A stretch of DNA of 64,000 nt from an uncultured Pseudomonadota bacterium (GTDB lineage: Bacteria; Pseudomonadota; Gammaproteobacteria; Xanthomonadales; Rhodanobacteraceae). A model generated the notes under the pieces. The model was not told the origin of the DNA and did not search any database. It saw only the letters and a program-made list of their open reading frames with translations. This document shows, in pieces, positions 1 through 64,000 of this stretch (positions within the stretch are counted from its first letter, which is position 1; each line of letters opens with the position of its first letter). The stretch lies in assembly GCA_963794205.1 (NCBI GenBank), contig CAWCCR010000007.1, forward strand, positions 72,498 through 136,497, read 5' to 3'. The position numbers and the translations under genes were made by a program.

Positions 1-133
1 TCCTTGCCCCGTCGAGGATTTCCTGCGCAAGGTGTTCCGTCGACCATCGGCATCCAGAAAAGCAGCAACCAGTTCTCTTCCTGACCAAGCCCTGCAGATG
101 GCAGGGCTGGACGGTCTGGTTGGCTGAACCTGT

Positions 134-285
134 GGAACCTCTGATAGGCCCATCGTGGACTTGCCAGAGGGTGCCGAATACGGCGCAGGCCCGGCCTCGG
201 TTCCACCGCATCAAGCACATGCGTGCTTGCTGCGCGGCAAGCATTCCAGGGATTGCGAAGGGTCCGAGCTTGTTCGTATCTTCCC
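134..285. mobile_element. Degenerate MITE-like element, copy 1 (IS5-like ends)
   Basis: Aligns over its whole length with the reverse complement of 46115-46268. The ends GGAACCTCTGATAG and CTTGTTCGTATCTTCCC are imperfect inverted repeats; no transposase ORF. Confidence 0.65.
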
Positions 286-352
286 CGCGCCCGGCGATCG
301 CGACAGGCATCATGCTGCCGTCGCGCGTGCGAACCGGCAGCTCGGGCCGGTT

Positions 353-1008
353 TCAGACGCGCGTGGTGAGGTTCGCGGCGTGTCGCGCCAAGGCTTCGAT
401 GGCGTCCCAGTCCAGGGCACGCAGGCGCTCGCCGGGCGTCAGCCACGAGCCGCCGACGCAGACGACATTCGGCAGCTCGAGCCAGGCCGGCGCGCTCTCG
501 AGGTCGATGCCGCCGGTGGGGCAGAAGCGGACGTCGGGCAGCGGTCCGTGCAGCGACCTGAGCAGCGCGGCGCCGCCGGCTGCCGCGGCGGGAAAGAACT
601 TCAGCAAGCGGTAGCCGGCCTCGCGCAGCGCCATCACCTCGCTGGCCGTGGTGGCGCCGGGCAGCCACGGCAAGCCCTGTGCCGCTGCTGCCGCGAGCAG
701 CGCCGGCGTGCTGCCGGGCGATACCGCAAAATGCGCCCCGGCGCGCGCCGCGGCTTCCAGATCGGCGGCGCCGAGCACGGTGCCGGCGCCGACCGCCATC
801 TCCGCGATCCCGGCGGCGACGGCGCGGATGGCGTCGAGCGCGGCCGGCGTGCGCAGGGTGATCTCGATGCAGCGGATGCCGCCGGCGAGCAGCGCGCGCG
901 CCAGCGGCAGCGCCTGCGCCGCATCATCGATCACCACCACCGGCATCACCGGTCCGCGGCGCAGGATGGCCTCGAGACCGCGCTGCGGATCATTCGCGCC
1001 GGCGTGGT

Positions 1009-1012
<4 letters not shown>
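353..1012 (-). CDS. eda: KDPG/KHG aldolase
   Basis: Motifs VMPVVVI, IEITLRT, GAGTVL, LKFFPA, FCPTGGI; start ATG overlaps the edd stop (ATGA). Confidence 0.95.
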
Positions 1013-2842
<1,830 letters not shown>

Positions 2843-2856
2843 CGGTTCCTCCGGCT

Positions 2857-3570
2857 TCAGGGCGCCCAGTACACGGCGATCGGCGTGCGCGCCTGCATCA
2901 GCAGGGCGTGCATGGGCAGGCCGGCGTCGGCAACGGCGCGCTCCAGCACGTCGCGCTTGTGTCCGCCCGCGATCAGCAGGAACACCGAACGCGCGCCGGC
3001 CAGCACCGGCAGCGTCAGCGTGATGCGCGGCTCGGCGGCGTCCGGCGCGCGCATCGGCAGTACGCGCGCCGGGGTGTGCGGATCGAGCGCGGCCGCCAGA
3101 TGATCGCCATCGGGAAACAGCGAGGCGAAGTGGCCATCGTCGCCCATGCCGAGCACGACCGCGTCGAGCGGCAGCGGCAGGGCATCGATGCCTGCGCGCA
3201 CCGTGGCCAGACCCGCCTCGGGCGTCGGCGCTTCGCTGTAAAGCGGCACGAAGCGCGCCACGGCGGCCGCGCCTTGCAGCAAGGTGTCGCGCACCAGGGT
3301 GGCGTTGGCGCGCGGGTGACCGGCCGGCACCCAGCGCTCGTCGACGAGGGTGACGATCACCCGCGCCCAGTCCAGCGTTCGCGTCGCCAGCGCATGCAGG
3401 AACGGGCCCGGCGTGGCGCCGCCCGACAGCGCAAGCGTCGCCCTGCCGCGGCTGGCCAGCGCATTGCGCAGCACCGCCGCGACCGCGTCCGCCAGCGCCG
3501 CGGCCAATGCAGGCATCGCGGCCTGCGTGTGCCAACGCAGGGGGATCGACGGTGGCGCTGCGGCCACCAT
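2857..3570 (-). CDS. pgl: 6-phosphogluconolactonase
   Basis: Motifs [36 protein letters not shown]. Confidence 0.95.
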
Positions 3571-5022
3571 CAGAACGCATCCTCGTGCCAGGTGCGGCCG
3601 TCACGTTCGATCAGGGCAACCGCGGCGCTCGGCCCCCAGCTGCCGGCGGTGTAGGGTTGAGCGCCTCGTCGTTCTGCGGCCCAGGCGGCGATGATCGGAT
3701 CGATCCAGCGCCACGCCGCCTCGACCTCGTCGCGGCGCATGAACAAGCGTCGCGTTGCCGCGCACCACATCCATCAGCAGGCGCTCGTAGGCGTCGGCCT
3801 GGTGGCCGCCGAAGGCGGCGGCGAAGCTCATGTCCAGCGGCACGTGGCGCAGGCGGATGCCGCCCGGGCCGGGGACCTTGTTCATCAGCCACAGCTTGAC
3901 GCCCTCGTCGGGCTGCAGGCGCAGCACCAGCTTGTTCGGCGCGAGCTCGCCGGCCTCGCGGCCGAAGATCGAGTGCGGCACGCTGCGGAAACTGATCACG
4001 ATCTCGGACACGCGTTCGCCGCAGGCGCTTGCCGGTGCGCAGGTAGAACGGCACGCCGGCCCAGCGCCAGTTGTCGACCTCGGCCTTGAGCGCGACGAAG
4101 GTCTCGGTGCGCGAATCAGCGCGGCCCAGCTCCTCGAGATAGCCCGGCACCGGCGCGCCCGGCGATCGCCCCGGCGCGGTACTGGCCGCGCACGGTCAGT
4201 GGCGCCGGCATTGCGCGCGTCGATCGGCTTGAGCGCGTGCAGCACCTTGAGCTTTTCGTCGCGCATCGCGTCGGCGGTCAGCGACACCGGCGGCTCCATC
4301 GCGACCAGGCACAGCAGCTGCAGCAGGTGGTTCTGCACCATGTCGCGCAGCGCGCCGGCGCGGTCGTAGTAGGCCGCGCGGTCGCCGACGCCGACCGTTT
4401 CGGCGACGGTGATCTGCACGTGATCGATGTGCTCGGCGTTCCACAGCGGCTCGAACAGGGCGTTGGCGAAGCGCAGCGCCAGCAGGTTCTGCACGGTCTC
4501 CTTGCCGAGGTAATGGTCGATGCGGAAGGTCTGACGCTCGCTGAAGGTGCGTGCCACCGCATCGGCGATCGCGCTGGCCGAGGCCAGGCTGCTGCCGATG
4601 GGCTTTTCCAGCACCACGCGCGCCTCGCCTTCGTGCAGGTCCAGCGCGCGCAGGTGATCACAGACCGGGGTGAACAGGTCCGGATGCAGGGCGAGGTAGA
4701 AAACGCGCACCGGCGAGGCTGCTGCGCGGATGCGCGCCGCGAGCTGCTCCCAGCCGGTCTGCGCGCGCACGTCCACCGCCTGGTAGCCGATGCCTTCGAG
4801 GAAGCGCGCCAGCTCGGCCTCGTGTCCTGCGGCGATCGGCGCGAGGGCGGCGTGCACCTGTTCGCGGTAATGCACATCGTCGAGTGCCTCGCGCGCGACC
4901 GCGATCACGCGCGAACCGGCCTCGAACCCGGTATCGCGGAAGCGCTGGAAGAGGGCCGGCAGCAGCTTGTGCATGGCGAGATCGCCGGTGCCGCCGAAAA
5001 TGATCAGATCGAAGGCTTGCAT
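3570..5022 (-). CDS. zwf: Glucose-6-phosphate 1-dehydrogenase, frameshifted in the 3' half
   Basis: [31 protein letters not shown]; later motifs ([30 protein letters not shown]) lie in other frames. Confidence 0.92.
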
Positions 5023-5067
5023 GGGATGTTCCGTGGCTGGTGGCGTGGCGTCCGGGGCGGCCGTGAC

Positions 5068-5085
5068 AATACCAGTAAAATACCA
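5068..5085 (-). promoter_or_regulatory. Tandem TGGTATT direct repeats (NagQ-type GntR operator) upstream of zwf
   Basis: AATACCA at 5068-5074 and 5079-5085, 11-bp period, in the divergent zwf/gntR intergenic region. Confidence 0.65.
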
Positions 5086-5149
5086 ATAGATCAAAGCGCA
5101 GGATCCGGATGCACGAATCCAGTGGGCACAGCGCGACGGTGGTGATGGT

Positions 5150-5167
5150 TGGTATGCTTCTGGTATG
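5150..5167 (+). promoter_or_regulatory. Second tandem TGGTATG repeat overlapping the gntR start (putative autoregulatory operator)
   Basis: TGGTATG at 5150-5156 and 5161-5167, 11-bp period. Confidence 0.55.
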
Positions 5168-5914
5168 AAGTCATTTCTGACCGACGCCTTTCGCCGCCAG
5201 TGTCGCGCCGATGCCTCGGGACGCGGTCTTGCCTATCTCAGCCTGCAACGCGCCCTCGTCGAGGTGATCGAAACCGGTGCGCTCAAGCCCGGCGACGCGC
5301 TGCCCGGCGAGCGCGTGCTGGCCGAGCAGCTCGGAGTCTCGCGCGTCACCGTGCGGCGCGCCATCGCCGGACTGATCGAGAACGGCATGCTGACCCAGCG
5401 GCGCGGGGCCGGGACCTTCGTCGCCGAACGCATTGTGAAGTCGTTTTCACGACTGACCAGCTTTTCCGACGACCTGCGCGCGCGCGGCCTGGATTCGCGC
5501 TCGCGCTTTCTCGAGCGCGCGGTCGGCGCGGCGACCCCCGAGGAGGCGATGGGACTGGACCTCTCGCCCGGCGCGGCGGTGGTCCGGCTGTACCGTCTTC
5601 GCTTCGCCGGCGAGCGTCCGCTGGTGGTCGAGCGCACCGCCGTGCCGCAGCATCTGCTGGCCGATCCGGCGGCCGTGGGCAACTCGCTCTACGACGCGCT
5701 GGAACGCGAAGGCCACGTGCCGGTGCGCGCGCTGCAGCGCGTGCGCGCGGTCGCCCTGGACGCCGGCCAGGCCCGGCTGCTCGAGCTGCCCGCGGGCAGC
5801 CCCGCGCTGTACATCGAACGCCGCGCTTATCTCGCCGACGGCCGTGCGGTGGAATTCACCCGCTCGTTCTATCGCGGCGACGTGTACGACTTCGTCGCCG
5901 AACTCGGCCGCTGA
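5165..5914 (+). CDS. GntR/HutC-family regulator with UTRA domain (NagQ-like)
   Basis: HTH LPGERVLAEQLGVSRVTVRRA, RRGAGTFV, LTSFSDD; UTRA-type C-terminus VEFTRSFYRGD. Confidence 0.9.
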   Translation: MKSFLTDAFRRQCRADASGRGLAYLSLQRALVEVIETGALKPGDALPGERVLAEQLGVSRVTVRRAIAGLIENGMLTQRRGAGTFVAERIVKSFSRLTSFSDDLRARGLDSRSRFLERAVGAATPEEAMGLDLSPGAAVVRLYRLRFAGERPLVVERTAVPQHLLADPAAVGNSLYDALEREGHVPVRALQRVRAVALDAGQARLLELPAGSPALYIERRAYLADGRAVEFTRSFYRGDVYDFVAELGR

Positions 5915-6002
5915 GCCGGTTTCCGGCGCGGTTCCGCGCGCGGTGGCGGCCGCGTCGGCCGGCGCCGTTATGTTTTCGTTGCGCTGCAGCGTGCAATGGC
6001 TT

Positions 6003-6016
6003 TGTAAACGATTACA
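6003..6016. promoter_or_regulatory. LacI-family operator
   Basis: Near-palindrome TGTAAACGATTACA with central CG, 45 bp upstream of the LacI gene. Confidence 0.75.
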
Positions 6017-6060
6017 TTGCGTCTCCGTGACATGCCGCGAAAGCCGCAGGGGGCGAGTGC

Positions 6061-7197
6061 GTGGGGACCACGATCAAAGACGTTGCCGAACGCGCCGGGG
6101 TCTCCGTAGCCACGGTCTCGCGCGCGCTCAACGGGCATCCGTCAGTGACCGCTGCGGCCCGCGGGCGCGTGCAGCAGGCGGCGATCGATCTCCATTACAT
6201 GCCGCATGGCGCAGCGCGCAGCCTCAGCATGAGGCGCACCGAAAGCATCGGCGTGCTGCTGCCCGACCTGCATGGTGAATTCTTCTCCGAACTGATCCGG
6301 GGCATCGATGGCGGCGCGCGGGCGCGGGGTCTGCACCTGCTGGTTTCCAGTTCCCATGGTGACGCCGCCGAAGCCGCCGCCGCGCTGCGCAGCATGCAGG
6401 GCCGGGTCGACGGCCTGCTGCTGATGTCGCCCTATGTGGACGCGGGCATGCTCGCCAACAACCTCCCGCGCGGATTCCCGATCGTGCTGATGAACAGTGT
6501 CATCAGCGAGGCGGGCTGCTCGGCGGTGCTGATCGACAATTTCGGCGGGGCCTACGGCATGGTTCGATATCTGGTGGCCAGCGGCTACAGGCGGATCGCC
6601 TTCATCACCGGCCCCGAGGACAACCTGGATGCGCGCGCACGGCTGCAGGGTTATCGCAACGCGATGGCCGAGCTGCTGCCCGACCAGGACGAGCAGGTCC
6701 TGCGGGGTGATTTCATCGAGGAAGGGGGATACCGCGCTGCCAAGCAGATCCTGGCGCAGAGGATCCGCCCTGACGCCATCTTCGCGGCCAACGACGTCAT
6801 GGCGATCGGCTGCCTGTTCGCGCTGACCCAGTCGGGTGTCGACGTGCCGCGCGAGATGGCGGTGGTCGGTTTCGATGACATTCCCATTGCCCGCTACATC
6901 ACCCCTGCGCTGACGACGGTGCGCGTGCGCATCGCCGACCTCGGAGGGCGGGCACTGGAACGGTTGCTCGCCACGGTCGGCGAGCACGAGGAAAGCAGGG
7001 TGACCACCGAGACCATGCAGCCTGAGCTGGTGGTCCGGGCTTCCTGCGGCATGCACGGGCAGGACGCCGGCAGTCCGAGACCCGCCGCACCCGATGGCAC
7101 CACCGGAAATCAGACGCTGACCGGCTCCGAGGATCGGATCAAGCCGGCTGCAGCAAAGCACCGCCCGTCCCGCACCACACCGACCAACCCGACCTAA
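6061..7197 (+). CDS. LacI-family transcriptional regulator
   Basis: TIKDVAERAGVSVATVSRALN; VVGFDDI; PALTTV. Confidence 0.95.
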   Translation: MGTTIKDVAERAGVSVATVSRALNGHPSVTAAARGRVQQAAIDLHYMPHGAARSLSMRRTESIGVLLPDLHGEFFSELIRGIDGGARARGLHLLVSSSHGDAAEAAAALRSMQGRVDGLLLMSPYVDAGMLANNLPRGFPIVLMNSVISEAGCSAVLIDNFGGAYGMVRYLVASGYRRIAFITGPEDNLDARARLQGYRNAMAELLPDQDEQVLRGDFIEEGGYRAAKQILAQRIRPDAIFAANDVMAIGCLFALTQSGVDVPREMAVVGFDDIPIARYITPALTTVRVRIADLGGRALERLLATVGEHEESRVTTETMQPELVVRASCGMHGQDAGSPRPAAPDGTTGNQTLTGSEDRIKPAAAKHRPSRTTPTNPT

Positions 7198-7209
7198 GGC
7201 AGGGGAACC

Positions 7210-10200
7210 ATGAGAACACCACAGACCTTCAAGAAGAAGCTGCTTGCCAGCCTGATCGCCACGTCACTGGCGACTCTCGTCGCCGCGCCGACCGTTTCGA
7301 TGGCCGCGAGCGCGGATGCCACCCTGCGCGGTCATGCCGCGCCCGGGGCAGTGATCACCGCCAGGGAGATCGCCACCGGCGCCTCGCGCCAGACCAAGGC
7401 CGATGGCAAGGGACTCTACACGCTGCTCGGCCTGCCGCCCGGCACCTACCGGATCAGCGCCGGGTCGGGCATCGAAAGAACGATCAAGCTGAATGTCGCC
7501 TCGACCGCCACCCTGGACCTGATCGCGGCGACGGTCCCGACGGGCAATGTCACCAAGCTCTCGGCGGTCAAGGTCACCGCCGCCCTGAGTCAGCAGGACG
7601 TCAACACCTCGCAGGTGGGTTCGTTCGTCTCGACGCACCAGATCGAGAACATGCCCGCGGCCTCGCGCAACTTCCTGCAGTTCGCGGACACCGTGCCGGG
7701 CATGGTGTTCAGCCGCAGTGCCAACGGTGACACCAAGCTGCAGGCCGGCGGCATGGCCGACAGTGCCATCAACGTCTATATCGACGGCGTCAGCCAGAAA
7801 AACTTCGTATTGCAGGGTGGCCTCGTCGGGCAGAATGCCAGTCAGGGCAACCCGTTTCCGCAGCTGGCGATCGGCGAATACCGCGTGATCACCTCCAATC
7901 AGGAGGCCGAGTACGGCTCGCTGTCGAGCGCCGCCATCGTGGCGGCCACCAAGTCGGGCACCAACCAGTACAAGGGTGACGCCTTCGTCAGTTTCAACAG
8001 CACCGGCATGCGCGCGGCAACCCCGGCCGAGAGCGCCGCCGGCAAGAAGACGCCCTCGACCGACAAGGACTATGGCTTCGATTTCGGCGGTCCGATCATC
8101 CAGAATCAGGCGCACTTCTACGTCGCTTACGAAGGCAAGAAGTTCGATACTCCGAGCACGGTGGTGGCGAACGCTCCTCAGCAGTTCGTTAGCCAGTTGC
8201 CGGCCAGTGTGCAGTCGCAGATCGGTCCGGCCAACCTGCCATTTCTGGAAAACAACTGGTTCGGCAAGATCGATTACGAGCCGACCGATCGCGACCGCTT
8301 CGTGCTGGAATCGCATATTCGCAACGAGACCAGCATCAGCGGCGTCGGCGGCGTTTCGACGCAGTCGGCCGGCCTCAACACCATCAACTTCCAGAAGACC
8401 GCCGATCTGGCCTGGGAGCATAGCGGTTACGACTGGTTCAACCGCCTTGAGGCCACCTGGCAGGATTCGGCTTGGCAGCCAACGCCCATCCTGCTGGGCA
8501 TCGGCAGCGCCTATACCGCGGCGCTTAGCTCGTACAACATCAACCCCAACCAGGTCATCCTGCAGACCGGCAATTCGCCGCTGGCTCAGCAGAACAAGGG
8601 CCAGCGCGGCATCGGCATATTCGACCACATCACCTATGACGGACTCGAGTGGCACGGCAGCCACGTGATCAAGGCCGGCTTCGATCTGCAACACATCACG
8701 CTGACGGCACAGGATGCGGGCAGCAGCAATGCACTCTTCTATTACAAGGTCTCGCCGACCGCCGGCACCTCGAGCATTCCCTATCAGGCGCAATTCGGCT
8801 CGCTCATCCCTGGCACCAGCCCGGTCTCGGTGAGCAAGAACACCTTGTTCGACACGTTCTTGCAGGATACATGGACGCTCAACAAGCACTGGACTTTCAA
8901 CGTCGGCGTACGCGGCGACTACGATCGCAGTCCGGCGTACCTGAACTATGTGACGCCGGGGCCAGTGCTCGCGGCGCTCAGCAGCCAGGCTCCGGGTGCG
9001 GCGCCGGGGACCACGTATGCGCAGCAGCTGGCCCAGGGCGGCATCAACATCAACGACTACATCAGCAATGGCCACAATCGCAGCGCCAAGTGGCACTTCT
9101 CGCCGCGCATCGGCTTCGCCTTCGACGTCAACGGCGACCAGAAGCACGTCATCTTCGGCGGCATCGCACGTGCCTACAACCACAATCTGTATGACCTGCT
9201 GCAGCTTGAGCAGACGAAATATGTCCTGTCGCAGCCGACGATCTACTTCGGTACGCCATCAGCGCCGTGCCAGACGGGCCAGAGCCCCTGTTACGCCTGG
9301 AGTCCGTCGTACATGAGCATCCCGGCGTTGCAGGCGCTGGTGAGTGGATCGTTCGCCGGCAAAGAAGTGGACATGATGCCCAACAGTCTGAAAACGCCTT
9401 ACTCAGACCAGTTCTCCATCGGCATGCGCAACCGCATCAGCGACTGGGATACCAGCGTGGCGATCTCGCGCGTGCTCAGCTACGACAACTTGACCGGCTT
9501 CCTGGGCAACCGCGGACCCGGTGGCGCCTTCTGGGTAAACGAACCATGGGGTGGCGTCGGTCAGCCATGGACCTATCCCATGCCGGGCTTCGGCAATCTG
9601 ATCCTGTGGGGCAACGGTCTGCAGACCCGTACCACGCAATTGCTGCTGTCGGCGCAAAAGCCCTATACGGAAGAATCGGGCTGGGGCTTGACCATCGCGT
9701 ACACCTGGACGCACGCGAAATGGAACATGGACAACGGTGCGCTCAACAACAACTACTCGTTCGACGAGCAGTACCCGAGCGACTATCCGTTCATCAGCGA
9801 GCCGGTGGCCAAGCAGCGCATCGTCGTGGCCGGCACCCTGAAGGGACCGTGGGACATCGCCATGGGCGCGCGGCTGACCCTGGCCACGCCGATCCCGGAT
9901 GTGAACCTGGCTTGTTACGGTGCGGCCACTATCAGCACCTGCATGCCGATCGCCGCGACTCCCGAGGGCTCGCGCTTCCTGGTGGGCGGACGCATCTGGG
10001 GCTACCGCGATTTCTCGGTGCAGTTCACAAAGAACTTCAAGCTGTATGGCCTCAACGCCTATGCGCGCGCCGATATCATCAACCTGTTGAACTGGCACAA
10101 CTACACCAGTTACATCGAGAACTGGGGCAGCAATGGCGTGCTCAACAAGTACCCGGTGACGTACAACCCGCTTGGGGAGATCTCCGGTTACCCCCGCTAC

Positions 10201-10230
10201 CTGAAGTTGACCGTGGGCGTCAGCTTCTGA
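7210..10230 (+). CDS. TonB-dependent receptor with N-terminal carboxypeptidase-regulatory-like domain
   Basis: Signal peptide, LPPGTY motif, plug-like region, TKSGTN, C-terminal Phe (VGVSF), 1006 aa; RBS AGGGGA. Confidence 0.9.
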   Translation: MRTPQTFKKKLLASLIATSLATLVAAPTVSMAASADATLRGHAAPGAVITAREIATGASRQTKADGKGLYTLLGLPPGTYRISAGSGIERTIKLNVASTATLDLIAATVPTGNVTKLSAVKVTAALSQQDVNTSQVGSFVSTHQIENMPAASRNFLQFADTVPGMVFSRSANGDTKLQAGGMADSAINVYIDGVSQKNFVLQGGLVGQNASQGNPFPQLAIGEYRVITSNQEAEYGSLSSAAIVAATKSGTNQYKGDAFVSFNSTGMRAATPAESAAGKKTPSTDKDYGFDFGGPIIQNQAHFYVAYEGKKFDTPSTVVANAPQQFVSQLPASVQSQIGPANLPFLENNWFGKIDYEPTDRDRFVLESHIRNETSISGVGGVSTQSAGLNTINFQKTADLAWEHSGYDWFNRLEATWQDSAWQPTPILLGIGSAYTAALSSYNINPNQVILQTGNSPLAQQNKGQRGIGIFDHITYDGLEWHGSHVIKAGFDLQHITLTAQDAGSSNALFYYKVSPTAGTSSIPYQAQFGSLIPGTSPVSVSKNTLFDTFLQDTWTLNKHWTFNVGVRGDYDRSPAYLNYVTPGPVLAALSSQAPGAAPGTTYAQQLAQGGININDYISNGHNRSAKWHFSPRIGFAFDVNGDQKHVIFGGIARAYNHNLYDLLQLEQTKYVLSQPTIYFGTPSAPCQTGQSPCYAWSPSYMSIPALQALVSGSFAGKEVDMMPNSLKTPYSDQFSIGMRNRISDWDTSVAISRVLSYDNLTGFLGNRGPGGAFWVNEPWGGVGQPWTYPMPGFGNLILWGNGLQTRTTQLLLSAQKPYTEESGWGLTIAYTWTHAKWNMDNGALNNNYSFDEQYPSDYPFISEPVAKQRIVVAGTLKGPWDIAMGARLTLATPIPDVNLACYGAATISTCMPIAATPEGSRFLVGGRIWGYRDFSVQFTKNFKLYGLNAYARADIINLLNWHNYTSYIENWGSNGVLNKYPVTYNPLGEISGYPRYLKLTVGVSF

Positions 10231-10241
10231 GTCCCCGCGCA

Positions 10242-10268
10242 CGCGCCGGCGGGCAATCCGCCGGCGCG
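10242..10268 (+). terminator. GC-rich hairpin after the TBDR (terminator or mRNA stabiliser)
   Basis: CGCGCCGGCGG-gcaat-CCGCCGGCGCG, a perfect 11-bp stem with only a weak U-tract. Confidence 0.55.
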
Positions 10269-10345
10269 CTTCGATTGCACCCGGCTTGATTGTCCGCGTC
10301 GAGTCGGCACGCTGCAGTTGTGCAAACTTCCCGAGAGCTGCTTCG

Positions 10346-11869
10346 ATGCCCACTTCACGGTCCGTGAAAAACATCGTCATCGTCGGTGGCGGCACCGCTG
10401 GCTGGATGGCGGCAGCGGCCTGCGCCAAGATGCTCGGGGCCGGCTATGCCGTTCACCTGATCGAGTCGGAGGAAATTGGCAGCATCGGCGTGGGCGAAGC
10501 CACGGTACCGCACCTCAAGCAGTTCAACAGTCTGCTCGAGATCGACGAGGTCGAGTTCGTCAAGGCCGTCATGGGCACGTTCAAACTCGGCATCCAGTTC
10601 AACGACTGGGGGCGTCTGGGTGACAGTTACATCCACGGTTTCGGCGCTCTGGGCACCAATATCGGCCCGCTGCCGTTCCACCAGTTCTGGATCAAGGCGC
10701 AGCAAAAGGGCTGGGCCGGGCCGCTGGTCGATTATTCGATCAACACAGCCGCCGCAGTCCGCGGCAAGTTCATGCCCTCGGCCAGCGACGTACCGGCCAG
10801 CTCACCGCTGGCGGACATCCGCTACGCCTACCACTTCGATGCCAGCCTGTACGCACGCTACCTGCGCGGCTATGCCGAGGCGCGCGGCGTGCGCCGCACC
10901 GAGGGCAAGATCAGGCATGTACAGCTGCGTGGCGAGGATGGTTACGTCGAATCGGTGACGCTGGAGAACGGCAGCGTCATCGACGGCGACCTGTTCATCG
11001 ACTGCTCGGGTTTCCGCGGTCTGCTGATCGAACAGGCGCTGCATACCGGCTACATCGATTATTCGCAGTGGCTGCGTTGTGACCGTGCCGTGGCGGTCGG
11101 CTGCGAGAAAGTCGGTCCGCCCACGCCCTACACACGGGTGACCGCGCGCACGGCCGGCTGGCAGTGGCGCATCCCGCTGCAGCATCGCACCGGCAACGGG
11201 CACGTTTACAGCAGCGCGCTGATCAGCGATGACGAGGCCACGGCCACACTGCTGGCCAATCTGGACGGCAAGCCGTTGGGCGAACCGCGCCTGCTGCGCT
11301 TCACGCCCGGCATGCGCAAGAAGTTCTGGAACAGGAACGTGGTGGCTCTGGGGCTGGCCAGCGGTTTTCTGGAGCCGCTGGAATCGACCAGCATTTTCCT
11401 TATCCAGTCGGGCATCGCGCGCCTGCTCAGCCTGTTGCCGTGGAATGATTTCAGCGAAGTCGTGATTGACGAATACAACGCCCAACTGACTTTCGAGATC
11501 GAGCGCATCCGCGATTTCCTGATCCTGCACTACCACGCCACGCAGCGCGACGACGCGCCGCTATGGCGCGAGTGCGCCCACATGTCGGTGCCCACGGGTC
11601 TGGCGCACAAGATGCGCCTGTTCGCCGACAGCGGGCGATCCTTCCGCGAGAGTGAGGAGCTCTTCGCGGAACCCAGCTGGGTGGAGGTATTGATCGGGCA
11701 GAACATCCTGCCGCGCACCTATCACCCGCTGGTGGATCAGATGCCCGACGATCAGCTCAAGCAGTTCATGCAGGGCGTGGCGCAGGTCATCGAAAGCTGC
11801 ACGGGCCTGATGCCGCTGCATCAGGCCTTCATCGACCGCCGTTGCGCCGCCCCCGGATTGGATGCCTGA
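10346..11869 (+). CDS. Flavin-dependent halogenase (tryptophan halogenase family)
   Basis: GGGTAG FAD motif, IGVGEAT, TFKLGI (catalytic Lys region), WQWRIP (WxWxIP), FLEPLESTS. Confidence 0.93.
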   Translation: MPTSRSVKNIVIVGGGTAGWMAAAACAKMLGAGYAVHLIESEEIGSIGVGEATVPHLKQFNSLLEIDEVEFVKAVMGTFKLGIQFNDWGRLGDSYIHGFGALGTNIGPLPFHQFWIKAQQKGWAGPLVDYSINTAAAVRGKFMPSASDVPASSPLADIRYAYHFDASLYARYLRGYAEARGVRRTEGKIRHVQLRGEDGYVESVTLENGSVIDGDLFIDCSGFRGLLIEQALHTGYIDYSQWLRCDRAVAVGCEKVGPPTPYTRVTARTAGWQWRIPLQHRTGNGHVYSSALISDDEATATLLANLDGKPLGEPRLLRFTPGMRKKFWNRNVVALGLASGFLEPLESTSIFLIQSGIARLLSLLPWNDFSEVVIDEYNAQLTFEIERIRDFLILHYHATQRDDAPLWRECAHMSVPTGLAHKMRLFADSGRSFRESEELFAEPSWVEVLIGQNILPRTYHPLVDQMPDDQLKQFMQGVAQVIESCTGLMPLHQAFIDRRCAAPGLDA

Positions 11870-13853
11870 GGGTATCGTGCAGCCAACTTCCGGGATTGCC
11901 CGCCACGCGCGCTCGCCGCTTCAGGGCATGGTGGGATCCACCCTGCGCGCGATCGGCGTCAGCGACGGCCGCAGGCGCGCGCATGCCTGCGGAACATGGG
12001 CAACGTGGCTGGCCGATCGATCGGGCACTCTTTGGGCTGCACGCCTGGTCGGTCGCGGCTCGCGACGGACAATCCCCGGTATCGCGGGGCAGTGCGGACA
12101 ATTGGCCGGCCTGCTCGCAGCCCTGGCGCTGACGCTCCTGCTGGCTGGCTGCGGCGGTGGTTCCGGCCCATCGGCGACGAGTCCGGGTGGCGGCAGTCCC
12201 GGTGCATCCCCCCTGGTGCTCTCGGCGATGCCCTCCAGCCTGTCGGTGCCGGCCGGCGAATCGGCCGCTTTCACGCTCAGTGTCAGCCCGGCGTCCGCCA
12301 GTCCGGTGACGCTGACCCTGGTCAATGCCCCCGCGGGCGTGCAGCTTGCGGCAGGCACGGCCACGGCAGCAGGCTCAGGGCAGCAGAACGAGATGCTCGA
12401 TGTCGCGGCGACGGCGACGCCGGGAACCTATGCGATGACGCTGAGCGGCAGCAGCGGCAGCAGCGGCAGCGCGACGGCGACCACAGGACTCACGCTGCTG
12501 GTCGAGCCCGCGCTGCCGGCGTCGCTCGCGCAGCTCGAGCAAAGCACCTTCGAGTACTTCTGGAACACCACCAACCCGGCCAATGGCCTGGCGCCCGATC
12601 ACTACCCGGGATCGCCCTACGCCAGCATCGCCGCCACCGGCTTTGCGCTGACCGCCTACCCGATCGGCGTCGAGCGCGGCTGGATCACCCGCGCGCAAGC
12701 CGAACAGCGCGTGCTGACCACGCTGCAGTTCCTGGGCAACGCGCCGCAGGGGCCCGCCGCGAGCGGCGAGAGCGGGTACCAGGGCTTCTTCTACCACTTC
12801 CTCGATCTGAACACCGGCCAGCGCTGGCCGGGATCGGAGCTGTCCTCGATCGATACCGCGCTGCTGATGGCGGGCGTGCTGACCGACGAGAGCTACTTCA
12901 ACCAGAACAACAGCAGCGAGAACCAGATCCGCGCGCTGGCCGACCAGCTCTACCGCAACGTCAACTGGACCTGGATGCAGCCGGCCGCGCCGACGATCAG
13001 CCTGGGCTGGCTGCCGGAGTCGGGCTATCTGCCCTACAACTGGCAGGGTTACAACGAGGCGATGATCCTGTACATCGAGGCACTGGGCTCGCCCACCCAT
13101 CCGGTTTCCGCCAGTGCATGGACGGCGTGGACGGCGACCTATCCGAACACATGGGGCAGCTACTACGGGCGTCAGCAGCTGGGTTTCGCGCCGCTGTTCG
13201 GGCACCAGTACTCCCAGGCGTGGATCGATTTCCGCGGCATCCAGGATGCCTTCATGCGCGGGGTGGGCAGCGACTATTTCATCAACAGCGGACTGGCCAC
13301 CGAATCGCAGCGCGATTACGCCATCGCCAACCCGGGCCAGTGGGCCGGTTACGGCAGCGACCTGTGGGGATTGACCGCCTGCGACGGCCCCGGCAACTTC
13401 ACGTTGACCGACGGCAGCGGCCGGCAGCGCACGTTTTACGGTTATGCCGCACGTGGCGCTGCCATCACCGGCACGCTGGACGACGGCACCATCGCGCCGG
13501 CCGCGGCACTGGGGTCGATCGTCTTCGCGCCCGACATCGTCATCCCGATGGTGCAGGCGATGCAGGCCCGGTACGGCGCCTACATTCTCGGCGCCTACGG
13601 CGACTACGATGCGTTCAACCCCAGCTTCCAGTACGGCGGTGTCACTCCGGCCACGGGCGAAGTGGTGCCGGGCGTGGGCTGGGTGGATTCGCAGTACCTT
13701 GGCATTGACCAGGGCCCGATCCTGCTGATGCTGGAGAACTACCAGTCCGGCCTGGTCTGGAACGTGATGCACCAGAACCCGTATATCGATCTCGGACTCG
13801 AACGCGCCAACTTCACCGGCGGCTGGCTGGCCGGCACGCCGGCCGTGCAGTGA
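11862..13853 (+). CDS. GH144-like endo-beta-1,2-glucanase, lipoprotein with Ig-like N-domain (start uncertain)
   Basis: Lipobox LLAGC (Cys at 12150); TFEYFW, NGLAPD, GFFYHF, ELSSIDT, YNEAMILY, PLFGHQYS, LGIDQGPI. Confidence 0.8.
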   Translation: MPEGIVQPTSGIARHARSPLQGMVGSTLRAIGVSDGRRRAHACGTWATWLADRSGTLWAARLVGRGSRRTIPGIAGQCGQLAGLLAALALTLLLAGCGGGSGPSATSPGGGSPGASPLVLSAMPSSLSVPAGESAAFTLSVSPASASPVTLTLVNAPAGVQLAAGTATAAGSGQQNEMLDVAATATPGTYAMTLSGSSGSSGSATATTGLTLLVEPALPASLAQLEQSTFEYFWNTTNPANGLAPDHYPGSPYASIAATGFALTAYPIGVERGWITRAQAEQRVLTTLQFLGNAPQGPAASGESGYQGFFYHFLDLNTGQRWPGSELSSIDTALLMAGVLTDESYFNQNNSSENQIRALADQLYRNVNWTWMQPAAPTISLGWLPESGYLPYNWQGYNEAMILYIEALGSPTHPVSASAWTAWTATYPNTWGSYYGRQQLGFAPLFGHQYSQAWIDFRGIQDAFMRGVGSDYFINSGLATESQRDYAIANPGQWAGYGSDLWGLTACDGPGNFTLTDGSGRQRTFYGYAARGAAITGTLDDGTIAPAAALGSIVFAPDIVIPMVQAMQARYGAYILGAYGDYDAFNPSFQYGGVTPATGEVVPGVGWVDSQYLGIDQGPILLMLENYQSGLVWNVMHQNPYIDLGLERANFTGGWLAGTPAVQ

Positions 13854-14072
13854 GCCTGCCTGATGAACCATCCATTCCGTCCTGACCCCGTTCGTGCGCA
13901 CGAGGCGGCCTCGATCATCGGCCGGGTCACTCGCGGCACGGCACCGCCGACGTCGATCGAAGGCCGTCGTTCGCACGCGCCGACCGGCGCCGATGCGGAC
14001 CCGGTTCCGCCGCGCGGCCGGGGCCGCTTGTCCTGCATTCCGCCATCACCATCACCTGCGACGAGGTTCCTG

Positions 14073-15533
14073 ATGCGATCGCTGCTCTTGCTGTTGACCC
14101 TCGGTCTTGCGGGCCTCGCGCCGCCTGCCATCGCCCGGACCCTGCCGGCGGGGCGCCCGGTCGTGGATGCGGCCGCGGCTGCATCGCGGCCGTTGCCGGC
14201 GTTCATCGATCAGCTCGAACGGCGCACATTCGATTACTTCTGGGACACCGCCAATCCTGCCAACGGCCTGGTGCCGGATCGCTGGCCGGGCCCGTCGGCA
14301 TGCAGCATCGCAGCGGTGGGCTTTGCGCTGACGGCCTATCCGATCGGCGTGGAGCGCGGTTACGTCACGCGGGCGCAGGCCGTTCAGCGTGTGCTGGTCA
14401 CGCTGCGCTTCTTCGCCCACGCGCCGCAGGGACCGCAGCCGCAAGGGGTTACGGGTTACAAGGGTTTCTTTTATCACTTTCTCGACATGCGCAGCGGAGT
14501 GCGAACGTCGGACTCGGAGCTGTCCACCGTGGATACCGCGCTGCTGCTGGCAGGCGTGCTGGCCGATCGCGACTATTTCGATCGTGCCACGCCCCAGGAG
14601 CGCGAGATCCGGGCGCTGGCCAATGCGATCGACCGGCGTGTGGACTGGCGCTGGGCCTCGCCGCGGGCGCCGCTGGTCGCAATGGGCTGGACGCCGGAGG
14701 GCGGCTTCATCCCCCACGAGTGGCAGGGCTATGACGAGGCGATGATCCTGTACATCGAGGCCCTGGGCTCGCCCACTCACGCCGTCGCGCCCGCCGCATG
14801 GCCGGCATGGACGGCTACCTACAACCGCACCTGGGGCCGGTTCCAGGGCCAGACGTATCTCGGCTTCGGGCCGCTGTTCGGCTATCAGTACAGCCAGTCG
14901 TGGGTGGATTTCCGCGGCATTCGCGATGCCTGGATGCGGGCCCATGACCTGGACTATTTCGAGAACAGCCGTCGCGCCACGCTGGCGCAGCATGCCTACG
15001 CCATCGCCAACCCCATGGGCTGGCGCGGCTATGACAAGGACATCTGGGGCCTGACCGCGAGCGACGGGCCGGCGGATTACACCCACTTCATGCCGCCCTG
15101 GCATCTGCGCCATTTCCGCGGCTACAGCGCGCGCGGCGTGGACATCCGCGGCGGTTTCGACGACGGCACGCTCGCGCCGACCGCGATGGTGTCGTCGATC
15201 GCCTTCGCGCCGGAACTGGTGATCCCCTCGATCGAGTCGCTCGACCGGCGCTACGGACGCTGGATCTACGGCAAGTACGGCTTCGTCGACGCCTTCAATC
15301 CCAGCTTCGACTACGACGTGACGTTGCGTACGGGTCGCCTGGTGCCCGGCGTCGGCTGGGTGGACAGCGACTACCTGGGCATCGACCAGGGACCGATCCT
15401 GCTGATGCTGGAGAACTACCGCTCCGGATTCATCTGGCGCCTGATGCGGGCGGATCCCGATCTGCGCCGCGGCCTGGAGCGTGCCGGATTCAGCGGCGGC
15501 TGGCTGCGGCCGGCGAGCGCGGTGGTGCGCTGA
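14073..15533 (+). CDS. GH144-like endo-beta-1,2-glucanase, secreted/periplasmic
   Basis: Sec signal MRSLLLLLTLGLAGLAPPAIA; same motifs as the upstream paralog (TFDYFW, GFFYHF, ELSTVDT, YDEAMILY, WGLTASDGP, LGIDQGPI). Confidence 0.85.
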   Translation: MRSLLLLLTLGLAGLAPPAIARTLPAGRPVVDAAAAASRPLPAFIDQLERRTFDYFWDTANPANGLVPDRWPGPSACSIAAVGFALTAYPIGVERGYVTRAQAVQRVLVTLRFFAHAPQGPQPQGVTGYKGFFYHFLDMRSGVRTSDSELSTVDTALLLAGVLADRDYFDRATPQEREIRALANAIDRRVDWRWASPRAPLVAMGWTPEGGFIPHEWQGYDEAMILYIEALGSPTHAVAPAAWPAWTATYNRTWGRFQGQTYLGFGPLFGYQYSQSWVDFRGIRDAWMRAHDLDYFENSRRATLAQHAYAIANPMGWRGYDKDIWGLTASDGPADYTHFMPPWHLRHFRGYSARGVDIRGGFDDGTLAPTAMVSSIAFAPELVIPSIESLDRRYGRWIYGKYGFVDAFNPSFDYDVTLRTGRLVPGVGWVDSDYLGIDQGPILLMLENYRSGFIWRLMRADPDLRRGLERAGFSGGWLRPASAVVR

Positions 15534-15686
15534 GTGGATCGCGCCGGCATGCCCGCTCCAGCTCCCGCTCCGGCTCCCGGTCCAGGCCCCGGCACCCGCC
15601 GCATCGCGCCGGCGCGGGTCGTGGTGGCCGCTGCGCGCCGGCGCGGCTGGTTGCCGGCGCTGGCCGCAACATGCTCCGCCAGCCGC

Positions 15687-16958
15687 ATGCGCTGGCGTCG
15701 CTGGCGCATCCTGCTGCTGATCCTGCTGCTCCCAGGCTGCGCACGGACGCCCGCGGACCAGCGCGAGCTGGTGCGCTTCTGGGCGATGGGTCGCGAAGGA
15801 CTGGTGGCGCAGCAACTGGTCGCCGGCTTCGAGCGTCTGCACCCTGGCATCCGCGTCGAGGTGCAGCAATTGCCCTGGACCGCCGCGCACGCGAAATTGC
15901 TGACCGCGGTCGCCGGAGGCACCACGCCGGACGTGGGCCAGATGGGCAACACCTGGATCCCGGAGATGGCGGCCCTGCACGCGCTGCTGCCGCTGGACAC
16001 GCAAATCGCCGCGTCCCGGCGGATCCAGCCGGGCGACTACTTCCGCGGCATCTGGGCCAGCAACGTGATCGGCGGCCATGTGTACGGCGTGCCGTGGTAC
16101 GTGGACACGCGGTTGTTGTTCTACCGCCGCGACCTGCTGGCGGCTGCGGGCTTCGACCGGCCGCCGCGCACCTGGGCCGAGTGGACGCGCATGCTGGCCG
16201 CGCTCAAGGCCCGCGCCGCGCCCGGCGATTACGCGATCCTGCTGCCGTTGAACGAATTCGAGCCGCTGCTCTCGCTGGCGCTGGAGGAGCCGCAGCCGTT
16301 GCTGCGCGATCACGACCAGTACGGCAATTTCCGGAATCCGGGCAACCGGCAGGCACTGCGCTTCTACCTGCGGATGTTCCGCGAGGGCTACGCCCCGCGC
16401 ATCGACAATACCCAGGTGCCCAATGTGCCGGCTGAGTTCGGGCGTGGTCACTTCGTCTTCTATATTTCCGGACCGTGGATGATCCAGGAGTTCGAGCAGC
16501 GGATGCCGGCCGCGGTGCGCAACCAGTGGATGACCGCGCCGCTGCCGGGCCCGGATGGGCCCGGCTCGGGCATTGCCGGCGGTGCGAGCCTGGTGCTGTT
16601 CAAACATGCCGAGCACAAGCGGGCGGCGTGGGAACTGATCGAATACCTGTCGCAGCCGGCGATCCAGGCGCAGTTCCACGCCCTGACCGGTGACCTGCCG
16701 CCGCGCCGTGCGAGCTGGGCGCTGCCGGGCATCGCCAACGATCCCTACGCGCAGGCCTTCCGCGCGCAGCTCGAACGCGCGCGCGCCGTGCCCAGGGTGC
16801 CGGAGTGGGAGGAGATCGTCAACGAGATGCAGGTGATCGCGGCGCGTGCGGCCTTCGGGCGCATGGATGTCGCGGCGGCGACCGCCGCGATGGACCGGCG
16901 TACCGACGCCATCCTCGCCAAGCGCCGCTGGATGCTGCACCGTGGGACCGTGCCGTGA
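15687..16958 (+). CDS. Sugar ABC transporter substrate-binding lipoprotein
   Basis: Lipobox LLPGC; PDVGQMGNTW, YGVPWYVDTRLLFYRRD, ISGPW. Confidence 0.9.
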   Translation: MRWRRWRILLLILLLPGCARTPADQRELVRFWAMGREGLVAQQLVAGFERLHPGIRVEVQQLPWTAAHAKLLTAVAGGTTPDVGQMGNTWIPEMAALHALLPLDTQIAASRRIQPGDYFRGIWASNVIGGHVYGVPWYVDTRLLFYRRDLLAAAGFDRPPRTWAEWTRMLAALKARAAPGDYAILLPLNEFEPLLSLALEEPQPLLRDHDQYGNFRNPGNRQALRFYLRMFREGYAPRIDNTQVPNVPAEFGRGHFVFYISGPWMIQEFEQRMPAAVRNQWMTAPLPGPDGPGSGIAGGASLVLFKHAEHKRAAWELIEYLSQPAIQAQFHALTGDLPPRRASWALPGIANDPYAQAFRAQLERARAVPRVPEWEEIVNEMQVIAARAAFGRMDVAAATAAMDRRTDAILAKRRWMLHRGTVP

Positions 16959-17837
16959 GGCGCGGCGCGCTCGCGGGCTGGATTTTCACCGCACCCGCCC
17001 TGGCGGTGCTCGCGGTGTTCTTCCTGCTGCCGGTGCTGGCGGCCTTCGGCCTCAGCCTGACCGACTTCGACATCTACGCGCTCGCCAACCTGCACAACGT
17101 GCGCTTCGTCGGCTTGGACAACTACGCGGCGGTGCTGCACATGCCGCTGTTCTGGAAGGCGCTGGGCAACACGCTGTACTTCGTGGTCGTCGGCGTGCCG
17201 TTGTCGCTGGCGGCCTCGCTCGCGGCCGCGCTGCTGCTGCACTCGCGTCTGGCGCGCTGGAAGGGATTCTTCCGCATGGCGCTGTTCACCCCGGTGGTGA
17301 CCACGCTGGTCGCGGTCGCGGTGATCTGGCGCTATCTGTTCCAGACGCGCTACGGCCTGGTCAACTACGCGCTGGGCTGGTTCGGCATCCATCCCGTCGA
17401 CTGGCTCGGCGATCCGCGACTGGCGATGCCGACCATCATCCTGTTCGCGGTGTGGAAGAACTTCGGCTACAACATGATCATCTTCCTCGCCGGGCTGCAG
17501 GTCCTGCCGGCCGAGCTCTACGAGGCGGCGCGGCTCGACGGCGCCTCGGCGTGGGCGCAACTGCGCCACATCACCCTGCCGCTGCTGGGGCCGACGCTGA
17601 TGACTGGTAAGCATGCTCACCATGATCGGTTACTTCCAGCTGTTCGCCGAGCCCTACGTGATGACCCAGGGCGGTCCGCTGCAGAGCACCGTGAGCGTGC
17701 TTTATCTGCTGTACGAGGAGGGCTTCAACTGGTGGAATCTGGGGCTCGCCTCGGCGATCGCCTTCGTGCTGTTCGCGCTGACGCTGGCCGTGACCTGGAT
17801 CCTGCTGTGGTTCGGCCGGCGCAGGGGCTACGCATGA
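16955..17837 (+). CDS. Sugar ABC permease (MalF-like), +1 frameshift near 17603
   Basis: FVGLDNY, EAA motif ELYEAARLDGA; C-terminus FQLFAEPYVMTQGGP continues in a shifted frame (17613-17837). Confidence 0.85.
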
Positions 17838-18655
17838 AGCCGCGCCCGGCCTCGATCGCGGTCAACGGCCTGCTCGCGCTGGGTGCGGCGCTGACCCTGT
17901 TTCCGCTGCTGTGGATGCTGTCGGTGTCGTTGATGCCGATCGGCTCGGCCAACAGTTTTCCGCCGCCACTGCTGCCGCTGCATCCGACGCTGGACAACTA
18001 CCGCACCCTGTTCGAGCGCGCCGATCTCGGACGCTTCCTGTTCAACAGTCTGCTGGTATCGACCGGCATCACGCTCGTGTCGCTGGCCTGCAATCTGCTC
18101 GCGGGCTACGCTTTCGCCAAGTTGCGCTTCGCCGGCCGCGAGCGCCTGTTCGGCCTGCTGCTGGCGGCGCTGGTGATTCCCTCGCAGGTGGCGATGATGC
18201 CGCTGTTCCTGCTGGCGCGGCTGCTCGGCCTCGTCAACAGCTACGCCGGCGTGATCGTGCCCTCGCTGGCCAGCATCTTCGGCATCTTCCTGGTGCGCCA
18301 GTTCGCGCGCGCGATTCCCGACGAGCTGCTCGAGGCCGCGCGCATCGACGGCGCCGGCGAATGGCGCATCTTCCGCAGCGTGGTGCTGCCGCTGTTGCGG
18401 CCGATCATCGTGACCCTCGCGGTGTTCACTTTCCTCGCTGCCTGGAACGACTTCATGTGGCCGCTGATCGTGCTGACCGGCAAGGATCACTTCACCCTGC
18501 CGATCGCGCTGGCGTCACTCTCGCGCGAGCACGTGCAGGACATCGAGCTGATGATGGCCGGCTCGGTGGTGACGGTGCTGCCGGTGTTGCTGCTGTTTCT
18601 CGGCCTGCAGCGCTACTACATCAGCGGCCTGCTGCTCGGCAGCGTCAAGGGATGA
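17834..18655 (+). CDS. Sugar ABC permease (MalG-like)
   Basis: AGYAFAKLRF, ELLEAARIDGA, WNDFMWPL, LQRYYISG; ATGA overlaps at both ends. Confidence 0.92.
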   Translation: MKPRPASIAVNGLLALGAALTLFPLLWMLSVSLMPIGSANSFPPPLLPLHPTLDNYRTLFERADLGRFLFNSLLVSTGITLVSLACNLLAGYAFAKLRFAGRERLFGLLLAALVIPSQVAMMPLFLLARLLGLVNSYAGVIVPSLASIFGIFLVRQFARAIPDELLEAARIDGAGEWRIFRSVVLPLLRPIIVTLAVFTFLAAWNDFMWPLIVLTGKDHFTLPIALASLSREHVQDIELMMAGSVVTVLPVLLLFLGLQRYYISGLLLGSVKG

Positions 18656-21507
18656 GCGCGGGAATGGATCACGGCCGCGGATTCCGGCAGCGCCGATACG
18701 GAGCCCGCTGCGGCTGCGCGCTGGCGCTGCTGTTCGCCGCCGCCGGTGTCGCGAACGCAGGCACCGCAGAGCCGCTCGCGGGTTTTGCCGATCCCGGCGC
18801 CTGGCAGGTCCAGGCCAGCGACGACGTGCACGCCGCTCTGCGCGCCGCCGACAACGGGCGGGGCGGCAGGGCGCTGTGCCTCGATTACCGCTTTCCGCCC
18901 GGCGTGGCCGGCTACGCCACGATGCGCCGCCCGCTGCCGCTCGATTTCCCGGCGCATTACGCGCTGCAGCTGGGTCTGCGCGGTGCAGGTCCGGTCAACG
19001 GTCTGCAGCTGAAGTTCGTCGATGCCAGCGGCTGGAACGTCTGGTGGTACCAGCAGCCGGCGTTCGCGGCCCCGGCACGATGGACCACGCTGGCGATTCC
19101 GCAGCGCGAAGTAAGCTTCGCCTGGGGGCCGGACAAGGATCACACGCTCCGCCATGCGGCGTCGCTGGAGCTGACCATCGCCGCGGTGCACGGCGGCCAC
19201 GGCGCGATGTGCTTCGACCGTCTCGCGCTGACGCGCGTGCCGGCGTCGCCGGCGCGCAGCCCGGAGTCTCCGGCTGCGCGTCCCGTGACGCCTGCCGCCC
19301 TGCTGCAGACGCTGTCCCGGCGGGCGCCGCGCGGCGCGTATCCGCGGGGTTTCTCCGGCGAGCAGGACTACTGGACCGTTGTCGGCGTGGATGGCGGCCG
19401 TCAGACCGCGCTGTTCTCCGCCGATGGGCGCCTCGAGCCGTTCAAGGGCGGCTGGTCGGTCGAGCCGTTTCTGCTGACGGCACAGGGCCTGATCGATTGG
19501 GCTGACGTCCAGCCGATGCAAAGGCTGCGCGACGGCTACTTGCCCGTGCCCAGTGTCATCTGGCGCAAGGGGCCGATCGATCTCGAGGTCACCGCCTTCG
19601 GCACTGGCACGCCCGCACGGGCGCAGCTGCTGGCGCGCTACACCGTGCGCAACACCGGTGCTGTGCCGCAACGCGTGACGCTGGCGCTGGCGGTGCGGCC
19701 GCTGCAGGTCAATCCGCCCACGCAGTTCCTCAACACGCCCGGCGGTTTCGGGCCGATCCATGCCATCCGCTACGCCGCCGGCGAGGTCACGCTCAACGGT
19801 GATCAGCAGCTGGTGACGCTGGGCGCGCCATCCGGCTTCGTCGTTGGCAGCCTGGCGCGGCAGACGCTGCCGCAGCTGCTGACGCAGGCGCCCCGGCAGC
19901 AAGTCGAGAGGCTGCAGGATGATGGCCTCGCCCAGGGCGCGCTGCTCTATTCGCTGGATTTGCCGCCGCATGGCGAGCGCAGCATCGGTATCGCCATTCC
20001 CTGGACCGGCGCCAGCCCTGCGCCGCTGGTCAGCGCCGCGGCTGCGGCGCGCGTGCTGCAGATGGACGAGGACGCCGTCACGGTCGCCTGGCAGGCGCGA
20101 CTCGGGCACGTGCGGGTGCGGTTGCCGCGCGTGGCGCGACGTTTCCAGGACACGCTCTCCAGCGCGCTGGCGCAGATCCTGCTCGATCGCGACGGCGTCG
20201 CACTGCAGCCCGGTACGCGCTCCTACGCGCGCAGCTGGATCCGCGACGGGGCGATGATGAGCGAGGCCCTGCTGCGGATGGGCGACGCAGCGGCCGTGCG
20301 CGACTATCTGCTCTGGTATGCGCCGCACCAGTTCAGCACCGGCAAGGTGCCATGCTGCGTGGACTGGAAGGGGGCCGACCCGACGCCCGAAAACGACTCG
20401 CAGGGAGAACTCGTTTTCGCCATCGCCGAGTACACGCGCTACACCCATGACCTCGGCCTCGCGCGCCGGCTCTGGCCACACGTCGAGGCCGTGGTGCGCT
20501 ACATGAACCAGCTGCGCGACACGCAGAAAACCGCGCCCTACCTGCATGGCGAGCACAGGCTGTTCTACGGCCTGATGCCACGATCAATCAGCCACGAGGG
20601 CTACTCGGCCAAGCCCATGCACTCGTACTGGGATGACTTCTGGTCGCTGCGCGGTTACCGCGACGCGGCCTGGCTGGCGCAGCAGCTCGGTCATGCGCGG
20701 CAGGCGCAGGCCTTTGCGGGCGATGCGGCTGATTTCCAGAAAGACTTCTTTGCCTCGATCCGCAATGCCGCGCGCCGGCACCACATCCGCTACATCGCCG
20801 GCAGCGCCGACCTCGGCGATTTCGATCCCACCTCGACCACCATCGCGCTGTCGCCCACGGGCGTGCAGAGCGAACTGCCGCAGGCCCTGCTGCACGACAC
20901 CTTCGCGCGTTACTGGCGCAACTTCCAGGCGCGCGCCGATCACCACACTCCGTGGCAGAGCTACACACCCTACGAATGGCGCAATGTCGATGCCTTCGTA
21001 CGCCTGGGGTGGCGCGATCGCATTCCCGCGCTGCTGCAGTTTTTCTTCGCCGGCCAGCGGCCCGCGGCCTGGAACCAGTGGGCCGAGGTGGTCTGGCACG
21101 ACGCCGACGCACCGCACTTCATCGGCGACATGCCGCACGGCTGGGTGGCCAGCGACTTCCTGCGCAGCGCGCTCGACATGCTGGCCTACCAGCGCCACCG
21201 CGACCATGCCCTGGTGCTGGCCGCCGGCGTGCCGCCGGCCTGGCTCGACGGCGGCGGCATCCGTGTCGAGGACCTGCGCACGCCCTGGGGCCCGCTCAGT
21301 TACACCCTGCGCCGCCGGTCCGATGGCTCGGTGGTGCTCGATGTGCCCGCCGGGAGCGCGCTGCCGCCCGGAGGGCTGGTGCTCACCTGGCCTTACGGCA
21401 TGGCACCGGGTGCGACGCGGGTAAACGGCGCGATGGCGTTGTGGCGCGCTGGGGAATTGCGGATCGCGCAGGTGCCGGCGCGCGTCGATATCGAGGCGCG
21501 GCCCTGA
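18652..21507 (+). CDS. Secreted multidomain protein: CBM-like N-domain plus putative (alpha/alpha)6 glycoside hydrolase
   Basis: Signal-like N-terminus; beta-sandwich-like region; QPGTRSYARSWIRDG, ENDSQGE, SISHEGY, YWDDFW, YTPYE, WNQWAEV, GDMPHGW; translationally coupled to the ABC genes. Confidence 0.7.
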   Translation: MSAGMDHGRGFRQRRYGARCGCALALLFAAAGVANAGTAEPLAGFADPGAWQVQASDDVHAALRAADNGRGGRALCLDYRFPPGVAGYATMRRPLPLDFPAHYALQLGLRGAGPVNGLQLKFVDASGWNVWWYQQPAFAAPARWTTLAIPQREVSFAWGPDKDHTLRHAASLELTIAAVHGGHGAMCFDRLALTRVPASPARSPESPAARPVTPAALLQTLSRRAPRGAYPRGFSGEQDYWTVVGVDGGRQTALFSADGRLEPFKGGWSVEPFLLTAQGLIDWADVQPMQRLRDGYLPVPSVIWRKGPIDLEVTAFGTGTPARAQLLARYTVRNTGAVPQRVTLALAVRPLQVNPPTQFLNTPGGFGPIHAIRYAAGEVTLNGDQQLVTLGAPSGFVVGSLARQTLPQLLTQAPRQQVERLQDDGLAQGALLYSLDLPPHGERSIGIAIPWTGASPAPLVSAAAAARVLQMDEDAVTVAWQARLGHVRVRLPRVARRFQDTLSSALAQILLDRDGVALQPGTRSYARSWIRDGAMMSEALLRMGDAAAVRDYLLWYAPHQFSTGKVPCCVDWKGADPTPENDSQGELVFAIAEYTRYTHDLGLARRLWPHVEAVVRYMNQLRDTQKTAPYLHGEHRLFYGLMPRSISHEGYSAKPMHSYWDDFWSLRGYRDAAWLAQQLGHARQAQAFAGDAADFQKDFFASIRNAARRHHIRYIAGSADLGDFDPTSTTIALSPTGVQSELPQALLHDTFARYWRNFQARADHHTPWQSYTPYEWRNVDAFVRLGWRDRIPALLQFFFAGQRPAAWNQWAEVVWHDADAPHFIGDMPHGWVASDFLRSALDMLAYQRHRDHALVLAAGVPPAWLDGGGIRVEDLRTPWGPLSYTLRRRSDGSVVLDVPAGSALPPGGLVLTWPYGMAPGATRVNGAMALWRAGELRIAQVPARVDIEARP

Positions 21508-21525
21508 AGCAGACAGGTGGCGGAA

Positions 21526-22521
21526 TCAGCCTGCGCGCTGGTACTGCACGGCCAAGGCCGCCGCACCCAGCAAGCCGGCATCGGGATCCATGATCGCGAC
21601 GCTGGGCACGCGGCGCAGGCTCTCGGCGAAGCGGCCCTTGTTCTCGAAACGGGCGCGGAATGTGCCGCGTTGCAGCCACGGCAGCAGCTCCGGCAGCAGG
21701 CCGCCGGCGAGGTACAGCCCGTCCCAGGCGCCGAGTGTCAGCGCCAGGTCTCCGGCGACACTGCCCAGGATCGCCGCGAAGGTCTCCAGCGTGCGCACGC
21801 AGAGCGCATCGTTGCCGGCCGCCGCTGCCGCCGTGATGGCTTCGGGCGACAGGCGCTCGCACTGCGCGCCGGCCAGTTCGCACAACGCCTGGTGCAGGTG
21901 CGGCAGCCCGCTGCCGCTGATCAGGCGCTCGTTGGAGACGCGACCGTAGCGGGCGCGCAGCACGCGCAGGATCTCGATTTCCTCGTCGGTCTGCGGCGCG
22001 AAGGCGACATGTCCGCCCTCGGTTTCGAGCACTTCGAAGTGGCGCATGCGCATGAGCAGGGCACCGACGCCGAGCCCGGTGCCGGGCCCGATCACGGCGT
22101 AGGTCGCCTCCGCCGTTGCGCTGATCGCCGGTAGCGGCGCCGCACCCAGTATCTCGACGGCATCCGGCGCGAGCAGCGGCAGGCAGCGCGACATCGCGGC
22201 GAAATCGTTGACCACGCGCATGGACGCAAGTCCGAGTGCGGCACGCGTGTCCTCGATGCGGATCACCCAGGGATGATTGGTCAGCCGCACCTCGCCGGCG
22301 GTGACCCGGCCCGCGGCGGCGCACACGGCATGACTGACGTCCGCGCCGGTGTCGTCGAGATAGCGGCGCGCGGCGTCGCCAAGGGATGGATAGTCCGCCA
22401 CCCGGTAGCGACGGATACTGTCGCGCACGAGCGGCGTCTCGGCCTGCGCGTCGACGAGGGCGAAGCGGATATTGGTGCCGCCGATATCAGCAACCAGTCC
22501 ACACCCGGCGTCTGCGGTCAC
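21526..22521 (-). CDS. glk: Glucokinase
   Basis: ADIGGTNIRFAL, VNDFAA, GPGTGLG, EGGH, ERLISGSG, FENKGRF. Confidence 0.95.
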   Translation of the reverse strand: MTADAGCGLVADIGGTNIRFALVDAQAETPLVRDSIRRYRVADYPSLGDAARRYLDDTGADVSHAVCAAAGRVTAGEVRLTNHPWVIRIEDTRAALGLASMRVVNDFAAMSRCLPLLAPDAVEILGAAPLPAISATAEATYAVIGPGTGLGVGALLMRMRHFEVLETEGGHVAFAPQTDEEIEILRVLRARYGRVSNERLISGSGLPHLHQALCELAGAQCERLSPEAITAAAAAGNDALCVRTLETFAAILGSVAGDLALTLGAWDGLYLAGGLLPELLPWLQRGTFRARFENKGRFAESLRRVPSVAIMDPDAGLLGAAALAVQYQRAG

Positions 22522-23882
22522 GGCTCAGCATCCAGTCGGCCTCCGTGGGAAGCGATCACCTCAGTATAGAAGCGCGCGCTGTCCTTGGGTGTGCGCTGCT
22601 GGGTCGCGAAATCGACGTGCACCAGACCGAAGCGTTTGGAAAAGCCCAGCGACCATTCGAGGTTGTCGAGCAGCGACCAGGCGAAATAGCCGCGCAAGTC
22701 GACGCCCTGCCGGATGGCTTCATGCACCGCGCGCAGGTGGGTGTGCAGATAATGCACGCGCAGCGGATCCTGCACGCGGCCGCCGTGCGCGGTCGGCGGA
22801 TCGTAGAAGGCCGCGCCGTTCTCGGTGACGTAGAGCGGGATCGCGCCATAGCGCTGGCGCACCCACAGCAGGGTGTCGGTCAGTCCCTGCGGGTAGACCT
22901 CCCAGTCGGTTTCGGTATAGGTCGCGCGCGGCTGCTTGACGCGCGCGGCACGCAGCGGCCATGCGCCGTCGTCGTGGCGGGTGACGCTGCGCGTGTAGTA
23001 GTTCACGCCGAGAAAATCGATCGGCTGGCGGATCAGTTCGAAATCCCGCTCCGGCCAGTGCGGCCACGCCTCGCCGAACACCCCGCGCAGCTCGTCCGGA
23101 TAGCGGCCCAGGAACACCGGGTCGAGGTACTGCCGGTTCATGTAGGCCTCGGCGCGTGCCGTCGCCGCAAGATCGGCCGGGCTTTGCGAAACGGGGTATT
23201 TCGGCTCGAGGTTGACCACCAGGCCGATCTGGTGGCGACCGCTGGTGCGATACGCCTGGACCGCGGCGCCGTGCGCGCGCAGCAGATGATGCGAAGCGAT
23301 GGGTGCTTCGTAGTGGCTGCGGTGGCCCGGTGCCAGCGCGCCGTGCAGATAGCCGCCGTCGGTGACCACCCATGGCTCGTTGAGCGTGGCCCACAGCGGT
23401 ATGCGGTCGTCCAGCGCACGGAAGCAGACGTCGGCGTACTCGGCGAACCAGTTCGCGATGTCGGGGTTGAGCCAGCCGCCGCGATCGTCCAGCGCCGCCG
23501 GCAGATCCCAGTGGAACAACGTGGCCATCGGCTGGATGCCATGCTCCAGCAGTGCGTCCACCAGTCGCTCATAGAAGCCCAGGCCCGCCGCATTGACGGC
23601 GCCGGTGCCGGCAGGCAGCACGCGGCTCCAGTTGATGCTGAAGCGGTAAGCCTTGAGACCCAGTTCGGCCATCAGCCGCACGTCGTCGCGGAAGCGCTGG
23701 TAATGGTCGCAAGCGACATCGCCGGTGTCACCGTTGGACATCATGCCGGGGCTGTGTGCGAAGCGCTGCCAGATGCTGGCGCCCGCACCGTCGGCCAGCG
23801 GCGAGCCCTCGATCTGATAGGCCGATGTCGCGCAGCCCCAGAGAAACCCTTCAGGGAAAGTGAAGGTCTGCTTGCGGTCCAT
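22518..23882 (-). CDS. GH1 beta-glucosidase (cytoplasmic)
   Basis: WGCATSAYQIEG, TLNEP (acid/base), VTENG (nucleophile), WSLLDNLEW. Confidence 0.95.
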   Translation of the reverse strand: MDRKQTFTFPEGFLWGCATSAYQIEGSPLADGAGASIWQRFAHSPGMMSNGDTGDVACDHYQRFRDDVRLMAELGLKAYRFSINWSRVLPAGTGAVNAAGLGFYERLVDALLEHGIQPMATLFHWDLPAALDDRGGWLNPDIANWFAEYADVCFRALDDRIPLWATLNEPWVVTDGGYLHGALAPGHRSHYEAPIASHHLLRAHGAAVQAYRTSGRHQIGLVVNLEPKYPVSQSPADLAATARAEAYMNRQYLDPVFLGRYPDELRGVFGEAWPHWPERDFELIRQPIDFLGVNYYTRSVTRHDDGAWPLRAARVKQPRATYTETDWEVYPQGLTDTLLWVRQRYGAIPLYVTENGAAFYDPPTAHGGRVQDPLRVHYLHTHLRAVHEAIRQGVDLRGYFAWSLLDNLEWSLGFSKRFGLVHVDFATQQRTPKDSARFYTEVIASHGGRLDAEP

Positions 23883-23906
23883 GGATGCCCCTGCGAGGAT
23901 CAAGAT

Positions 23907-23920
23907 TGGAAACGATTACA
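23907..23920. promoter_or_regulatory. Second LacI operator in the divergent GH1 / ABC-ATPase promoter
   Basis: TGGAAACGATTACA, 13/14 identical to the site at 6003-6016. Confidence 0.75.
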
Positions 23921-24014
23921 TGGCAGAATATCAGCAAAATCGCGCGCATCGAACCACCGCGTCGGTCTTGCCGGGAAGATGTGCCGCGCGACATACAGAC
24001 AAGGGGCAGGGCGG

Positions 24015-25136
24015 ATGGCCAGTGTTCGGCTCGACGGGGTACGCAAGGTCTACGATCAGGGGCAGGTGGCGGTTGCCGGCGCCAGCTTCGAGGTGGCTGA
24101 CGGCGAGTTCATGGTGCTGGTCGGGCCGTCCGGTTGCGGCAAGACCACATTGCTGCGGATGATCGCCGGCCTCGAGGCGATCAGCGCGGGGACGCTGCAG
24201 ATCGATGGCCGCACCGTCAACGATCTGCCGCCCAAGGACCGCGACATCGCCATGGTGTTCCAGAACTACGCGCTCTACCCGCACATGAGCGTGGCCGAGA
24301 ACATGGGCTTCGGCCTGCGCTTGCGCGGACTGGCGCGCGACCAGATCGAGCGCCACGTTCGCGAGGCGGCGGCGGTGCTGGAACTGACCGCGGTGCTGGA
24401 ACGCAAGCCGCGCCAGCTCTCCGGCGGCCAGCAGCAGCGCGTCGCCCTCGGCCGCGCGCTGGTGCGCCAGCCGCGGGTATTCCTGCTCGACGAGCCGCTG
24501 TCCAACCTCGACGCCAGGATGCGCATGACCATGCGCACCGAACTGGTGCGCCTGCATCGCCGCCTGCAGGCGACGATGATCTACGTCACCCACGACCAGC
24601 TCGAGGCGATGACCCTCGGGCAGCGCATCGTGGTGATGCGTGGCGGCGAGATCCAGCAGATCGACACGCCGATGCGCATCTACGCGCGGCCCGCCAACCT
24701 GTTCGTGGCCGGGTTCCTCGGCAGTCCGGCGATGAATCTGCTGCGCGGCCGGCTGCAGGTGGATGCTGAGGCCCGGCTGCAACTCGGTGACGATCTGCGG
24801 GTCGCGCTCGGTCCGGCGTGCGACTTCGACGGGCTATGTGCCATCGGTGCCGGGCGCGAGATCGTGCTCGGCCTGCGCCCGGAGGATCTGCACGTGGTCG
24901 CAGACGATGCGAGCGAGGCCGCCGCCTTCGAGGCGCTGGTGGAAGTGATCGAGCCGGTGGGCAGCGAGGCCTATCTTCATCTGCGCATGGGCCCGCACGA
25001 TCTGGTGGCGCGGGTCGCGCCCGACCGGCTGCCGCAACCCGGCCAGCGTCTGCGGCTGGGATTTGCCACCGCCAAGCTGCACGTTTTCGATGCCGTGAGC
25101 GAGCAGCGCATCGGCCTCGATGCGGTCCGGTCCTGA
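24015..25136 (+). CDS. Sugar ABC transporter ATPase (MalK/UgpC family)
   Basis: GPSGCGKT, LSGGQQQRVALGR, LLDEPLSNLD, VTHDQ, TOBE-type C-terminus. Confidence 0.95.
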   Translation: MASVRLDGVRKVYDQGQVAVAGASFEVADGEFMVLVGPSGCGKTTLLRMIAGLEAISAGTLQIDGRTVNDLPPKDRDIAMVFQNYALYPHMSVAENMGFGLRLRGLARDQIERHVREAAAVLELTAVLERKPRQLSGGQQQRVALGRALVRQPRVFLLDEPLSNLDARMRMTMRTELVRLHRRLQATMIYVTHDQLEAMTLGQRIVVMRGGEIQQIDTPMRIYARPANLFVAGFLGSPAMNLLRGRLQVDAEARLQLGDDLRVALGPACDFDGLCAIGAGREIVLGLRPEDLHVVADDASEAAAFEALVEVIEPVGSEAYLHLRMGPHDLVARVAPDRLPQPGQRLRLGFATAKLHVFDAVSEQRIGLDAVRS

Positions 25137-25165
25137 TCGCCGCATCCCTCGCGTCCGAGGTGCCC

Positions 25166-26302
25166 ATGAGCCCGACCCTGTATCGCTCCCGCCGGCAGCC
25201 ACCGGCGCCGCTTCTGCTGCTGCTCCTGCTGGCCGCGCTCTCGGCAGGCCGGGTGACAGCGGCCGACGCCGTCCGGCGCACCGAAACCGGCGTGCTCGAC
25301 GGCGCGGCCTACCGCATCGACGTGCCGGCGCACTGGAACCGGGGTCTGGTCGTTTTCTTCCACGGCTATCAGCTGACTCCGGAACGCTTCGCGTCCGGCC
25401 CGCTGCCAGCGGATCAGCGCATCGTGCTCGCGCGCGGCTACGCGCTGCTCCAGTCCGGCTATCGCGAGGGCGGATGGACACTGGACCAGTCGCTGCACGA
25501 CACCGCGGCGGTCGAGCGTCGCTTCGAGGCACGCTTCGGCAAGCCGCGCGAGACGCTGGCCATGGGCATGTCGATGGGCGGACTGTTGACGGTCAAGGCG
25601 CTCGAGACCGAACCCGCACGCTATGCCGGCGGGCTGGCGCTGTGCGGCGCGATCATGCCGAGCGACCGGCTGCAGCGACGCGCGTTCGCGCAGCTCGCGG
25701 CGCTGGATTACTACGCCCCCGGGCTGCTGGGCAATCCGACCCGGGTGCCCGCGGACTACCGGCCCGACGACGCGGTCACGGCGCGCGTGCGTGCGGCGCT
25801 GCTGCAGAACCCGCGTGCCCTGCGCACGCTGCGCGTGCTGGTCGGCTCCGATGATCCCGGGGTGATTGCCGGGGTGCTGGCCTTCGAGCGCTACCTGGTC
25901 GGGGATATCGAGCGGCGGGCGGGCGGCAATCCCTTTGCGACCGGCAGCTACCTGTATCTGGGCACCGGTGACGATATCGCGCTGAACGCCGGCGTGCGCC
26001 GCTACGCGGCCGATCCTGCGGCGGCACGCTGGCTCGAGCGTCACTACACCCCGAGCGGACGCTTGACCCGGCCGCTGCTCGAGCTGCACACGCTGCACGA
26101 TCCGCTGGTCCACGCCGACGCCGGAGCGGCCTATGCGCTGCTTGCGCAGCGCCAGGGCGACGCCGCCGAATTCGTGCAGCAGTACGTGCCGGTCGCCGGC
26201 CACTGCACCTACGCGCCTGCCGACGTCGCGCGCGCCTTCGACGAATTGCTCGACTGGGTGCACCACGGCCACCGGCCCGCGCCGGGGCCGTTGCCGCAGT
26301 GA
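25166..26302 (+). CDS. Secreted alpha/beta-fold hydrolase (putative esterase)
   Basis: Signal peptide; FFHGY oxyanion region, GMSMGG nucleophile elbow, HDPLV, GHC. Confidence 0.8.
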   Translation: MSPTLYRSRRQPPAPLLLLLLLAALSAGRVTAADAVRRTETGVLDGAAYRIDVPAHWNRGLVVFFHGYQLTPERFASGPLPADQRIVLARGYALLQSGYREGGWTLDQSLHDTAAVERRFEARFGKPRETLAMGMSMGGLLTVKALETEPARYAGGLALCGAIMPSDRLQRRAFAQLAALDYYAPGLLGNPTRVPADYRPDDAVTARVRAALLQNPRALRTLRVLVGSDDPGVIAGVLAFERYLVGDIERRAGGNPFATGSYLYLGTGDDIALNAGVRRYAADPAAARWLERHYTPSGRLTRPLLELHTLHDPLVHADAGAAYALLAQRQGDAAEFVQQYVPVAGHCTYAPADVARAFDELLDWVHHGHRPAPGPLPQ

Positions 26303-26333
26303 TCGCCAGCGGCAACAGCGGAGTTCGCCGGCC

Positions 26334-28742
26334 TCAGGGCCGCCGAGGTGCCGCCGGCCGCAGCGTCATGCGGTAGCGCGCGGGACCCGGCAGCAGCGGT
26401 GTCGGCTCGCCCCTGACCCAGGCCGCAAAGCCGGCGCCGTAGTAGGGCGACAGCGGGTTGTCGCTCTGGCCGCCGGGCATGTGCAGATAGCTGGCGGCCT
26501 CGTGGCCGGGCATGATGCCGAAGCGCTCGGAGGCACCGAAGCTCGGCGCCTGCACGCGCGGCATGTTGTTGTCGCCCGGCAGCTGGACATGCGGCATGTC
26601 GAGGAAGCGCGCCAGCCAGCCGGGCAGGGCGCGCGCCAGGGGCTGGTCGATCGCGGCGGTGTTGCGCCGGCCCCAGGTCTGCGCGGCGAGACCGCCCGGC
26701 CTGGCCGCATCCACGTCCGCCACCTGCAGCGCGCTGGCGGTCAGCAGTGCCTGCCAGTTCGGGTAACGCGGTGCCAGCAGGTGCATCGGCTGCTGCGTCA
26801 CCAGTGCCCAGACCGCGGCTTCGGCATCGCTGCCGGAGGGCCAGGCGAATCCGGGATAGCGGGCTTTCACCACGGCCACGAACGGCGCCAGGGCGTTCTG
26901 ATAGACGGCCGCGCGGAACGCGCGCACCAGACGGTAATCGACGCTGCCCACCGCGGCGCGGCCGCTCCAGGTGGCGGTCAGGTGCTCGAGTTCGGCCAGG
27001 CGCGGGTCGCGATTGCCGGCCAGCGTGTCGCGCAGCAGGCCGTACCAGGGCGTGAGGAAGCGCGCGCGGTCGTCGAGCTGGATCGCCAGCAGGTCGTCGG
27101 GCGCGAAGCGCCGGCGCGCCATCAGGTCGTCGCGCAACTGCTGCGCGCGCGCGCCGAGGTCGTAGCCGCCGTTGCCGACCAGCGCCAGTGCGGCGCCGCC
27201 GACCGTGCGGTTGTTGGCCGTCCACAGCCGGCCCGAAGGCGGGTCGATGATGCGCGGAAACTGCGCCGCCGGCAGCCAGCCGATCCAGCCGGTGCCGGGC
27301 CGCGACCAGTCGCCGGGCACGTCGGGATCGATGCCCTTGCGGATCGGGATGGCGTTGCCGGTCAGCGTCCAGCCGATGTGGCCGGCGCTGTCGCCGACGA
27401 CGAAGTTCTGCGGCGGCATGCCGAAGTCGGGCGCGATCGTCAGCGCGGCGGCGACGCTGCCGGTGTGTTCGAGCTGGAGGATATCGAGGTTGATGCCGCG
27501 CAGATGCTGCGCGGTCCAGTCCAGCGCCAGCGGCGTGCCGTCGAGGTCCTTGCCCATGATCGGGCCCCAGCGGGTGTCCTGCACATCCAGCGTGACCGGG
27601 TTGCCGCCCTTGACCGCGATCGTCTCGCGATGGGTCTGGATCCGCGCCCAGCCGCCGGGTACGCGGTAGCGCAGCGGGTCGGCGGGGTCGCGGATCACGC
27701 GCACCCAGTCCATCCAGTTGCCGTAGCTGTTGGTGAAACCCCAGGCGATGTGGCCGTTGCTGCCGGCGACCAGCGCCGGAGTGCCGGGCAGGGTGACGCC
27801 GTTGAGATCGATCCAGCGGCCCGGGTGACCGGGATCGGGATAGCGCATGCGCGCGCGGAACCAGATGTCGGGCACGCGCAGGGTCAGATGCATGTCGTCG
27901 GCGACGATCGCGGCGCCGCTGGCGGTGAGCCGTCCGGCGACCGCCATGTTGTTGCTGCCGGGGAGCGGCGCCGGCAGCGAAACCGCGGCCATGCGCGCCG
28001 CGGCCGGCATCCGGCGCAGGTCGTACACCGCAGCGTTCGGAATCGCCACCGCGGTACTGACGCTGCCGTCGAGCGCCGCTTCCCAGCGACCGTCGGGCTG
28101 CAGCAGGAAATCAGCCAGCGGACGCGGCAACGCGCCGCGCAGCTCCGCGATCCGCAGTGCGCGCGGATCGCTGCCGTCGGCGCTGAGGTCGAAGTACATC
28201 GCGTCGATCGCGAGGATCGTGTCCTCGGGCCGCCATGGCTGCGGATGCGCGCGCAGCAGCAGGTATTCCCATGGCCGCACGTCGAGCGCATTGAGGCCGG
28301 CGTTGACCCCGCGCGCATAGGCGTCCATCAGGGCGCGCTCGCCAGGCCGCATATTGGCGTAGAGGCGTTCAGCCTGCGCGCGGAAGCGATGCCGGCGATG
28401 ATTCTCGTCACGCGCCAGCGCCGCCGGGCCGACCAGCGCCGCCAGTTCGCCGGCGGCATCGCGGCGCATCAGGTCCATCTGGAAAAAACGTTCCTGACCA
28501 TGCACGAAGCCCAGTGCAAAGGCGAGATCGGCGCGGTTTTGCGCGGTCAGGCTGACCACGCCATCGCGATCACGGGTCACCGTCACCGGCGCCGCCAGTC
28601 CGCGCAGCGTCACGGTGCCGTCCAGGCGCGGCCGGCTGCCGGCCAGCAGCAGCCAGGCCATGGCCAGGGCAGCTGCCAGCAGAATCGGCGTCAGCGACAC
28701 CAGGGCATACAGTACGCGGCGCAGGCGCGGCAGCGGGTGCAT
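26334..28742 (-). CDS. Penicillin acylase / Ntn-hydrolase (S45) family
   Basis: N-terminal TM, GFVHGQERFFQMDL, beta-subunit start GSNN, DMHL, WGFTN, PGGQSDNP. Confidence 0.92.
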   Translation of the reverse strand: MHPLPRLRRVLYALVSLTPILLAAALAMAWLLLAGSRPRLDGTVTLRGLAAPVTVTRDRDGVVSLTAQNRADLAFALGFVHGQERFFQMDLMRRDAAGELAALVGPAALARDENHRRHRFRAQAERLYANMRPGERALMDAYARGVNAGLNALDVRPWEYLLLRAHPQPWRPEDTILAIDAMYFDLSADGSDPRALRIAELRGALPRPLADFLLQPDGRWEAALDGSVSTAVAIPNAAVYDLRRMPAAARMAAVSLPAPLPGSNNMAVAGRLTASGAAIVADDMHLTLRVPDIWFRARMRYPDPGHPGRWIDLNGVTLPGTPALVAGSNGHIAWGFTNSYGNWMDWVRVIRDPADPLRYRVPGGWARIQTHRETIAVKGGNPVTLDVQDTRWGPIMGKDLDGTPLALDWTAQHLRGINLDILQLEHTGSVAAALTIAPDFGMPPQNFVVGDSAGHIGWTLTGNAIPIRKGIDPDVPGDWSRPGTGWIGWLPAAQFPRIIDPPSGRLWTANNRTVGGAALALVGNGGYDLGARAQQLRDDLMARRRFAPDDLLAIQLDDRARFLTPWYGLLRDTLAGNRDPRLAELEHLTATWSGRAAVGSVDYRLVRAFRAAVYQNALAPFVAVVKARYPGFAWPSGSDAEAAVWALVTQQPMHLLAPRYPNWQALLTASALQVADVDAARPGGLAAQTWGRRNTAAIDQPLARALPGWLARFLDMPHVQLPGDNNMPRVQAPSFGASERFGIMPGHEAASYLHMPGGQSDNPLSPYYGAGFAAWVRGEPTPLLPGPARYRMTLRPAAPRRP

Positions 28743-28888
28743 CGGCGGGACCTGCATGGCGCGTGGGTTCCGGACGATCGGCAACGGAATGGCGCATGAT
28801 CTCCGAAATCCTGCGCCTGCGCGATGATGATCGCCGGAGCGGCGCAACGCCCCGTGAGGATGCATCGATGCCGAAATGTCTTGCTGGT

Positions 28889-29293
28889 ATGCGGACTGTG
28901 CGCTGCGGCCGCGGGTTCGCCGCCCTGCTGACGATCATGCTGTGTGGCTGCGCGGGTGCGGCGCCCGCGATCCCGCCGGCGGGCAGCGCCGGGCGGATCG
29001 CGCCCGCGCTGGTCATCGCCGCGCAACGACTGGCGGCGGGTGCGCCGCTGAGCGACTACGCGCAGGGACCCGTGCGTGCCGACGCGCACGGCCGCCTGCA
29101 GGTCTATGTGTCGGTTGATGCCGTCACGCCGGAGCATACGCAGGCGCTGCGCAACGCCGGGCTCGCCGGCGCGGAGCCCAGTGCGGCGATGGGGCTGGTG
29201 CAGGGCTGGGTGTCGCCAGGGCAGTTGCGCGATCTCGCCGCGCTGCCCTTCGTGACGCGCATCGCGCCGCCGCGCTACGCCCGCGCCCGCTGA
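28889..29293 (+). CDS. Small lipoprotein consisting of a subtilase-propeptide-like domain
   Basis: Lipobox LCGC; clear similarity to the prodomain of the adjacent subtilase (LAALPFVTRIAPPRYA vs LAALPQVTRITLPRYA). Confidence 0.75.
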   Translation: MRTVRCGRGFAALLTIMLCGCAGAAPAIPPAGSAGRIAPALVIAAQRLAAGAPLSDYAQGPVRADAHGRLQVYVSVDAVTPEHTQALRNAGLAGAEPSAAMGLVQGWVSPGQLRDLAALPFVTRIAPPRYARAR

Positions 29294-29317
29294 GTGTCGC
29301 GCTCCACGCGTCGATAG

Positions 29318-29346
29318 AAAAGGCGCCGGTCCTCCGGCGCCTTTTT
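29318..29346. terminator. Bidirectional intrinsic terminator
   Basis: AAAAGGCGCCGG-tcct-CCGGCGCCTTTTT between convergent genes. Confidence 0.85.
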
Positions 29347-29368
29347 CGGAACCACGTGGCGATCGCGG

Positions 29369-31957
29369 TCAGCGGCGCAGGCTCACCCGCCCGCGGCGCA
29401 TCGCCTCCGCGGCGGCCAGCGCGCCCAGCGCCGCCAGCAGATCGAGGCTGATGGCACCGCCGCCGCCACTGCTCGGCGTTGGCGGCGGCGGTGGCGCCGT
29501 TACCGTCACGGTGCGCGTGGCCGCGGCGCTGGTGTTGAAGGTGGTGTTGGTGCAGGTCAACGTTGCGGTGTAAGTGCCAGCGGATGCATAGCTGACCGTC
29601 GTGCTGCCTTGCGTCGAACTGCCCGGATTGGCTCCATTGCCGAAAGCCCAGTTCAGCGTGACGTTGCCGGACGCGCCGTTGGCCGAGCAGCTGCCGCTGA
29701 AGTTGACCGAGCCGCCGGTCTGGATGCTGACGTTGCCGGTCGGTGTGCTGATCGTTGCCACCGGCGGCGGCGGATTGGTTACCGTGATCACCCGCGTGGC
29801 CGTGCTTGTGGTGCTGAACACGGTGTTGGTGCAGGTCAATGTTGCCGTATAGGTGCCGGTCGATGGATAAGTGACCGATACACTGCCTTGTGCCGACGTG
29901 CTCGGACTGGCTCCGCTGCCGAAACTCCAGCTCAGCGTGGTGCTGCCCGGCGCACCGTTGGTCGAGCAACTGCCGGCGAAGCTGATGGATTGACCGACGA
30001 AGATGCCGGTATTGCCGGACGGGGCACTGATCGTGGCGACTGGAGCGGATAGCGCAACGCCGGACTGGTACGCGTTGACGAGGCCATAGCCGTAGACCCC
30101 GTTGGGATTGCCGCCGCCATTGCTGGTGCCTGCGGTCAGCGGTTTCGCCCCGGCCTGCAGCATGGCGTAGGGATCCTTGCCCGGGTAGCCCTGCTCCAGC
30201 AGCGCCATGATCGCCGCGACGGCCTCCGAGGTGGCCGAGGTGCCGCAGAAGGTGGCGCTGGGCGGTGTGCCGCTGTTGGCGGTGCCGAACCCGCCGACGC
30301 CGGTCACCAGCACGCAGTCGACCGCGGTGAAATCGGGCTTTTGCCGCGAGCTGGTGCCGGTCGCGGGTTGCGAAAGGAACACCGGGCCTTGCGAGGCATA
30401 CGGCTCGATAGTGTCGTTGTTGTTCTGGGCGCTGGTCGCATCGATCGCGGTGGTGGTGATCTCGTACGGCGCCGGCAGCGCCGACTGGCCGTAGATGCTG
30501 CCGGCAGGCGTGTTCGGGACCAGCACGAAGCTGTGGTTGTTGGCGTACACGATCACTTTCAGGTGCTTACCGGGATTGCCCGTACCGTAGTAGATGTGCA
30601 GTTGCAACTGCTGCTGGCTGCTGCCGTTGTTGGTGTAACTGTTGCCCTGGACTGGCTGCGGGCCGGGCGTGTTGTTGGGTCCGGGTGTGCCGCTGAACAC
30701 GCAGCTGGTGGGCGAGGGCGGGCTGGCCGCACTGCCCAGGTTGATGCCCTGATTGCAGGCCAGCACGTTGCCGCTGGTGTCGGTCAGGAACACGTCGTAA
30801 TCGTTGGGATCGTTGGGCGTGCCGCTGGTGGGATTGGGAATCCAGGTGTCATCCCACTGCACCATGTAGGTGACCGTATCGCCCGCGGCAACCGGGAAGG
30901 TCATGCTGGTATTGGGGACGCCGGCGTTGCCGAAGTTCTGTGCCTGCGTGTACTTGACGCCGTTGATGGTGACGTTGACCGGCGTCGGGGTCCAGGTGCC
31001 GCTCCAGAACTGCTGCGCGTCGTTGCCGGCCGCGCTGGTCAGGCGGATGTTCGGGTGCGCGATGGCGAAGTTCTTCACCGCGGTGGCGAAGCCGCCGTCG
31101 GTGAACAGGGCCACGCCGGGGAATCCCAGATCATCGGCGACGATGTTGGGTGTGAAGCCGCCGGTGCCGGCGGCGAAGTCGTTGAGGCAGGTGACGAAAT
31201 CGACCGTGGTCGCCGGCCCGCAGAAGCCGAGCTTCGCACCCGGAGCCATGTCGTAGACGATCTCCATCATCGCCGTGCCCTCGAACCCCGAGCCCGGCAG
31301 CTTGGCGTCGACGTAGGGCGCCGGGCTGGTCGGCAGGTCGCCGGTGGCCTGGTCCTGGGCGATGTCGCCGGCGCCGTCGGAAATGATGCCGACCGAGATG
31401 CCGGATCCGTTGAGGCCGGTCGCCTGGCGGAATTGCGCCGTGCCGAGGATCTGGTCGCCCTGGGTGGTGACCGAGCCGCTGCGCGGCTGCGCGCCGACCG
31501 GCGGCAGATTGCGCCGTGGCACCGCGTAGCGCGGCAGGGTGATGCGGGTGACCTGCGGCAGCGCAGCCAGATGGTACAGCGCCGTCGCCGGCACCCAGGC
31601 CTGGACCACGCCGAGCTCGCTGCTGGCGCGGATGCCGGTTGCGCCCAGTGCGGTCAGCGCGCTCGTCGCGGGCGCGCCCGCGGCGCGGTCGAAGCCGAGA
31701 TAGACCTGCACCTGGCCGCTGCCGTTCCAGCGGGCTGCCAATGGGGCGGGGCCGCTGGGCTGCTGCTGTTCGGCCAGTGATCGGGTCATCATCGCGTGGG
31801 CCTGCGGCGTGCCTGAGGCCTGTGCGATCAGCGCAACCTGCGGTGCCAGCTTGGCGATCGCGGCAGCGGAGGGTGCGCTGTTCATGGCGTGCAGCGAGCC
31901 CGCGGCGAGCAGTGTCGTCAGTGCCAGCAGCAGCGCGGGTCGGAAGAGATGGCGCAT
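29369..31957 (-). CDS. S8-like subtilase with prodomain, two PKD domains and GlyGly-CTERM anchor
   Basis: Signal peptide; VGIISDG, FEGTAMMEIVYDMAPGA, SAAGND, FCGTSA; repeated WxFGxG...TYTATLT domains; C-terminus SSGGGGAISLDLLAALGALAAAEAMRRGR. Confidence 0.88.
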   Translation of the reverse strand: MRHLFRPALLLALTTLLAAGSLHAMNSAPSAAAIAKLAPQVALIAQASGTPQAHAMMTRSLAEQQQPSGPAPLAARWNGSGQVQVYLGFDRAAGAPATSALTALGATGIRASSELGVVQAWVPATALYHLAALPQVTRITLPRYAVPRRNLPPVGAQPRSGSVTTQGDQILGTAQFRQATGLNGSGISVGIISDGAGDIAQDQATGDLPTSPAPYVDAKLPGSGFEGTAMMEIVYDMAPGAKLGFCGPATTVDFVTCLNDFAAGTGGFTPNIVADDLGFPGVALFTDGGFATAVKNFAIAHPNIRLTSAAGNDAQQFWSGTWTPTPVNVTINGVKYTQAQNFGNAGVPNTSMTFPVAAGDTVTYMVQWDDTWIPNPTSGTPNDPNDYDVFLTDTSGNVLACNQGINLGSAASPPSPTSCVFSGTPGPNNTPGPQPVQGNSYTNNGSSQQQLQLHIYYGTGNPGKHLKVIVYANNHSFVLVPNTPAGSIYGQSALPAPYEITTTAIDATSAQNNNDTIEPYASQGPVFLSQPATGTSSRQKPDFTAVDCVLVTGVGGFGTANSGTPPSATFCGTSATSEAVAAIMALLEQGYPGKDPYAMLQAGAKPLTAGTSNGGGNPNGVYGYGLVNAYQSGVALSAPVATISAPSGNTGIFVGQSISFAGSCSTNGAPGSTTLSWSFGSGASPSTSAQGSVSVTYPSTGTYTATLTCTNTVFSTTSTATRVITVTNPPPPVATISTPTGNVSIQTGGSVNFSGSCSANGASGNVTLNWAFGNGANPGSSTQGSTTVSYASAGTYTATLTCTNTTFNTSAAATRTVTVTAPPPPPTPSSGGGGAISLDLLAALGALAAAEAMRRGRVSLRR

Positions 31958-32118
31958 CGGTGAACTTCCCCCAGAATGTTTGTGGAGATGGCAGAACCGT
32001 CCAGCCCCCGGAGTCTCCGGTTCCCTGTGGCCGGCACCGCACGATTTCGCCCGGGCATCGGGCTGGCCTATGCTAACCGCGACCTTTGCGCGGCGCGTGA
32101 ACGGGGGACTCCTACGAA

Positions 32119-32547
32119 ATGACAGCCTCATCGCGGCGGCAGCAGGGATTCACCCTGATCGAAATCATGGTGGTGGTAGTGATCATCGCCGTGCTGGCGA
32201 CGCTGATCCTGCCCAACGTCATCGGTCGCGCCGAGGACGCGCGGCTGGCCAAGGCCAAGGCCGACATCCGCGCGCTGGACTCGGCGCTGGCGATGTACCG
32301 GCTCGACAACGGCCACTATCCGTCCACCGACCAGGGCCTGCAGGCGCTGGTGAAAAAGCCTTCAGGCGACCCGCCGGCGCCCGACTGGCGCGCGGACGGT
32401 TACATCCGCACGCTGCCCGATGACCCCTGGGCGCATCCTTACGAGTATCTCAGCCCCGGCCAGCACGGTCCCTACGACTTGTGGTCCGATGGCCCGGACG
32501 GCGTGTCGGGAACCAGGGATGACATCCAGAGCTGGAACCTGAAGTAG
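32119..32547 (+). CDS. gspG: T2SS major pseudopilin
   Basis: QQGFTLIEIMVVVVII, YRLDNGHYPSTDQGLQALV, DPW, GPDG. Confidence 0.95.
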   Translation: MTASSRRQQGFTLIEIMVVVVIIAVLATLILPNVIGRAEDARLAKAKADIRALDSALAMYRLDNGHYPSTDQGLQALVKKPSGDPPAPDWRADGYIRTLPDDPWAHPYEYLSPGQHGPYDLWSDGPDGVSGTRDDIQSWNLK

Positions 32548-32555
32548 CGACGCGC

Positions 32556-33098
32556 GTGATCGCCGTACCCGCCGCAACCGCCACCGGACCCGCGTGCAGG
32601 CCGCAAGGCAGTGCCGGGTTTTCGCTGGTCGAGATGATGGTGGTGATCCTGATCATCGCGGTGATGACCAGCGTGGCGATGCTCAGCCTGTCGTTCGGCA
32701 GCCGTGATCGGGCCCGGCTCGCGGCCACGCAGCTGGCCGGCGTCCTGCGCAGCGCGCGGGAAGAAGCCGAGATGCAGGGGCGCAACCTCGCATTCGGTTT
32801 CTGGCAGCGAGGCTGGATCTGCTACCAGCTCGACGCCGCCGGTGCCTGGCAACCCCTGCTGGATGATCGCCTGCTGCGTCCGCGCACGCTCGACGACGGT
32901 CTCACGCTGACGCTGCGCCTGCAGGGCGAGCAAGTGCGGCTGGCCGCGCGGGCGCATTCCCATCCGCAGGTATTCGTGCTGTCCAGCGGCGAAATGGAGC
33001 CGTTCGTGCTGGAGCTGCGCGAGGCTGCCCGCAGCCGCGAACGGCTGACCGGCAGCGCGCTGGGCCAGATCACGCTGGAGAGCGAACATGCGCGCTGA
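32556..33098 (+). CDS. gspH: T2SS minor pseudopilin H
   Basis: AGFSLVEMMVVILII; PQVFVLSSGEMEPF; position after gspG. Confidence 0.88.
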   Translation: MIAVPAATATGPACRPQGSAGFSLVEMMVVILIIAVMTSVAMLSLSFGSRDRARLAATQLAGVLRSAREEAEMQGRNLAFGFWQRGWICYQLDAAGAWQPLLDDRLLRPRTLDDGLTLTLRLQGEQVRLAARAHSHPQVFVLSSGEMEPFVLELREAARSRERLTGSALGQITLESEHAR

Positions 33099-33486
33099 CG
33101 GTCCCGGCGTGCGGCGCGCGCACGGCTTCACGCTGCTCGAGGTGATGGTGGCGCTGCTGGTCGTCGCGCTGGGCCTGGCGGCGGCGGTGCAGCTGACCAC
33201 GCTGGCCGCTGACAACGCGCGAGCCCTGTCGCGGCGCACCGAGGCCGACTGGGTGGCGATGAACCGGCTGGGCGCGACGCAGCTGGCCGGCGCCTGGCCG
33301 GCGGACGGCAGCACCCAGGGCCACAGCGTCATGGCCGGCCGCACCTGGTATTGGCGTCAGCAGGTGCAGGGTGCCCCGCTGCCCAATCTGCGCGAGGTGG
33401 TGATCGAGGTGCGCGACCGGCCCGAAGGCCCTGCGCTGGCGACGCTGCATACCCTGGTCAGTCATGCCGCGAGCGGTCCGCCATGA
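33088..33486 (+). CDS. gspI: T2SS minor pseudopilin I
   Basis: HGFTLLEVMVAL; ADWVAMN; WYWRQ. Confidence 0.9.
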   Translation: MRADGPGVRRAHGFTLLEVMVALLVVALGLAAAVQLTTLAADNARALSRRTEADWVAMNRLGATQLAGAWPADGSTQGHSVMAGRTWYWRQQVQGAPLPNLREVVIEVRDRPEGPALATLHTLVSHAASGPP

Positions 33487-34079
33487 ACCGTGCCCGCGGC
33501 TTCACGCTGATCGAACTGCTGGTGGCTGTGGCGATCTTCGCCCTGATGGCGGCGCTGGCCTACGGCGGGCTCGCTACGCTGCTGCACCAGCGCGGCGAAC
33601 TCGAATCGCACTACCGCCGGTTGCACACGCTGCAGCGCGCCTATGCGCTGCTGCAGGCGGACTTCACGCAGGCCGCGCCGCGACCGGTGCGCGACGAACT
33701 GGGCGGTCCGCTGCCGGCGCTGCGCGGTGCGCCCGACGGCACGACCGTGGCGCTGTCACGCGACGGTTATCCGGACCCGGCCGGCGTGCGGCGCAGCGGA
33801 ATCATTCGCGTGCGCTACAGCCTCGACGGCCGGCGCCTGCTGCGCCTGCAGTGGCCGGTGCTCGACCGCGCGCCGGGCGAGACGCCGCCGCCCGACACCG
33901 TGCTCGATCACGTCGAGTCGCTGCGGTTCCGCTACGTCGATGCGCAGGGCAACGAACAATCCAGCTGGCCGCCGGCCGGCTCGGGCCCGCAGTCGCCCCT
34001 GCTGCCGCGCGCGGTGCGGGTGACGCTGAAGATGGACGGACTCGCGGGGTCGGTCACGTGGCTGTTCGTGCTGCCATGA
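33483..34079 (+). CDS. gspJ: T2SS minor pseudopilin J
   Basis: RGFTLIELLVAVAIFA; DFTQAAPRPVRD; WPVLD; LPRAV. Confidence 0.92.
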   Translation: MNRARGFTLIELLVAVAIFALMAALAYGGLATLLHQRGELESHYRRLHTLQRAYALLQADFTQAAPRPVRDELGGPLPALRGAPDGTTVALSRDGYPDPAGVRRSGIIRVRYSLDGRRLLRLQWPVLDRAPGETPPPDTVLDHVESLRFRYVDAQGNEQSSWPPAGSGPQSPLLPRAVRVTLKMDGLAGSVTWLFVLP

Positions 34080-35005
34080 ACGCGCCCCTTCGCCAGCGCG
34101 GCGTCGCGCTGCTGATCGCGCTGCTGGTGGTCGCCATCGCGGCGACGACGATGGTCTATCTGGCCTGGGACCAGACGCTCGCGATCCGCCGCAGCGAGGA
34201 CCGCATCGGACTGGATCGCGCCTGGGCGGTCGCGCTCGGCGCCGAAGCCTGGGCCGCGCAGGCGCTGGCCGACAACGCGCGCCAGCACGGCGGCGAGGTC
34301 GATCTGGCCCAGCCTTGGGCGCAGCCGCAGCGGCCGCAGATCTTCGGCGGCATCGAGGTCACCGGGCGGATCGAGGACCTGCAGGGCCGCTTCAACCTCA
34401 ACACCCTGGTCGCCGGCGCGCAGCCGGTCGCGATCGCGGTCACGCGCTACCGCGCGCTGCTGGCGACCCAGCAGCTGCCGTCCGATCTGGTCGCGCCGGT
34501 GATCGACTGGATCGATCCCGACAGCATGGCCAGCGGCAGCACCGGTGCCGAGGACGAGACCTACCTCGGACTCGCGCCACCGTATCGCGCGGCCAATCAG
34601 CCCTTGATCAGTGCCTCCAGCCTGCGTCTCGTCAGCGGCTACACGCAAGCCGTCTATGCACGCATCGCGCCCTGGGTCACCGCGCTGCCGGGCGCAACCG
34701 CCATCAACGTCAACACCGCGCCGCTGCCGGTGCTGATCGCGCTGGGCCTGAGTCCGGCGCAGGCGCGGGCGGTGGTCGTGCTGCGCGCGAAGCAGCCGTT
34801 TTCCACCCTGCAGCAGTTTCTCGCCAGCCCGCCGTTGCAGACGGCGGCGGTCGATCCGAGCCTGCTCGGCGTCGGCAGCCAGTACTTTCTGGTGCACATC
34901 GAGGTCCGCCTGGGTCGCCTGCGCGCCACCCTGGCAAGCGTGCTCGAAGTCGGCAATGGCGGTAAGGTCCGCGTTCTGCTGCGCACGCGTAACACCATGC
35001 CCTGA
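34076..35005 (+). CDS. gspK: T2SS minor pseudopilin K
   Basis: QRGVALLIALL; IEDLQGRFNLN; DWIDPD; INVNTAP. Confidence 0.92.
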   Translation: MNAPLRQRGVALLIALLVVAIAATTMVYLAWDQTLAIRRSEDRIGLDRAWAVALGAEAWAAQALADNARQHGGEVDLAQPWAQPQRPQIFGGIEVTGRIEDLQGRFNLNTLVAGAQPVAIAVTRYRALLATQQLPSDLVAPVIDWIDPDSMASGSTGAEDETYLGLAPPYRAANQPLISASSLRLVSGYTQAVYARIAPWVTALPGATAINVNTAPLPVLIALGLSPAQARAVVVLRAKQPFSTLQQFLASPPLQTAAVDPSLLGVGSQYFLVHIEVRLGRLRATLASVLEVGNGGKVRVLLRTRNTMP

Positions 35006-36246
35006 TGGATACCCTGCTGCTGCGCTGGATCGACGATGAGCATGCCGCCTGGCGCCTCGCAGGCGTGTCCGGTCGCGGCAGTCTGGCCGATGCCGCACCG
35101 CTGGCGCGTGGACGGCGCGTGCTGCTGCTGGTGCCCGGCGAGGACGTGCTGCTGGCATCTGCGGCGATGCCCAGCCGCAAACCGGCGGAGATCGCGCGCG
35201 CGTTGCCCTACGCGCTGGAGGAGTGGCTGCTGGAACCGCCGGAGACCCAGCACTTCGCCTGGCAGCGCAGCGTGTCCGGCGTGGCGGCCGCGGTCGTCGC
35301 GCGCGCCACGATCGGGCATTGGCTTGAGCGTCTCGACGAAGTCGGCATCGAACCCGATGTGCTGCTGCCGGACCTGCTGGCCCTGCCGTGGGTCGCGGGC
35401 CGCTGGAGCCTGTTCTGCGAATCGGGCGAAGCGGATGCGCGCGTGCTCGTGCGCAGCGGTCTGCGCGACGGCCTGGCCTGCACGCGAGCGAGCCTGCCGC
35501 TGGTGCTCGCCACGCTGCTGCAGCGCACCCCGGATGCGGAGCGCCCGACCGGAATCGATCTCCGGGGCGTCGTCGATGACGCCGGCGACGGCCCGCCATC
35601 CGCGGACCGTGCCGATTCCGCCCGCGGCATCGATGCCCTCGCGGCCGGGGCGGGTCTGCCGGTTACCCGCCAGCGCTCATCCGCGGCGCTGCTTGATCTC
35701 GCGGACGAATTCACGCTGCCCGCCGATTTCAACCTGCTGCAGGGTGCCTACGCCCCGCGGCGCGCGCAGGCGCGACGCAACGGCCCGCGCCGTGCCGTGG
35801 CGATCGCCGCGGCGTTGTGGCTGGTGAGCGCATTTGCCTACGCCGGCGTGCACGCGGCGGTCCTGGCGCGGGAGTCGCGCGTGCTGCAGGGCGCGATCGA
35901 CACGGTGTTCCGCGGCGCCGTGCCGGGCGAGCACCGCATCGTCGATGCCCGCGCGCAGCTGCAACAGGCGTTGAGCGCCGCGGAAGTCGGTCGCGGCACC
36001 GGTGGCCCGATCGGCCTGCTGGCGGCCGTCGCCGATGCCCGTCTCGACGCGACCGGCGTGCGTCTGCAGCGCATCGAATACCGCGATGGCAGGCTTGACC
36101 TGCTGCTGCAGGCGGAGCGTGCCGCCGCACTGGAAGCGGCGCGGCACGCGTTGGCGGCGCAGGGCCTGAACGCCGAGTTGCGCGATGTCGGCAGCGACGG
36201 CGGTCACGCGCAGGGTCGCATCCACATTGCCGGAGCGACGCGATGA
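35005..36246 (+). CDS. gspL: T2SS inner-membrane platform protein L
   Basis: ALPYALEE, LPDLLALP, FNLLQGAY followed by a TM segment. Confidence 0.88.
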   Translation: MDTLLLRWIDDEHAAWRLAGVSGRGSLADAAPLARGRRVLLLVPGEDVLLASAAMPSRKPAEIARALPYALEEWLLEPPETQHFAWQRSVSGVAAAVVARATIGHWLERLDEVGIEPDVLLPDLLALPWVAGRWSLFCESGEADARVLVRSGLRDGLACTRASLPLVLATLLQRTPDAERPTGIDLRGVVDDAGDGPPSADRADSARGIDALAAGAGLPVTRQRSSAALLDLADEFTLPADFNLLQGAYAPRRAQARRNGPRRAVAIAAALWLVSAFAYAGVHAAVLARESRVLQGAIDTVFRGAVPGEHRIVDARAQLQQALSAAEVGRGTGGPIGLLAAVADARLDATGVRLQRIEYRDGRLDLLLQAERAAALEAARHALAAQGLNAELRDVGSDGGHAQGRIHIAGATR

Positions 36247-36737
36247 AAACCTGGTGGATGCAGTTGGCTGCCCGCGAACGACTGCTGGTCGCATTCGGCG
36301 CGGCGGTGCTTGCGGGCGGTCTGATCTATGCGCTGATCTGGCATCCGCTGGCTCAGGACATCGCGCGCAACGAGGCACGCGTTGCGCAGCAGCGCGCGGA
36401 TCTCGTTTGGATGCAGCAGGCCGCGCTCCGGATGCGCGCGCTGCAGTCGCAGGGCGGCGGTCAGTCCGCGCCGCAGGCAACCGCCGGGCTGCCGTTGCGC
36501 GCCGTGCTGGATGCCGCCCTGCGTGCACAGGGCCTCGATAGCGCGGTGGCCGAGCGCGCGCCGGCCGGGGACGGCAGCATTCGTCTCACGCTCAAGGCGG
36601 TGCCCTTCGATGCCCTGCTGCGCTGTCTTGCCAGCCTGCAGACCGAAGGTTTGCAGGTGCGGACATTCGATCTGGATCGCGTCGGCGCAGGGCAGGTGGC
36701 AGGCTCGCTGCAGGTAGCGCGCGTTGCCGGGAGTTGA
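36243..36737 (+). CDS. gspM: T2SS protein M
   Basis: WWxQLAARER followed by TM; VPFDALL. Confidence 0.88.
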   Translation: MKTWWMQLAARERLLVAFGAAVLAGGLIYALIWHPLAQDIARNEARVAQQRADLVWMQQAALRMRALQSQGGGQSAPQATAGLPLRAVLDAALRAQGLDSAVAERAPAGDGSIRLTLKAVPFDALLRCLASLQTEGLQVRTFDLDRVGAGQVAGSLQVARVAGS

Positions 36738-36825
36738 ACGCAGGCGATGGGTGCAGACGTGGTCCATGCACGACGCCACGCCGGGGCAGTTGCATATATT
36801 CCGCCGGCCGCATTGCTGCGCAGGC

Positions 36826-38035
36826 TCACTTCACCAGCTGATCCAGCTGGAAGATCGGCAGCAGGATCGCCAGCACGATGCTGAAAACGATCATGCCCAT
36901 GACCACGATGGTCAGCGGTTCGAACAGGGCCAGCGCGGTGCCGATGGTGGCCGAGGTTTCGCGTTCCTGCTGCTCGGCCGCACGCCAGAGCATGTCCTCG
37001 AGATTGCCGCCGGTCTCGCCGCTGGCGATCAGGTACACCGCCATCGGCGGGAAGTAGCCGCTGTGGTCCAGCGCGGTGGCGACGCCGGAACCCTCGCGCA
37101 CGCGCGCCGCGACCTCCTGCAGGGCGTGGCGCATCGGCAGGCTGCCGATCACCTGACTGGCGATACCCAGGCCTTCGAGCAGCGGTACGCCGCTGGCGGC
37201 GAGGATGCTGAGCGTGCGCGTGAAGCGCGCCGTCTCGATGCCGCGCACCAGCCGGCCGATCAATGGCAGGCGCAGCACCAGGCGCTGCCAGCGCGCGCGC
37301 ACGGCGTCCTCGCGCAGCGCGCGGCGGATCAGCCAGGCGACGGCGATCAGCACGATGACCAATGCGATCCCCCAGTGTCTGAGGAACCCGCTGGTCGCGA
37401 TCAGCACCCGCGTCAGCAGCGGCAGCTCGGCGTGCATGGTGGCGAACACCTGGACGATCTTCGGCACCACGTAGCCGAGCAGCCCGGCCAGGATGACCAG
37501 CGACATGCTGACCAGGAATCCGGGGTAGATCAGCGCCTGCTGCACCCGCTGCTGCATGGCCTGGCGCGCCTCGGTGTAGTCGGCCAGCCGCGCCAGCACC
37601 GGATCGAGCCGGCCCGACTGCTCGCCGGCGGCGACGGTGGCACGGAACACCTCGTCGAACACGCCGGGAAAGTCGGCCATGCCGACCGCCATGCCGTGAC
37701 CCTCGACCACGCGCGCGCGTACACCGTGCAGCACCCGCGCGATGCGCGGGTGGCGCGCCTGCCGCGCGGCGGTCTGCAGCGCGTCGGCCACCGGCGCGCC
37801 GGTCGCCAGCAGGGTCGCGATCTGGCGCGTCGAGCAGCGCCAGCTCGTCCGCACGCAGACGTGTGCGGCGGCTGCGCCGGGGACCACTGCCACGCTCCTC
37901 GACCGCCTCGACCTCCAGCGGCAGCAGGCCGCCGTCGCGCAGCAGCTGGCGGATCTGGCGTGCGGTGTCGGCTTCGAGCACGCCCTTGCGGTGATGCCCC
38001 TGCGGGTCGAGCGCGACATATTCGAAGGCCGGCAC
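36826..38035 (-). CDS. gspF: T2SS protein F, +1 frameshift near 37831
   Basis: N-terminus MPAFEYVALD...DELALL in one frame; TRQIATLL, AGEQSGRL, SGETGG, FEPL, AILLPIF in another. Confidence 0.9.
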
Positions 38036-38039
38036 CGGT

Positions 38040-39551
38040 TCACTCCGCGCTGCGGGTGACGCGCAGCAATTCTTCCAGCGCGGTCGCGCCGGTCAGCACC
38101 AGGCGCACGCCGTCGGCGCGGATGCCGGGCACCTGCCGCCGTGCATGCAGCTCGAGATCCGCTTCGGCCGCGCCGTCATGGATCATGCGGCGCAGCGCGT
38201 CATCGATCGGTGTCACCTCGTAGATGCCGCTGCGCCCGAGGTAGCCGGCGCCATGGCAGGTCGGGCAGCCGACCGGATGGAACAGCATTGCCGGCGCGTC
38301 GCCGAGGCCGAGCTCGGCGCGCTCGGTGGCATCCGCCGGCTGCGCGCGCCGGCAGTGAGGGCAGAGCAGACGCACCAGCCGCTGCGCGGCGACCCCGATC
38401 AGGGTCGAGGCGAGCAGATAGGGCTCCACGCCCATGTCACGCAGGCGCGCCACCGCACCGATTGCGGTGTTGGTATGCAGGGTCGAGAGCACCAGGTGGC
38501 CGGTCAGGCTGGCCTGGACCGCGATCTCGGCGGTCTCGAGATCACGGATCTCGCCGACCATCACCACGTCCGGATCCTGGCGCAGGATCGCGCGCAGACC
38601 GCGCGCGAAGCTCATGTCCACCTTGGGGTTGACCTGGGTCTGGCCGATGCCGTCGATGAAGTACTCGATCGGATCCTCGACGGTGAGGATGTTGCGGCGG
38701 CGGTCGTTGAGTTCGGCCAGCACGGCATACAGGGTGGTGGTCTTGCCCGAGCCGGTCGGACCGGTGACCAGCAGGATGCCGTGCGGCTGGCGGATCAGCC
38801 GCACCAGACGCGCGCGAGTGTCCGGGTCCATGCCCAGGCCGCCGAGATCGAGGCGGCCAGCCTGGCGGTCGAGCAGGCGCAGCACCACGCGCTCGCCGTG
38901 GCCGGAGGGCAGGGTGGACACGCGCACGTCCACCGGGTGCCCGGCCACGCGCAGGCTGATGCGGCCGTCCTGCGGCAGGCGCTTCTCGGCGATGTCGAGA
39001 CGCGCCATCACCTTGATGCGCGAGACGATGGTGCCGGCCAGCGCGCGTGGCGGTTCGAGGATCTCGCGCAGGGTGCCGTCCACGCGCAGGCGCACCGACA
39101 GGCGGCCCTCGAACGGCTCGATGTGCACGTCGGAGGCACCCTCGCGCACCGCCTGGGCGAGGATCGCGTTGATCAGGCGGATGATCGGCGCGTCGTCCTG
39201 GCTCTCCAGCAGATCCTCGGGTTCGGGCAGGGCCGAGGCCGCGGCCGCGAGATCGATGTCCTCGCCCAGGTCCTGCATCATCGCCTGCGCGCCGCCGGGA
39301 CCGGTGTCGCCGTAGCGGCGCGTCAGCTGGCGTTCGAACTCGGCGTCGTCGAGGCGCTCGAGCTGGAGCGGCCGGCCCAGCGTGCGCGCCAGCTCCGCCA
39401 GCACGCGCGGGTCGGGCAGGCCGCGGTGGCGCACGCGGGCTCGGGCCACGTCCACGTCCACCAGTACGCCGTGGCGCTTGGCGTAACCGTAGCCGACCGC
39501 GACGTCCGCTGCGGTGACGTGGCCGGTGTCGCTGGCTTCAGCGCGATCCAT
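38040..39551 (-). CDS. gspE: T2SS ATPase E
   Basis: ASDVHIEP, LDIAEKRLPQDG, GPTGSGKTT, LRQDPD, CPHC..CPTC. Confidence 0.95.
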   Translation of the reverse strand: MDRAEASDTGHVTAADVAVGYGYAKRHGVLVDVDVARARVRHRGLPDPRVLAELARTLGRPLQLERLDDAEFERQLTRRYGDTGPGGAQAMMQDLGEDIDLAAAASALPEPEDLLESQDDAPIIRLINAILAQAVREGASDVHIEPFEGRLSVRLRVDGTLREILEPPRALAGTIVSRIKVMARLDIAEKRLPQDGRISLRVAGHPVDVRVSTLPSGHGERVVLRLLDRQAGRLDLGGLGMDPDTRARLVRLIRQPHGILLVTGPTGSGKTTTLYAVLAELNDRRRNILTVEDPIEYFIDGIGQTQVNPKVDMSFARGLRAILRQDPDVVMVGEIRDLETAEIAVQASLTGHLVLSTLHTNTAIGAVARLRDMGVEPYLLASTLIGVAAQRLVRLLCPHCRRAQPADATERAELGLGDAPAMLFHPVGCPTCHGAGYLGRSGIYEVTPIDDALRRMIHDGAAEADLELHARRQVPGIRADGVRLVLTGATALEELLRVTRSAE

Positions 39552-41649
39552 GCGGCGGAGCGGCGCTGGTGGCGGGCGCCGGCGTGGTGGACGCAGCGGG
39601 CGCGGGAGCCGTACCGGCCCTGGCGGGAGAGTCCGCACCGCTGATGGCCGGCGCCGGCGCGGATCGGGCCCGTGGCAGATTCGGCGGCGCCGGAGCGAAA
39701 TGCTGCAGGTTCTCCGGCAGCGGCGGCATCGGCGTTGGCGCATCGCTCTGCGAACCCTGGATCGGGGCGTTCTGCTGCTGGCGCAGCACGCGGTACTTCT
39801 CGGCGGTGTAGGCGTTGGCCAGCGCCTGGTTCGAAAGGATCACCGGATGCAGAAAGATCATCAGGTTCTGCTTCTGCCGTTCGCGCGAGGTCGAGCGGAA
39901 CAGGTGCCCGACCAGCGGCAGGCTGCCCAGCAGCGGCACCTTCTGCACCGAGTCCTTGTAGGTGTCCTGGATCAGCCCGCCCAGCACGATGATCGAGTCG
40001 CTGTCGGTGATCACCACGGTCTTGATCTGGCGCTTGTTGGTAATCAGGTCGGTGGCACCGGTGACCGATGGCGCCAGGCTCGACACCGTCAGCTCAAGCT
40101 TGAGGCGCACGCTGTCGCCCATGTTGATCTGCGGCGTCACCTTGAGGGTGATGCCGATGTCCTTGCGCTCGATGGTCTGGAACGGGCTGCTGACCACGCC
40201 GCCGCCGGTCGGCGTCTGCGTGGTGCTGTAGCTGCCGGTCAGGAAGGGCACGTTCTGGCCGACGACGATCTCGGCCTCCTTGTTGTCCAGCGTCAGCAGG
40301 CTGGGCGTGGACAGGATGTTGGTCGCGGAGTTGGACGACAGCGCGTTCAGCAGCAGGCCGTAGCGGGTCTGCCCGGCGCGATTGCTGCCGAAGCCCAGCA
40401 GCAGGCCGGGCTGGCCCGCCAGCGCCCCCGCGGTCGCCACCGAGCCCGCGGCCAGCGTGGTCAGCGGCAGCGCGCCGTTGCTGAAATTGGTCAGCGCCGC
40501 CGGACCCTGGTTGGATCCGCGGTTGGGCAGCACGGCGATCTGCGCGCCGAGTTGCCGCGAGAGGTCGCCCGAGACCTCGGCGATGATCGCGTCGATCAGC
40601 ACTTCCTTGGGCCGGATATCGAGCTGGCGCACGATCTCGCGCAGATCGCGCAGCTTGTCGGGCGGCCCGGTCAGGATCAGCGCATTGCTGGCGCTGTCGG
40701 CCTGGATGTTGACCGGGCTCTCGGCCACGGACCTGGACTTGCCGTCGGCCGACTGCTGGTGCGAGACGATCTCGCCCAGCACCTTCGCGATGTCCCCGGC
40801 CTTGGCATAGCGCAGGAACACGACGCGCGAATTGCCGGCCTGCGGCAGTGGCACGTCGAGGCGGCCGACCAGGGCACGCACGCGCGCCTGGGCTGCGCTG
40901 TCACCGGCCAGCAGGAGGCTGTTGGTGCGCCGATCGGCCACCACGCGCGCCTGCGGCAGGGCGGACTCGGCGCCCGCCGGCGGCTCCTGCAGCTCGTTGA
41001 TGGTGCGGGCGACGTCCTCGGCCGACGCGTGTTGCAGCTGGATCACGCTGATGCCGGCCTCGCCGGGGCGGTCGAGTTGGGCGACCAGGCGCATCACCCG
41101 CGCGACGTTGTCCGCGCGGTCGGTGACGATCAGCATGTTGCCGGGCGGATAGGCCGCCAGCAGCGCCTGCGGCGGCAGCAGCGGGCGCAGCATCGTCGCC
41201 AGCTGCGTCGCGCCGACGTTCTGCACGCGGATGACGCGGGTGACCATCTCCTCGCCCTGGCCATGCAGCTGCAGGCTCTGGCGGGCGTTGATCGCCGGCA
41301 CGATCTTGACCACCGCGCCGGCCGGCACCGCCGAGTAGCCATACACGTCCAGCACCGACAGGAACACCTGGTACAAGGCGTCACGGTCCATCGGCGAGGA
41401 AGAGACCACGGTGACGTTGCCACGTACGCGCGGATCGACCACGAAGTTGATGCCGGTGGCCTTGGACACGGTGTCGATCAGGGTCCGGATGTCGACGTCG
41501 CGCAGATTGAGGGTGACCTCGTCGCCGGCCGCCGCCGCAGCCGCTGGCGCCGGAGTGTTCGGCACATGCTGCGCGGCCGCCCGCAATGGCAGCGCGAGCA
41601 CGAGTACGAGCATCAGCAGACCGGACGACAGGGCAGTGCGCTGGGTCAT
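39538..41649 (-). CDS. gspD: T2SS secretin D
   Basis: N0 domain NFVVDPRVRG; EVLIDAIIAEV; LSTPSLLTLDNKEAEIVVGQNVP; KVPLLGSLP. Confidence 0.95.
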   Translation of the reverse strand: MTQRTALSSGLLMLVLVLALPLRAAAQHVPNTPAPAAAAAAGDEVTLNLRDVDIRTLIDTVSKATGINFVVDPRVRGNVTVVSSSPMDRDALYQVFLSVLDVYGYSAVPAGAVVKIVPAINARQSLQLHGQGEEMVTRVIRVQNVGATQLATMLRPLLPPQALLAAYPPGNMLIVTDRADNVARVMRLVAQLDRPGEAGISVIQLQHASAEDVARTINELQEPPAGAESALPQARVVADRRTNSLLLAGDSAAQARVRALVGRLDVPLPQAGNSRVVFLRYAKAGDIAKVLGEIVSHQQSADGKSRSVAESPVNIQADSASNALILTGPPDKLRDLREIVRQLDIRPKEVLIDAIIAEVSGDLSRQLGAQIAVLPNRGSNQGPAALTNFSNGALPLTTLAAGSVATAGALAGQPGLLLGFGSNRAGQTRYGLLLNALSSNSATNILSTPSLLTLDNKEAEIVVGQNVPFLTGSYSTTQTPTGGGVVSSPFQTIERKDIGITLKVTPQINMGDSVRLKLELTVSSLAPSVTGATDLITNKRQIKTVVITDSDSIIVLGGLIQDTYKDSVQKVPLLGSLPLVGHLFRSTSRERQKQNLMIFLHPVILSNQALANAYTAEKYRVLRQQQNAPIQGSQSDAPTPMPPLPENLQHFAPAPPNLPRARSAPAPAISGADSPARAGTAPAPAASTTPAPATSAAPPHGSR

Positions 41650-41737
41650 GGCGTGACCGCAAAGGAAAGGAGGATCGTAGCAGCCGGTCGCGGTCGCGCC
41701 GGAGCCCGCGGCAACTGGCGGCAAGCAGGCGCCGGCA

Positions 41738-42586
41738 TCAGGGCGCCTGCGGGCCGAGATTGAGCGTGCGGCCGTCGCGCATCACGGTCAGCGTCGGCGG
41801 CTGGCCATCGCGCAGCCGCCCCTGAACCGCCTGCATGGCCTGCACCGGGCCGCCCAGCGGCGTGCCGTCGATCGCGGTGATCACGTCGCCCGGCCGCAGG
41901 CCGAGGCGCACCAGCAACACCGGATTGACGCCCGGCAACACGCGGTAGCCGGCGATGCGGCCGTCCTTGATCACCGGCTGGGCGCGGCCCAGCGCGCCGA
42001 AGTTCAGCATGCCGCCACGGGTCGGAGGCCAGGGTGCCGGCCCGGATGCGCCGTTCGCGCCGGATGGCGGCGTGCCTGTCGCGGGTGACCCGGCTTCCAT
42101 CATCGCCTCGGGACCCTCGATGGCGGGCGGCGATTCCGCGCCGCTCGATACCGGTCTGGGCAGCGTCAGCGCGGCGACCCCGGCCGCGGTACGCAGCAAT
42201 ACCCGGTCGGGATAGACCGCAGCCACCACCACGCCGTCGGGCAACCTCTCGCCGCTGGCGTAGGCGCGTGCCGGCACACTGGCGGAGCCGGCCAGCAGGG
42301 CATAGCCGCGACCGTCATGCACCGCATAGACGCCTTCAAGGCGCAGGCCGAGCAGCGCCGCCGCCGCCGCGCTGCCGCCACCGCCGAACAGGTGCGCGGC
42401 CAGCAGGCGATCGAGCGGACTGGACGACGGCGCACTGGAGGACATGGCCACGGACGGCGTCGGATGCAGCGCCGCACGCACGAGCAGGCCGCTGCGCAGC
42501 AGGTTCCACGCTGCCAGCAATCCCAGCAGCAAAGCCGCGACCCAGAGCAGGTGCGGCAGCCGGCGCGTGGAGGATCCCCAGCGCAT
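41738..42586 (-). CDS. gspC: T2SS protein C with PDZ domain
   Basis: TM, HLFG, LRLEGV, VYPDRVLL (HR domain); GLRPGDVITAIDG (PDZ). Confidence 0.85.
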   Translation of the reverse strand: MRWGSSTRRLPHLLWVAALLLGLLAAWNLLRSGLLVRAALHPTPSVAMSSSAPSSSPLDRLLAAHLFGGGGSAAAAALLGLRLEGVYAVHDGRGYALLAGSASVPARAYASGERLPDGVVVAAVYPDRVLLRTAAGVAALTLPRPVSSGAESPPAIEGPEAMMEAGSPATGTPPSGANGASGPAPWPPTRGGMLNFGALGRAQPVIKDGRIAGYRVLPGVNPVLLVRLGLRPGDVITAIDGTPLGGPVQAMQAVQGRLRDGQPPTLTVMRDGRTLNLGPQAP

Positions 42587-42600
42587 GTGCAATGGCGACT

Positions 42601-43197
42601 TCAGCGACCTTCCCCCGCGCTGCGCGTCGCGCGCAGCCTCAGCCATCCCAGACGCAGCAGGATAAAGGCCGCGCCCCCCAGCGCGCCATACAGATGCGCC
42701 TGCGGCACCACCGCGCCGCCGAGATCGCGCGTTTCGCCAGGCAGGGCGCCGGCATGCAGGGTCCAGCCGATCACAGCCGCCATGCCCAGCAGCAGCGCGC
42801 CGGCGTACAACGGGCGTTGATGCCATTCCAGCAGCGCACCGGCACAGAACAGGCCGAACAGTACCCCCGAGATGCCGACGTACCACTCGACCTGCGGACT
42901 GAAGACGAGCAGGCCGAGACCGACTGCCGTGGCGCAGGCCAGGATCAGCACCAGCCAGGTACGATCGCGCATCCGCGGTGCGAACAGGCCCCAGATCAGG
43001 AACAGGCCGGCCAGATCGCGCAGCAGATGCACCCAGCCCAGATGCACCAGGTTGCCCGTCAGCAGGCGCCAGAGCTGGCCGTGCAGCACCGCGGCACGCC
43101 GGTACTCGAGCGCATCGCGCAGGCCCAGCGCCTGCAACGCGAGCAGCAGGGCCGCCAGCAGCAGCGGCAGGCGCCATACGCGCAGCATGCGGCGCAC
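42601..43197 (-). CDS. Rhombosortase (rhomboid-family intramembrane protease)
   Basis: GQLWRLLTGNLVHLGWVHL, YVGISGVL (catalytic Ser), AHLYGALGG (catalytic His); ~200 aa multi-TM; GlyGly-CTERM target nearby. Confidence 0.88.
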   Translation of the reverse strand: MRRMLRVWRLPLLLAALLLALQALGLRDALEYRRAAVLHGQLWRLLTGNLVHLGWVHLLRDLAGLFLIWGLFAPRMRDRTWLVLILACATAVGLGLLVFSPQVEWYVGISGVLFGLFCAGALLEWHQRPLYAGALLLGMAAVIGWTLHAGALPGETRDLGGAVVPQAHLYGALGGAAFILLRLGWLRLRATRSAGEGR

Positions 43198-43228
43198 TGC
43201 GCTCACCGGATCGGCATGCCTGCGGTGG

Positions 43229-45469
43229 TCACGCGCTCTGCACCCGCTCCACGCGCCGGAAGCCGCGTGGCAGAAGGCCACCACGACTGGCGCGGTTGCC
43301 GCCATACGCGACCAGATCGGGCCACTTCAGGATCAGCTTGCGCTGGCCGGCATGCAGGGTGACCTCGCCAATGCCTTCGCTCACCACGGCGATGCCGGCC
43401 ACGCGTTCCTCGCCCGAGACCAGCTTGGCTTTCGGGATCTCGATCAACTTGTTGCCCTTGCCGCCCTTGTCCAGCTCGGGCAGCTCGGCAACCGAGAACA
43501 TCAGCAAATGGCCGTCGCTGGTGGCGACCACGATGCGGTCGCGCGCCGGATCGGCAACCGCGGCCGGCGCCAGCACGCGCGCACCGTCCTCGAGGTGGAT
43601 CACCTGCCTGCCGGCCTTGTTGCGTCCGCACAGGGTCTCGAATGCGGTGACGAAGCCGTAGCCGAAGTCCGAGGCCAGCACCAGACGCGATTCGGCATCC
43701 GCGATCGCGATCGCGTCGAAGTGCGCGCCCGCCGGCGGGGTGAAGCGCCCGGTCAGCGGCTCGCCGTTGCCGCGCGCCGACGGCAGGCTGTGCGCCGGCG
43801 TCGAATAGCTGCGTCCGGTGGAGTCGATGAACGCCGCCTGTTGCGTGGTGCGGCCCGCGCCGGCCGCGCGGAAGCCGTCGCCTTCCCGGAAATTCAGCTC
43901 GCCGGGATCGATGTCGTGCCCCTTGGCCGCGCGCACCCAGCCCTTCTGGCTGAGCACCACGGTCACCGGCTCGGAGGCGACCAGAGCGCTCTCATCCAGC
44001 GCCTGCGCGACCTCGCGCTCGACCAGCGGCGCGCGGCGCCCGTCGCCGTATTTGGCGGCGTCGGCCTTGAGTTCGTCCTTGAGCAGCGACTTCAGCTTGG
44101 CTGGCGACTTCAACAGCACGCTGATCCGTGCACGCTCTTCCTCGAGCTGGTCGCGCTCGGCATTGATCTGCATCTCCTCCAGCCGCGCCAGCTGACGCAA
44201 GCGGGTCTCGAGGATGTAGTCGGTCTGCTCCTCGCTGAGCGCGAAGCGTCGCATCAGCACAGGGCGCGGCTCATCCTCGTTGCGCACGATGCGGATCACC
44301 TCGTCGAGATTGAGGTAGGCGATGCGCAGGCCTTCGAGCAGATGCAGACGGCGCTCGACCCTGGCCAGACGATGATTGAGGCGACGCGTGAGGGTATCGG
44401 TGCGAAAGCGCAGCCACTCGTCGAGGATCGCGCGCAGCCCCTTGACCTGCGGGCGACCGTCGAGGCCGATCATGTTCAGGTTGACGCGGAAGCTCTTCTC
44501 GAGATCGGTCGTCGCCAGCAGGTGCTGCATCATCGCGTCGAGATCGACGCGGTTGGAGCGCGGCACCAGCACCAGCCGGATCGGGTTGGCGTGATCGGAC
44601 TCGTCGCGCAGGTCCTCCAGCATCGGCAGTTTCCTGGCGCGCATCTGCGCCGCGATCTGCTCGAGGATCTTCGATGGCGACACCTGGTACGGCAGCGCGG
44701 TGATCACCACGTTGCCGTCTTCCTGGGCGTATACCGCGCGGCAGCGCACCGAGCCGATGCCGGCCGCGTACATCGCCAGCAGCTCGCGGCGCGGCGTGAT
44801 GATCTCGGCGGCGGTCGGGAAATCCGGTCCGCGCACGTGCTCGCAGAGATCGGCGGTGGTGGCGGCGGGATCGTCCAGCAGGCGGATGCAGGCGCTGGCC
44901 ACCTCACGCAGGTTGTGCGGCGGGATGTCGGTCGCCATGCCGACGGCGATGCCGGTCGAACCGTTGAGCAGCACGTGCGGCAGTCGCGCCGGAAGCCACG
45001 ACGGCTCCTCCAGGGTGCCGTCGAAATTCGGCGTCCACTCCACCGTGCCCTGGCCCAGTTCGCCCAGCAGCATCTCGGCGATCGGGGTCAGCTTGGACTC
45101 GGTGTAGCGCATCGCCGCGAAGCTCTTGGGATCGTCCGGCGAGCCGAAGTTGCCCTGGCCGTCGATCAGCGGATAGCGGTAGGAGAACGGCTGCGCCATC
45201 AGCACCAGCGCCTCGTAGCAGGCGCTGTCGCCATGCGGGTGAAACTTGCCGATCACGTCGCCCACCGTACGCGCGGATTTCTTCGGCTTGGAGCCCGCGG
45301 CCAGGCCCAGCTCGCTCATCGCGTAGACGATGCGCCGCTGCACCGGCTTCAGTCCGTCGCCAATGAACGGCAGAGCGCGGTCCAGTACCACGTACATCGA
45401 ATAATCGAGGTAGGCGCGTTCGGCGTATTCCTTGAGCGGAATCTGTTCGTAGTTGGCTTGCACGGTCAT
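43229..45469 (-). CDS. parC: DNA topoisomerase IV subunit A
   Basis: [33 protein letters not shown]. Confidence 0.97.
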
Positions 45470-45674
45470 CGGGATGCTTCAAGGCGCGCGCGGCGCGGGC
45501 AGACCCGGGATGGTGCCAGAGCGAAGGCATTGCGGGATAGGTCGCGACGGTCGTGCCCGCGTGATGCCTTGAAGGGCATCGTGCGCGGCGATCGCGGGGT
45601 GCAGGGATGCGGTCGGAGAGCCGCTCCGGGACGGATCGGCGCATCCGGGCATTTCCCAGGCCCGACAAGGCGGC

Positions 45675-45778
<104 letters not shown>

Positions 45779-45842
45779 ACCATGAACTGGCGGAAATCGC
45801 TCTCAAATCATCGCGAAGTCGCAGCTTCACGCACCCGTAAAC

Positions 45843-45935
45843 TGGCGGAGAGGGAGGGATTCGAACCCTCGATACGGCTTTTGACCGTATACACACTTTC
45901 CAGGCGTGCTCCTTCAGCCACTCGGACACCTCTCC
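45843..45935 (-). tRNA. tRNA-Ser(GGA)
   Basis: GGAGAGGTGTCCGAGTGG...CACGC-CT-GGA-AA-GTGTG, long variable arm, GGTTCGAATCC, CCA end. Confidence 0.96.
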
Positions 45936-46114
45936 GCGCCTGGTGCTTCCATCCGGCATGCCACCGGCCGGCAGGGACACGAAAGCATAGCGGTCGCGCT
46001 GCGGCGAGACAAGCCGATCCGGCCGCAACCGGTCACGGGCGATGCATCGCAACCGCGCGCCGAAGCGCGCGATTGGTCGCGGAGCCCGCGAGTTGGCACA
46101 ATCGGCTTCCGCCA

Positions 46115-46268
46115 GGGATGGTCTGGACAAGTTCAGACCTTCCTCAGGCCATGGACGGCTTGCCGCGCATCGAGCACGCGAGTGCTTGATGCGGCATAGC
46201 CGAGTCCGGACCTGCGCCGGACTCGACCCCCTCTGACAAGTCCAGGATGGGCTTGTTCAGAGGTTCCC
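46115..46268. mobile_element. MITE-like element, copy 2 (IS5-like ends)
   Basis: Imperfect terminal inverted repeats GGGATGGTCTGGACAAG / CTTGTTCAGAGGTTCCC; internal hairpins; homologous to 134-285. Confidence 0.7.
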
Positions 46269-46283
46269 CAGACAGGTGTCGGC

Positions 46284-47903
46284 ATGTCCTATCAGGTACT
46301 CGCGCGCAAGTGGCGCCCTCGACGCTTCTCCGAGCTGGTCGGCCAGGAACACGTGGTGCGCGCGCTCAGCAACGCCCTCGACGGCGGGCGCATGCACCAT
46401 GCCTACCTGTTCACCGGCACGCGCGGGGTCGGCAAGACCACCATCGCGCGCATCTTCGCCAAGTCGCTCAACTGCGAGCGCGGAGCCTCCGCCGATCCCT
46501 GTGGCGAGTGCGCGGTATGCGCCGCGGTGGACGCTGGTCGTTTCGTCGACCTGCTCGAGATTGACGCCGCTTCCAACACCGGCGTCGACGACGTGCGCGA
46601 GGTGATCGAGAATGCGCAGTACGCGCCGACCCGAGGCCGCCACAAGGTGTACCTGGTGGACGAGGTACACATGCTGTCGAAAAACGCGTTCAACGCCCTG
46701 CTGAAAACGCTGGAAGAACCGCCGCCACACGTGGTCTTTCTGCTGGCGACCACGGATCCGCAGAAGCTGCCGGTGACAGTGCTGTCGCGCTGCCTCAAGT
46801 TCAACCTCAAGCGCCTGTTGCCGGCGCAGATCGAGGGCCAGATGCGGCACATCCTCGATGCCGAGGCGGTGACCTGCGAGCCCGAGGCGCTGGCGGAGCT
46901 GGCGCGCGCTGCCGACGGATCGTTGCGCGACGGCCTGTCGCTGCTGGATCAGGCGATCGCCTATGGTGATGGCGCCGTGCGCACCGGCGAGGTGCGCGCG
47001 ATGCTGGGCACCATCGCGCGCGCCGAGGTGGTCGGCCTGGTCGCGGCGATCGCCGCCGGCGACGGCGCTGCGCTGATGGCCGAAGCGGAGCGCATCGAGG
47101 CCTTCGCGCCGGATTTCGGCGCCGTGCTCAATGATCTGGCCGCGCTTTTGCATCGTGTGCAACTGCGCCAGCTGGTGCCCGGCCTGGGCGGCGAGGACGC
47201 GGTTGCCGATGCCACGCTCGATGCACTGGCTGCGCGGCTGGCACCCGAGGACGTGCAGCTTTGCTATCAGCTGGCCGTCAGCGGGCGCCGCGATCTGCCG
47301 CTGGCGCCGGATGAAACCACCGGGTTCGAGATGGCGTTGCTGCGCATGCTGGCTTTCCGCCCGCTGCCCGAAGCCGCGGGCGCCGCGACAGCGGCGCCCG
47401 CAGGCGCGACGCACGGCGACGCAAAGCCGGCGACCGTACGCACGGCGCCACCCGCGCCTGAAGCAGCCGCGCCGGCAACCGCGCGTGCCCCATCGACGGT
47501 TTCATCCGGACTGCTGGACTGGGAAGCATTGATCGAGCGCGCCGGCTTGCGCGGAGCTCTCGGCCAGCTGGCCCGCCACGCCGTATTGCGCGGCCGCGAG
47601 GGCGATGTGCTGGTGTTGGCGCTGCCGAAACAGGATCTCCAGCTGGTTGTCGAGCCGTTTACCAGCCAACTCGAGGAAAAGCTTTCCGTGGCGATGGGTG
47701 TCGCTCGCATTCGCGTGCGTTTCGTCGCCGCCGATGCCGATGCCAATACCAGTCCGGCCGCGCGTGCCGAGCGGGCACGCAGCGAAGGGCAGGCCGCCGC
47801 AGCCGCCGCGATCGATGACGATCCGCTGGTGCAGGCACTGAAGCGCGACTTCGGTGCCCGCGTCCTGCCGCAAAGCATTCGAACCCCGGAGTCCAGCCCA
47901 TGA
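46284..47903 (+). CDS. dnaX: DNA polymerase III gamma/tau
   Basis: [38 protein letters not shown]. Confidence 0.97.
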
Positions 47904-48226
47904 TGAAGGCGCAGATCGCGCAGATGATGCAGCAGGCCCAGCGCATGCAGGAGGAGATGAAGCGTGCGCAGGATGAGCTTGCCCAGACCGAAGTCACCGG
48001 CAGCGCCGGCGGCGGCGTGGTCAGCGTCAGCATGAGCGGGCGTCACGAGGTGCGCCGCGTGCGCATCGATCGCGCGTTGTTCGCGGACGATCCCGAAATG
48101 GCCGAGGACCTGGTCGCCGCGGCGTTCAACGACGCCGTCAACAAGATCGCCGAGGTCACGCAGCAGCGCATGGGCGGGCTCGCATCGGGCCTGAATCTGC
48201 CGCCCGGTTTCAAACTGCCGTTCTGA
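47900..48226 (+). CDS. ybaB: Nucleoid-associated protein YbaB/EbfC
   Basis: [20 protein letters not shown]; dnaX-ybaB-recR synteny. Confidence 0.95.
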
Positions 48227-48272
48227 GCATGCCGACCTTCGCCTTCGCGACCGCGCCGCATTGGAGCCGCCC

Positions 48273-48875
48273 GTGAGTGACGCGGCGCCGTTGCTCGACC
48301 AGCTGCTGGAGGCGCTGCGCTGTCTGCCCGGTGTCGGCGCCAAATCGGCGCAGCGCATGGCGCATCATTTGCTCGAACGTGACCGCCCGGGCGGTCGCCG
48401 GCTGGCATCGGCGCTGGACGCGGCGATGCAGCGCATCGGCAACTGCACGCGCTGCCGCAACTTCAGCGAAAACGGCTTGTGCGCGCTCTGCGCCAGTGAC
48501 CGTCGCGATCCGCAATTGCTGTGCGTGGTCGAATCGCCCGCCGATCTGGCCGCCGTCGAGCAGGCCACCGGTTACCGCGGGCTGTATTTCGTCCTGCTTG
48601 GCCGGCTGTCGCCGCTGGATGGACTTGGCCCGGCCGAGCTCGGGCTCGACCTGTTGCAGCAGCGCCTGGCCGAAGGCCAGGTGCAGGAGCTGATCGTAGC
48701 CACCAATCCGACCGTCGAGGGCGAGGCGACCGCGCATTACCTGGCGCAACTGGCGCGCATCGCGGGCGTGCGGGCGACACGGCTGGCGCACGGCGTGCCG
48801 CTGGGCGGCGAGCTCGAGTACATCGACCGCGGAACCCTCGCGCACGCCTTCGGCGGGCGCCAGAGCCTGGACTGA
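48273..48875 (+). CDS. recR: Recombination mediator RecR
   Basis: [12 protein letters not shown]4 zinc finger, [22 protein letters not shown]. Confidence 0.97.
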
Positions 48876-48892
48876 TCCTACGGAGCACGGCG

Positions 48893-49240
48893 ATGGGCGA
48901 CACCCTGTTCGACAAGATCATCCGCCGCGAAATCACGGCCGACATCGTCTTCGAGGACGACGACGTGCTCGGCTTCCGCGACATCAATCCGCAAGCGCCC
49001 CTGCACGTGCTTTTCATTCCCAGGCGACGGTCGCTGCCCACGCTGGATGCCGCCGGCGCAGACGATGCGCTACTGCTCGGCAAGCTGCTGCTGGCCGCCG
49101 CCGCCTTTGCTCGCGGCGCAGGCTATGCCGACTCCGGCTACCGCTGCGTCGTCAACTGCAACCGCGACGGCGGCCAGACCGTGTACCACCTGCACATTCA
49201 TCTGCTCGCCGGCCGCCCCCTCCACTGGCCGCCGGGGTGA
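48893..49240 (+). CDS. HIT-family nucleotide-binding protein (HinT-like)
   Basis: FRDINPQAP, GQTVYHLHIHLL. Confidence 0.93.
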   Translation: MGDTLFDKIIRREITADIVFEDDDVLGFRDINPQAPLHVLFIPRRRSLPTLDAAGADDALLLGKLLLAAAAFARGAGYADSGYRCVVNCNRDGGQTVYHLHIHLLAGRPLHWPPG

Positions 49241-49424
49241 GCCGTTGCGCCTGCGATCTGCCAGTGGCAGATCGCGCGATCGCGACGAAGCGCGCAGGAT
49301 CGCGCTCGAACGCCGCAGGCGGCCCGCAGGGCGAGCGCCAGGGAAGGCGCGAGTAACGCCATCGGCGGAAAGCCGATGGCGGGGTTGCGAGCCGAGCGCG
49401 GGATGCGCGAATCCGCAACGGCTC
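49239..49424. repeat. Highly structured intergenic element bounded by 11-bp inverted repeats
   Basis: GAGCCGTTGCG (49239-49249) pairs with CGCAACGGCTC (49414-49424); internal perfect hairpins GCGATCTGCC/GGCAGATCGC and CGCCATCGGC/GCCGATGGCG. Confidence 0.55.
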
Positions 49425-49562
49425 GCGAAGCGAAGCCGGGCGGTGATCGCGCTTGCGATCTGGCGGGCGCGGATCGCGGTGTTTGGACGTCCATCGTCGC
49501 CATCGCGGCGGTATCGCGTGATAGCCTTTGCCGGCTGCCAGCAACCATCGGGCCACTCATCC

Positions 49563-50708
49563 ATGCAGATTGAAACCAAGCTGCCCAAGGTGGGCACCAC
49601 CATTTTCACGGTGATGAGCCAGCTGGCGATGGAGCACAAGGCGGTCAATCTCGGGCAGGGCTTTCCCGATTTCGAGGTGCCGACAACGCTGCGCGAAGCG
49701 TTGGCTCGTGCGATGGCCGAGGGCAAGAACCAATACGCACCGATGGCGGGCGTGCTCAGGCTGCGCGAGCAGATCGCGCTGAAGACCGAGCGCCTCTACA
49801 AACGCCGCGTCAGTCCCGATACCGAGATCACGGTCACCTCCGGCGCCACCGAGGCGATTTTCGCCGTGATCGCCGCCAGCGTGCGCACGGGCGACGAGGT
49901 GATCGTGCTGGATCCCTGCTACGACTGTTACGAGCCGGCGATCAATCTGCAAGGCGCGCAAGCGGTGCACATTCCGCTGACGCTGCCGCATTTCGGCGTC
50001 GACTGGCAGCGCGTGCGCGAGGCCGTGACGCCGCGCACGCGCATGATCATGATCAACAGCCCGCACAATCCGTCCGGCGCGGTGCTTGCCGCCGCCGACC
50101 TCGACGCGCTGGCCGCGATCGTGCGCGATACCGGGATCCTGATTCTTTCCGACGAGGTGTACGAGCACATTCTGTTCGACGGCCGTGAGCATCAGAGCGT
50201 GCTGCGACACGCCGAGCTGGTCGAGCGCAGCTTCGTGATCAGCTCGTTCGGCAAGACCTACCACTGCACCGGCTGGAAGGTCGGTTACTGCGTGGCACCC
50301 AAGGCGCTGACCGCCGAATTCCGCAAGGTGCATCAGTATCTGACCTTCTGCACTTTCCATCCGGCGCAATGGGCGTTCGCCGAGATGCTGGAAGCCGAAC
50401 CGCAGCACTATCTCGGATTGCCGGCGTTCTATCAGGGCAAACGCGACCGCTTCCGCGCCATGCTGGCCGGTTCGCGCTTTCAGCTGCTCGACGTTCCCGG
50501 AGGCTACTTCCAGCTGGCCGAGTATGCCGCCATCCGGGATATCGATGACCTCAATTTCTGCGAATGGCTGGTGCGCGAGGCGGGCGTGGCGGCGATCCCC
50601 GTGTCGGCGTTCTACGAGACGCCACCGGATGCGAAGCTGGTGCGATTCTGCTTCGCCAAGACCGACGCCACCTTGCAAAGCGCCGCGGAGCGACTGTGCG
50701 CGCTCTGA
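49563..50708 (+). CDS. ybdL: Methionine aminotransferase (YbdL-like, class I PLP)
   Basis: TTIFTVMS, NLGQGFPDF, SDEVYEH, SSFGKTYH, RFCFAK. Confidence 0.9.
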   Translation: MQIETKLPKVGTTIFTVMSQLAMEHKAVNLGQGFPDFEVPTTLREALARAMAEGKNQYAPMAGVLRLREQIALKTERLYKRRVSPDTEITVTSGATEAIFAVIAASVRTGDEVIVLDPCYDCYEPAINLQGAQAVHIPLTLPHFGVDWQRVREAVTPRTRMIMINSPHNPSGAVLAAADLDALAAIVRDTGILILSDEVYEHILFDGREHQSVLRHAELVERSFVISSFGKTYHCTGWKVGYCVAPKALTAEFRKVHQYLTFCTFHPAQWAFAEMLEAEPQHYLGLPAFYQGKRDRFRAMLAGSRFQLLDVPGGYFQLAEYAAIRDIDDLNFCEWLVREAGVAAIPVSAFYETPPDAKLVRFCFAKTDATLQSAAERLCAL

Positions 50709-51499
50709 CCGTCAGTCTGGTGCAGGGAGCGACGCGCTGGCACGACGCCGCAGGCAATCGCGCCTACTACGGCGATCTGGTGCGCAGCCTCGCCGGCCGC
50801 GGCAGCGATCTGGTCGTGCTGCCGGAAACCTTCCTCTCCGGCTTCACCAACGATGCCCTGCACAACGCCGAGCCCATGGACGGCGAGGTGCTGCCCTGGC
50901 TGCGCGATCTGGCCGCCGCGATCGGTGCGGTGATCACCGGCAGCATCGTCGTGCGCGAGGGCGACCGCCATTTCAACCGTCTGCTGTGGATGCGCCCGGA
51001 CGGGACCTTCGAGGCCTACGACAAGCGCCACCTGTTCCGCATGGCCGACGAGCACACGCGCTATGCCGGCGGCGAGCACCGCCTGATCGTCGAATTGAAC
51101 GGCTGGCGCGTCTGTCCGCTGGTCTGCTATGACCTGCGTTTTCCGGTCTGGATCCGCAACCGCCGCAACACCGAGGCAGCCGGCGGCATGGACTACGACC
51201 TGGTGCTGTTTGTCGCCAACTGGCCGCAACCCCGCCGGCACGCATGGCGCACCCTGCTGCGCGCGCGTGCGATCGAAAACCTCAGCTGCTGCATCGGTGT
51301 CAATCGCGTCGGCCGCGATGGCAATGACCACGTCTATGCCGGCGAAAGCGCCGTGCTGGACATGCTTGGCGAGCCGCTCGTCGAACTGGGCGCCCAGGAG
51401 CAGACGGTCACCGTCACCCTCGATCCGGCGCCGCTGCTGGCGCATCGCCAGCGCTTCCCGGCCTGGATGGACGCCGACGATTTCGAGCTGCGGATCTGA
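50696..51499 (+). CDS. yafV: Omega-amidase (nitrilase superfamily)
   Basis: LPETF, YDKRHLFRM, VCYDLRFP, ARAIEN; paired with ybdL. Confidence 0.9.
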   Translation: MRALTVSLVQGATRWHDAAGNRAYYGDLVRSLAGRGSDLVVLPETFLSGFTNDALHNAEPMDGEVLPWLRDLAAAIGAVITGSIVVREGDRHFNRLLWMRPDGTFEAYDKRHLFRMADEHTRYAGGEHRLIVELNGWRVCPLVCYDLRFPVWIRNRRNTEAAGGMDYDLVLFVANWPQPRRHAWRTLLRARAIENLSCCIGVNRVGRDGNDHVYAGESAVLDMLGEPLVELGAQEQTVTVTLDPAPLLAHRQRFPAWMDADDFELRI

Positions 51500-51504
51500 G
51501 CCGG

Positions 51505-52467
51505 TCAGGACCGGCTGCGCGATTTGCGCGTGGCGGTCGGAGCCGTGGTCTCGGGAAACAGTCCGCAGTCCCAGTAGGGAAAATCGCCGAAGCGTTCGGC
51601 GAGGAAGTCGATCAGCGCGCGGGTCTTGGCGGGCAGCGCACGGCTGGCCGGATACACCGCATAAACAGCCGCGTCGGCTTCGATCTGCCAGTCCGGCAGC
51701 ACGCGCACCAGTTCGCCGCGACGCAGACGCTCGCTGGAAATGAAGCTCGGCTGCAGGGCGATGCCGAGTCCGGCGGTCGCCGCAGCGGCGATCATGTCGC
51801 CGTTATTGGCGCGTAGCGGCCCGCTTGCGACGATGGTCACGCTCTCGCCGGTGCGGGTGAACGTCCACTCGTCACGGCGGCGTGCCAGTGAGTAGCGCAG
51901 GCAGGCGTGACGGGCCAGCTCCAGCGGATGCTGGGGCGTACCCTGCCGCTGCAGGTAGCCCGGCGATGCCACGGCGACCATGCGGCAGGGCGCGATACGC
52001 CGCGCGACCAGGCTGGAATCAGCCAGCCGTCCGATGCGCAGCGCTATGTCCCATCCATCTTCGACCAGATCGACGAGACGGTCATCGAGATCCACCTCCA
52101 GCTCGATCTTCGGGTAGCGCAGGTGAAACTCGGCCAGCGCCGGCCCGAGGTGCAGGATCGAAAACGACATCGGCGCGCTGAGGCGCAATCGGCCGCGCGG
52201 TTCGGACTGATGCTCCGCGGCCTCGGCCTCGGCTTCATTGATCGCCGCCAGCGCTTCGCGCACCCGATCGAGGTAGCGCTGACCGGCCTCGGTCAGGCTG
52301 AGCTTGCGCGTGGTCCGCTGAAGCAGGCGCACGCCCAGGTCGTCCTCGAGTGCGCGGATCAGCTTGCTGGCCTGGGCGCGCGAGATGTCGGCCTGCGTCG
52401 CCGCCGCCGCGAAACTGCCACTTTCGACCACGCGCACGAACAGCTGCATCGCGGCGAGACGGTCCAT
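51505..52467 (-). CDS. LysR-family regulator (CrgA-like)
   Basis: GSFAAAA, LEDDLGVRLLQRTTR, DLVEDGWDIALR. Confidence 0.93.
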   Translation of the reverse strand: MDRLAAMQLFVRVVESGSFAAAATQADISRAQASKLIRALEDDLGVRLLQRTTRKLSLTEAGQRYLDRVREALAAINEAEAEAAEHQSEPRGRLRLSAPMSFSILHLGPALAEFHLRYPKIELEVDLDDRLVDLVEDGWDIALRIGRLADSSLVARRIAPCRMVAVASPGYLQRQGTPQHPLELARHACLRYSLARRRDEWTFTRTGESVTIVASGPLRANNGDMIAAAATAGLGIALQPSFISSERLRRGELVRVLPDWQIEADAAVYAVYPASRALPAKTRALIDFLAERFGDFPYWDCGLFPETTAPTATRKSRSRS

Positions 52468-52478
52468 GGCGACCGCGC

Positions 52479-53852
52479 TCAGCGCGGCCCGCGATTCGGG
52501 CCGCCTGGGCGCCGGTTTGGCCCGGACCCCTTGCCCGGGCGGCCGCCCTGCGGGCGCCCGGCGCCGGTGTGCTGCGCGCCTTCGGGCCGCCCGCCGCCGG
52601 GGCGTGCGCCCGCCGCACGCGGGCCGCCCGGTCGTGCACCCTGCTGGCGTGCGTTGCCCGCGCTGTGCGGCTGAGCCGGCCCCTTGGGCTTGAAACCGCG
52701 GCGCGCGCCGGCAGCTCGCCCGCCGCGATCGTCGCCGGCGAACCAGGTCCGTACCGATGGCAGCTCCTGGCCCGGCGCGAACGAGCGCGGCTTGCGCCCC
52801 TGCTGCGCACGGTCGGGTCGCGCGACATTGCCGTTGACCTCGCGGCCGCTGCCGCCGCCGCGGCGCGGCTTGCCGCCACGACGCGCCGGGCCGTCGTCGC
52901 GAATGCGGTCAAAGGCGGTCAGTTCGCGGGCTTCGCCCTGGTGCACGCCGGTCCATGCCTGCGGAGCGCGCTGCTGCGGACGGAATTCGTTCGGCGCGCG
53001 GGTGCTGCGACGCTGATGCAGGACCGGGCGCAGGGTCAGCGTCGGCTGCGGCGCGCCCAGCCCGGCCTGCACGCGCAACGCGGTGATGGTACCGGCGTCC
53101 AGCGGTTCGCTCAGGCCGCGGCGAAGGGTGCGCGGCAATTCGACCGTGCCGTAACGGATGCGCTTCAGGCGGCTGACCAGAAATCCCTGCGAATCCCAAA
53201 GTCGCCGCACCTCGCGATTGCGGCCTTCGCGGATCACTACGCGGAACCAGCTGTGGCTGCCACCGCGGCTGATCACCGCGATCTCGTCGAGGCGCGCCGG
53301 ACCGTCCTCGAGATCGACGCCTGCCTTGAGGCGCTCGATCACCTCGTCGGGCACCTCGCCATGCACACGGCACAGATACTCGCGCTCGAGCCCGGTTCGC
53401 GGGTGCATCAGGGCGTTGGCCAGCTCGCCGTCGGTGGTCAGCAGCAGCAGGCCGGTGGTGTTGATGTCGAGACGACCGACCGCGATCCAGCGCGCGCCCT
53501 TGAGGCGTGGCAGCTGCTCGAACACGGTCGGGCGGCCTTCGGGATCATCGCGCGTGGTTACCACGCCTTCGGGCTTGTGATAGGCGATCACTTCGGCGGC
53601 GTCGCGGCTGTCGCTGGCGACCACGAATTGGCGGCCATCGAGGTCGACGCGATCGCCGGCGTGAACGCTGGTGCCGATGCCGGCCGGACTGCCGTTGACG
53701 CTGATCTCGCCGGCTTCGATGCGCTGCTCGAGCAGGCGGCGCGAGCCGAGTCCGGCGTTGGCGAGCACCTTGTGCAGGCGCTCTTCGAGTGCGGCGGACT
53801 CGGCGTCGCGCTCGCGCTTGAGGGTGAGCAGGGTACGGGTGGGCGCATTCAT
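52479..53852 (-). CDS. rluB: 23S rRNA pseudouridine synthase B with long basic C-terminal tail
   Basis: ERLHKVLA S4 domain, YHKPEG, VGRLDINT, EGRNREVRRLW. Confidence 0.9.
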   Translation of the reverse strand: MNAPTRTLLTLKRERDAESAALEERLHKVLANAGLGSRRLLEQRIEAGEISVNGSPAGIGTSVHAGDRVDLDGRQFVVASDSRDAAEVIAYHKPEGVVTTRDDPEGRPTVFEQLPRLKGARWIAVGRLDINTTGLLLLTTDGELANALMHPRTGLEREYLCRVHGEVPDEVIERLKAGVDLEDGPARLDEIAVISRGGSHSWFRVVIREGRNREVRRLWDSQGFLVSRLKRIRYGTVELPRTLRRGLSEPLDAGTITALRVQAGLGAPQPTLTLRPVLHQRRSTRAPNEFRPQQRAPQAWTGVHQGEARELTAFDRIRDDGPARRGGKPRRGGGSGREVNGNVARPDRAQQGRKPRSFAPGQELPSVRTWFAGDDRGGRAAGARRGFKPKGPAQPHSAGNARQQGARPGGPRAAGARPGGGRPEGAQHTGAGRPQGGRPGKGSGPNRRPGGPNRGPR

Positions 53853-54535
53853 GCGCGAAACTCCTCGGGTGGTACAGGAGCGGTGCCCTCGGGGGCATCC
53901 GCGGAGGCCTCCGCCTCGACGGCGGTGGCGGGGGAGGGTGCGGCGACGGCGGGGCCGCCATCGGCGTGCGCAGGCGCGGTCTCGAAGTCGAATTGCGGAA
54001 GCATCTCGTCGAGGTCGCGGATGTCGGCCAGAGGCGGCAGCGCGTCCAGCGATCGCAGGTTGAAGTAATCCAGGAAAGTCCTGGTGGTGCCGAACAGTGC
54101 CGGCCGGCCGGGCAGATCGCGATGGCCGACGACGCGGATCCACTCGCGTTCCTCGAGCGTGCGGATGATGTTGCTGGACACCACCACGCCGCGTATCTGC
54201 TCGATCTCGGGGCGCGTGATCGGTTGCCGGTAAGCGATCAGCGCCAGCGTCTCCAGCAGCGCACGCGAATATTTGCTGGGCCGCTCGCTCCACAGTCGGG
54301 CCACCCAGGGGTGGACGTCGGGACGCACCTGGTAGCGAAAGCCCGAAGCGACCTCGACCAGAGCCACGCCTCGATGCTCGGCGTCGATGGCCAGCGCCTC
54401 GACGGCCTGCGCGATGGCGTCGGGGCCAGGCTGCTCGGCATCGTTGAACAGTGCTCCGAGCTGCGGCAGCGAGAGCGGGTGCGGAGAAGCCAGCAGAGCG
54501 GCTTCGAGAATGCGTTTCAGGTCGGCTGTGTCCAT
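53849..54535 (-). CDS. scpB: SMC-Scp complex subunit ScpB
   Basis: LETLALIAYRQPITR, IRGV, PGRPALFGTT. Confidence 0.95.
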   Translation of the reverse strand: MDTADLKRILEAALLASPHPLSLPQLGALFNDAEQPGPDAIAQAVEALAIDAEHRGVALVEVASGFRYQVRPDVHPWVARLWSERPSKYSRALLETLALIAYRQPITRPEIEQIRGVVVSSNIIRTLEEREWIRVVGHRDLPGRPALFGTTRTFLDYFNLRSLDALPPLADIRDLDEMLPQFDFETAPAHADGGPAVAAPSPATAVEAEASADAPEGTAPVPPEEFRA

Positions 54536-54539
54536 GGAC

Positions 54540-55397
54540 TCATTCGGATGCGGCAATGCGCGCCTTGAGGTAGATCGGCGCCAGCGGCGCCTCCTGCACG
54601 ATTTCCACCAACATTTCCTTGGCCAGCTCGAGCATCGCGAGAAAGCTGACCACCACGCCCAGCCGCCCCTCGCTCGGATCGAACAGCATCTGGAATGCAT
54701 GAAAGGCGCCGTCCTGCAGCGACTTGAGCACTTCCCCCATGCGCTGGCGCACCGAGAGCGCGTCGCGGCGCACCGCATGGTGGCCCGACAGTTCGGCACG
54801 GCGCAGCACGTCCCTCAGTGCCAGCAGCAGTTCGCGCAGATCCACTGGCGGCGGCAGACGCACGACCACGCGATCGGTCACCTCGGCCTGCGCCAGCGCG
54901 GTGTCGCGCTCCATCCGCGGCAATGCATCGATATCGGCGGCGGCCTTCTGGAATCGTTCGTACTCCTGCAGCCGGCGTATCAGTTCGGCGCGCGGGTCGT
55001 CCTCGACACCCTCGGCAGCCGGAGGGCGCGGCAGCAGCAGCCGTGACTTGATCTCGGCCAGGATGGCGGCCATGACCAGGTATTCCGCGGCCAGCTCCAG
55101 CCGCATCTCGTGCATCAACCCGATGTAATCCATGTACTGCCGCGTGATCTCGGCGATCGGGATGTCGAGAATGTCCAGATTCTGCCGCCGGATCAGATAC
55201 AGCAGCAGATCCAGCGGCCCCTCGAACGCCTCGAGGATGACCTCGAGCGCATCCGGCGGAATGTAAAGGTCTTGCGGCATCTGCAGCATTGGCATTCCGC
55301 GCACCAAGGCGAGCGGCATTTCCTGTTGCTGCGGTATCGGCCCGAAAACGCCTTGCGGCGCATTAGCCGGGGCGGCCTCGGAAGGCTCGGAATGCAT
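54540..55397 (-). CDS. scpA: Segregation and condensation protein A
   Basis: FEGPLDLLLYLI, IKSRLLLP, FLAMLEL. Confidence 0.95.
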   Translation of the reverse strand: MHSEPSEAAPANAPQGVFGPIPQQQEMPLALVRGMPMLQMPQDLYIPPDALEVILEAFEGPLDLLLYLIRRQNLDILDIPIAEITRQYMDYIGLMHEMRLELAAEYLVMAAILAEIKSRLLLPRPPAAEGVEDDPRAELIRRLQEYERFQKAAADIDALPRMERDTALAQAEVTDRVVVRLPPPVDLRELLLALRDVLRRAELSGHHAVRRDALSVRQRMGEVLKSLQDGAFHAFQMLFDPSEGRLGVVVSFLAMLELAKEMLVEIVQEAPLAPIYLKARIAASE

Positions 55398-55858
55398 AAG
55401 GCACTCGCGTGACGGAAGCCGCGCGCCGCGGCCTGGCTCAGCGTGTCCTGCGAACATTCGGGGCGAAGCGGCCGGCTTGCTGGCGCTGATCCGGCGCCAC
55501 TTGCGATCCCGGTGTGGCCGGGCACGCGCCCTGGCCGCCGCGAGGGTCGTTCAGGACAACGGCATGACACTGAGCGGGCGGCATCTCGCCGACCGCAACC
55601 CCACCCGACAGCCCAAGCCTAAGGCTCCGCGCCACGCCTGTCCAGCGCCGGTGAAGGCCGGTCACGATGGACGCGTTGCGTCAGGGCTTGCCGCGCGGGG
55701 TCGAATCGGCGTTCCATGGCACCGCAAGCAGCGCATTGCGCGGGCCGGGCGAGGCTGCCATTGTCGCTGGCGCGCAATTTGCTTGATCCAGTCCGAGGGC
55801 GCCGCCGCATGATCCGTTTCGGGCGGTGCCGGCAACCACGTCGGATAGGGAGAACACC

Positions 55859-56209
55859 ATGTCCGTACACGGACTGCGTCACGCGCGCAAACAACTCGAC
55901 ACCACGGTGCTGATGAACCGCGGCGGCGAGAGCCTGTCCAGTGAGATTGAGGACATTTCCGCCACCGGGGTGCGGCTGCGGCGACCGCACGGCTGGGACG
56001 GCGAGTCGGGCCAGCTGTGGGTGCTCGACATGCTGTTCGAGGCCGGGTTGCACATCAACGTCGAAGCGACCGTGGCGCGCGTCACCCACGATCACGTGTG
56101 TTTTGCCTACGCGCGCATCCCCGAGGACAAGCAGGTGCCGCTGTGGAACCTGCTTGGCGGCCACGCCGATCGGCTCGAACCCTGGGACGACATGGCGCTG
56201 AGCGCCTGA
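55859..56209 (+). CDS. Stand-alone PilZ-domain protein
   Basis: RHAR...DISATG (D/N-x-S-x-x-G) motifs; ~116 aa; RBS GGAGA. Confidence 0.75.
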   Translation: MSVHGLRHARKQLDTTVLMNRGGESLSSEIEDISATGVRLRRPHGWDGESGQLWVLDMLFEAGLHINVEATVARVTHDHVCFAYARIPEDKQVPLWNLLGGHADRLEPWDDMALSA

Positions 56210-56221
56210 TTCCGCACGTGT

Positions 56222-57898
56222 TCAGTGCGCCGCCGACTCGCGCAGTTCACGGCGCAGGATCTTGCCGACGTTGCTCTTCGGCAGGCTGTCGCGGAACTCG
56301 ATGGTCTTCGGCCGCTTGTAGCCGGTCAGATTCTCCTCGCAATGCCGCCGCAACTCGGACTCGGTCAGTCCAGGGTCCTTGCGCACCACGAACAACTTGA
56401 CCGCCTCGCCCGATTTTTCGTCCGGCACTCCAACCGCGGCCACCTCCAGCACGCCCGGATGCAGCGCGACCACGTCCTCGATCTCGTTCGGGTAGACGTT
56501 GAAGCCCGACACCAGGATCATGTCCTTCTTGCGGTCGACGATGAAAAAGTAGCCGCGCTCGTCCATCCGCGCGATGTCTCCCGTGTGCAGCCAGCCGTTG
56601 CCGTCCATGACCTTGGCGGTCTCGTCGGGCCGGTTCCAGTAACCCTTCATCACTTGAGGACCCTTCACGCACAGTTCGCCGACCTGGCCTGCGGGCAGCA
56701 ACTGCCCGGCTTCGTCTTGGATGCAGACTGTGGTCGATGGCACCGGCAGTCCGATCGAGCCGTTGTACTCCTTGAGATCGAGCGGGTTGATGCAGACAGC
56801 CGGCGAGGTCTCGGTCAGACCGTAGGCCTCCGCCAGCGCGCAGCCGGTCATCTGCTTCCACTTCTCGGCCACCGCGCGCTGCACCGACATGCCACCGCCG
56901 AGGGTCGTGCGCAGCCGTGAAAAATCCAGTTGCGCGAAGCCCGGCGTGTGGATCAGTCCGTTGAACAGCGTGTTGACGCCGGTGATCGCGGTGAAGCGCG
57001 TCTTGGCCAGCTCCTTGACGAAGCCGGACATGTCGCGCGGGTTGGTGATCAGCACATTGAGGCCGCCCGACTTCACGAAGGTGAAGCAGTTGGCCGTCAG
57101 CGCGAAGATGTGGTACAGCGGCAGCGCGGTGATGATCACCTCTTCGCCCGGACGGATGGCGTCGCCCATCCACAGCGACGCCTGCAGCATGTTGGCGACC
57201 ATGTTGCGATGGGTGAGCATGGCGCCCTTGGCGACGCCGGTGGTGCCGCCGGTGTATTGCAGGAAGGCGATGTCATCGAGGTCCGGCGTCAGCCGCGGCG
57301 CGGGCTGACGCCAGCCGCGCGCCAGCGCGTCGCCGAAGCGCACCGCGCCATCGATGTGATAGGCCGGCACCAGCTTCTTGACATGCCTGACCACCGCGTT
57401 CATCAGCGCGCCCTTGACCGCGCCGAGCATGTCGCCGAGGCCGGTGGTGATGACGTGCTGTACCGGTGTCTCGGGCAGCACCTGCTGCAATACCGAGGCG
57501 AAGTTGTCCAGGACCACGATGGCAGTCGCGCCTGAGTCGCTCAGCTGATGCTTGAGCTCACGCGCGGTGTACATCGGGTTGGTGTTGACGATCGTCAGTC
57601 CCGCGCGCAGGGCGCCGAACAGCGCGATCGGGTACTGCAGCACGTTGGGCAGCATGATCGCTATGCGATCGCCCTTGGCCAGTTTCAATTCGCCGCTCAG
57701 GTACCCGGCAAACTGCCGGCTGAGTCGATCCACCTCGGCATAGTCGAGGATGCGGCCGTAGTTGGCGAATGCCGGGCGATCGCGGAAGCGTTCGAAGGCT
57801 TCGTCGAGCACCGTGTTGATCGAGGAGTAGGCGCCGAGATCGACTTCCTTCGGCACGCCGGCAGGGTAGTGCTCCAGCCACGGACGCTCGATGCTCAT
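56222..57898 (-). CDS. fadD: Long-chain fatty acid-CoA ligase
   Basis: [42 protein letters not shown]. Confidence 0.93.
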
Positions 57899-58140
57899 GG
57901 GCGCTTGTCCTTCCCTCGATGTGTGGCGCGCGACGGTGATGCAGCGCTCGGACGCATCCGTGATTGGAGCATGGCGACGCAGCGTGCAGCAAGGCGCGCT
58001 TCAAGCTGCACCGCCACTGCCCGTACATGCTGCCGGGCATGACCTATGGCCTAGGCGTGGAACCACCGCGGCGCACCCCGCTCTAACTGCTTCCGGCGCC
58101 CGCTGCGGCGTTGTCCTTTGCGATGCCCAGGAGGGTCTCT

Positions 58141-59688
58141 GTGAAACACACGCTACTTGCTCTGTCGATTGCCGCCTTGCTTGCCACTTCATCCCCGCTT
58201 CTGCATGCCGCGGACTCCGCTGCCGGCAATGCCGCGACACAAAAGGAAACTGCCACGGCGCAGATGCCGAAAGAAGCTTCGGTCGTGACGCACGGCAGCG
58301 TCACCATCAATGGCCAGGACATCCACTACACCGCCACCACCGGCAACTTGCTGATCCGCAATGACAAGGGCGAGCCGGTGGCCAGCATGTTTTACGTGGC
58401 CTACACCCGTGACGGCGAGAAGAACATGGCCACGCGGCCGATCACCTTCCTCTACAACGGCGGGCCAGGCTCGTCGTCGATCTGGCTGCACATGGGCGCG
58501 TTTGGTCCGATGCGCGTGGTGGTCGGCGACGGCGCGGCGACGCCGCCGCCGCCCTACGATCTGGTAGCAAACCACCAAAGCATCCTCGACCGCACGGACC
58601 TGGTCTTCATTGATGCGGTCGGTACCGGCTACAGCCGCATCGTCGGCACCGGCAAGGACAAGGATTTCTGGGGCGTGGACGAGGACGTACGTTCGTTCGG
58701 CGATTTCATCCAGCGCTACATCACCGTCAACAACCGCTGGAACTCGCCGAAGTTCCTCTACGGCGAAAGCTACGGCACTACGCGTTCGGCGGCACTGGCC
58801 GAGTATCTGCAGGAGCACGGCATTGGCCTCAATGGCGTGGTGCTGCAATCGTCGATTCTCAATTACGGCCTGCTGATGCCTGGCCAGGACACCAAGTACG
58901 AGCTGTATCTGCCGACCTATGCGGCGATCGCCTGGTATCACGACAAGCTGCCCGAAAAACCCGCCGATCTGGCGACTTTTCTCGACCAGGTACGCCACTT
59001 CGCCGATACCGACTACGCGCGCGCACTCGCGCAGGGCGAGAATCTGCCGAAAGCCGAGGCGGATGCCATCGCGCAGAAACTGCACGCTTACACCGGCCTG
59101 CCGGTGGATTACATCGAACGCGCCAATCTGCGCATCGAGGCCAGCAACTTCCGCAAGGAACTGATGCTGCCCGAGCGCGAGAGCATCGGACGCTACGATG
59201 GCCGCTACGCCGGGTACAACATCAACTCGATCTCGGCCACTCCGGACTTCGATCCCTCGGACGCGTTCATCACACCGGCCTACACCGCGGCCTTCAACTG
59301 GTATGTCACCAACGTACTCAAGTACAAATCCGACGTGCCCTACGCAGTGATGAACGACAAGATCATCCGCAGCTGGGACTGGAAGCATCGCGTGCCGGGT
59401 GACGGCGGCTGGCCGCTGCCTCTGCCCTACGTGGTCGGCGACCTCGGCGCTGCAATGCGCCAGAACCCGCATCTGCGCGTGTTCTCGGCCAACGGCTACT
59501 TCGATCTGGCCACGCCGTTCCATGCCACCGAGTTCGATCTCGACCACATGATGCTGGAACCTGCACTGCGCAGCCATCTCAGCTTCGGCTACTACCCGTC
59601 CGGACACATGATCTATCTCAATCCGGATGCACTGAAATCCCTGCACAAGGATCTCGAGACGTTTTACGCGAACGCCGTCAGCCACTGA
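58141..59688 (+). CDS. Secreted serine carboxypeptidase (S10 family)
   Basis: Signal peptide, NGGPGSSS, GESYG, GYFDLATP, SGHMIY. Confidence 0.92.
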   Translation: MKHTLLALSIAALLATSSPLLHAADSAAGNAATQKETATAQMPKEASVVTHGSVTINGQDIHYTATTGNLLIRNDKGEPVASMFYVAYTRDGEKNMATRPITFLYNGGPGSSSIWLHMGAFGPMRVVVGDGAATPPPPYDLVANHQSILDRTDLVFIDAVGTGYSRIVGTGKDKDFWGVDEDVRSFGDFIQRYITVNNRWNSPKFLYGESYGTTRSAALAEYLQEHGIGLNGVVLQSSILNYGLLMPGQDTKYELYLPTYAAIAWYHDKLPEKPADLATFLDQVRHFADTDYARALAQGENLPKAEADAIAQKLHAYTGLPVDYIERANLRIEASNFRKELMLPERESIGRYDGRYAGYNINSISATPDFDPSDAFITPAYTAAFNWYVTNVLKYKSDVPYAVMNDKIIRSWDWKHRVPGDGGWPLPLPYVVGDLGAAMRQNPHLRVFSANGYFDLATPFHATEFDLDHMMLEPALRSHLSFGYYPSGHMIYLNPDALKSLHKDLETFYANAVSH

Positions 59689-60063
59689 TACGCACGCAGC
59701 CGAGCGGTGCAAGCCATCGGCTGTGACCCGTGCCTGGAGCTCCTGACCACCCGCATCGCCTCTGCGGCGATGCGGGTTCCTCGCGCCAGGATGTCAACCG
59801 CAGCGCCCGGTGCCCGTTATCCCCGGTATGCGCGCAACCCGGTTCGCCAGCGTCATCCCGCCATCCGCTCCGACTGCATCGGCGTGTCATGTCCGCCGGG
59901 GTGTCCGCCCGCACCCCGATGCCGCCGATTACCAAGCGTTACATCTCGCAAAATTCGTGCCCGGCGCGTGCGCGCCCGCATGCCTATAGTCCTTTCGTCA
60001 GCGAATGCATCGGTCCAGCGGATGCGTCCGCAACCTTGATCACGTCCCGCGAGCAGCGCCCTG

Positions 60064-60984
60064 ATGCCGGACCCGCAGCGAGTCTTCGTCGTCGGCTGCC
60101 CACGTTCGGGCACCACGATCGTGCAGGCGCTGATCGCGCGTCACCCCGCTGTGCTTTCGTTTCCCGAGACGGGCTACTTCGAAGCGCTTTACGGCAGCAT
60201 TCGTCGCCGCTGGGGCGACCTCGGCGCACCCGCCGAGCATCACTGGTATCACCGCATGGGTCTGGCCCGATCGTCAGGTCGGCGACGTCTGCGCCGCCTG
60301 GAGCGCGCTCTGGCTGGCGGAAAGCGCACCGCCGCGCCGTTGACGCCCGCGGCCTGCGTGCGCCGCTATGTCGATCTGCTCGACGGCTGCGCCAGACGCA
60401 GCGGAGCGGCGTTGTGGCTGGAGAAGACACCCAGCCACCTGATCTATCTCGATGAGATTGCACAGCATGTCCCGGATGCACGCTTCATCCATGTGCTGCG
60501 CAACGGAGTCGACGTCATGGCGTCGATCATGGATGGTGACCTGCACCAGCCCACGCATGATTTCGGTGGCGGGCTGGCGGTATGGGCACGGCGCTGGAAC
60601 CGCTCGATCGAGATGCATCTGGCCTGTCGCGACAATCCGCGTCACCTGCTGCTCTGTCTGGAGGACCTGGCCGCGCGTCCGCAGTGGGGCTGGCATCAGA
60701 TCCGGGACTTCCTCGGTCTCGATGCCTCGCTGCCGCTGCTCCCGCAGCCGGCCAGTCGAATCACCGATCCCGAGCGCGAGCCGTGGAAGCGCGCCGCCGC
60801 CTCCGGCCGGTTGCTGATGCCGGCGCACAAGGTCGATGCGCTGCTCGGTCCGGCGGCGCGGGCATGGATGCGCGACCACCTGCGCGATTACGCCGAGGTG
60901 CGTGCCCAGATCAGCGGTCTGCGCAGCGAGATTCCGGTTCAGGATATCGGATCCTGTCGCGCCAGCCGGCGTCTGCGGCGCTGA
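60064..60984 (+). CDS. PAPS-dependent sulfotransferase family protein
   Basis: FVVGCPRSGTT (5'-PSB loop), LEKTP, FIHVLRNGVDVMAS (3'-PB). Confidence 0.85.
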   Translation: MPDPQRVFVVGCPRSGTTIVQALIARHPAVLSFPETGYFEALYGSIRRRWGDLGAPAEHHWYHRMGLARSSGRRRLRRLERALAGGKRTAAPLTPAACVRRYVDLLDGCARRSGAALWLEKTPSHLIYLDEIAQHVPDARFIHVLRNGVDVMASIMDGDLHQPTHDFGGGLAVWARRWNRSIEMHLACRDNPRHLLLCLEDLAARPQWGWHQIRDFLGLDASLPLLPQPASRITDPEREPWKRAAASGRLLMPAHKVDALLGPAARAWMRDHLRDYAEVRAQISGLRSEIPVQDIGSCRASRRLRR

Positions 60985-61057
60985 GCTGGGCTGCGGCGCG
61001 GCCTTCCTGATGGCAGCGGCGCCTGCGGCGCCGCTGCAGGGCCGCGAAGGCCTCGCT

Positions 61058-63805
<2,748 letters not shown>

Positions 63806-64000
63806 TCCGAACTCCCGGATGATTCGGCAGGCATGCCCTGCGGGCGAGGCGCGCCAGGACGGCTCAACTTCCTATTATCGCCCAAGCCGGCGGCGGCAGC
63901 GAAGGGCTGATCGCGATGATTCAGCCGACATCGAGGGAGGCGCGCGCCAGCATGCCGCGCGCAAGCATCGCCACCTGCCGACGGTGCAGGATCAGTCGCC

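What the first reader, a model, noticed from the sequence alone, without database searches (positions are those of the whole stretch)
28889..43197. Self-contained surface-protease display cassette: subtilase + GlyGly-CTERM + dedicated T2SS + rhombosortase + propeptide lipoprotein
Seen in the sequence: one contiguous block encodes a GlyGly-CTERM-tailed subtilase divergent from gspG (161-bp gap), a T2SS (gspG-M on +, gspC-F on -) and a rhomboid with rhombosortase motifs just upstream of gspC. Established: rhombosortases process GlyGly-CTERM tails, and such proteins (e.g. Vibrio VesB) reach the surface through T2SS. Inference: this is a one-cargo export/anchoring machine, separate from the Xps system typical of Xanthomonadales. 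It has an extra member, a propeptide-like lipoprotein, that I do not know from described cassettes.
Basis: partly seen in the sequence, partly recalled or inferred. Interest (0 to 1): 0.85.

Follow-up and report, generated by a model that had tools for sequence, protein, structure and literature searches.

The report
Rhombosortase T2SS with stand-alone propeptide lipoprotein
This block encodes a type II secretion system plus a membrane protease that likely anchor several surface proteins rather than one, and next to it a small lipoprotein that is a free copy of a neighbouring protease's own propeptide and likely acts as a membrane-bound brake on that protease, a pairing kept in several distant bacterial families.

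Summary
The genes are there as described. The rhomboid passes the rhombosortase model; the T2SS is Gsp-type, not Xps. The 'self-contained one-cargo machine' is not supported: the genome has three GlyGly-tailed candidate cargoes, the prepilin peptidase lies elsewhere, and the subtilase flanks gspG in only 5 of 14 genus genomes that carry it. The rhombosortase sits before gspC in 12 of 12, and most of the genus lacks an Xps-like GspF (2 of 12, against 186 of 189 other family genomes), so this looks like the genus's general export and anchoring route. Rhombosortase-T2SS linkage is common in the class (24 of 60 loci head-to-head with gspG). The gspF frameshift is probably an assembly error. The real novelty is the lipoprotein: a stand-alone, lipid-anchored subtilase propeptide (38% identical to the cognate prodomain, propeptide fold, invariant lipobox cysteine, end point fixed at the zymogen's basic linker residue). 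It is paired with a Glu-for-His subtilase in this genus, in 11 metagenome loci and in 4 other families. It is most likely a dedicated inhibitor; binding is untested. New variant of known kinds; interest about 0.5.

The parts
28868..29293 (+). Stand-alone subtilase-propeptide lipoprotein, 141 aa, lipobox Cys28, ends PRYARAR
   Evidence: 38% identity to the subtilase prodomain; Cys28 invariant in 27 of 27 aligned; model's ten best structural matches are all subtilase propeptides or zymogens; no Pfam or NCBIfam hit
29317..29348 (.). Perfect hairpin with A and T runs on both sides, likely a bidirectional terminator between the convergent lipoprotein and subtilase genes
   Evidence: Seen in the sequence; folding z-scores -3.2 and -5.0 on the two strands; not listed by the consensus scan
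29369..31957 (-). Subtilase zymogen, 862 aa: signal peptide, prodomain, catalytic domain with Glu in place of the catalytic His and an inserted beta-sandwich, two PKD domains, GlyGly-CTERM-like tail
   Evidence: PKD hits; model pLDDT 88.2; Foldseek best hits Csp proteases and pro-subtilisins; Z about 30 to subtilisins; E226, E232, D275, D276, N312, S574 invariant in 109 of 109
29369..29470 (-). GlyGly-CTERM-like tail (SGGGGA, hydrophobic stretch, RRGR)
   Evidence: No TIGR03501 hit here; orthologue tails in G069 and G203 pass; Gly run in the last 42 aa of 111 of 120 homologues
31958..32118 (.). 161-bp divergent intergenic region between subtilase and gspG
   Evidence: Sequence; no sigma-70 consensus found
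32119..36737 (+). gspG (32119-32547), gspH (32556-33098, start unsure), gspI (33088-33486), gspJ (33483-34079), gspK (34076-35005), gspL (35005-36246), gspM (36243-36737)
   Evidence: NCBIfam and Pfam hits
36826..38035 (-). gspF, with one extra base at 37832 in this assembly, probably an assembly error
   Evidence: TIGR02120 431.5 against 424; base absent in 4 of 4 runs laid and in all 8 related locus records aligned
38040..41649 (-). gspE (38040-39551) and gspD (39538-41649)
   Evidence: TIGR02533 671.6 against 630; TIGR02517 552 against 351; trees
41738..42586 (-). gspC with a PDZ domain
   Evidence: Pfam T2SSC 36.8 against 27; PDZ_2 just under its cut-off
42601..43206 (-). Rhombosortase, 201 aa, 14 bp upstream of gspC and 22 bp downstream of parC
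   Evidence: TIGR03902 139.7 against 84; WR, GISG and AHLYG motifs; sequence

Best explanation
The block holds a Gsp-type T2SS with a rhombosortase gene fixed upstream of gspC, which likely serves as the general export-and-anchor route for all GlyGly-tailed proteins of this genus, and a subtilase-plus-lipoprotein pair that likely moved in beside it in one subclade, where the lipoprotein likely inhibits the protease. Steps: (1) shown: gene identities, three GlyGly-tailed candidates, scarcity of Xps in the genus, gene orders. (2) Inferred from Vibrio VesB (PMC6219818): the zymogen crosses the inner membrane by Sec, the rhombosortase cuts after the Gly run, the new end is lipidated, the T2SS moves it to the surface, and the propeptide is removed there. 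(3) Inferred from motif equivalence and invariance: catalysis uses Ser574, Glu226 and one of Asp275/276, with Asn312 as oxyanion residue. (4) Inferred: the lipoprotein is a lipid-anchored mimic of the cleaved propeptide that binds enzyme which has lost its own propeptide, most simply in the periplasm, and protects the envelope from premature proteolysis.
For: Rhombosortase before gspC in 12 of 12 genus genomes that have it. Three tails by pattern, one over the TIGR03501 cut-off. XpsF-like gene in 2 of 12 genus genomes against 186 of 189 others. Only two secretins in G028 and G050. All rhombosortase-linked genus GspE and GspD form one clade apart from Xps. Lipoprotein: homology and fold; present in 12 of 14 genus genomes with the subtilase and kept in 6 where it is unlinked; paired with the subtilase in 11 of 22 metagenome loci of the close subfamily and in 5 class-level genomes of 4 families; 26 of 26 end four residues after the invariant Tyr, 25 in Arg, where 91 of 109 zymogens have Lys or Arg; stand-alone copies do not group with their cognate prodomains, so they are an old separate line. 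Stand-alone propeptide mimics are inhibitors in eukaryotes (PMC6993865, passages).
Against: No binding, activity or localisation data. The window's own tail misses TIGR03501 and has Asp and Glu in or near the hydrophobic stretch; with my own tail profile it scored 9.1 bits and the C12 tail 8.0, barely above the fourth-ranked unrelated tail at 7.9. G028 (99% complete) has the subtilase but no lipoprotein was found, and five metagenome loci forming one clade lack an adjacent one: it is not obligatory. This genome has a second T2SS (C7:166367-177160) that could also carry the cargo, and it is only 85% complete, so Xps may be missed. Xps-clade genes persist in G103, G178 and G201. Structural Z for the lipoprotein is under 8. 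The catalytic Asp is not identified.
Confidence: 0.58

Rival explanations
1. The lipoprotein is a membrane-anchored folding or secretion chaperone acting in trans, like the Acinetobacter CpaB and Lif chaperones, and the subtilase needs it to become T2SS-competent.
For: Propeptides are foldases (PMC9549277, passages). It lies directly upstream and co-oriented in 10 metagenome loci and 5 class-level genomes. Membrane-anchored T2SS chaperones are encoded next to their cargo (PMC4713064, passages).
Against: Every partner subtilase checked keeps its own full prodomain. G028 lacks the lipoprotein yet keeps a full-length subtilase. In this genus the two genes are convergent with a hairpin between them, or unlinked.
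Confidence: 0.2
2. The lipoprotein is itself surface-exposed and tethers or holds the mature protease at the outer membrane after the lipid anchor is shed, or it regulates a different partner, as some stand-alone PepSY proteins do.
For: Lipid anchor always kept; one genome has a stand-alone prodomain with a GlyGly-like tail instead (G234). Stand-alone PepSY proteins regulate non-protease partners (PMC4282423, passages). In six genus genomes it sits after a large signalling-type gene, not the protease.
Against: The fixed C-terminal end point matches an active-site-binding propeptide tail. In G069 the order subtilase, lipoprotein, large gene shows that the unlinked state can come from one break of the old neighbourhood.
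Confidence: 0.15
3. One reading: a dedicated one-cargo export and anchoring cassette for this subtilase, beside a general Xps system.
For: Subtilase divergent from gspG in 5 genomes of one subclade, which may give shared regulation. Dedicated one-target rhombosortase pairs are known (PMC3237569, section 15).
Against: Three tailed candidates and one rhombosortase over cut-off in the genome; other cargo or none beside the same T2SS in relatives; no Xps found here; no pilD in the block; in the published dedicated systems target and sortase are mostly within one gene of each other, here they are 11 genes apart.
Confidence: 0.05

Closest known systems
Vibrio cholerae RssP / VesB / Eps pathway (PMC6219818, passages; PMC13393428, passages; PMC12369372, abstract)
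   Same: Rhombosortase, GlyGly-tailed protease zymogen with an Ig-like domain before the tail, T2SS whose GspC has a PDZ domain.
   Different: Cargo is a subtilase with two PKD domains, not a trypsin. Here the sortase gene is inside the T2SS block; the words operon, adjacent and synteny do not occur in PMC6219818. No stand-alone propeptide is described in the passages I saw.
GlyGly-CTERM / rhombosortase systems (Haft and Varghese 2011, PMC3237569, passages and section 15)
   Same: One sortase to several targets; S8/S53 proteases are among known tailed families.
   Different: That paper found no evidence that rhombosortase marks a T2SS subclass. Here the sortase is physically tied to the T2SS in 12 of 12 genus genomes and head-to-head with gspG in 24 of 60 class loci.
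Stand-alone subtilisin propeptide-like inhibitors: MEROPS I9 proteins of fungi and plants, TgMIC5, Plasmodium SUB1-ProM (PMC6993865, passages)
   Same: Small separate gene product with the propeptide fold, encoded near a subtilase, with a C-terminal tail that could enter the active site.
   Different: All those named are eukaryotic and soluble and lack clear sequence similarity to their targets' prodomains. This one is bacterial, lipid-anchored and 38% identical to the cognate prodomain. Inhibition is untested.
Stand-alone PepSY proteins such as SspA and YpeB (PMC4282423, passages)
   Same: Bacterial free copies of a protease propeptide domain, some of them lipoproteins.
   Different: PepSY belongs to M4 metalloproteases and has another fold.
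Clostridial Csp proteases and Tk-subtilisin zymogens; Glu-type subtilase subset of Siezen et al. 2007 (paper not held; recalled)
   Same: Subtilisin fold with prodomain; beta-sandwich inserted in the catalytic domain as in CspB.
   Different: His replaced by an invariant Glu; no solved relative of the catalytic domain by sequence. Unlike sedolisin (recalled), no Asp four residues after the Glu, and Asn in the oxyanion motif.

Membership tests
Rhombosortase (TIGR03902) | Score over the curated cut-off | tested here: met
   139.7 against 84 bits
Rhombosortase (TIGR03902) | Co-occurs with GlyGly-CTERM proteins | tested here: met
   One genome protein over the TIGR03501 cut-off, three by pattern
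Rhombosortase (TIGR03902) | Cleaves after the Gly motif | not testable with these tools
   Needs experiment
GlyGly-CTERM protein (the subtilase) | TIGR03501 hit over 15.5 bits | tested here: not met
   No hit for this protein; orthologue tails in G069 (15.8) and G203 (15.6 summed) pass
GlyGly-CTERM protein (the subtilase) | Gly-rich motif, hydrophobic segment, basic end, and an N-terminal signal peptide | tested here: met
   Sequence; peak 17-residue hydropathy 1.82; Gly run in 111 of 120 homologues; signal peptide judged by eye
Type II secretion system | Core genes C to M present | tested here: met
   gspF frame break absent in 4 of 4 runs
Type II secretion system | Prepilin peptidase within the cluster (for 'self-contained') | tested here: not met
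   Single A24 peptidase at G000:C8:234143
Xps-type T2SS | XpsF score band and GspE/GspD placement with the family's Xps | tested here: not met
   XpsF model 232.5 bits here against about 525-570 for the 150 family matches listed; separate clades
Xcs-type T2SS | Placement with a named Xcs system | tested here: inconclusive
   No named Xcs reference available; GspE falls in a broad Gsp-type clade that also holds second systems of the order (FastTree)
Dedicated one-target sorting system (PMC3237569) | Single tailed target per genome, usually within one gene of the sortase | tested here: not met
   Three candidates; 11 genes between subtilase and sortase
Classical S8 subtilase | Asp-His-Ser triad | tested here: not met
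   Invariant Glu226 at the His motif; Asp194 only 78 of 109; fold is subtilisin
S53 sedolisin | Glu and Asp four apart on one helix, Asp in the oxyanion hole (recalled) | tested here: not met
   Met230 at +4 and Asn312, both invariant
I9-type stand-alone propeptide inhibitor (the lipoprotein) | Subtilisin propeptide fold in a separate gene product | tested here: met
I9-type stand-alone propeptide inhibitor (the lipoprotein) | Pfam Inhibitor_I9 match | tested here: not met
   No Pfam hit at E 0.01
I9-type stand-alone propeptide inhibitor (the lipoprotein) | Binds and inhibits a subtilase | not testable with these tools
   Needs experiment

The most novel reading that the evidence does not exclude
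A bacterial family of lipid-anchored, stand-alone subtilase propeptides works as dedicated membrane-bound inhibitors of rhombosortase-anchored, Glu-type surface subtilases, giving Gram-negative cells a periplasmic safety catch against their own exoprotease; in this acidophile genus the whole route runs through a rhombosortase-linked T2SS that has largely displaced Xps.
Probability: 0.45. Interest if true: 0.7.

Novelty: new variant of a known kind. Interest (0 to 1): 0.5.

Why it matters
How T2SS proteases are kept silent in the periplasm is only partly explained by their own propeptides. A lipid-anchored free propeptide would add a simple, testable control layer and a bacterial counterpart of eukaryotic I9-like inhibitors. 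The subtilase subfamily has a Glu-for-His active site with no solved relative and is missed by Pfam S8 here, so it is a candidate acid-active protease from mine-drainage-type habitats. The wide genomic tie between rhombosortase and T2SS gives gene-order support for a link shown by experiment in Vibrio. Homologues are named from Metallibacterium scheffleri, so a cultured species may allow direct tests.

Tried and rejected
Complex prediction of lipoprotein with catalytic domain: tool not available; no verdict. Profile search of all protein representatives: machine busy, so the full range of the lipoprotein family is not known. ESM Atlas: no answer. Sequence search of PDB found only PKD domains. 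Foldseek gave no match at E 0.001 for the lipoprotein. No RNA holder listed. Promoter scan found nothing; no hairpin between gspM and gspF. gspF as a true pseudogene was rejected: the extra base is absent in 4 of 4 runs and 8 of 8 related records, and 4 of 58 tested genes of this assembly are frameshifted; the source reads were not available, so a strain-specific lesion is not excluded. Recent transfer of the block was rejected: GC3 0.79-0.93 against a genome median of 0.88. L146 and L161 were dropped from the lipoprotein count as probable frameshifted zymogens. L245 was dropped from the T2SS count (weak secretin only) and my query did not locate the sortase in L262. Siezen 2007 was not held. 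Searches of earlier findings by place, by sequence and by the full word set gave nothing. No supplements were read; tables in them could hold gene-neighbourhood data that I did not see.

Full report
Observation. The window is G000:C7:72498-136497 of an 85%-complete genome. The rhomboid passes the rhombosortase model at 139.7 bits (cut-off 84). gspG-L, F, E and D pass NCBIfam cut-offs; gspM and gspC pass Pfam. The subtilase and gspG starts are 161 bp apart and divergent. Close homologues of GspD and of the subtilase carry the name Metallibacterium, so the genome likely belongs to or near that genus; runs holding related DNA are soil and mine-drainage metagenomes (four laid).

gspF. One extra base at 37832 breaks the frame. 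It is absent in 4 of 4 runs laid and in all 8 related locus records aligned, and 4 of 58 tested genes in this assembly are frameshifted. It is probably an assembly error.

Not one cargo. TIGR03501 misses the window's tail but finds another protein, C7:304700-307279, with FG-GAP repeats and DUF11. A pattern scan gives three tails: these two and C12:20177-23494, whose G050 orthologue has Vps10/BNR and TIG domains. A profile built from 97 tails of distant homologues ranks the three first of 2,240 protein ends, but the second and third (9.1, 8.0 bits) barely clear the fourth (7.9). The window's tail is supported by homologues: 111 of 120 have a Gly run near the end, and two orthologue tails pass TIGR03501. 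The C12-type cargo is found, whole or in part, in 13 of 16 genus genomes and lies just after gspF in G050 and G103. The only prepilin peptidase found is on contig C8. The genome also has a second T2SS at C7:166367-177160.

What is conserved. A rhombosortase over cut-off occurs in 12 of 201 family genomes, 9 of them in this genus; the genus count is 12 of 16, the misses being 72-89% complete. In all 12 it lies directly upstream of gspC. The subtilase is in 14 of 16 genus genomes but flanks gspG in only 5 (G000, G134, G192, G201, G119). In six it follows lptG, in G069 it follows pepA-holC, and in two the context was not seen. None of 79 metagenome loci of subtilase relatives had a gsp or rhombosortase hit, though many are short. 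G069 shows the order subtilase, lipoprotein, large signalling-type gene, which joins the two sites where the genes sit apart in other species. I infer that the pair is old and moved next to gspG in one subclade.

Relation to Xps. An XpsF-like gene (E at most 1e-100; none reaches the curated cut-off) is in 186 of 189 other family genomes and in 2 of 12 of this genus; G201, outside that sample, has an Xps-clade secretin. G028 and G050, both 99% complete, have two secretins: this GspD and a presumed PilQ, not tested. GspE (careful tree) and GspD (quick tree) place all rhombosortase-linked genus systems in one clade (99/98 for GspE), apart from Xps. A wider FastTree puts them in a broad Gsp-type clade with rhombosortase-linked systems of other families. 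So the system largely replaces Xps rather than adding to it. No named Xcs reference was available.

Rhombosortase beside T2SS is common. It is over cut-off in 128 of 400 class genomes. Of 60 loci chosen from these for having long flanks (47 families), 26 have gspG within the 19 kb and 24, from 20 families, have the sortase head-to-head with gspG. Kin are not independent and the choice was not random. Haft and Varghese found no evidence that rhombosortase marks a T2SS subclass (PMC3237569, passages); a T2SS cassette tied to another sorting signal is described (10.1101/2023.06.07.544157, passages). I did not find the linkage in print (listings only, plus word look-ups).

The subtilase. Pfam sees only two PKD domains, while three homologues tested hit Peptidase_S8. 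The model (pLDDT 88.2, pTM 0.90) matches Csp proteases and pro-subtilisins. Among 109 aligned sequences Glu226 (at the His motif), Glu232, Asp275, Asp276, Asn312 and Ser574 are invariant, while Asp194 is kept in 78. I infer a Ser-Glu-Asp triad; a subset of this kind is recalled from Siezen et al. 2007, which was not held. Activity is untested.

The lipoprotein. It is 38% identical to the prodomain. Its lipobox Cys is invariant in 27 of 27. The ten best structural matches are all subtilase propeptides or zymogens (Z 7.6-5.5), which is modest alone but agrees with the sequence. It is in 12 of the 14 genus genomes with the subtilase, adjacent in 6 and unlinked in 6. It was not found in G028. Among 22 metagenome loci of the close subfamily, 11 have it adjacent (10 directly upstream, one locus with two pairs); three lack upstream sequence; eight do not show it, five of them forming one clade. 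Among 73 more distant loci, mostly tail-less, none was counted, but the profile is weak there. In the class sample 10 of 399 other genomes matched, and 5 from 4 families have the lipoprotein directly before a Glu-type subtilase; all five have a rhombosortase. All 26 stand-alone copies end four residues after the invariant Tyr, 25 in Arg; zymogens have Lys or Arg there in 91 of 109. The copies do not group with their cognate prodomains in a short-alignment tree. A strong hairpin separates the two convergent genes here.

Mechanism. By analogy with VesB (PMC6219818, passages), the zymogen would be cut by rhombosortase, lipidated, exported by the T2SS and activated at the surface. The lipoprotein looks like an already-cleaved propeptide on a lipid anchor, so the simplest role is to catch and inhibit enzyme that activates early. 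Stand-alone propeptide mimics are inhibitors in fungi, plants and apicomplexans (PMC6993865, passages); bacterial precedents are PepSY proteins for another protease class (PMC4282423, passages) and membrane-bound T2SS chaperones (PMC4713064, passages). A chaperone role fits less well because every partner keeps its own prodomain and G028 lacks the gene. Searches (listings) showed no bacterial lipid-anchored subtilase propeptide; two searches showed no paper on this system in Metallibacterium. The library lacks most subscription papers.

Verdict. Observation confirmed, interpretation partly supported. The one-cargo cassette is a subclade arrangement of a general system. The new elements are the propeptide lipoprotein family, the near-replacement of Xps and the wide sortase-T2SS linkage. 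New variant of a known kind; interest 0.5.

Noticed in passing
G000:C7:166367-177160 (L001): Second T2SS (gspF,E,D on minus; a short C-like gene and gspG-N on plus) with lower GC3 (0.75-0.87) next to a 1,047-aa Vps10/BNR protein; its GspE groups with second systems of three genomes of family f2.
   Followed up: partly
G000:C12:19713-20174 and L010:9175-9546, L012:9130-9678: Another small lipoprotein-like gene with no Pfam hit lies directly upstream of the Vps10/TIG GlyGly-tailed cargo in G000, G050 and G103: a second cargo-plus-lipoprotein pair.
   Followed up: partly
L287:2480-3829 (G234, minus strand): A stand-alone prodomain with a signal-peptide-like start and a GlyGly-like hydrophobic tail instead of a lipobox lies upstream of a tailed subtilase: either another anchor for the same module or a deletion remnant.
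   Followed up: no
L014, L015, L016, L017, L018 (genera g10 and g21): Rhombosortase-like hits next to a gene for a roughly 260-aa protein ending in a GlyGly-like tail, with no T2SS genes seen nearby: looks like the published dedicated two-gene type; no Pfam hit for the L016 protein.
   Followed up: partly
L213 (G248) and L215 (G478): GlyGly-tailed proteins lie inside or beside the T2SS-rhombosortase cluster in two other families.
   Followed up: no
L009, and G050, G103, G149, G164: gspG-M follows an ordinary rhomboid gene in G028, and gspK lies 3-4 kb downstream of a non-sortase rhomboid hit in four more genomes, so two rhomboids bracket the T2SS in that subclade.
   Followed up: no
window 26334-28757 (minus): Penicillin-amidase family gene divergent from the lipoprotein, kept beside it in G134, G201 and G119; a relative lies about 6 kb from the pair in G291.
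   Followed up: no
G000:C15:18514-30948: Gene cluster that reads like a Tad/Flp pilus locus, holding one of the four secretins; judged by eye.
   Followed up: no
L083, L084, L085, L086, L091: A third T2SS-like type (order E-F-G...D) in several genus genomes, forming its own GspE and GspD clade.
   Followed up: no

Follow-up and report, generated by a model that had tools for sequence, protein, structure and literature searches.

The prodomains built into subtilase precursors are described as both chaperones and inhibitors of their own enzymes (PMC10580911). Free-standing inhibitors or mimics of this propeptide (Inhibitor I9) type include Pleurotus POIA1, the yeast peptidase B inhibitor, Arabidopsis propeptide-like inhibitor 1, Toxoplasma MIC5 and Plasmodium SUB1-ProM (PMC6993865). 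For such eukaryotic stand-alone mimics, the available text of the same source reports no significant sequence similarity to propeptides and suggests convergence (PMC6993865). The concept of an inhibitor encoded next to its protease has further precedents in potempins, ORF2 and Spi. Potempins of Tannerella forsythia, such as PotC, which goes with the subtilase mirolase, are reported to inhibit the protease and to protect the outer membrane (PMC9890683). ORF2 of Aeromonas sobria is described as an external chaperone of the propeptide-deficient protease ASP and as its inhibitor, with an IC50 of 84 nM (PMC5638518), and Spi of Streptococcus pyogenes as a propeptide analogue encoded beside SpeB (PMC2873492).

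We analyzed a stretch of 64,000 nucleotides (hereafter the window) from an uncultured bacterium of the Rhodanobacteraceae, in which a small lipoprotein gene converges with a subtilase gene. The lipoprotein resembles the I9 mimics in being a separate small gene product with a propeptide fold and predicted tail-in-cleft binding, and SUB1-ProM is also encoded near subtilase genes (PMC6993865). Unlike the I9 mimics listed above, it is bacterial, carries a lipobox, is 38% identical to the cognate prodomain, has a Glu-type target and has no PF05922 match. With potempins it shares a small lipoprotein gene next to a cognate secreted protease. The upstream position of the potempin genes recurs in eight tandem pairs elsewhere (loci L043, L044, L050, L051, L055, L059 and, twice, L065), whereas the window pair is convergent. 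Potempins are five- or eight-stranded beta-barrels that insert an inhibitory loop and are not prodomain homologues, in contrast to the four-stranded alpha/beta sandwich modelled for the window lipoprotein.

ORF2, too, is encoded by a gene of its own beside that of the subtilase on which it acts in trans, and its C-terminal region is proposed to lie at the catalytic site. ASP, however, is kexin-like and propeptide-less, whereas the window protease keeps its prodomain; compared by description and by the absent Pfam match, ORF2 is closer to two loci with split genes (L105 and L120, see below) than to the window pair. Spi is, like the window lipoprotein, a bacterial propeptide-analogue inhibitor whose gene lies next to the protease, but its target is a C10 cysteine protease, its fold is unrelated and the available text mentions no lipid anchor (PMC2873492). 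The built-in prodomains (3afg, 3whi, 3bgo, 4i0w) share their fold with the lipoprotein; they are made in cis and degraded. The lipoprotein, in contrast, is a trans product with a predicted anchor and without a helical segment of 11-13 residues. The part of the literature covered yielded no publication on such a pairing, in which a bacterial lipoprotein derived from a prodomain lies next to a pro-subtilase that is itself intact, and a search by sequence turned up nothing on the family.

A free-standing homologue of the subtilase prodomain

The lipoprotein gene (28868..29293, plus strand) stands alone, encodes 141 aa and ends with the TGA at 29291-29293. The first-pass annotation had placed the open reading frame at 28889..29293. 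The frame is real, but ATG 28889 is the second in-frame ATG, and the start is more likely the ATG at 28868, seven codons earlier, as judged from a Shine-Dalgarno-like GAGGA (28856..28860, plus strand) 7 nt 5' of it and from the length of 141 aa found in 15/20 close homologues. Comparable purine tracts precede the same start at loci L003 and L004. GC at third codon positions is 0.88 in the lipoprotein frame, 0.87 in the protease gene and 0.57 in the in-frame upstream extension; on this measure and on homologue lengths, longer forms (GTG 28763, 165 aa) were rejected.

A predicted type II signal peptide (28868..28951, plus strand), with a basic n-region and a hydrophobic h-region, ends in the lipobox L25-C26-G27-C28 (LCGC, 28940-28951), whose Cys is invariant in alignments. 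Cys28 is the predicted lipidated residue, with Ala at +2. The folded region follows at 28994..29290 (plus strand), and its last codons (29276..29290, plus strand) encode the C-terminal tail Y137-R141, which is predicted to lie in the protease cleft from its stop at Tyr+4 and from the contacts of the complex model, both described below.

A hairpin of 12 bp with an A-run and a T-run (29318..29346) lies between the converging genes, with a z of -2.84 over 82 nt, and is a candidate bidirectional intrinsic terminator. It is absent from the list of the terminator scan; a comparable 3' hairpin is present at L003 and L004 and absent at L002. No sigma-70 promoter was found in the promoter scan. Because the genes converge, lipoprotein and protease are on separate transcripts, and the source genome (85% complete) holds a single copy of each. 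A penicillin amidase family gene (26334-28757, minus strand) is divergent from the lipoprotein gene, a position kept in three congeneric genomes (G005, G010 and G012). Further away, the stretch at 17911-25136 reads, from ORF translations only, as a sugar-utilisation cluster with large glycoside-hydrolase-like, glucokinase-like, beta-glucosidase-like and ABC ATPase-like genes.

The small protein is a free-standing homologue of the prodomain of the neighbouring subtilase. BLASTP of the lipoprotein against the 862-aa protease aligned 46/122 identical residues (38%) with an E of 2e-12, and a local alignment scored 166, where shuffled sequences (n=2000) averaged 39 and reached 80 at most. The alignment ends at the last residue of the lipoprotein and residue 148 of the protease. 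These results bear out what had been read from the sequence by eye: all four paired blocks are present, the small frame ends where the similarity ends, it has its own LCGC lipobox, and the prodomain that had been placed at about 31520-31860 was located at 31514..31858 (minus strand, residues about 34-148), from the alignment and the model. A joint lipoprotein/prodomain profile matches 118/121 proteases. In Pfam and NCBIfam, no family matched the small lipoprotein. PF05922 (Inhibitor I9) matched neither it nor seven homologues, in searches whose HMMER filters discard weak matches, and a profile search of PDB sequences gave chance matches only (tubulin-complex and lysine-tRNA ligase chains).

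The AlphaFold2 model of the lipoprotein (mean pLDDT 79; mostly 89-98 over residues 41-130, low in the signal region) comprises N-terminal helices and a four-stranded alpha/beta core. Compared with 48,161 solved chains, its top eight rows were all subtilase prodomains (Z 8.1-6.2), including Tk-SP (3afg; Z 8.1, rmsd 3.6, 87 aligned), pro-subtilisin E (3whi; Z 7.2, rmsd 1.7, 61 aligned) and BPN' (3bgo; Z 7.0, rmsd 2.8, 64 aligned); POIA1 followed with Z 5.2. Each Z value is middling, and we base the assignment of a subtilase-prodomain (I9-like) fold on all the top values belonging to one class together with the sequence homology. Foldseek gave no match at E <= 0.001, its first match being the CspB prodomain (4i0w) with E 0.02.

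Conservation, end point and linkage of the lipoprotein family

Out of 7,997 proteins scored in a profile search, at least 138, with lengths of 74-280 aa, belong to the family. A lipobox pattern of our own making, as distinct from a dedicated predictor, fits 113 of the 120 listed for inspection; four of the seven misses are fragments of 83-97 aa, and none of the 113 lipoboxes has Asp at +2. The end of the protein is equally fixed: 118/121 lipoproteins terminate directly after the fourth residue beyond the conserved Tyr of a Pro-x-Tyr motif (Tyr+4), a count anchored on that motif, which the search pattern itself required. Of the 121, 86 end in Arg, 20 in His and 8 in Tyr. In the proteases, 118/121 have the motif, and Tyr+4, the predicted self-cleavage position, is Lys or Arg in 100/118 and is followed by a low-confidence linker. 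The helical segment of 11-13 residues that the lipoproteins lack is conserved in the cognate prodomain, and fixed letters also part the two groups (R-x-D in lipoproteins vs R-W-N in prodomains; Q-G-W vs Q-A-W).

Over 12 non-independent pairs, dN/dS of the lipoprotein is 0.17-0.32 in the core and 0.28-0.47 for the whole gene; for the protease, measured in two pairs, it is 0.19-0.21 in the prodomain and 0.10-0.14 in the catalytic region. A quick tree, with neither outgroup nor bootstrap, was built on 118 columns from random draws of 45 of the 117 lipoproteins and 45 of the 114 prodomains, and one branch with an SH-aLRT of 100 parts the two groups. Since the window lipoprotein clusters with other lipoproteins and not with the prodomain of its neighbour, the split is old. 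A recent local duplication as the origin of the lipoproteins was rejected on the same grounds. The suggestion that the pair derives from a domain duplication thus holds as to prodomain homology, but the event is old and family-wide, not local. Orthologues and purifying selection, whose lack had been named beforehand as refuting the idea, were both found. Judged from these comparisons, the lipoprotein is real, conserved and ancient.

Homologues include proteins named Metallibacterium, so the window probably stems from this genus or one near it. In one subgroup (P0204-P0242), the last strand of many lipoproteins is preceded by one more Cys (26% Cys at position 128). A sample of 400 genomes of the phylum gave three weak matches. 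One is locus L033, described below; the other two were read as lysine-tRNA ligase false positives from their resemblance to the chance matches in the PDB. Unnamed Atlas clusters resemble the family (scores 0.92-0.93, 130-164 shared features) and serve as leads only; a further Atlas cluster (score 0.84), in which 54% of the putative lipoproteins carry Inhibitor_I9, hints that similar proteins of Actinomycetota are already annotated. The range of the family beyond Gammaproteobacteria rests on these leads and on L105 and L120.

Among the 16 genomes of the genus, the protease was found in 14 and the lipoprotein in 12, and all 12 with the lipoprotein also have the protease, in keeping with the proposed co-occurrence with Glu-type subtilases. 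The protease occurs without a lipoprotein match in G006 (99% complete) and in G007 (75%, where the contig ends beside the gene), and neither gene was found in G001 (68%) and G009 (72%). The small lipoprotein had no match in 25 other genomes of the family or order. The genes converge in the source genome (G000) and in G002, G005, G010, G012 and G013, and are non-adjacent in the other six of the 12 (G003, G004, G008, G011, G014 and G015); G014 has one lipoprotein gene and two protease paralogues. The eight tandem pairs named above come from other Gammaproteobacteria; there, both genes share a strand and the lipoprotein gene immediately precedes that of the protease. The convergent arrangement, first noted at this locus, therefore occurs in other genomes too, but as one of three layouts. 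Two of the tandem pairs share one locus (L065:1580-7317), where each protease has its own upstream lipoprotein.

Metagenomic loci (n=79) were screened by exact DNA motifs and ORF lists, a procedure that misses divergent copies. Among the 21 close protease loci, picked by catalytic motifs, the lipoprotein motif was present in 12 and absent in nine, some of which are cut short; L063 and L071, which were read, have the protease and no adjacent lipoprotein copy. The 58 distant loci were covered by the motif screen, and four of them were read.

The lipoprotein lineage can also occur with prodomain-less enzymes. At L105:741-2977 and L120:3800-5721, a gene for a prodomain-like homologue overlaps the protease start by 4 nt, and the protease is Glu-type and prodomain-less, its own signal peptide leading straight to the catalytic domain. 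That this hydrophobic signal sits between the two parts speaks against a sequencing frameshift. Both homologues match the lipoprotein family (hhalign probability 99%, E 5e-18 and 7e-18), carry its GRIQVY and QGW signature, and extend beyond Tyr+4, one by 10 and the other by 17 residues. By analogy with Aeromonas ORF2, this arrangement suggests folding in trans as the natural reading of their role. A classical Asp-His-Ser subtilase that lacks an evident signal peptide is followed, at L033:1471-3078 (G319), by a 77-aa ORF, also without one, that has a weak Inhibitor_I9 match (E 0.036, below the cut-off); the locus is possibly a cytoplasmic version of the pairing. Glu-type subtilases at L083:3806-6133 and L099:2885-5170 have no prodomain between signal region and catalytic domain, and their upstream ORF encodes a Pro/Gly/Cys-rich protein of roughly 400 aa.

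Partner protease, export surroundings and predicted complex

The partner gene (29369..31957, minus strand) encodes a Glu/Asp/Ser-type subtilase precursor of 862 aa, identified from domain matches, fold and model. Its order is signal peptide, prodomain, catalytic domain with a beta-rich insertion, two PKD domains and a tail, and self-cleavage is predicted after Arg148. The catalytic region (residues 160-636; 30050..31480, minus strand) was delimited from conserved residues and the subtilase fold. The PKD domains (29498..30046, minus strand) match PF18911 and PF00801 in two stretches, and the GlyGly-CTERM-like sorting tail (29372..29473, minus strand) is tripartite, with a Gly-rich motif, a hydrophobic helix and a basic end. 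PF00082 is annotated on most protease homologues and has no match in the window copy. The precursor has a subtilase fold, with CspA, CspB and CspC (E about 1e-14) and subtilisins as nearest solved structures at 12-15% identity; no characterised member or close solved structure of the Glu/Asp/Ser group was found, the best folds being 13-15% identical. A second conserved basic site in the linker (residues 156-160, about 31478-31492, minus strand; Arg159 in 81/121) is a possible secondary trimming site.

Motif positions in the protease follow the subtilisin motifs. The Asp-His-Ser triad is absent: Glu226 stands in the His motif (119/121), Asp194 is variable (87/121), and Asp275, Asp276, Asn312 and Ser574 are invariant (121/121). 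Such near or full invariance of Glu226, Asp275/276, Asn312 and Ser574 is as would be expected of an active protease. In sedolisins (S53), Glu and Asp lie on the same helix in an E-x-x-x-D pattern, which was ruled out here, where E226 is followed by G-T-A-M. The residues of the window protease fit a second variant subset of subtilases reportedly described by Siezen et al. in 2007, a study that PMC9549277 cites.

A type II secretion cluster with a rhombosortase gene (32119..43188) adjoins the protease gene. The gspG gene is divergent from the protease; gspG and gspC were identified by Pfam (T2SSG, T2SSC) and the other gsp genes from ORF translations only. Directly upstream of gspC, the rhombosortase gene (42607-43188, minus strand) matches TIGR03902 with 141 bits (cut-off 84). 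Surface display of Vibrio VesB is reported to require the trio of GlyGly-CTERM, rhombosortase and type II secretion (PMC6219818), and by analogy the protease likely undergoes processing by this rhombosortase, reaches the surface through the neighbouring type II system and stays bound there. We keep this route at likely because TIGR03501 does not match the tail of the window protease and matches only 4/60 family members. One match to the GlyGly-CTERM model lies elsewhere, at G000:C7:307190.

The complex model with the catalytic domain that the first-pass annotation had proposed as a check was computed for protease residues 160-636 and lipoprotein residues 38-141. It scored 0.93, vs 0.01 for the best control, on a scale where the mark is reached by 116/157 solved and 2/215 mismatched pairs, counts that are approximate for the alignments used. 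Contacts agree between runs to 97% or more, with a pLDDT of 91-92 for the partner. In the model, the lipoprotein tail is predicted to lie in the catalytic cleft. The interface includes lipoprotein residues 135-141 and, in the protease, Glu226 and residues 276-282, 309-312 and 572-574, and also takes in the N-terminal helices of the lipoprotein and the insertion domain of the protease (residues 361-473). Ala138 contacts protease residues 248-250, 253-254 and 277-279, and Arg139 contacts 277-279; we read these contacts as P4 and P3, which would put Arg141 at P1; the contact list names no partner for Ser574. In the unbound model, where the tail is of low confidence, the position matched to residue 141 is two residues short of the chain end in the POIA1, PCSK9 and CspB prodomains, so that the P1 register rests on the predicted complex and the sequence. 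The score may reflect likeness to the similar subtilase-propeptide complexes already solved, and the prediction does not tell inhibitor from chaperone.

Proposed role of the lipoprotein and competing explanations

The reading that we favour, with a probability of roughly 0.6, is that the lipoprotein is an envelope-anchored, product-like, dedicated tight-binding inhibitor of the adjacent subtilase, which would cap again any enzyme that becomes active ahead of export and likely protects the cell envelope from it. In favour of this are the fixed end point, the lipobox and the prodomain that the protease itself keeps. After Sec export and lipidation at Cys28, an Ala/Pro tether of roughly 14 residues would hold the folded domain on a membrane face, probably the periplasmic one. 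The protease would be exported, fold on its own prodomain and cleave itself after the Lys/Arg at Tyr+4 (Arg148 here). The mature enzyme would be processed by rhombosortase and reach the surface through the type II system, as VesB does, and any that shed its prodomain before exit would be re-capped. Since the lipoprotein stops at the equivalent of P1, it would resemble a cleavage product once bound and offer the enzyme no further bond to cut. A basic P1 preference is predicted for the protease. Speaking against this reading are the last residue of part of the lipoproteins (His in 20, Tyr in 8), the protease without a lipoprotein match in G006, the non-adjacent genes in six of the 12 genomes and the convergent ones here, the nine close metagenomic loci that show no lipoprotein motif, the split genes at L105 and L120, the sorting tail that escapes TIGR03501, and the Glu in place of the His of subtilisins, with which the activity of the protease is itself presumptive. 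The gene would go back to a single ancient event, in which a prodomain was split off or duplicated, and would have persisted since then as a lineage of its own.

Considerably less probable is a foldase or secretion escort in trans. In this role, the lipoprotein would associate in the periplasm with the protease as it folds; the protease would need it to fold or refold, or to be passed on to the type II system, and its inhibition would be transient and secondary. The pairing of a lipoprotein relative with a prodomain-less Glu-type subtilase at L105 and L120 speaks for such a role, as do the type II cluster adjoining the protease and an interface predicted to extend over the insertion domain. 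Membrane-bound chaperones of type II substrates are reported to be encoded beside their effectors (PMC4713064; compare Acinetobacter CpaB and LipB), and Aeromonas ORF2 to fold as well as inhibit ASP (PMC5638518). However, the window protease and 118/121 relatives keep a full prodomain, which is modelled with high confidence in the precursor and would occupy the same site during folding, so that a second foldase is not obviously needed. The lipoproteins also stop at Tyr+4, where the split homologues run on, and in G006 and L071 the protease has no detected or adjacent lipoprotein. A place on the outer surface, where the lipoprotein would tune the anchored protease or block the same-family protease of neighbours, seems less probable again. 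By the sorting rule of E. coli lipoproteins, the lack of Asp at +2 in all 113 lipoboxes is compatible with the outer membrane, and a single lipoprotein gene serving two paralogues in G014, as well as unlinked genes in six genomes, would suit such a shield, as would the outer-membrane location of the potempin inhibitors (PMC9890683). Against it, no genome (0/12) has the lipoprotein without the protease, as a general shield might, and an inhibitor displayed permanently next to a surface enzyme would cost the cell that enzyme's activity.

We consider it very improbable that the lipoprotein is a non-inhibitory tether or scaffold, holding the enzyme or a weak pseudo-protease at the membrane through the prodomain site as in the retained prodomains of Csp proteins. 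The likeness of the precursor to CspA, CspB and CspC and the replaced His and variable Asp194 would agree with this, but conservation is complete or almost so at the remaining catalytic positions (Glu226, Asp275/276, Asn312, Ser574), the protease carries a membrane tail itself, and the lipoprotein tail occludes the cleft in the predicted complex. A decayed local duplicate or functionless chance ORF, which small size and the lack of Pfam and NCBIfam matches might suggest, has next to no probability in view of at least 138 homologues, a core dN/dS of 0.17-0.32, a separate branch (SH-aLRT 100) and the conserved lipobox and end point.

We put at about even odds the broader proposal that these proteins form an undescribed class of prokaryotic inhibitors, prodomain-turned-lipoproteins whose chain stops at the self-cleavage residue and which watch over the export of surface-anchored Glu/Asp/Ser subtilases. 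With the same lineage supplying the prodomain in trans to prodomain-less enzymes, one family would comprise chaperones in cis, chaperones in trans and anchored inhibitors. In the available text of the source, subtilase inhibitors of the free propeptide-like kind are described from eukaryotes (PMC6993865); here, the sequences of more than 100 unannotated bacterial proteins still show descent from the cognate prodomain. The double pair at L065 is a natural test of cognate specificity. The pair offers a candidate inhibitor and a predicted basic P1 preference for the Glu/Asp/Ser subtilase group. It is a small, testable system for how a Gram-negative cell may control an exported protease in the periplasm, and a model for the separation of the chaperone and inhibitor roles of a prodomain.
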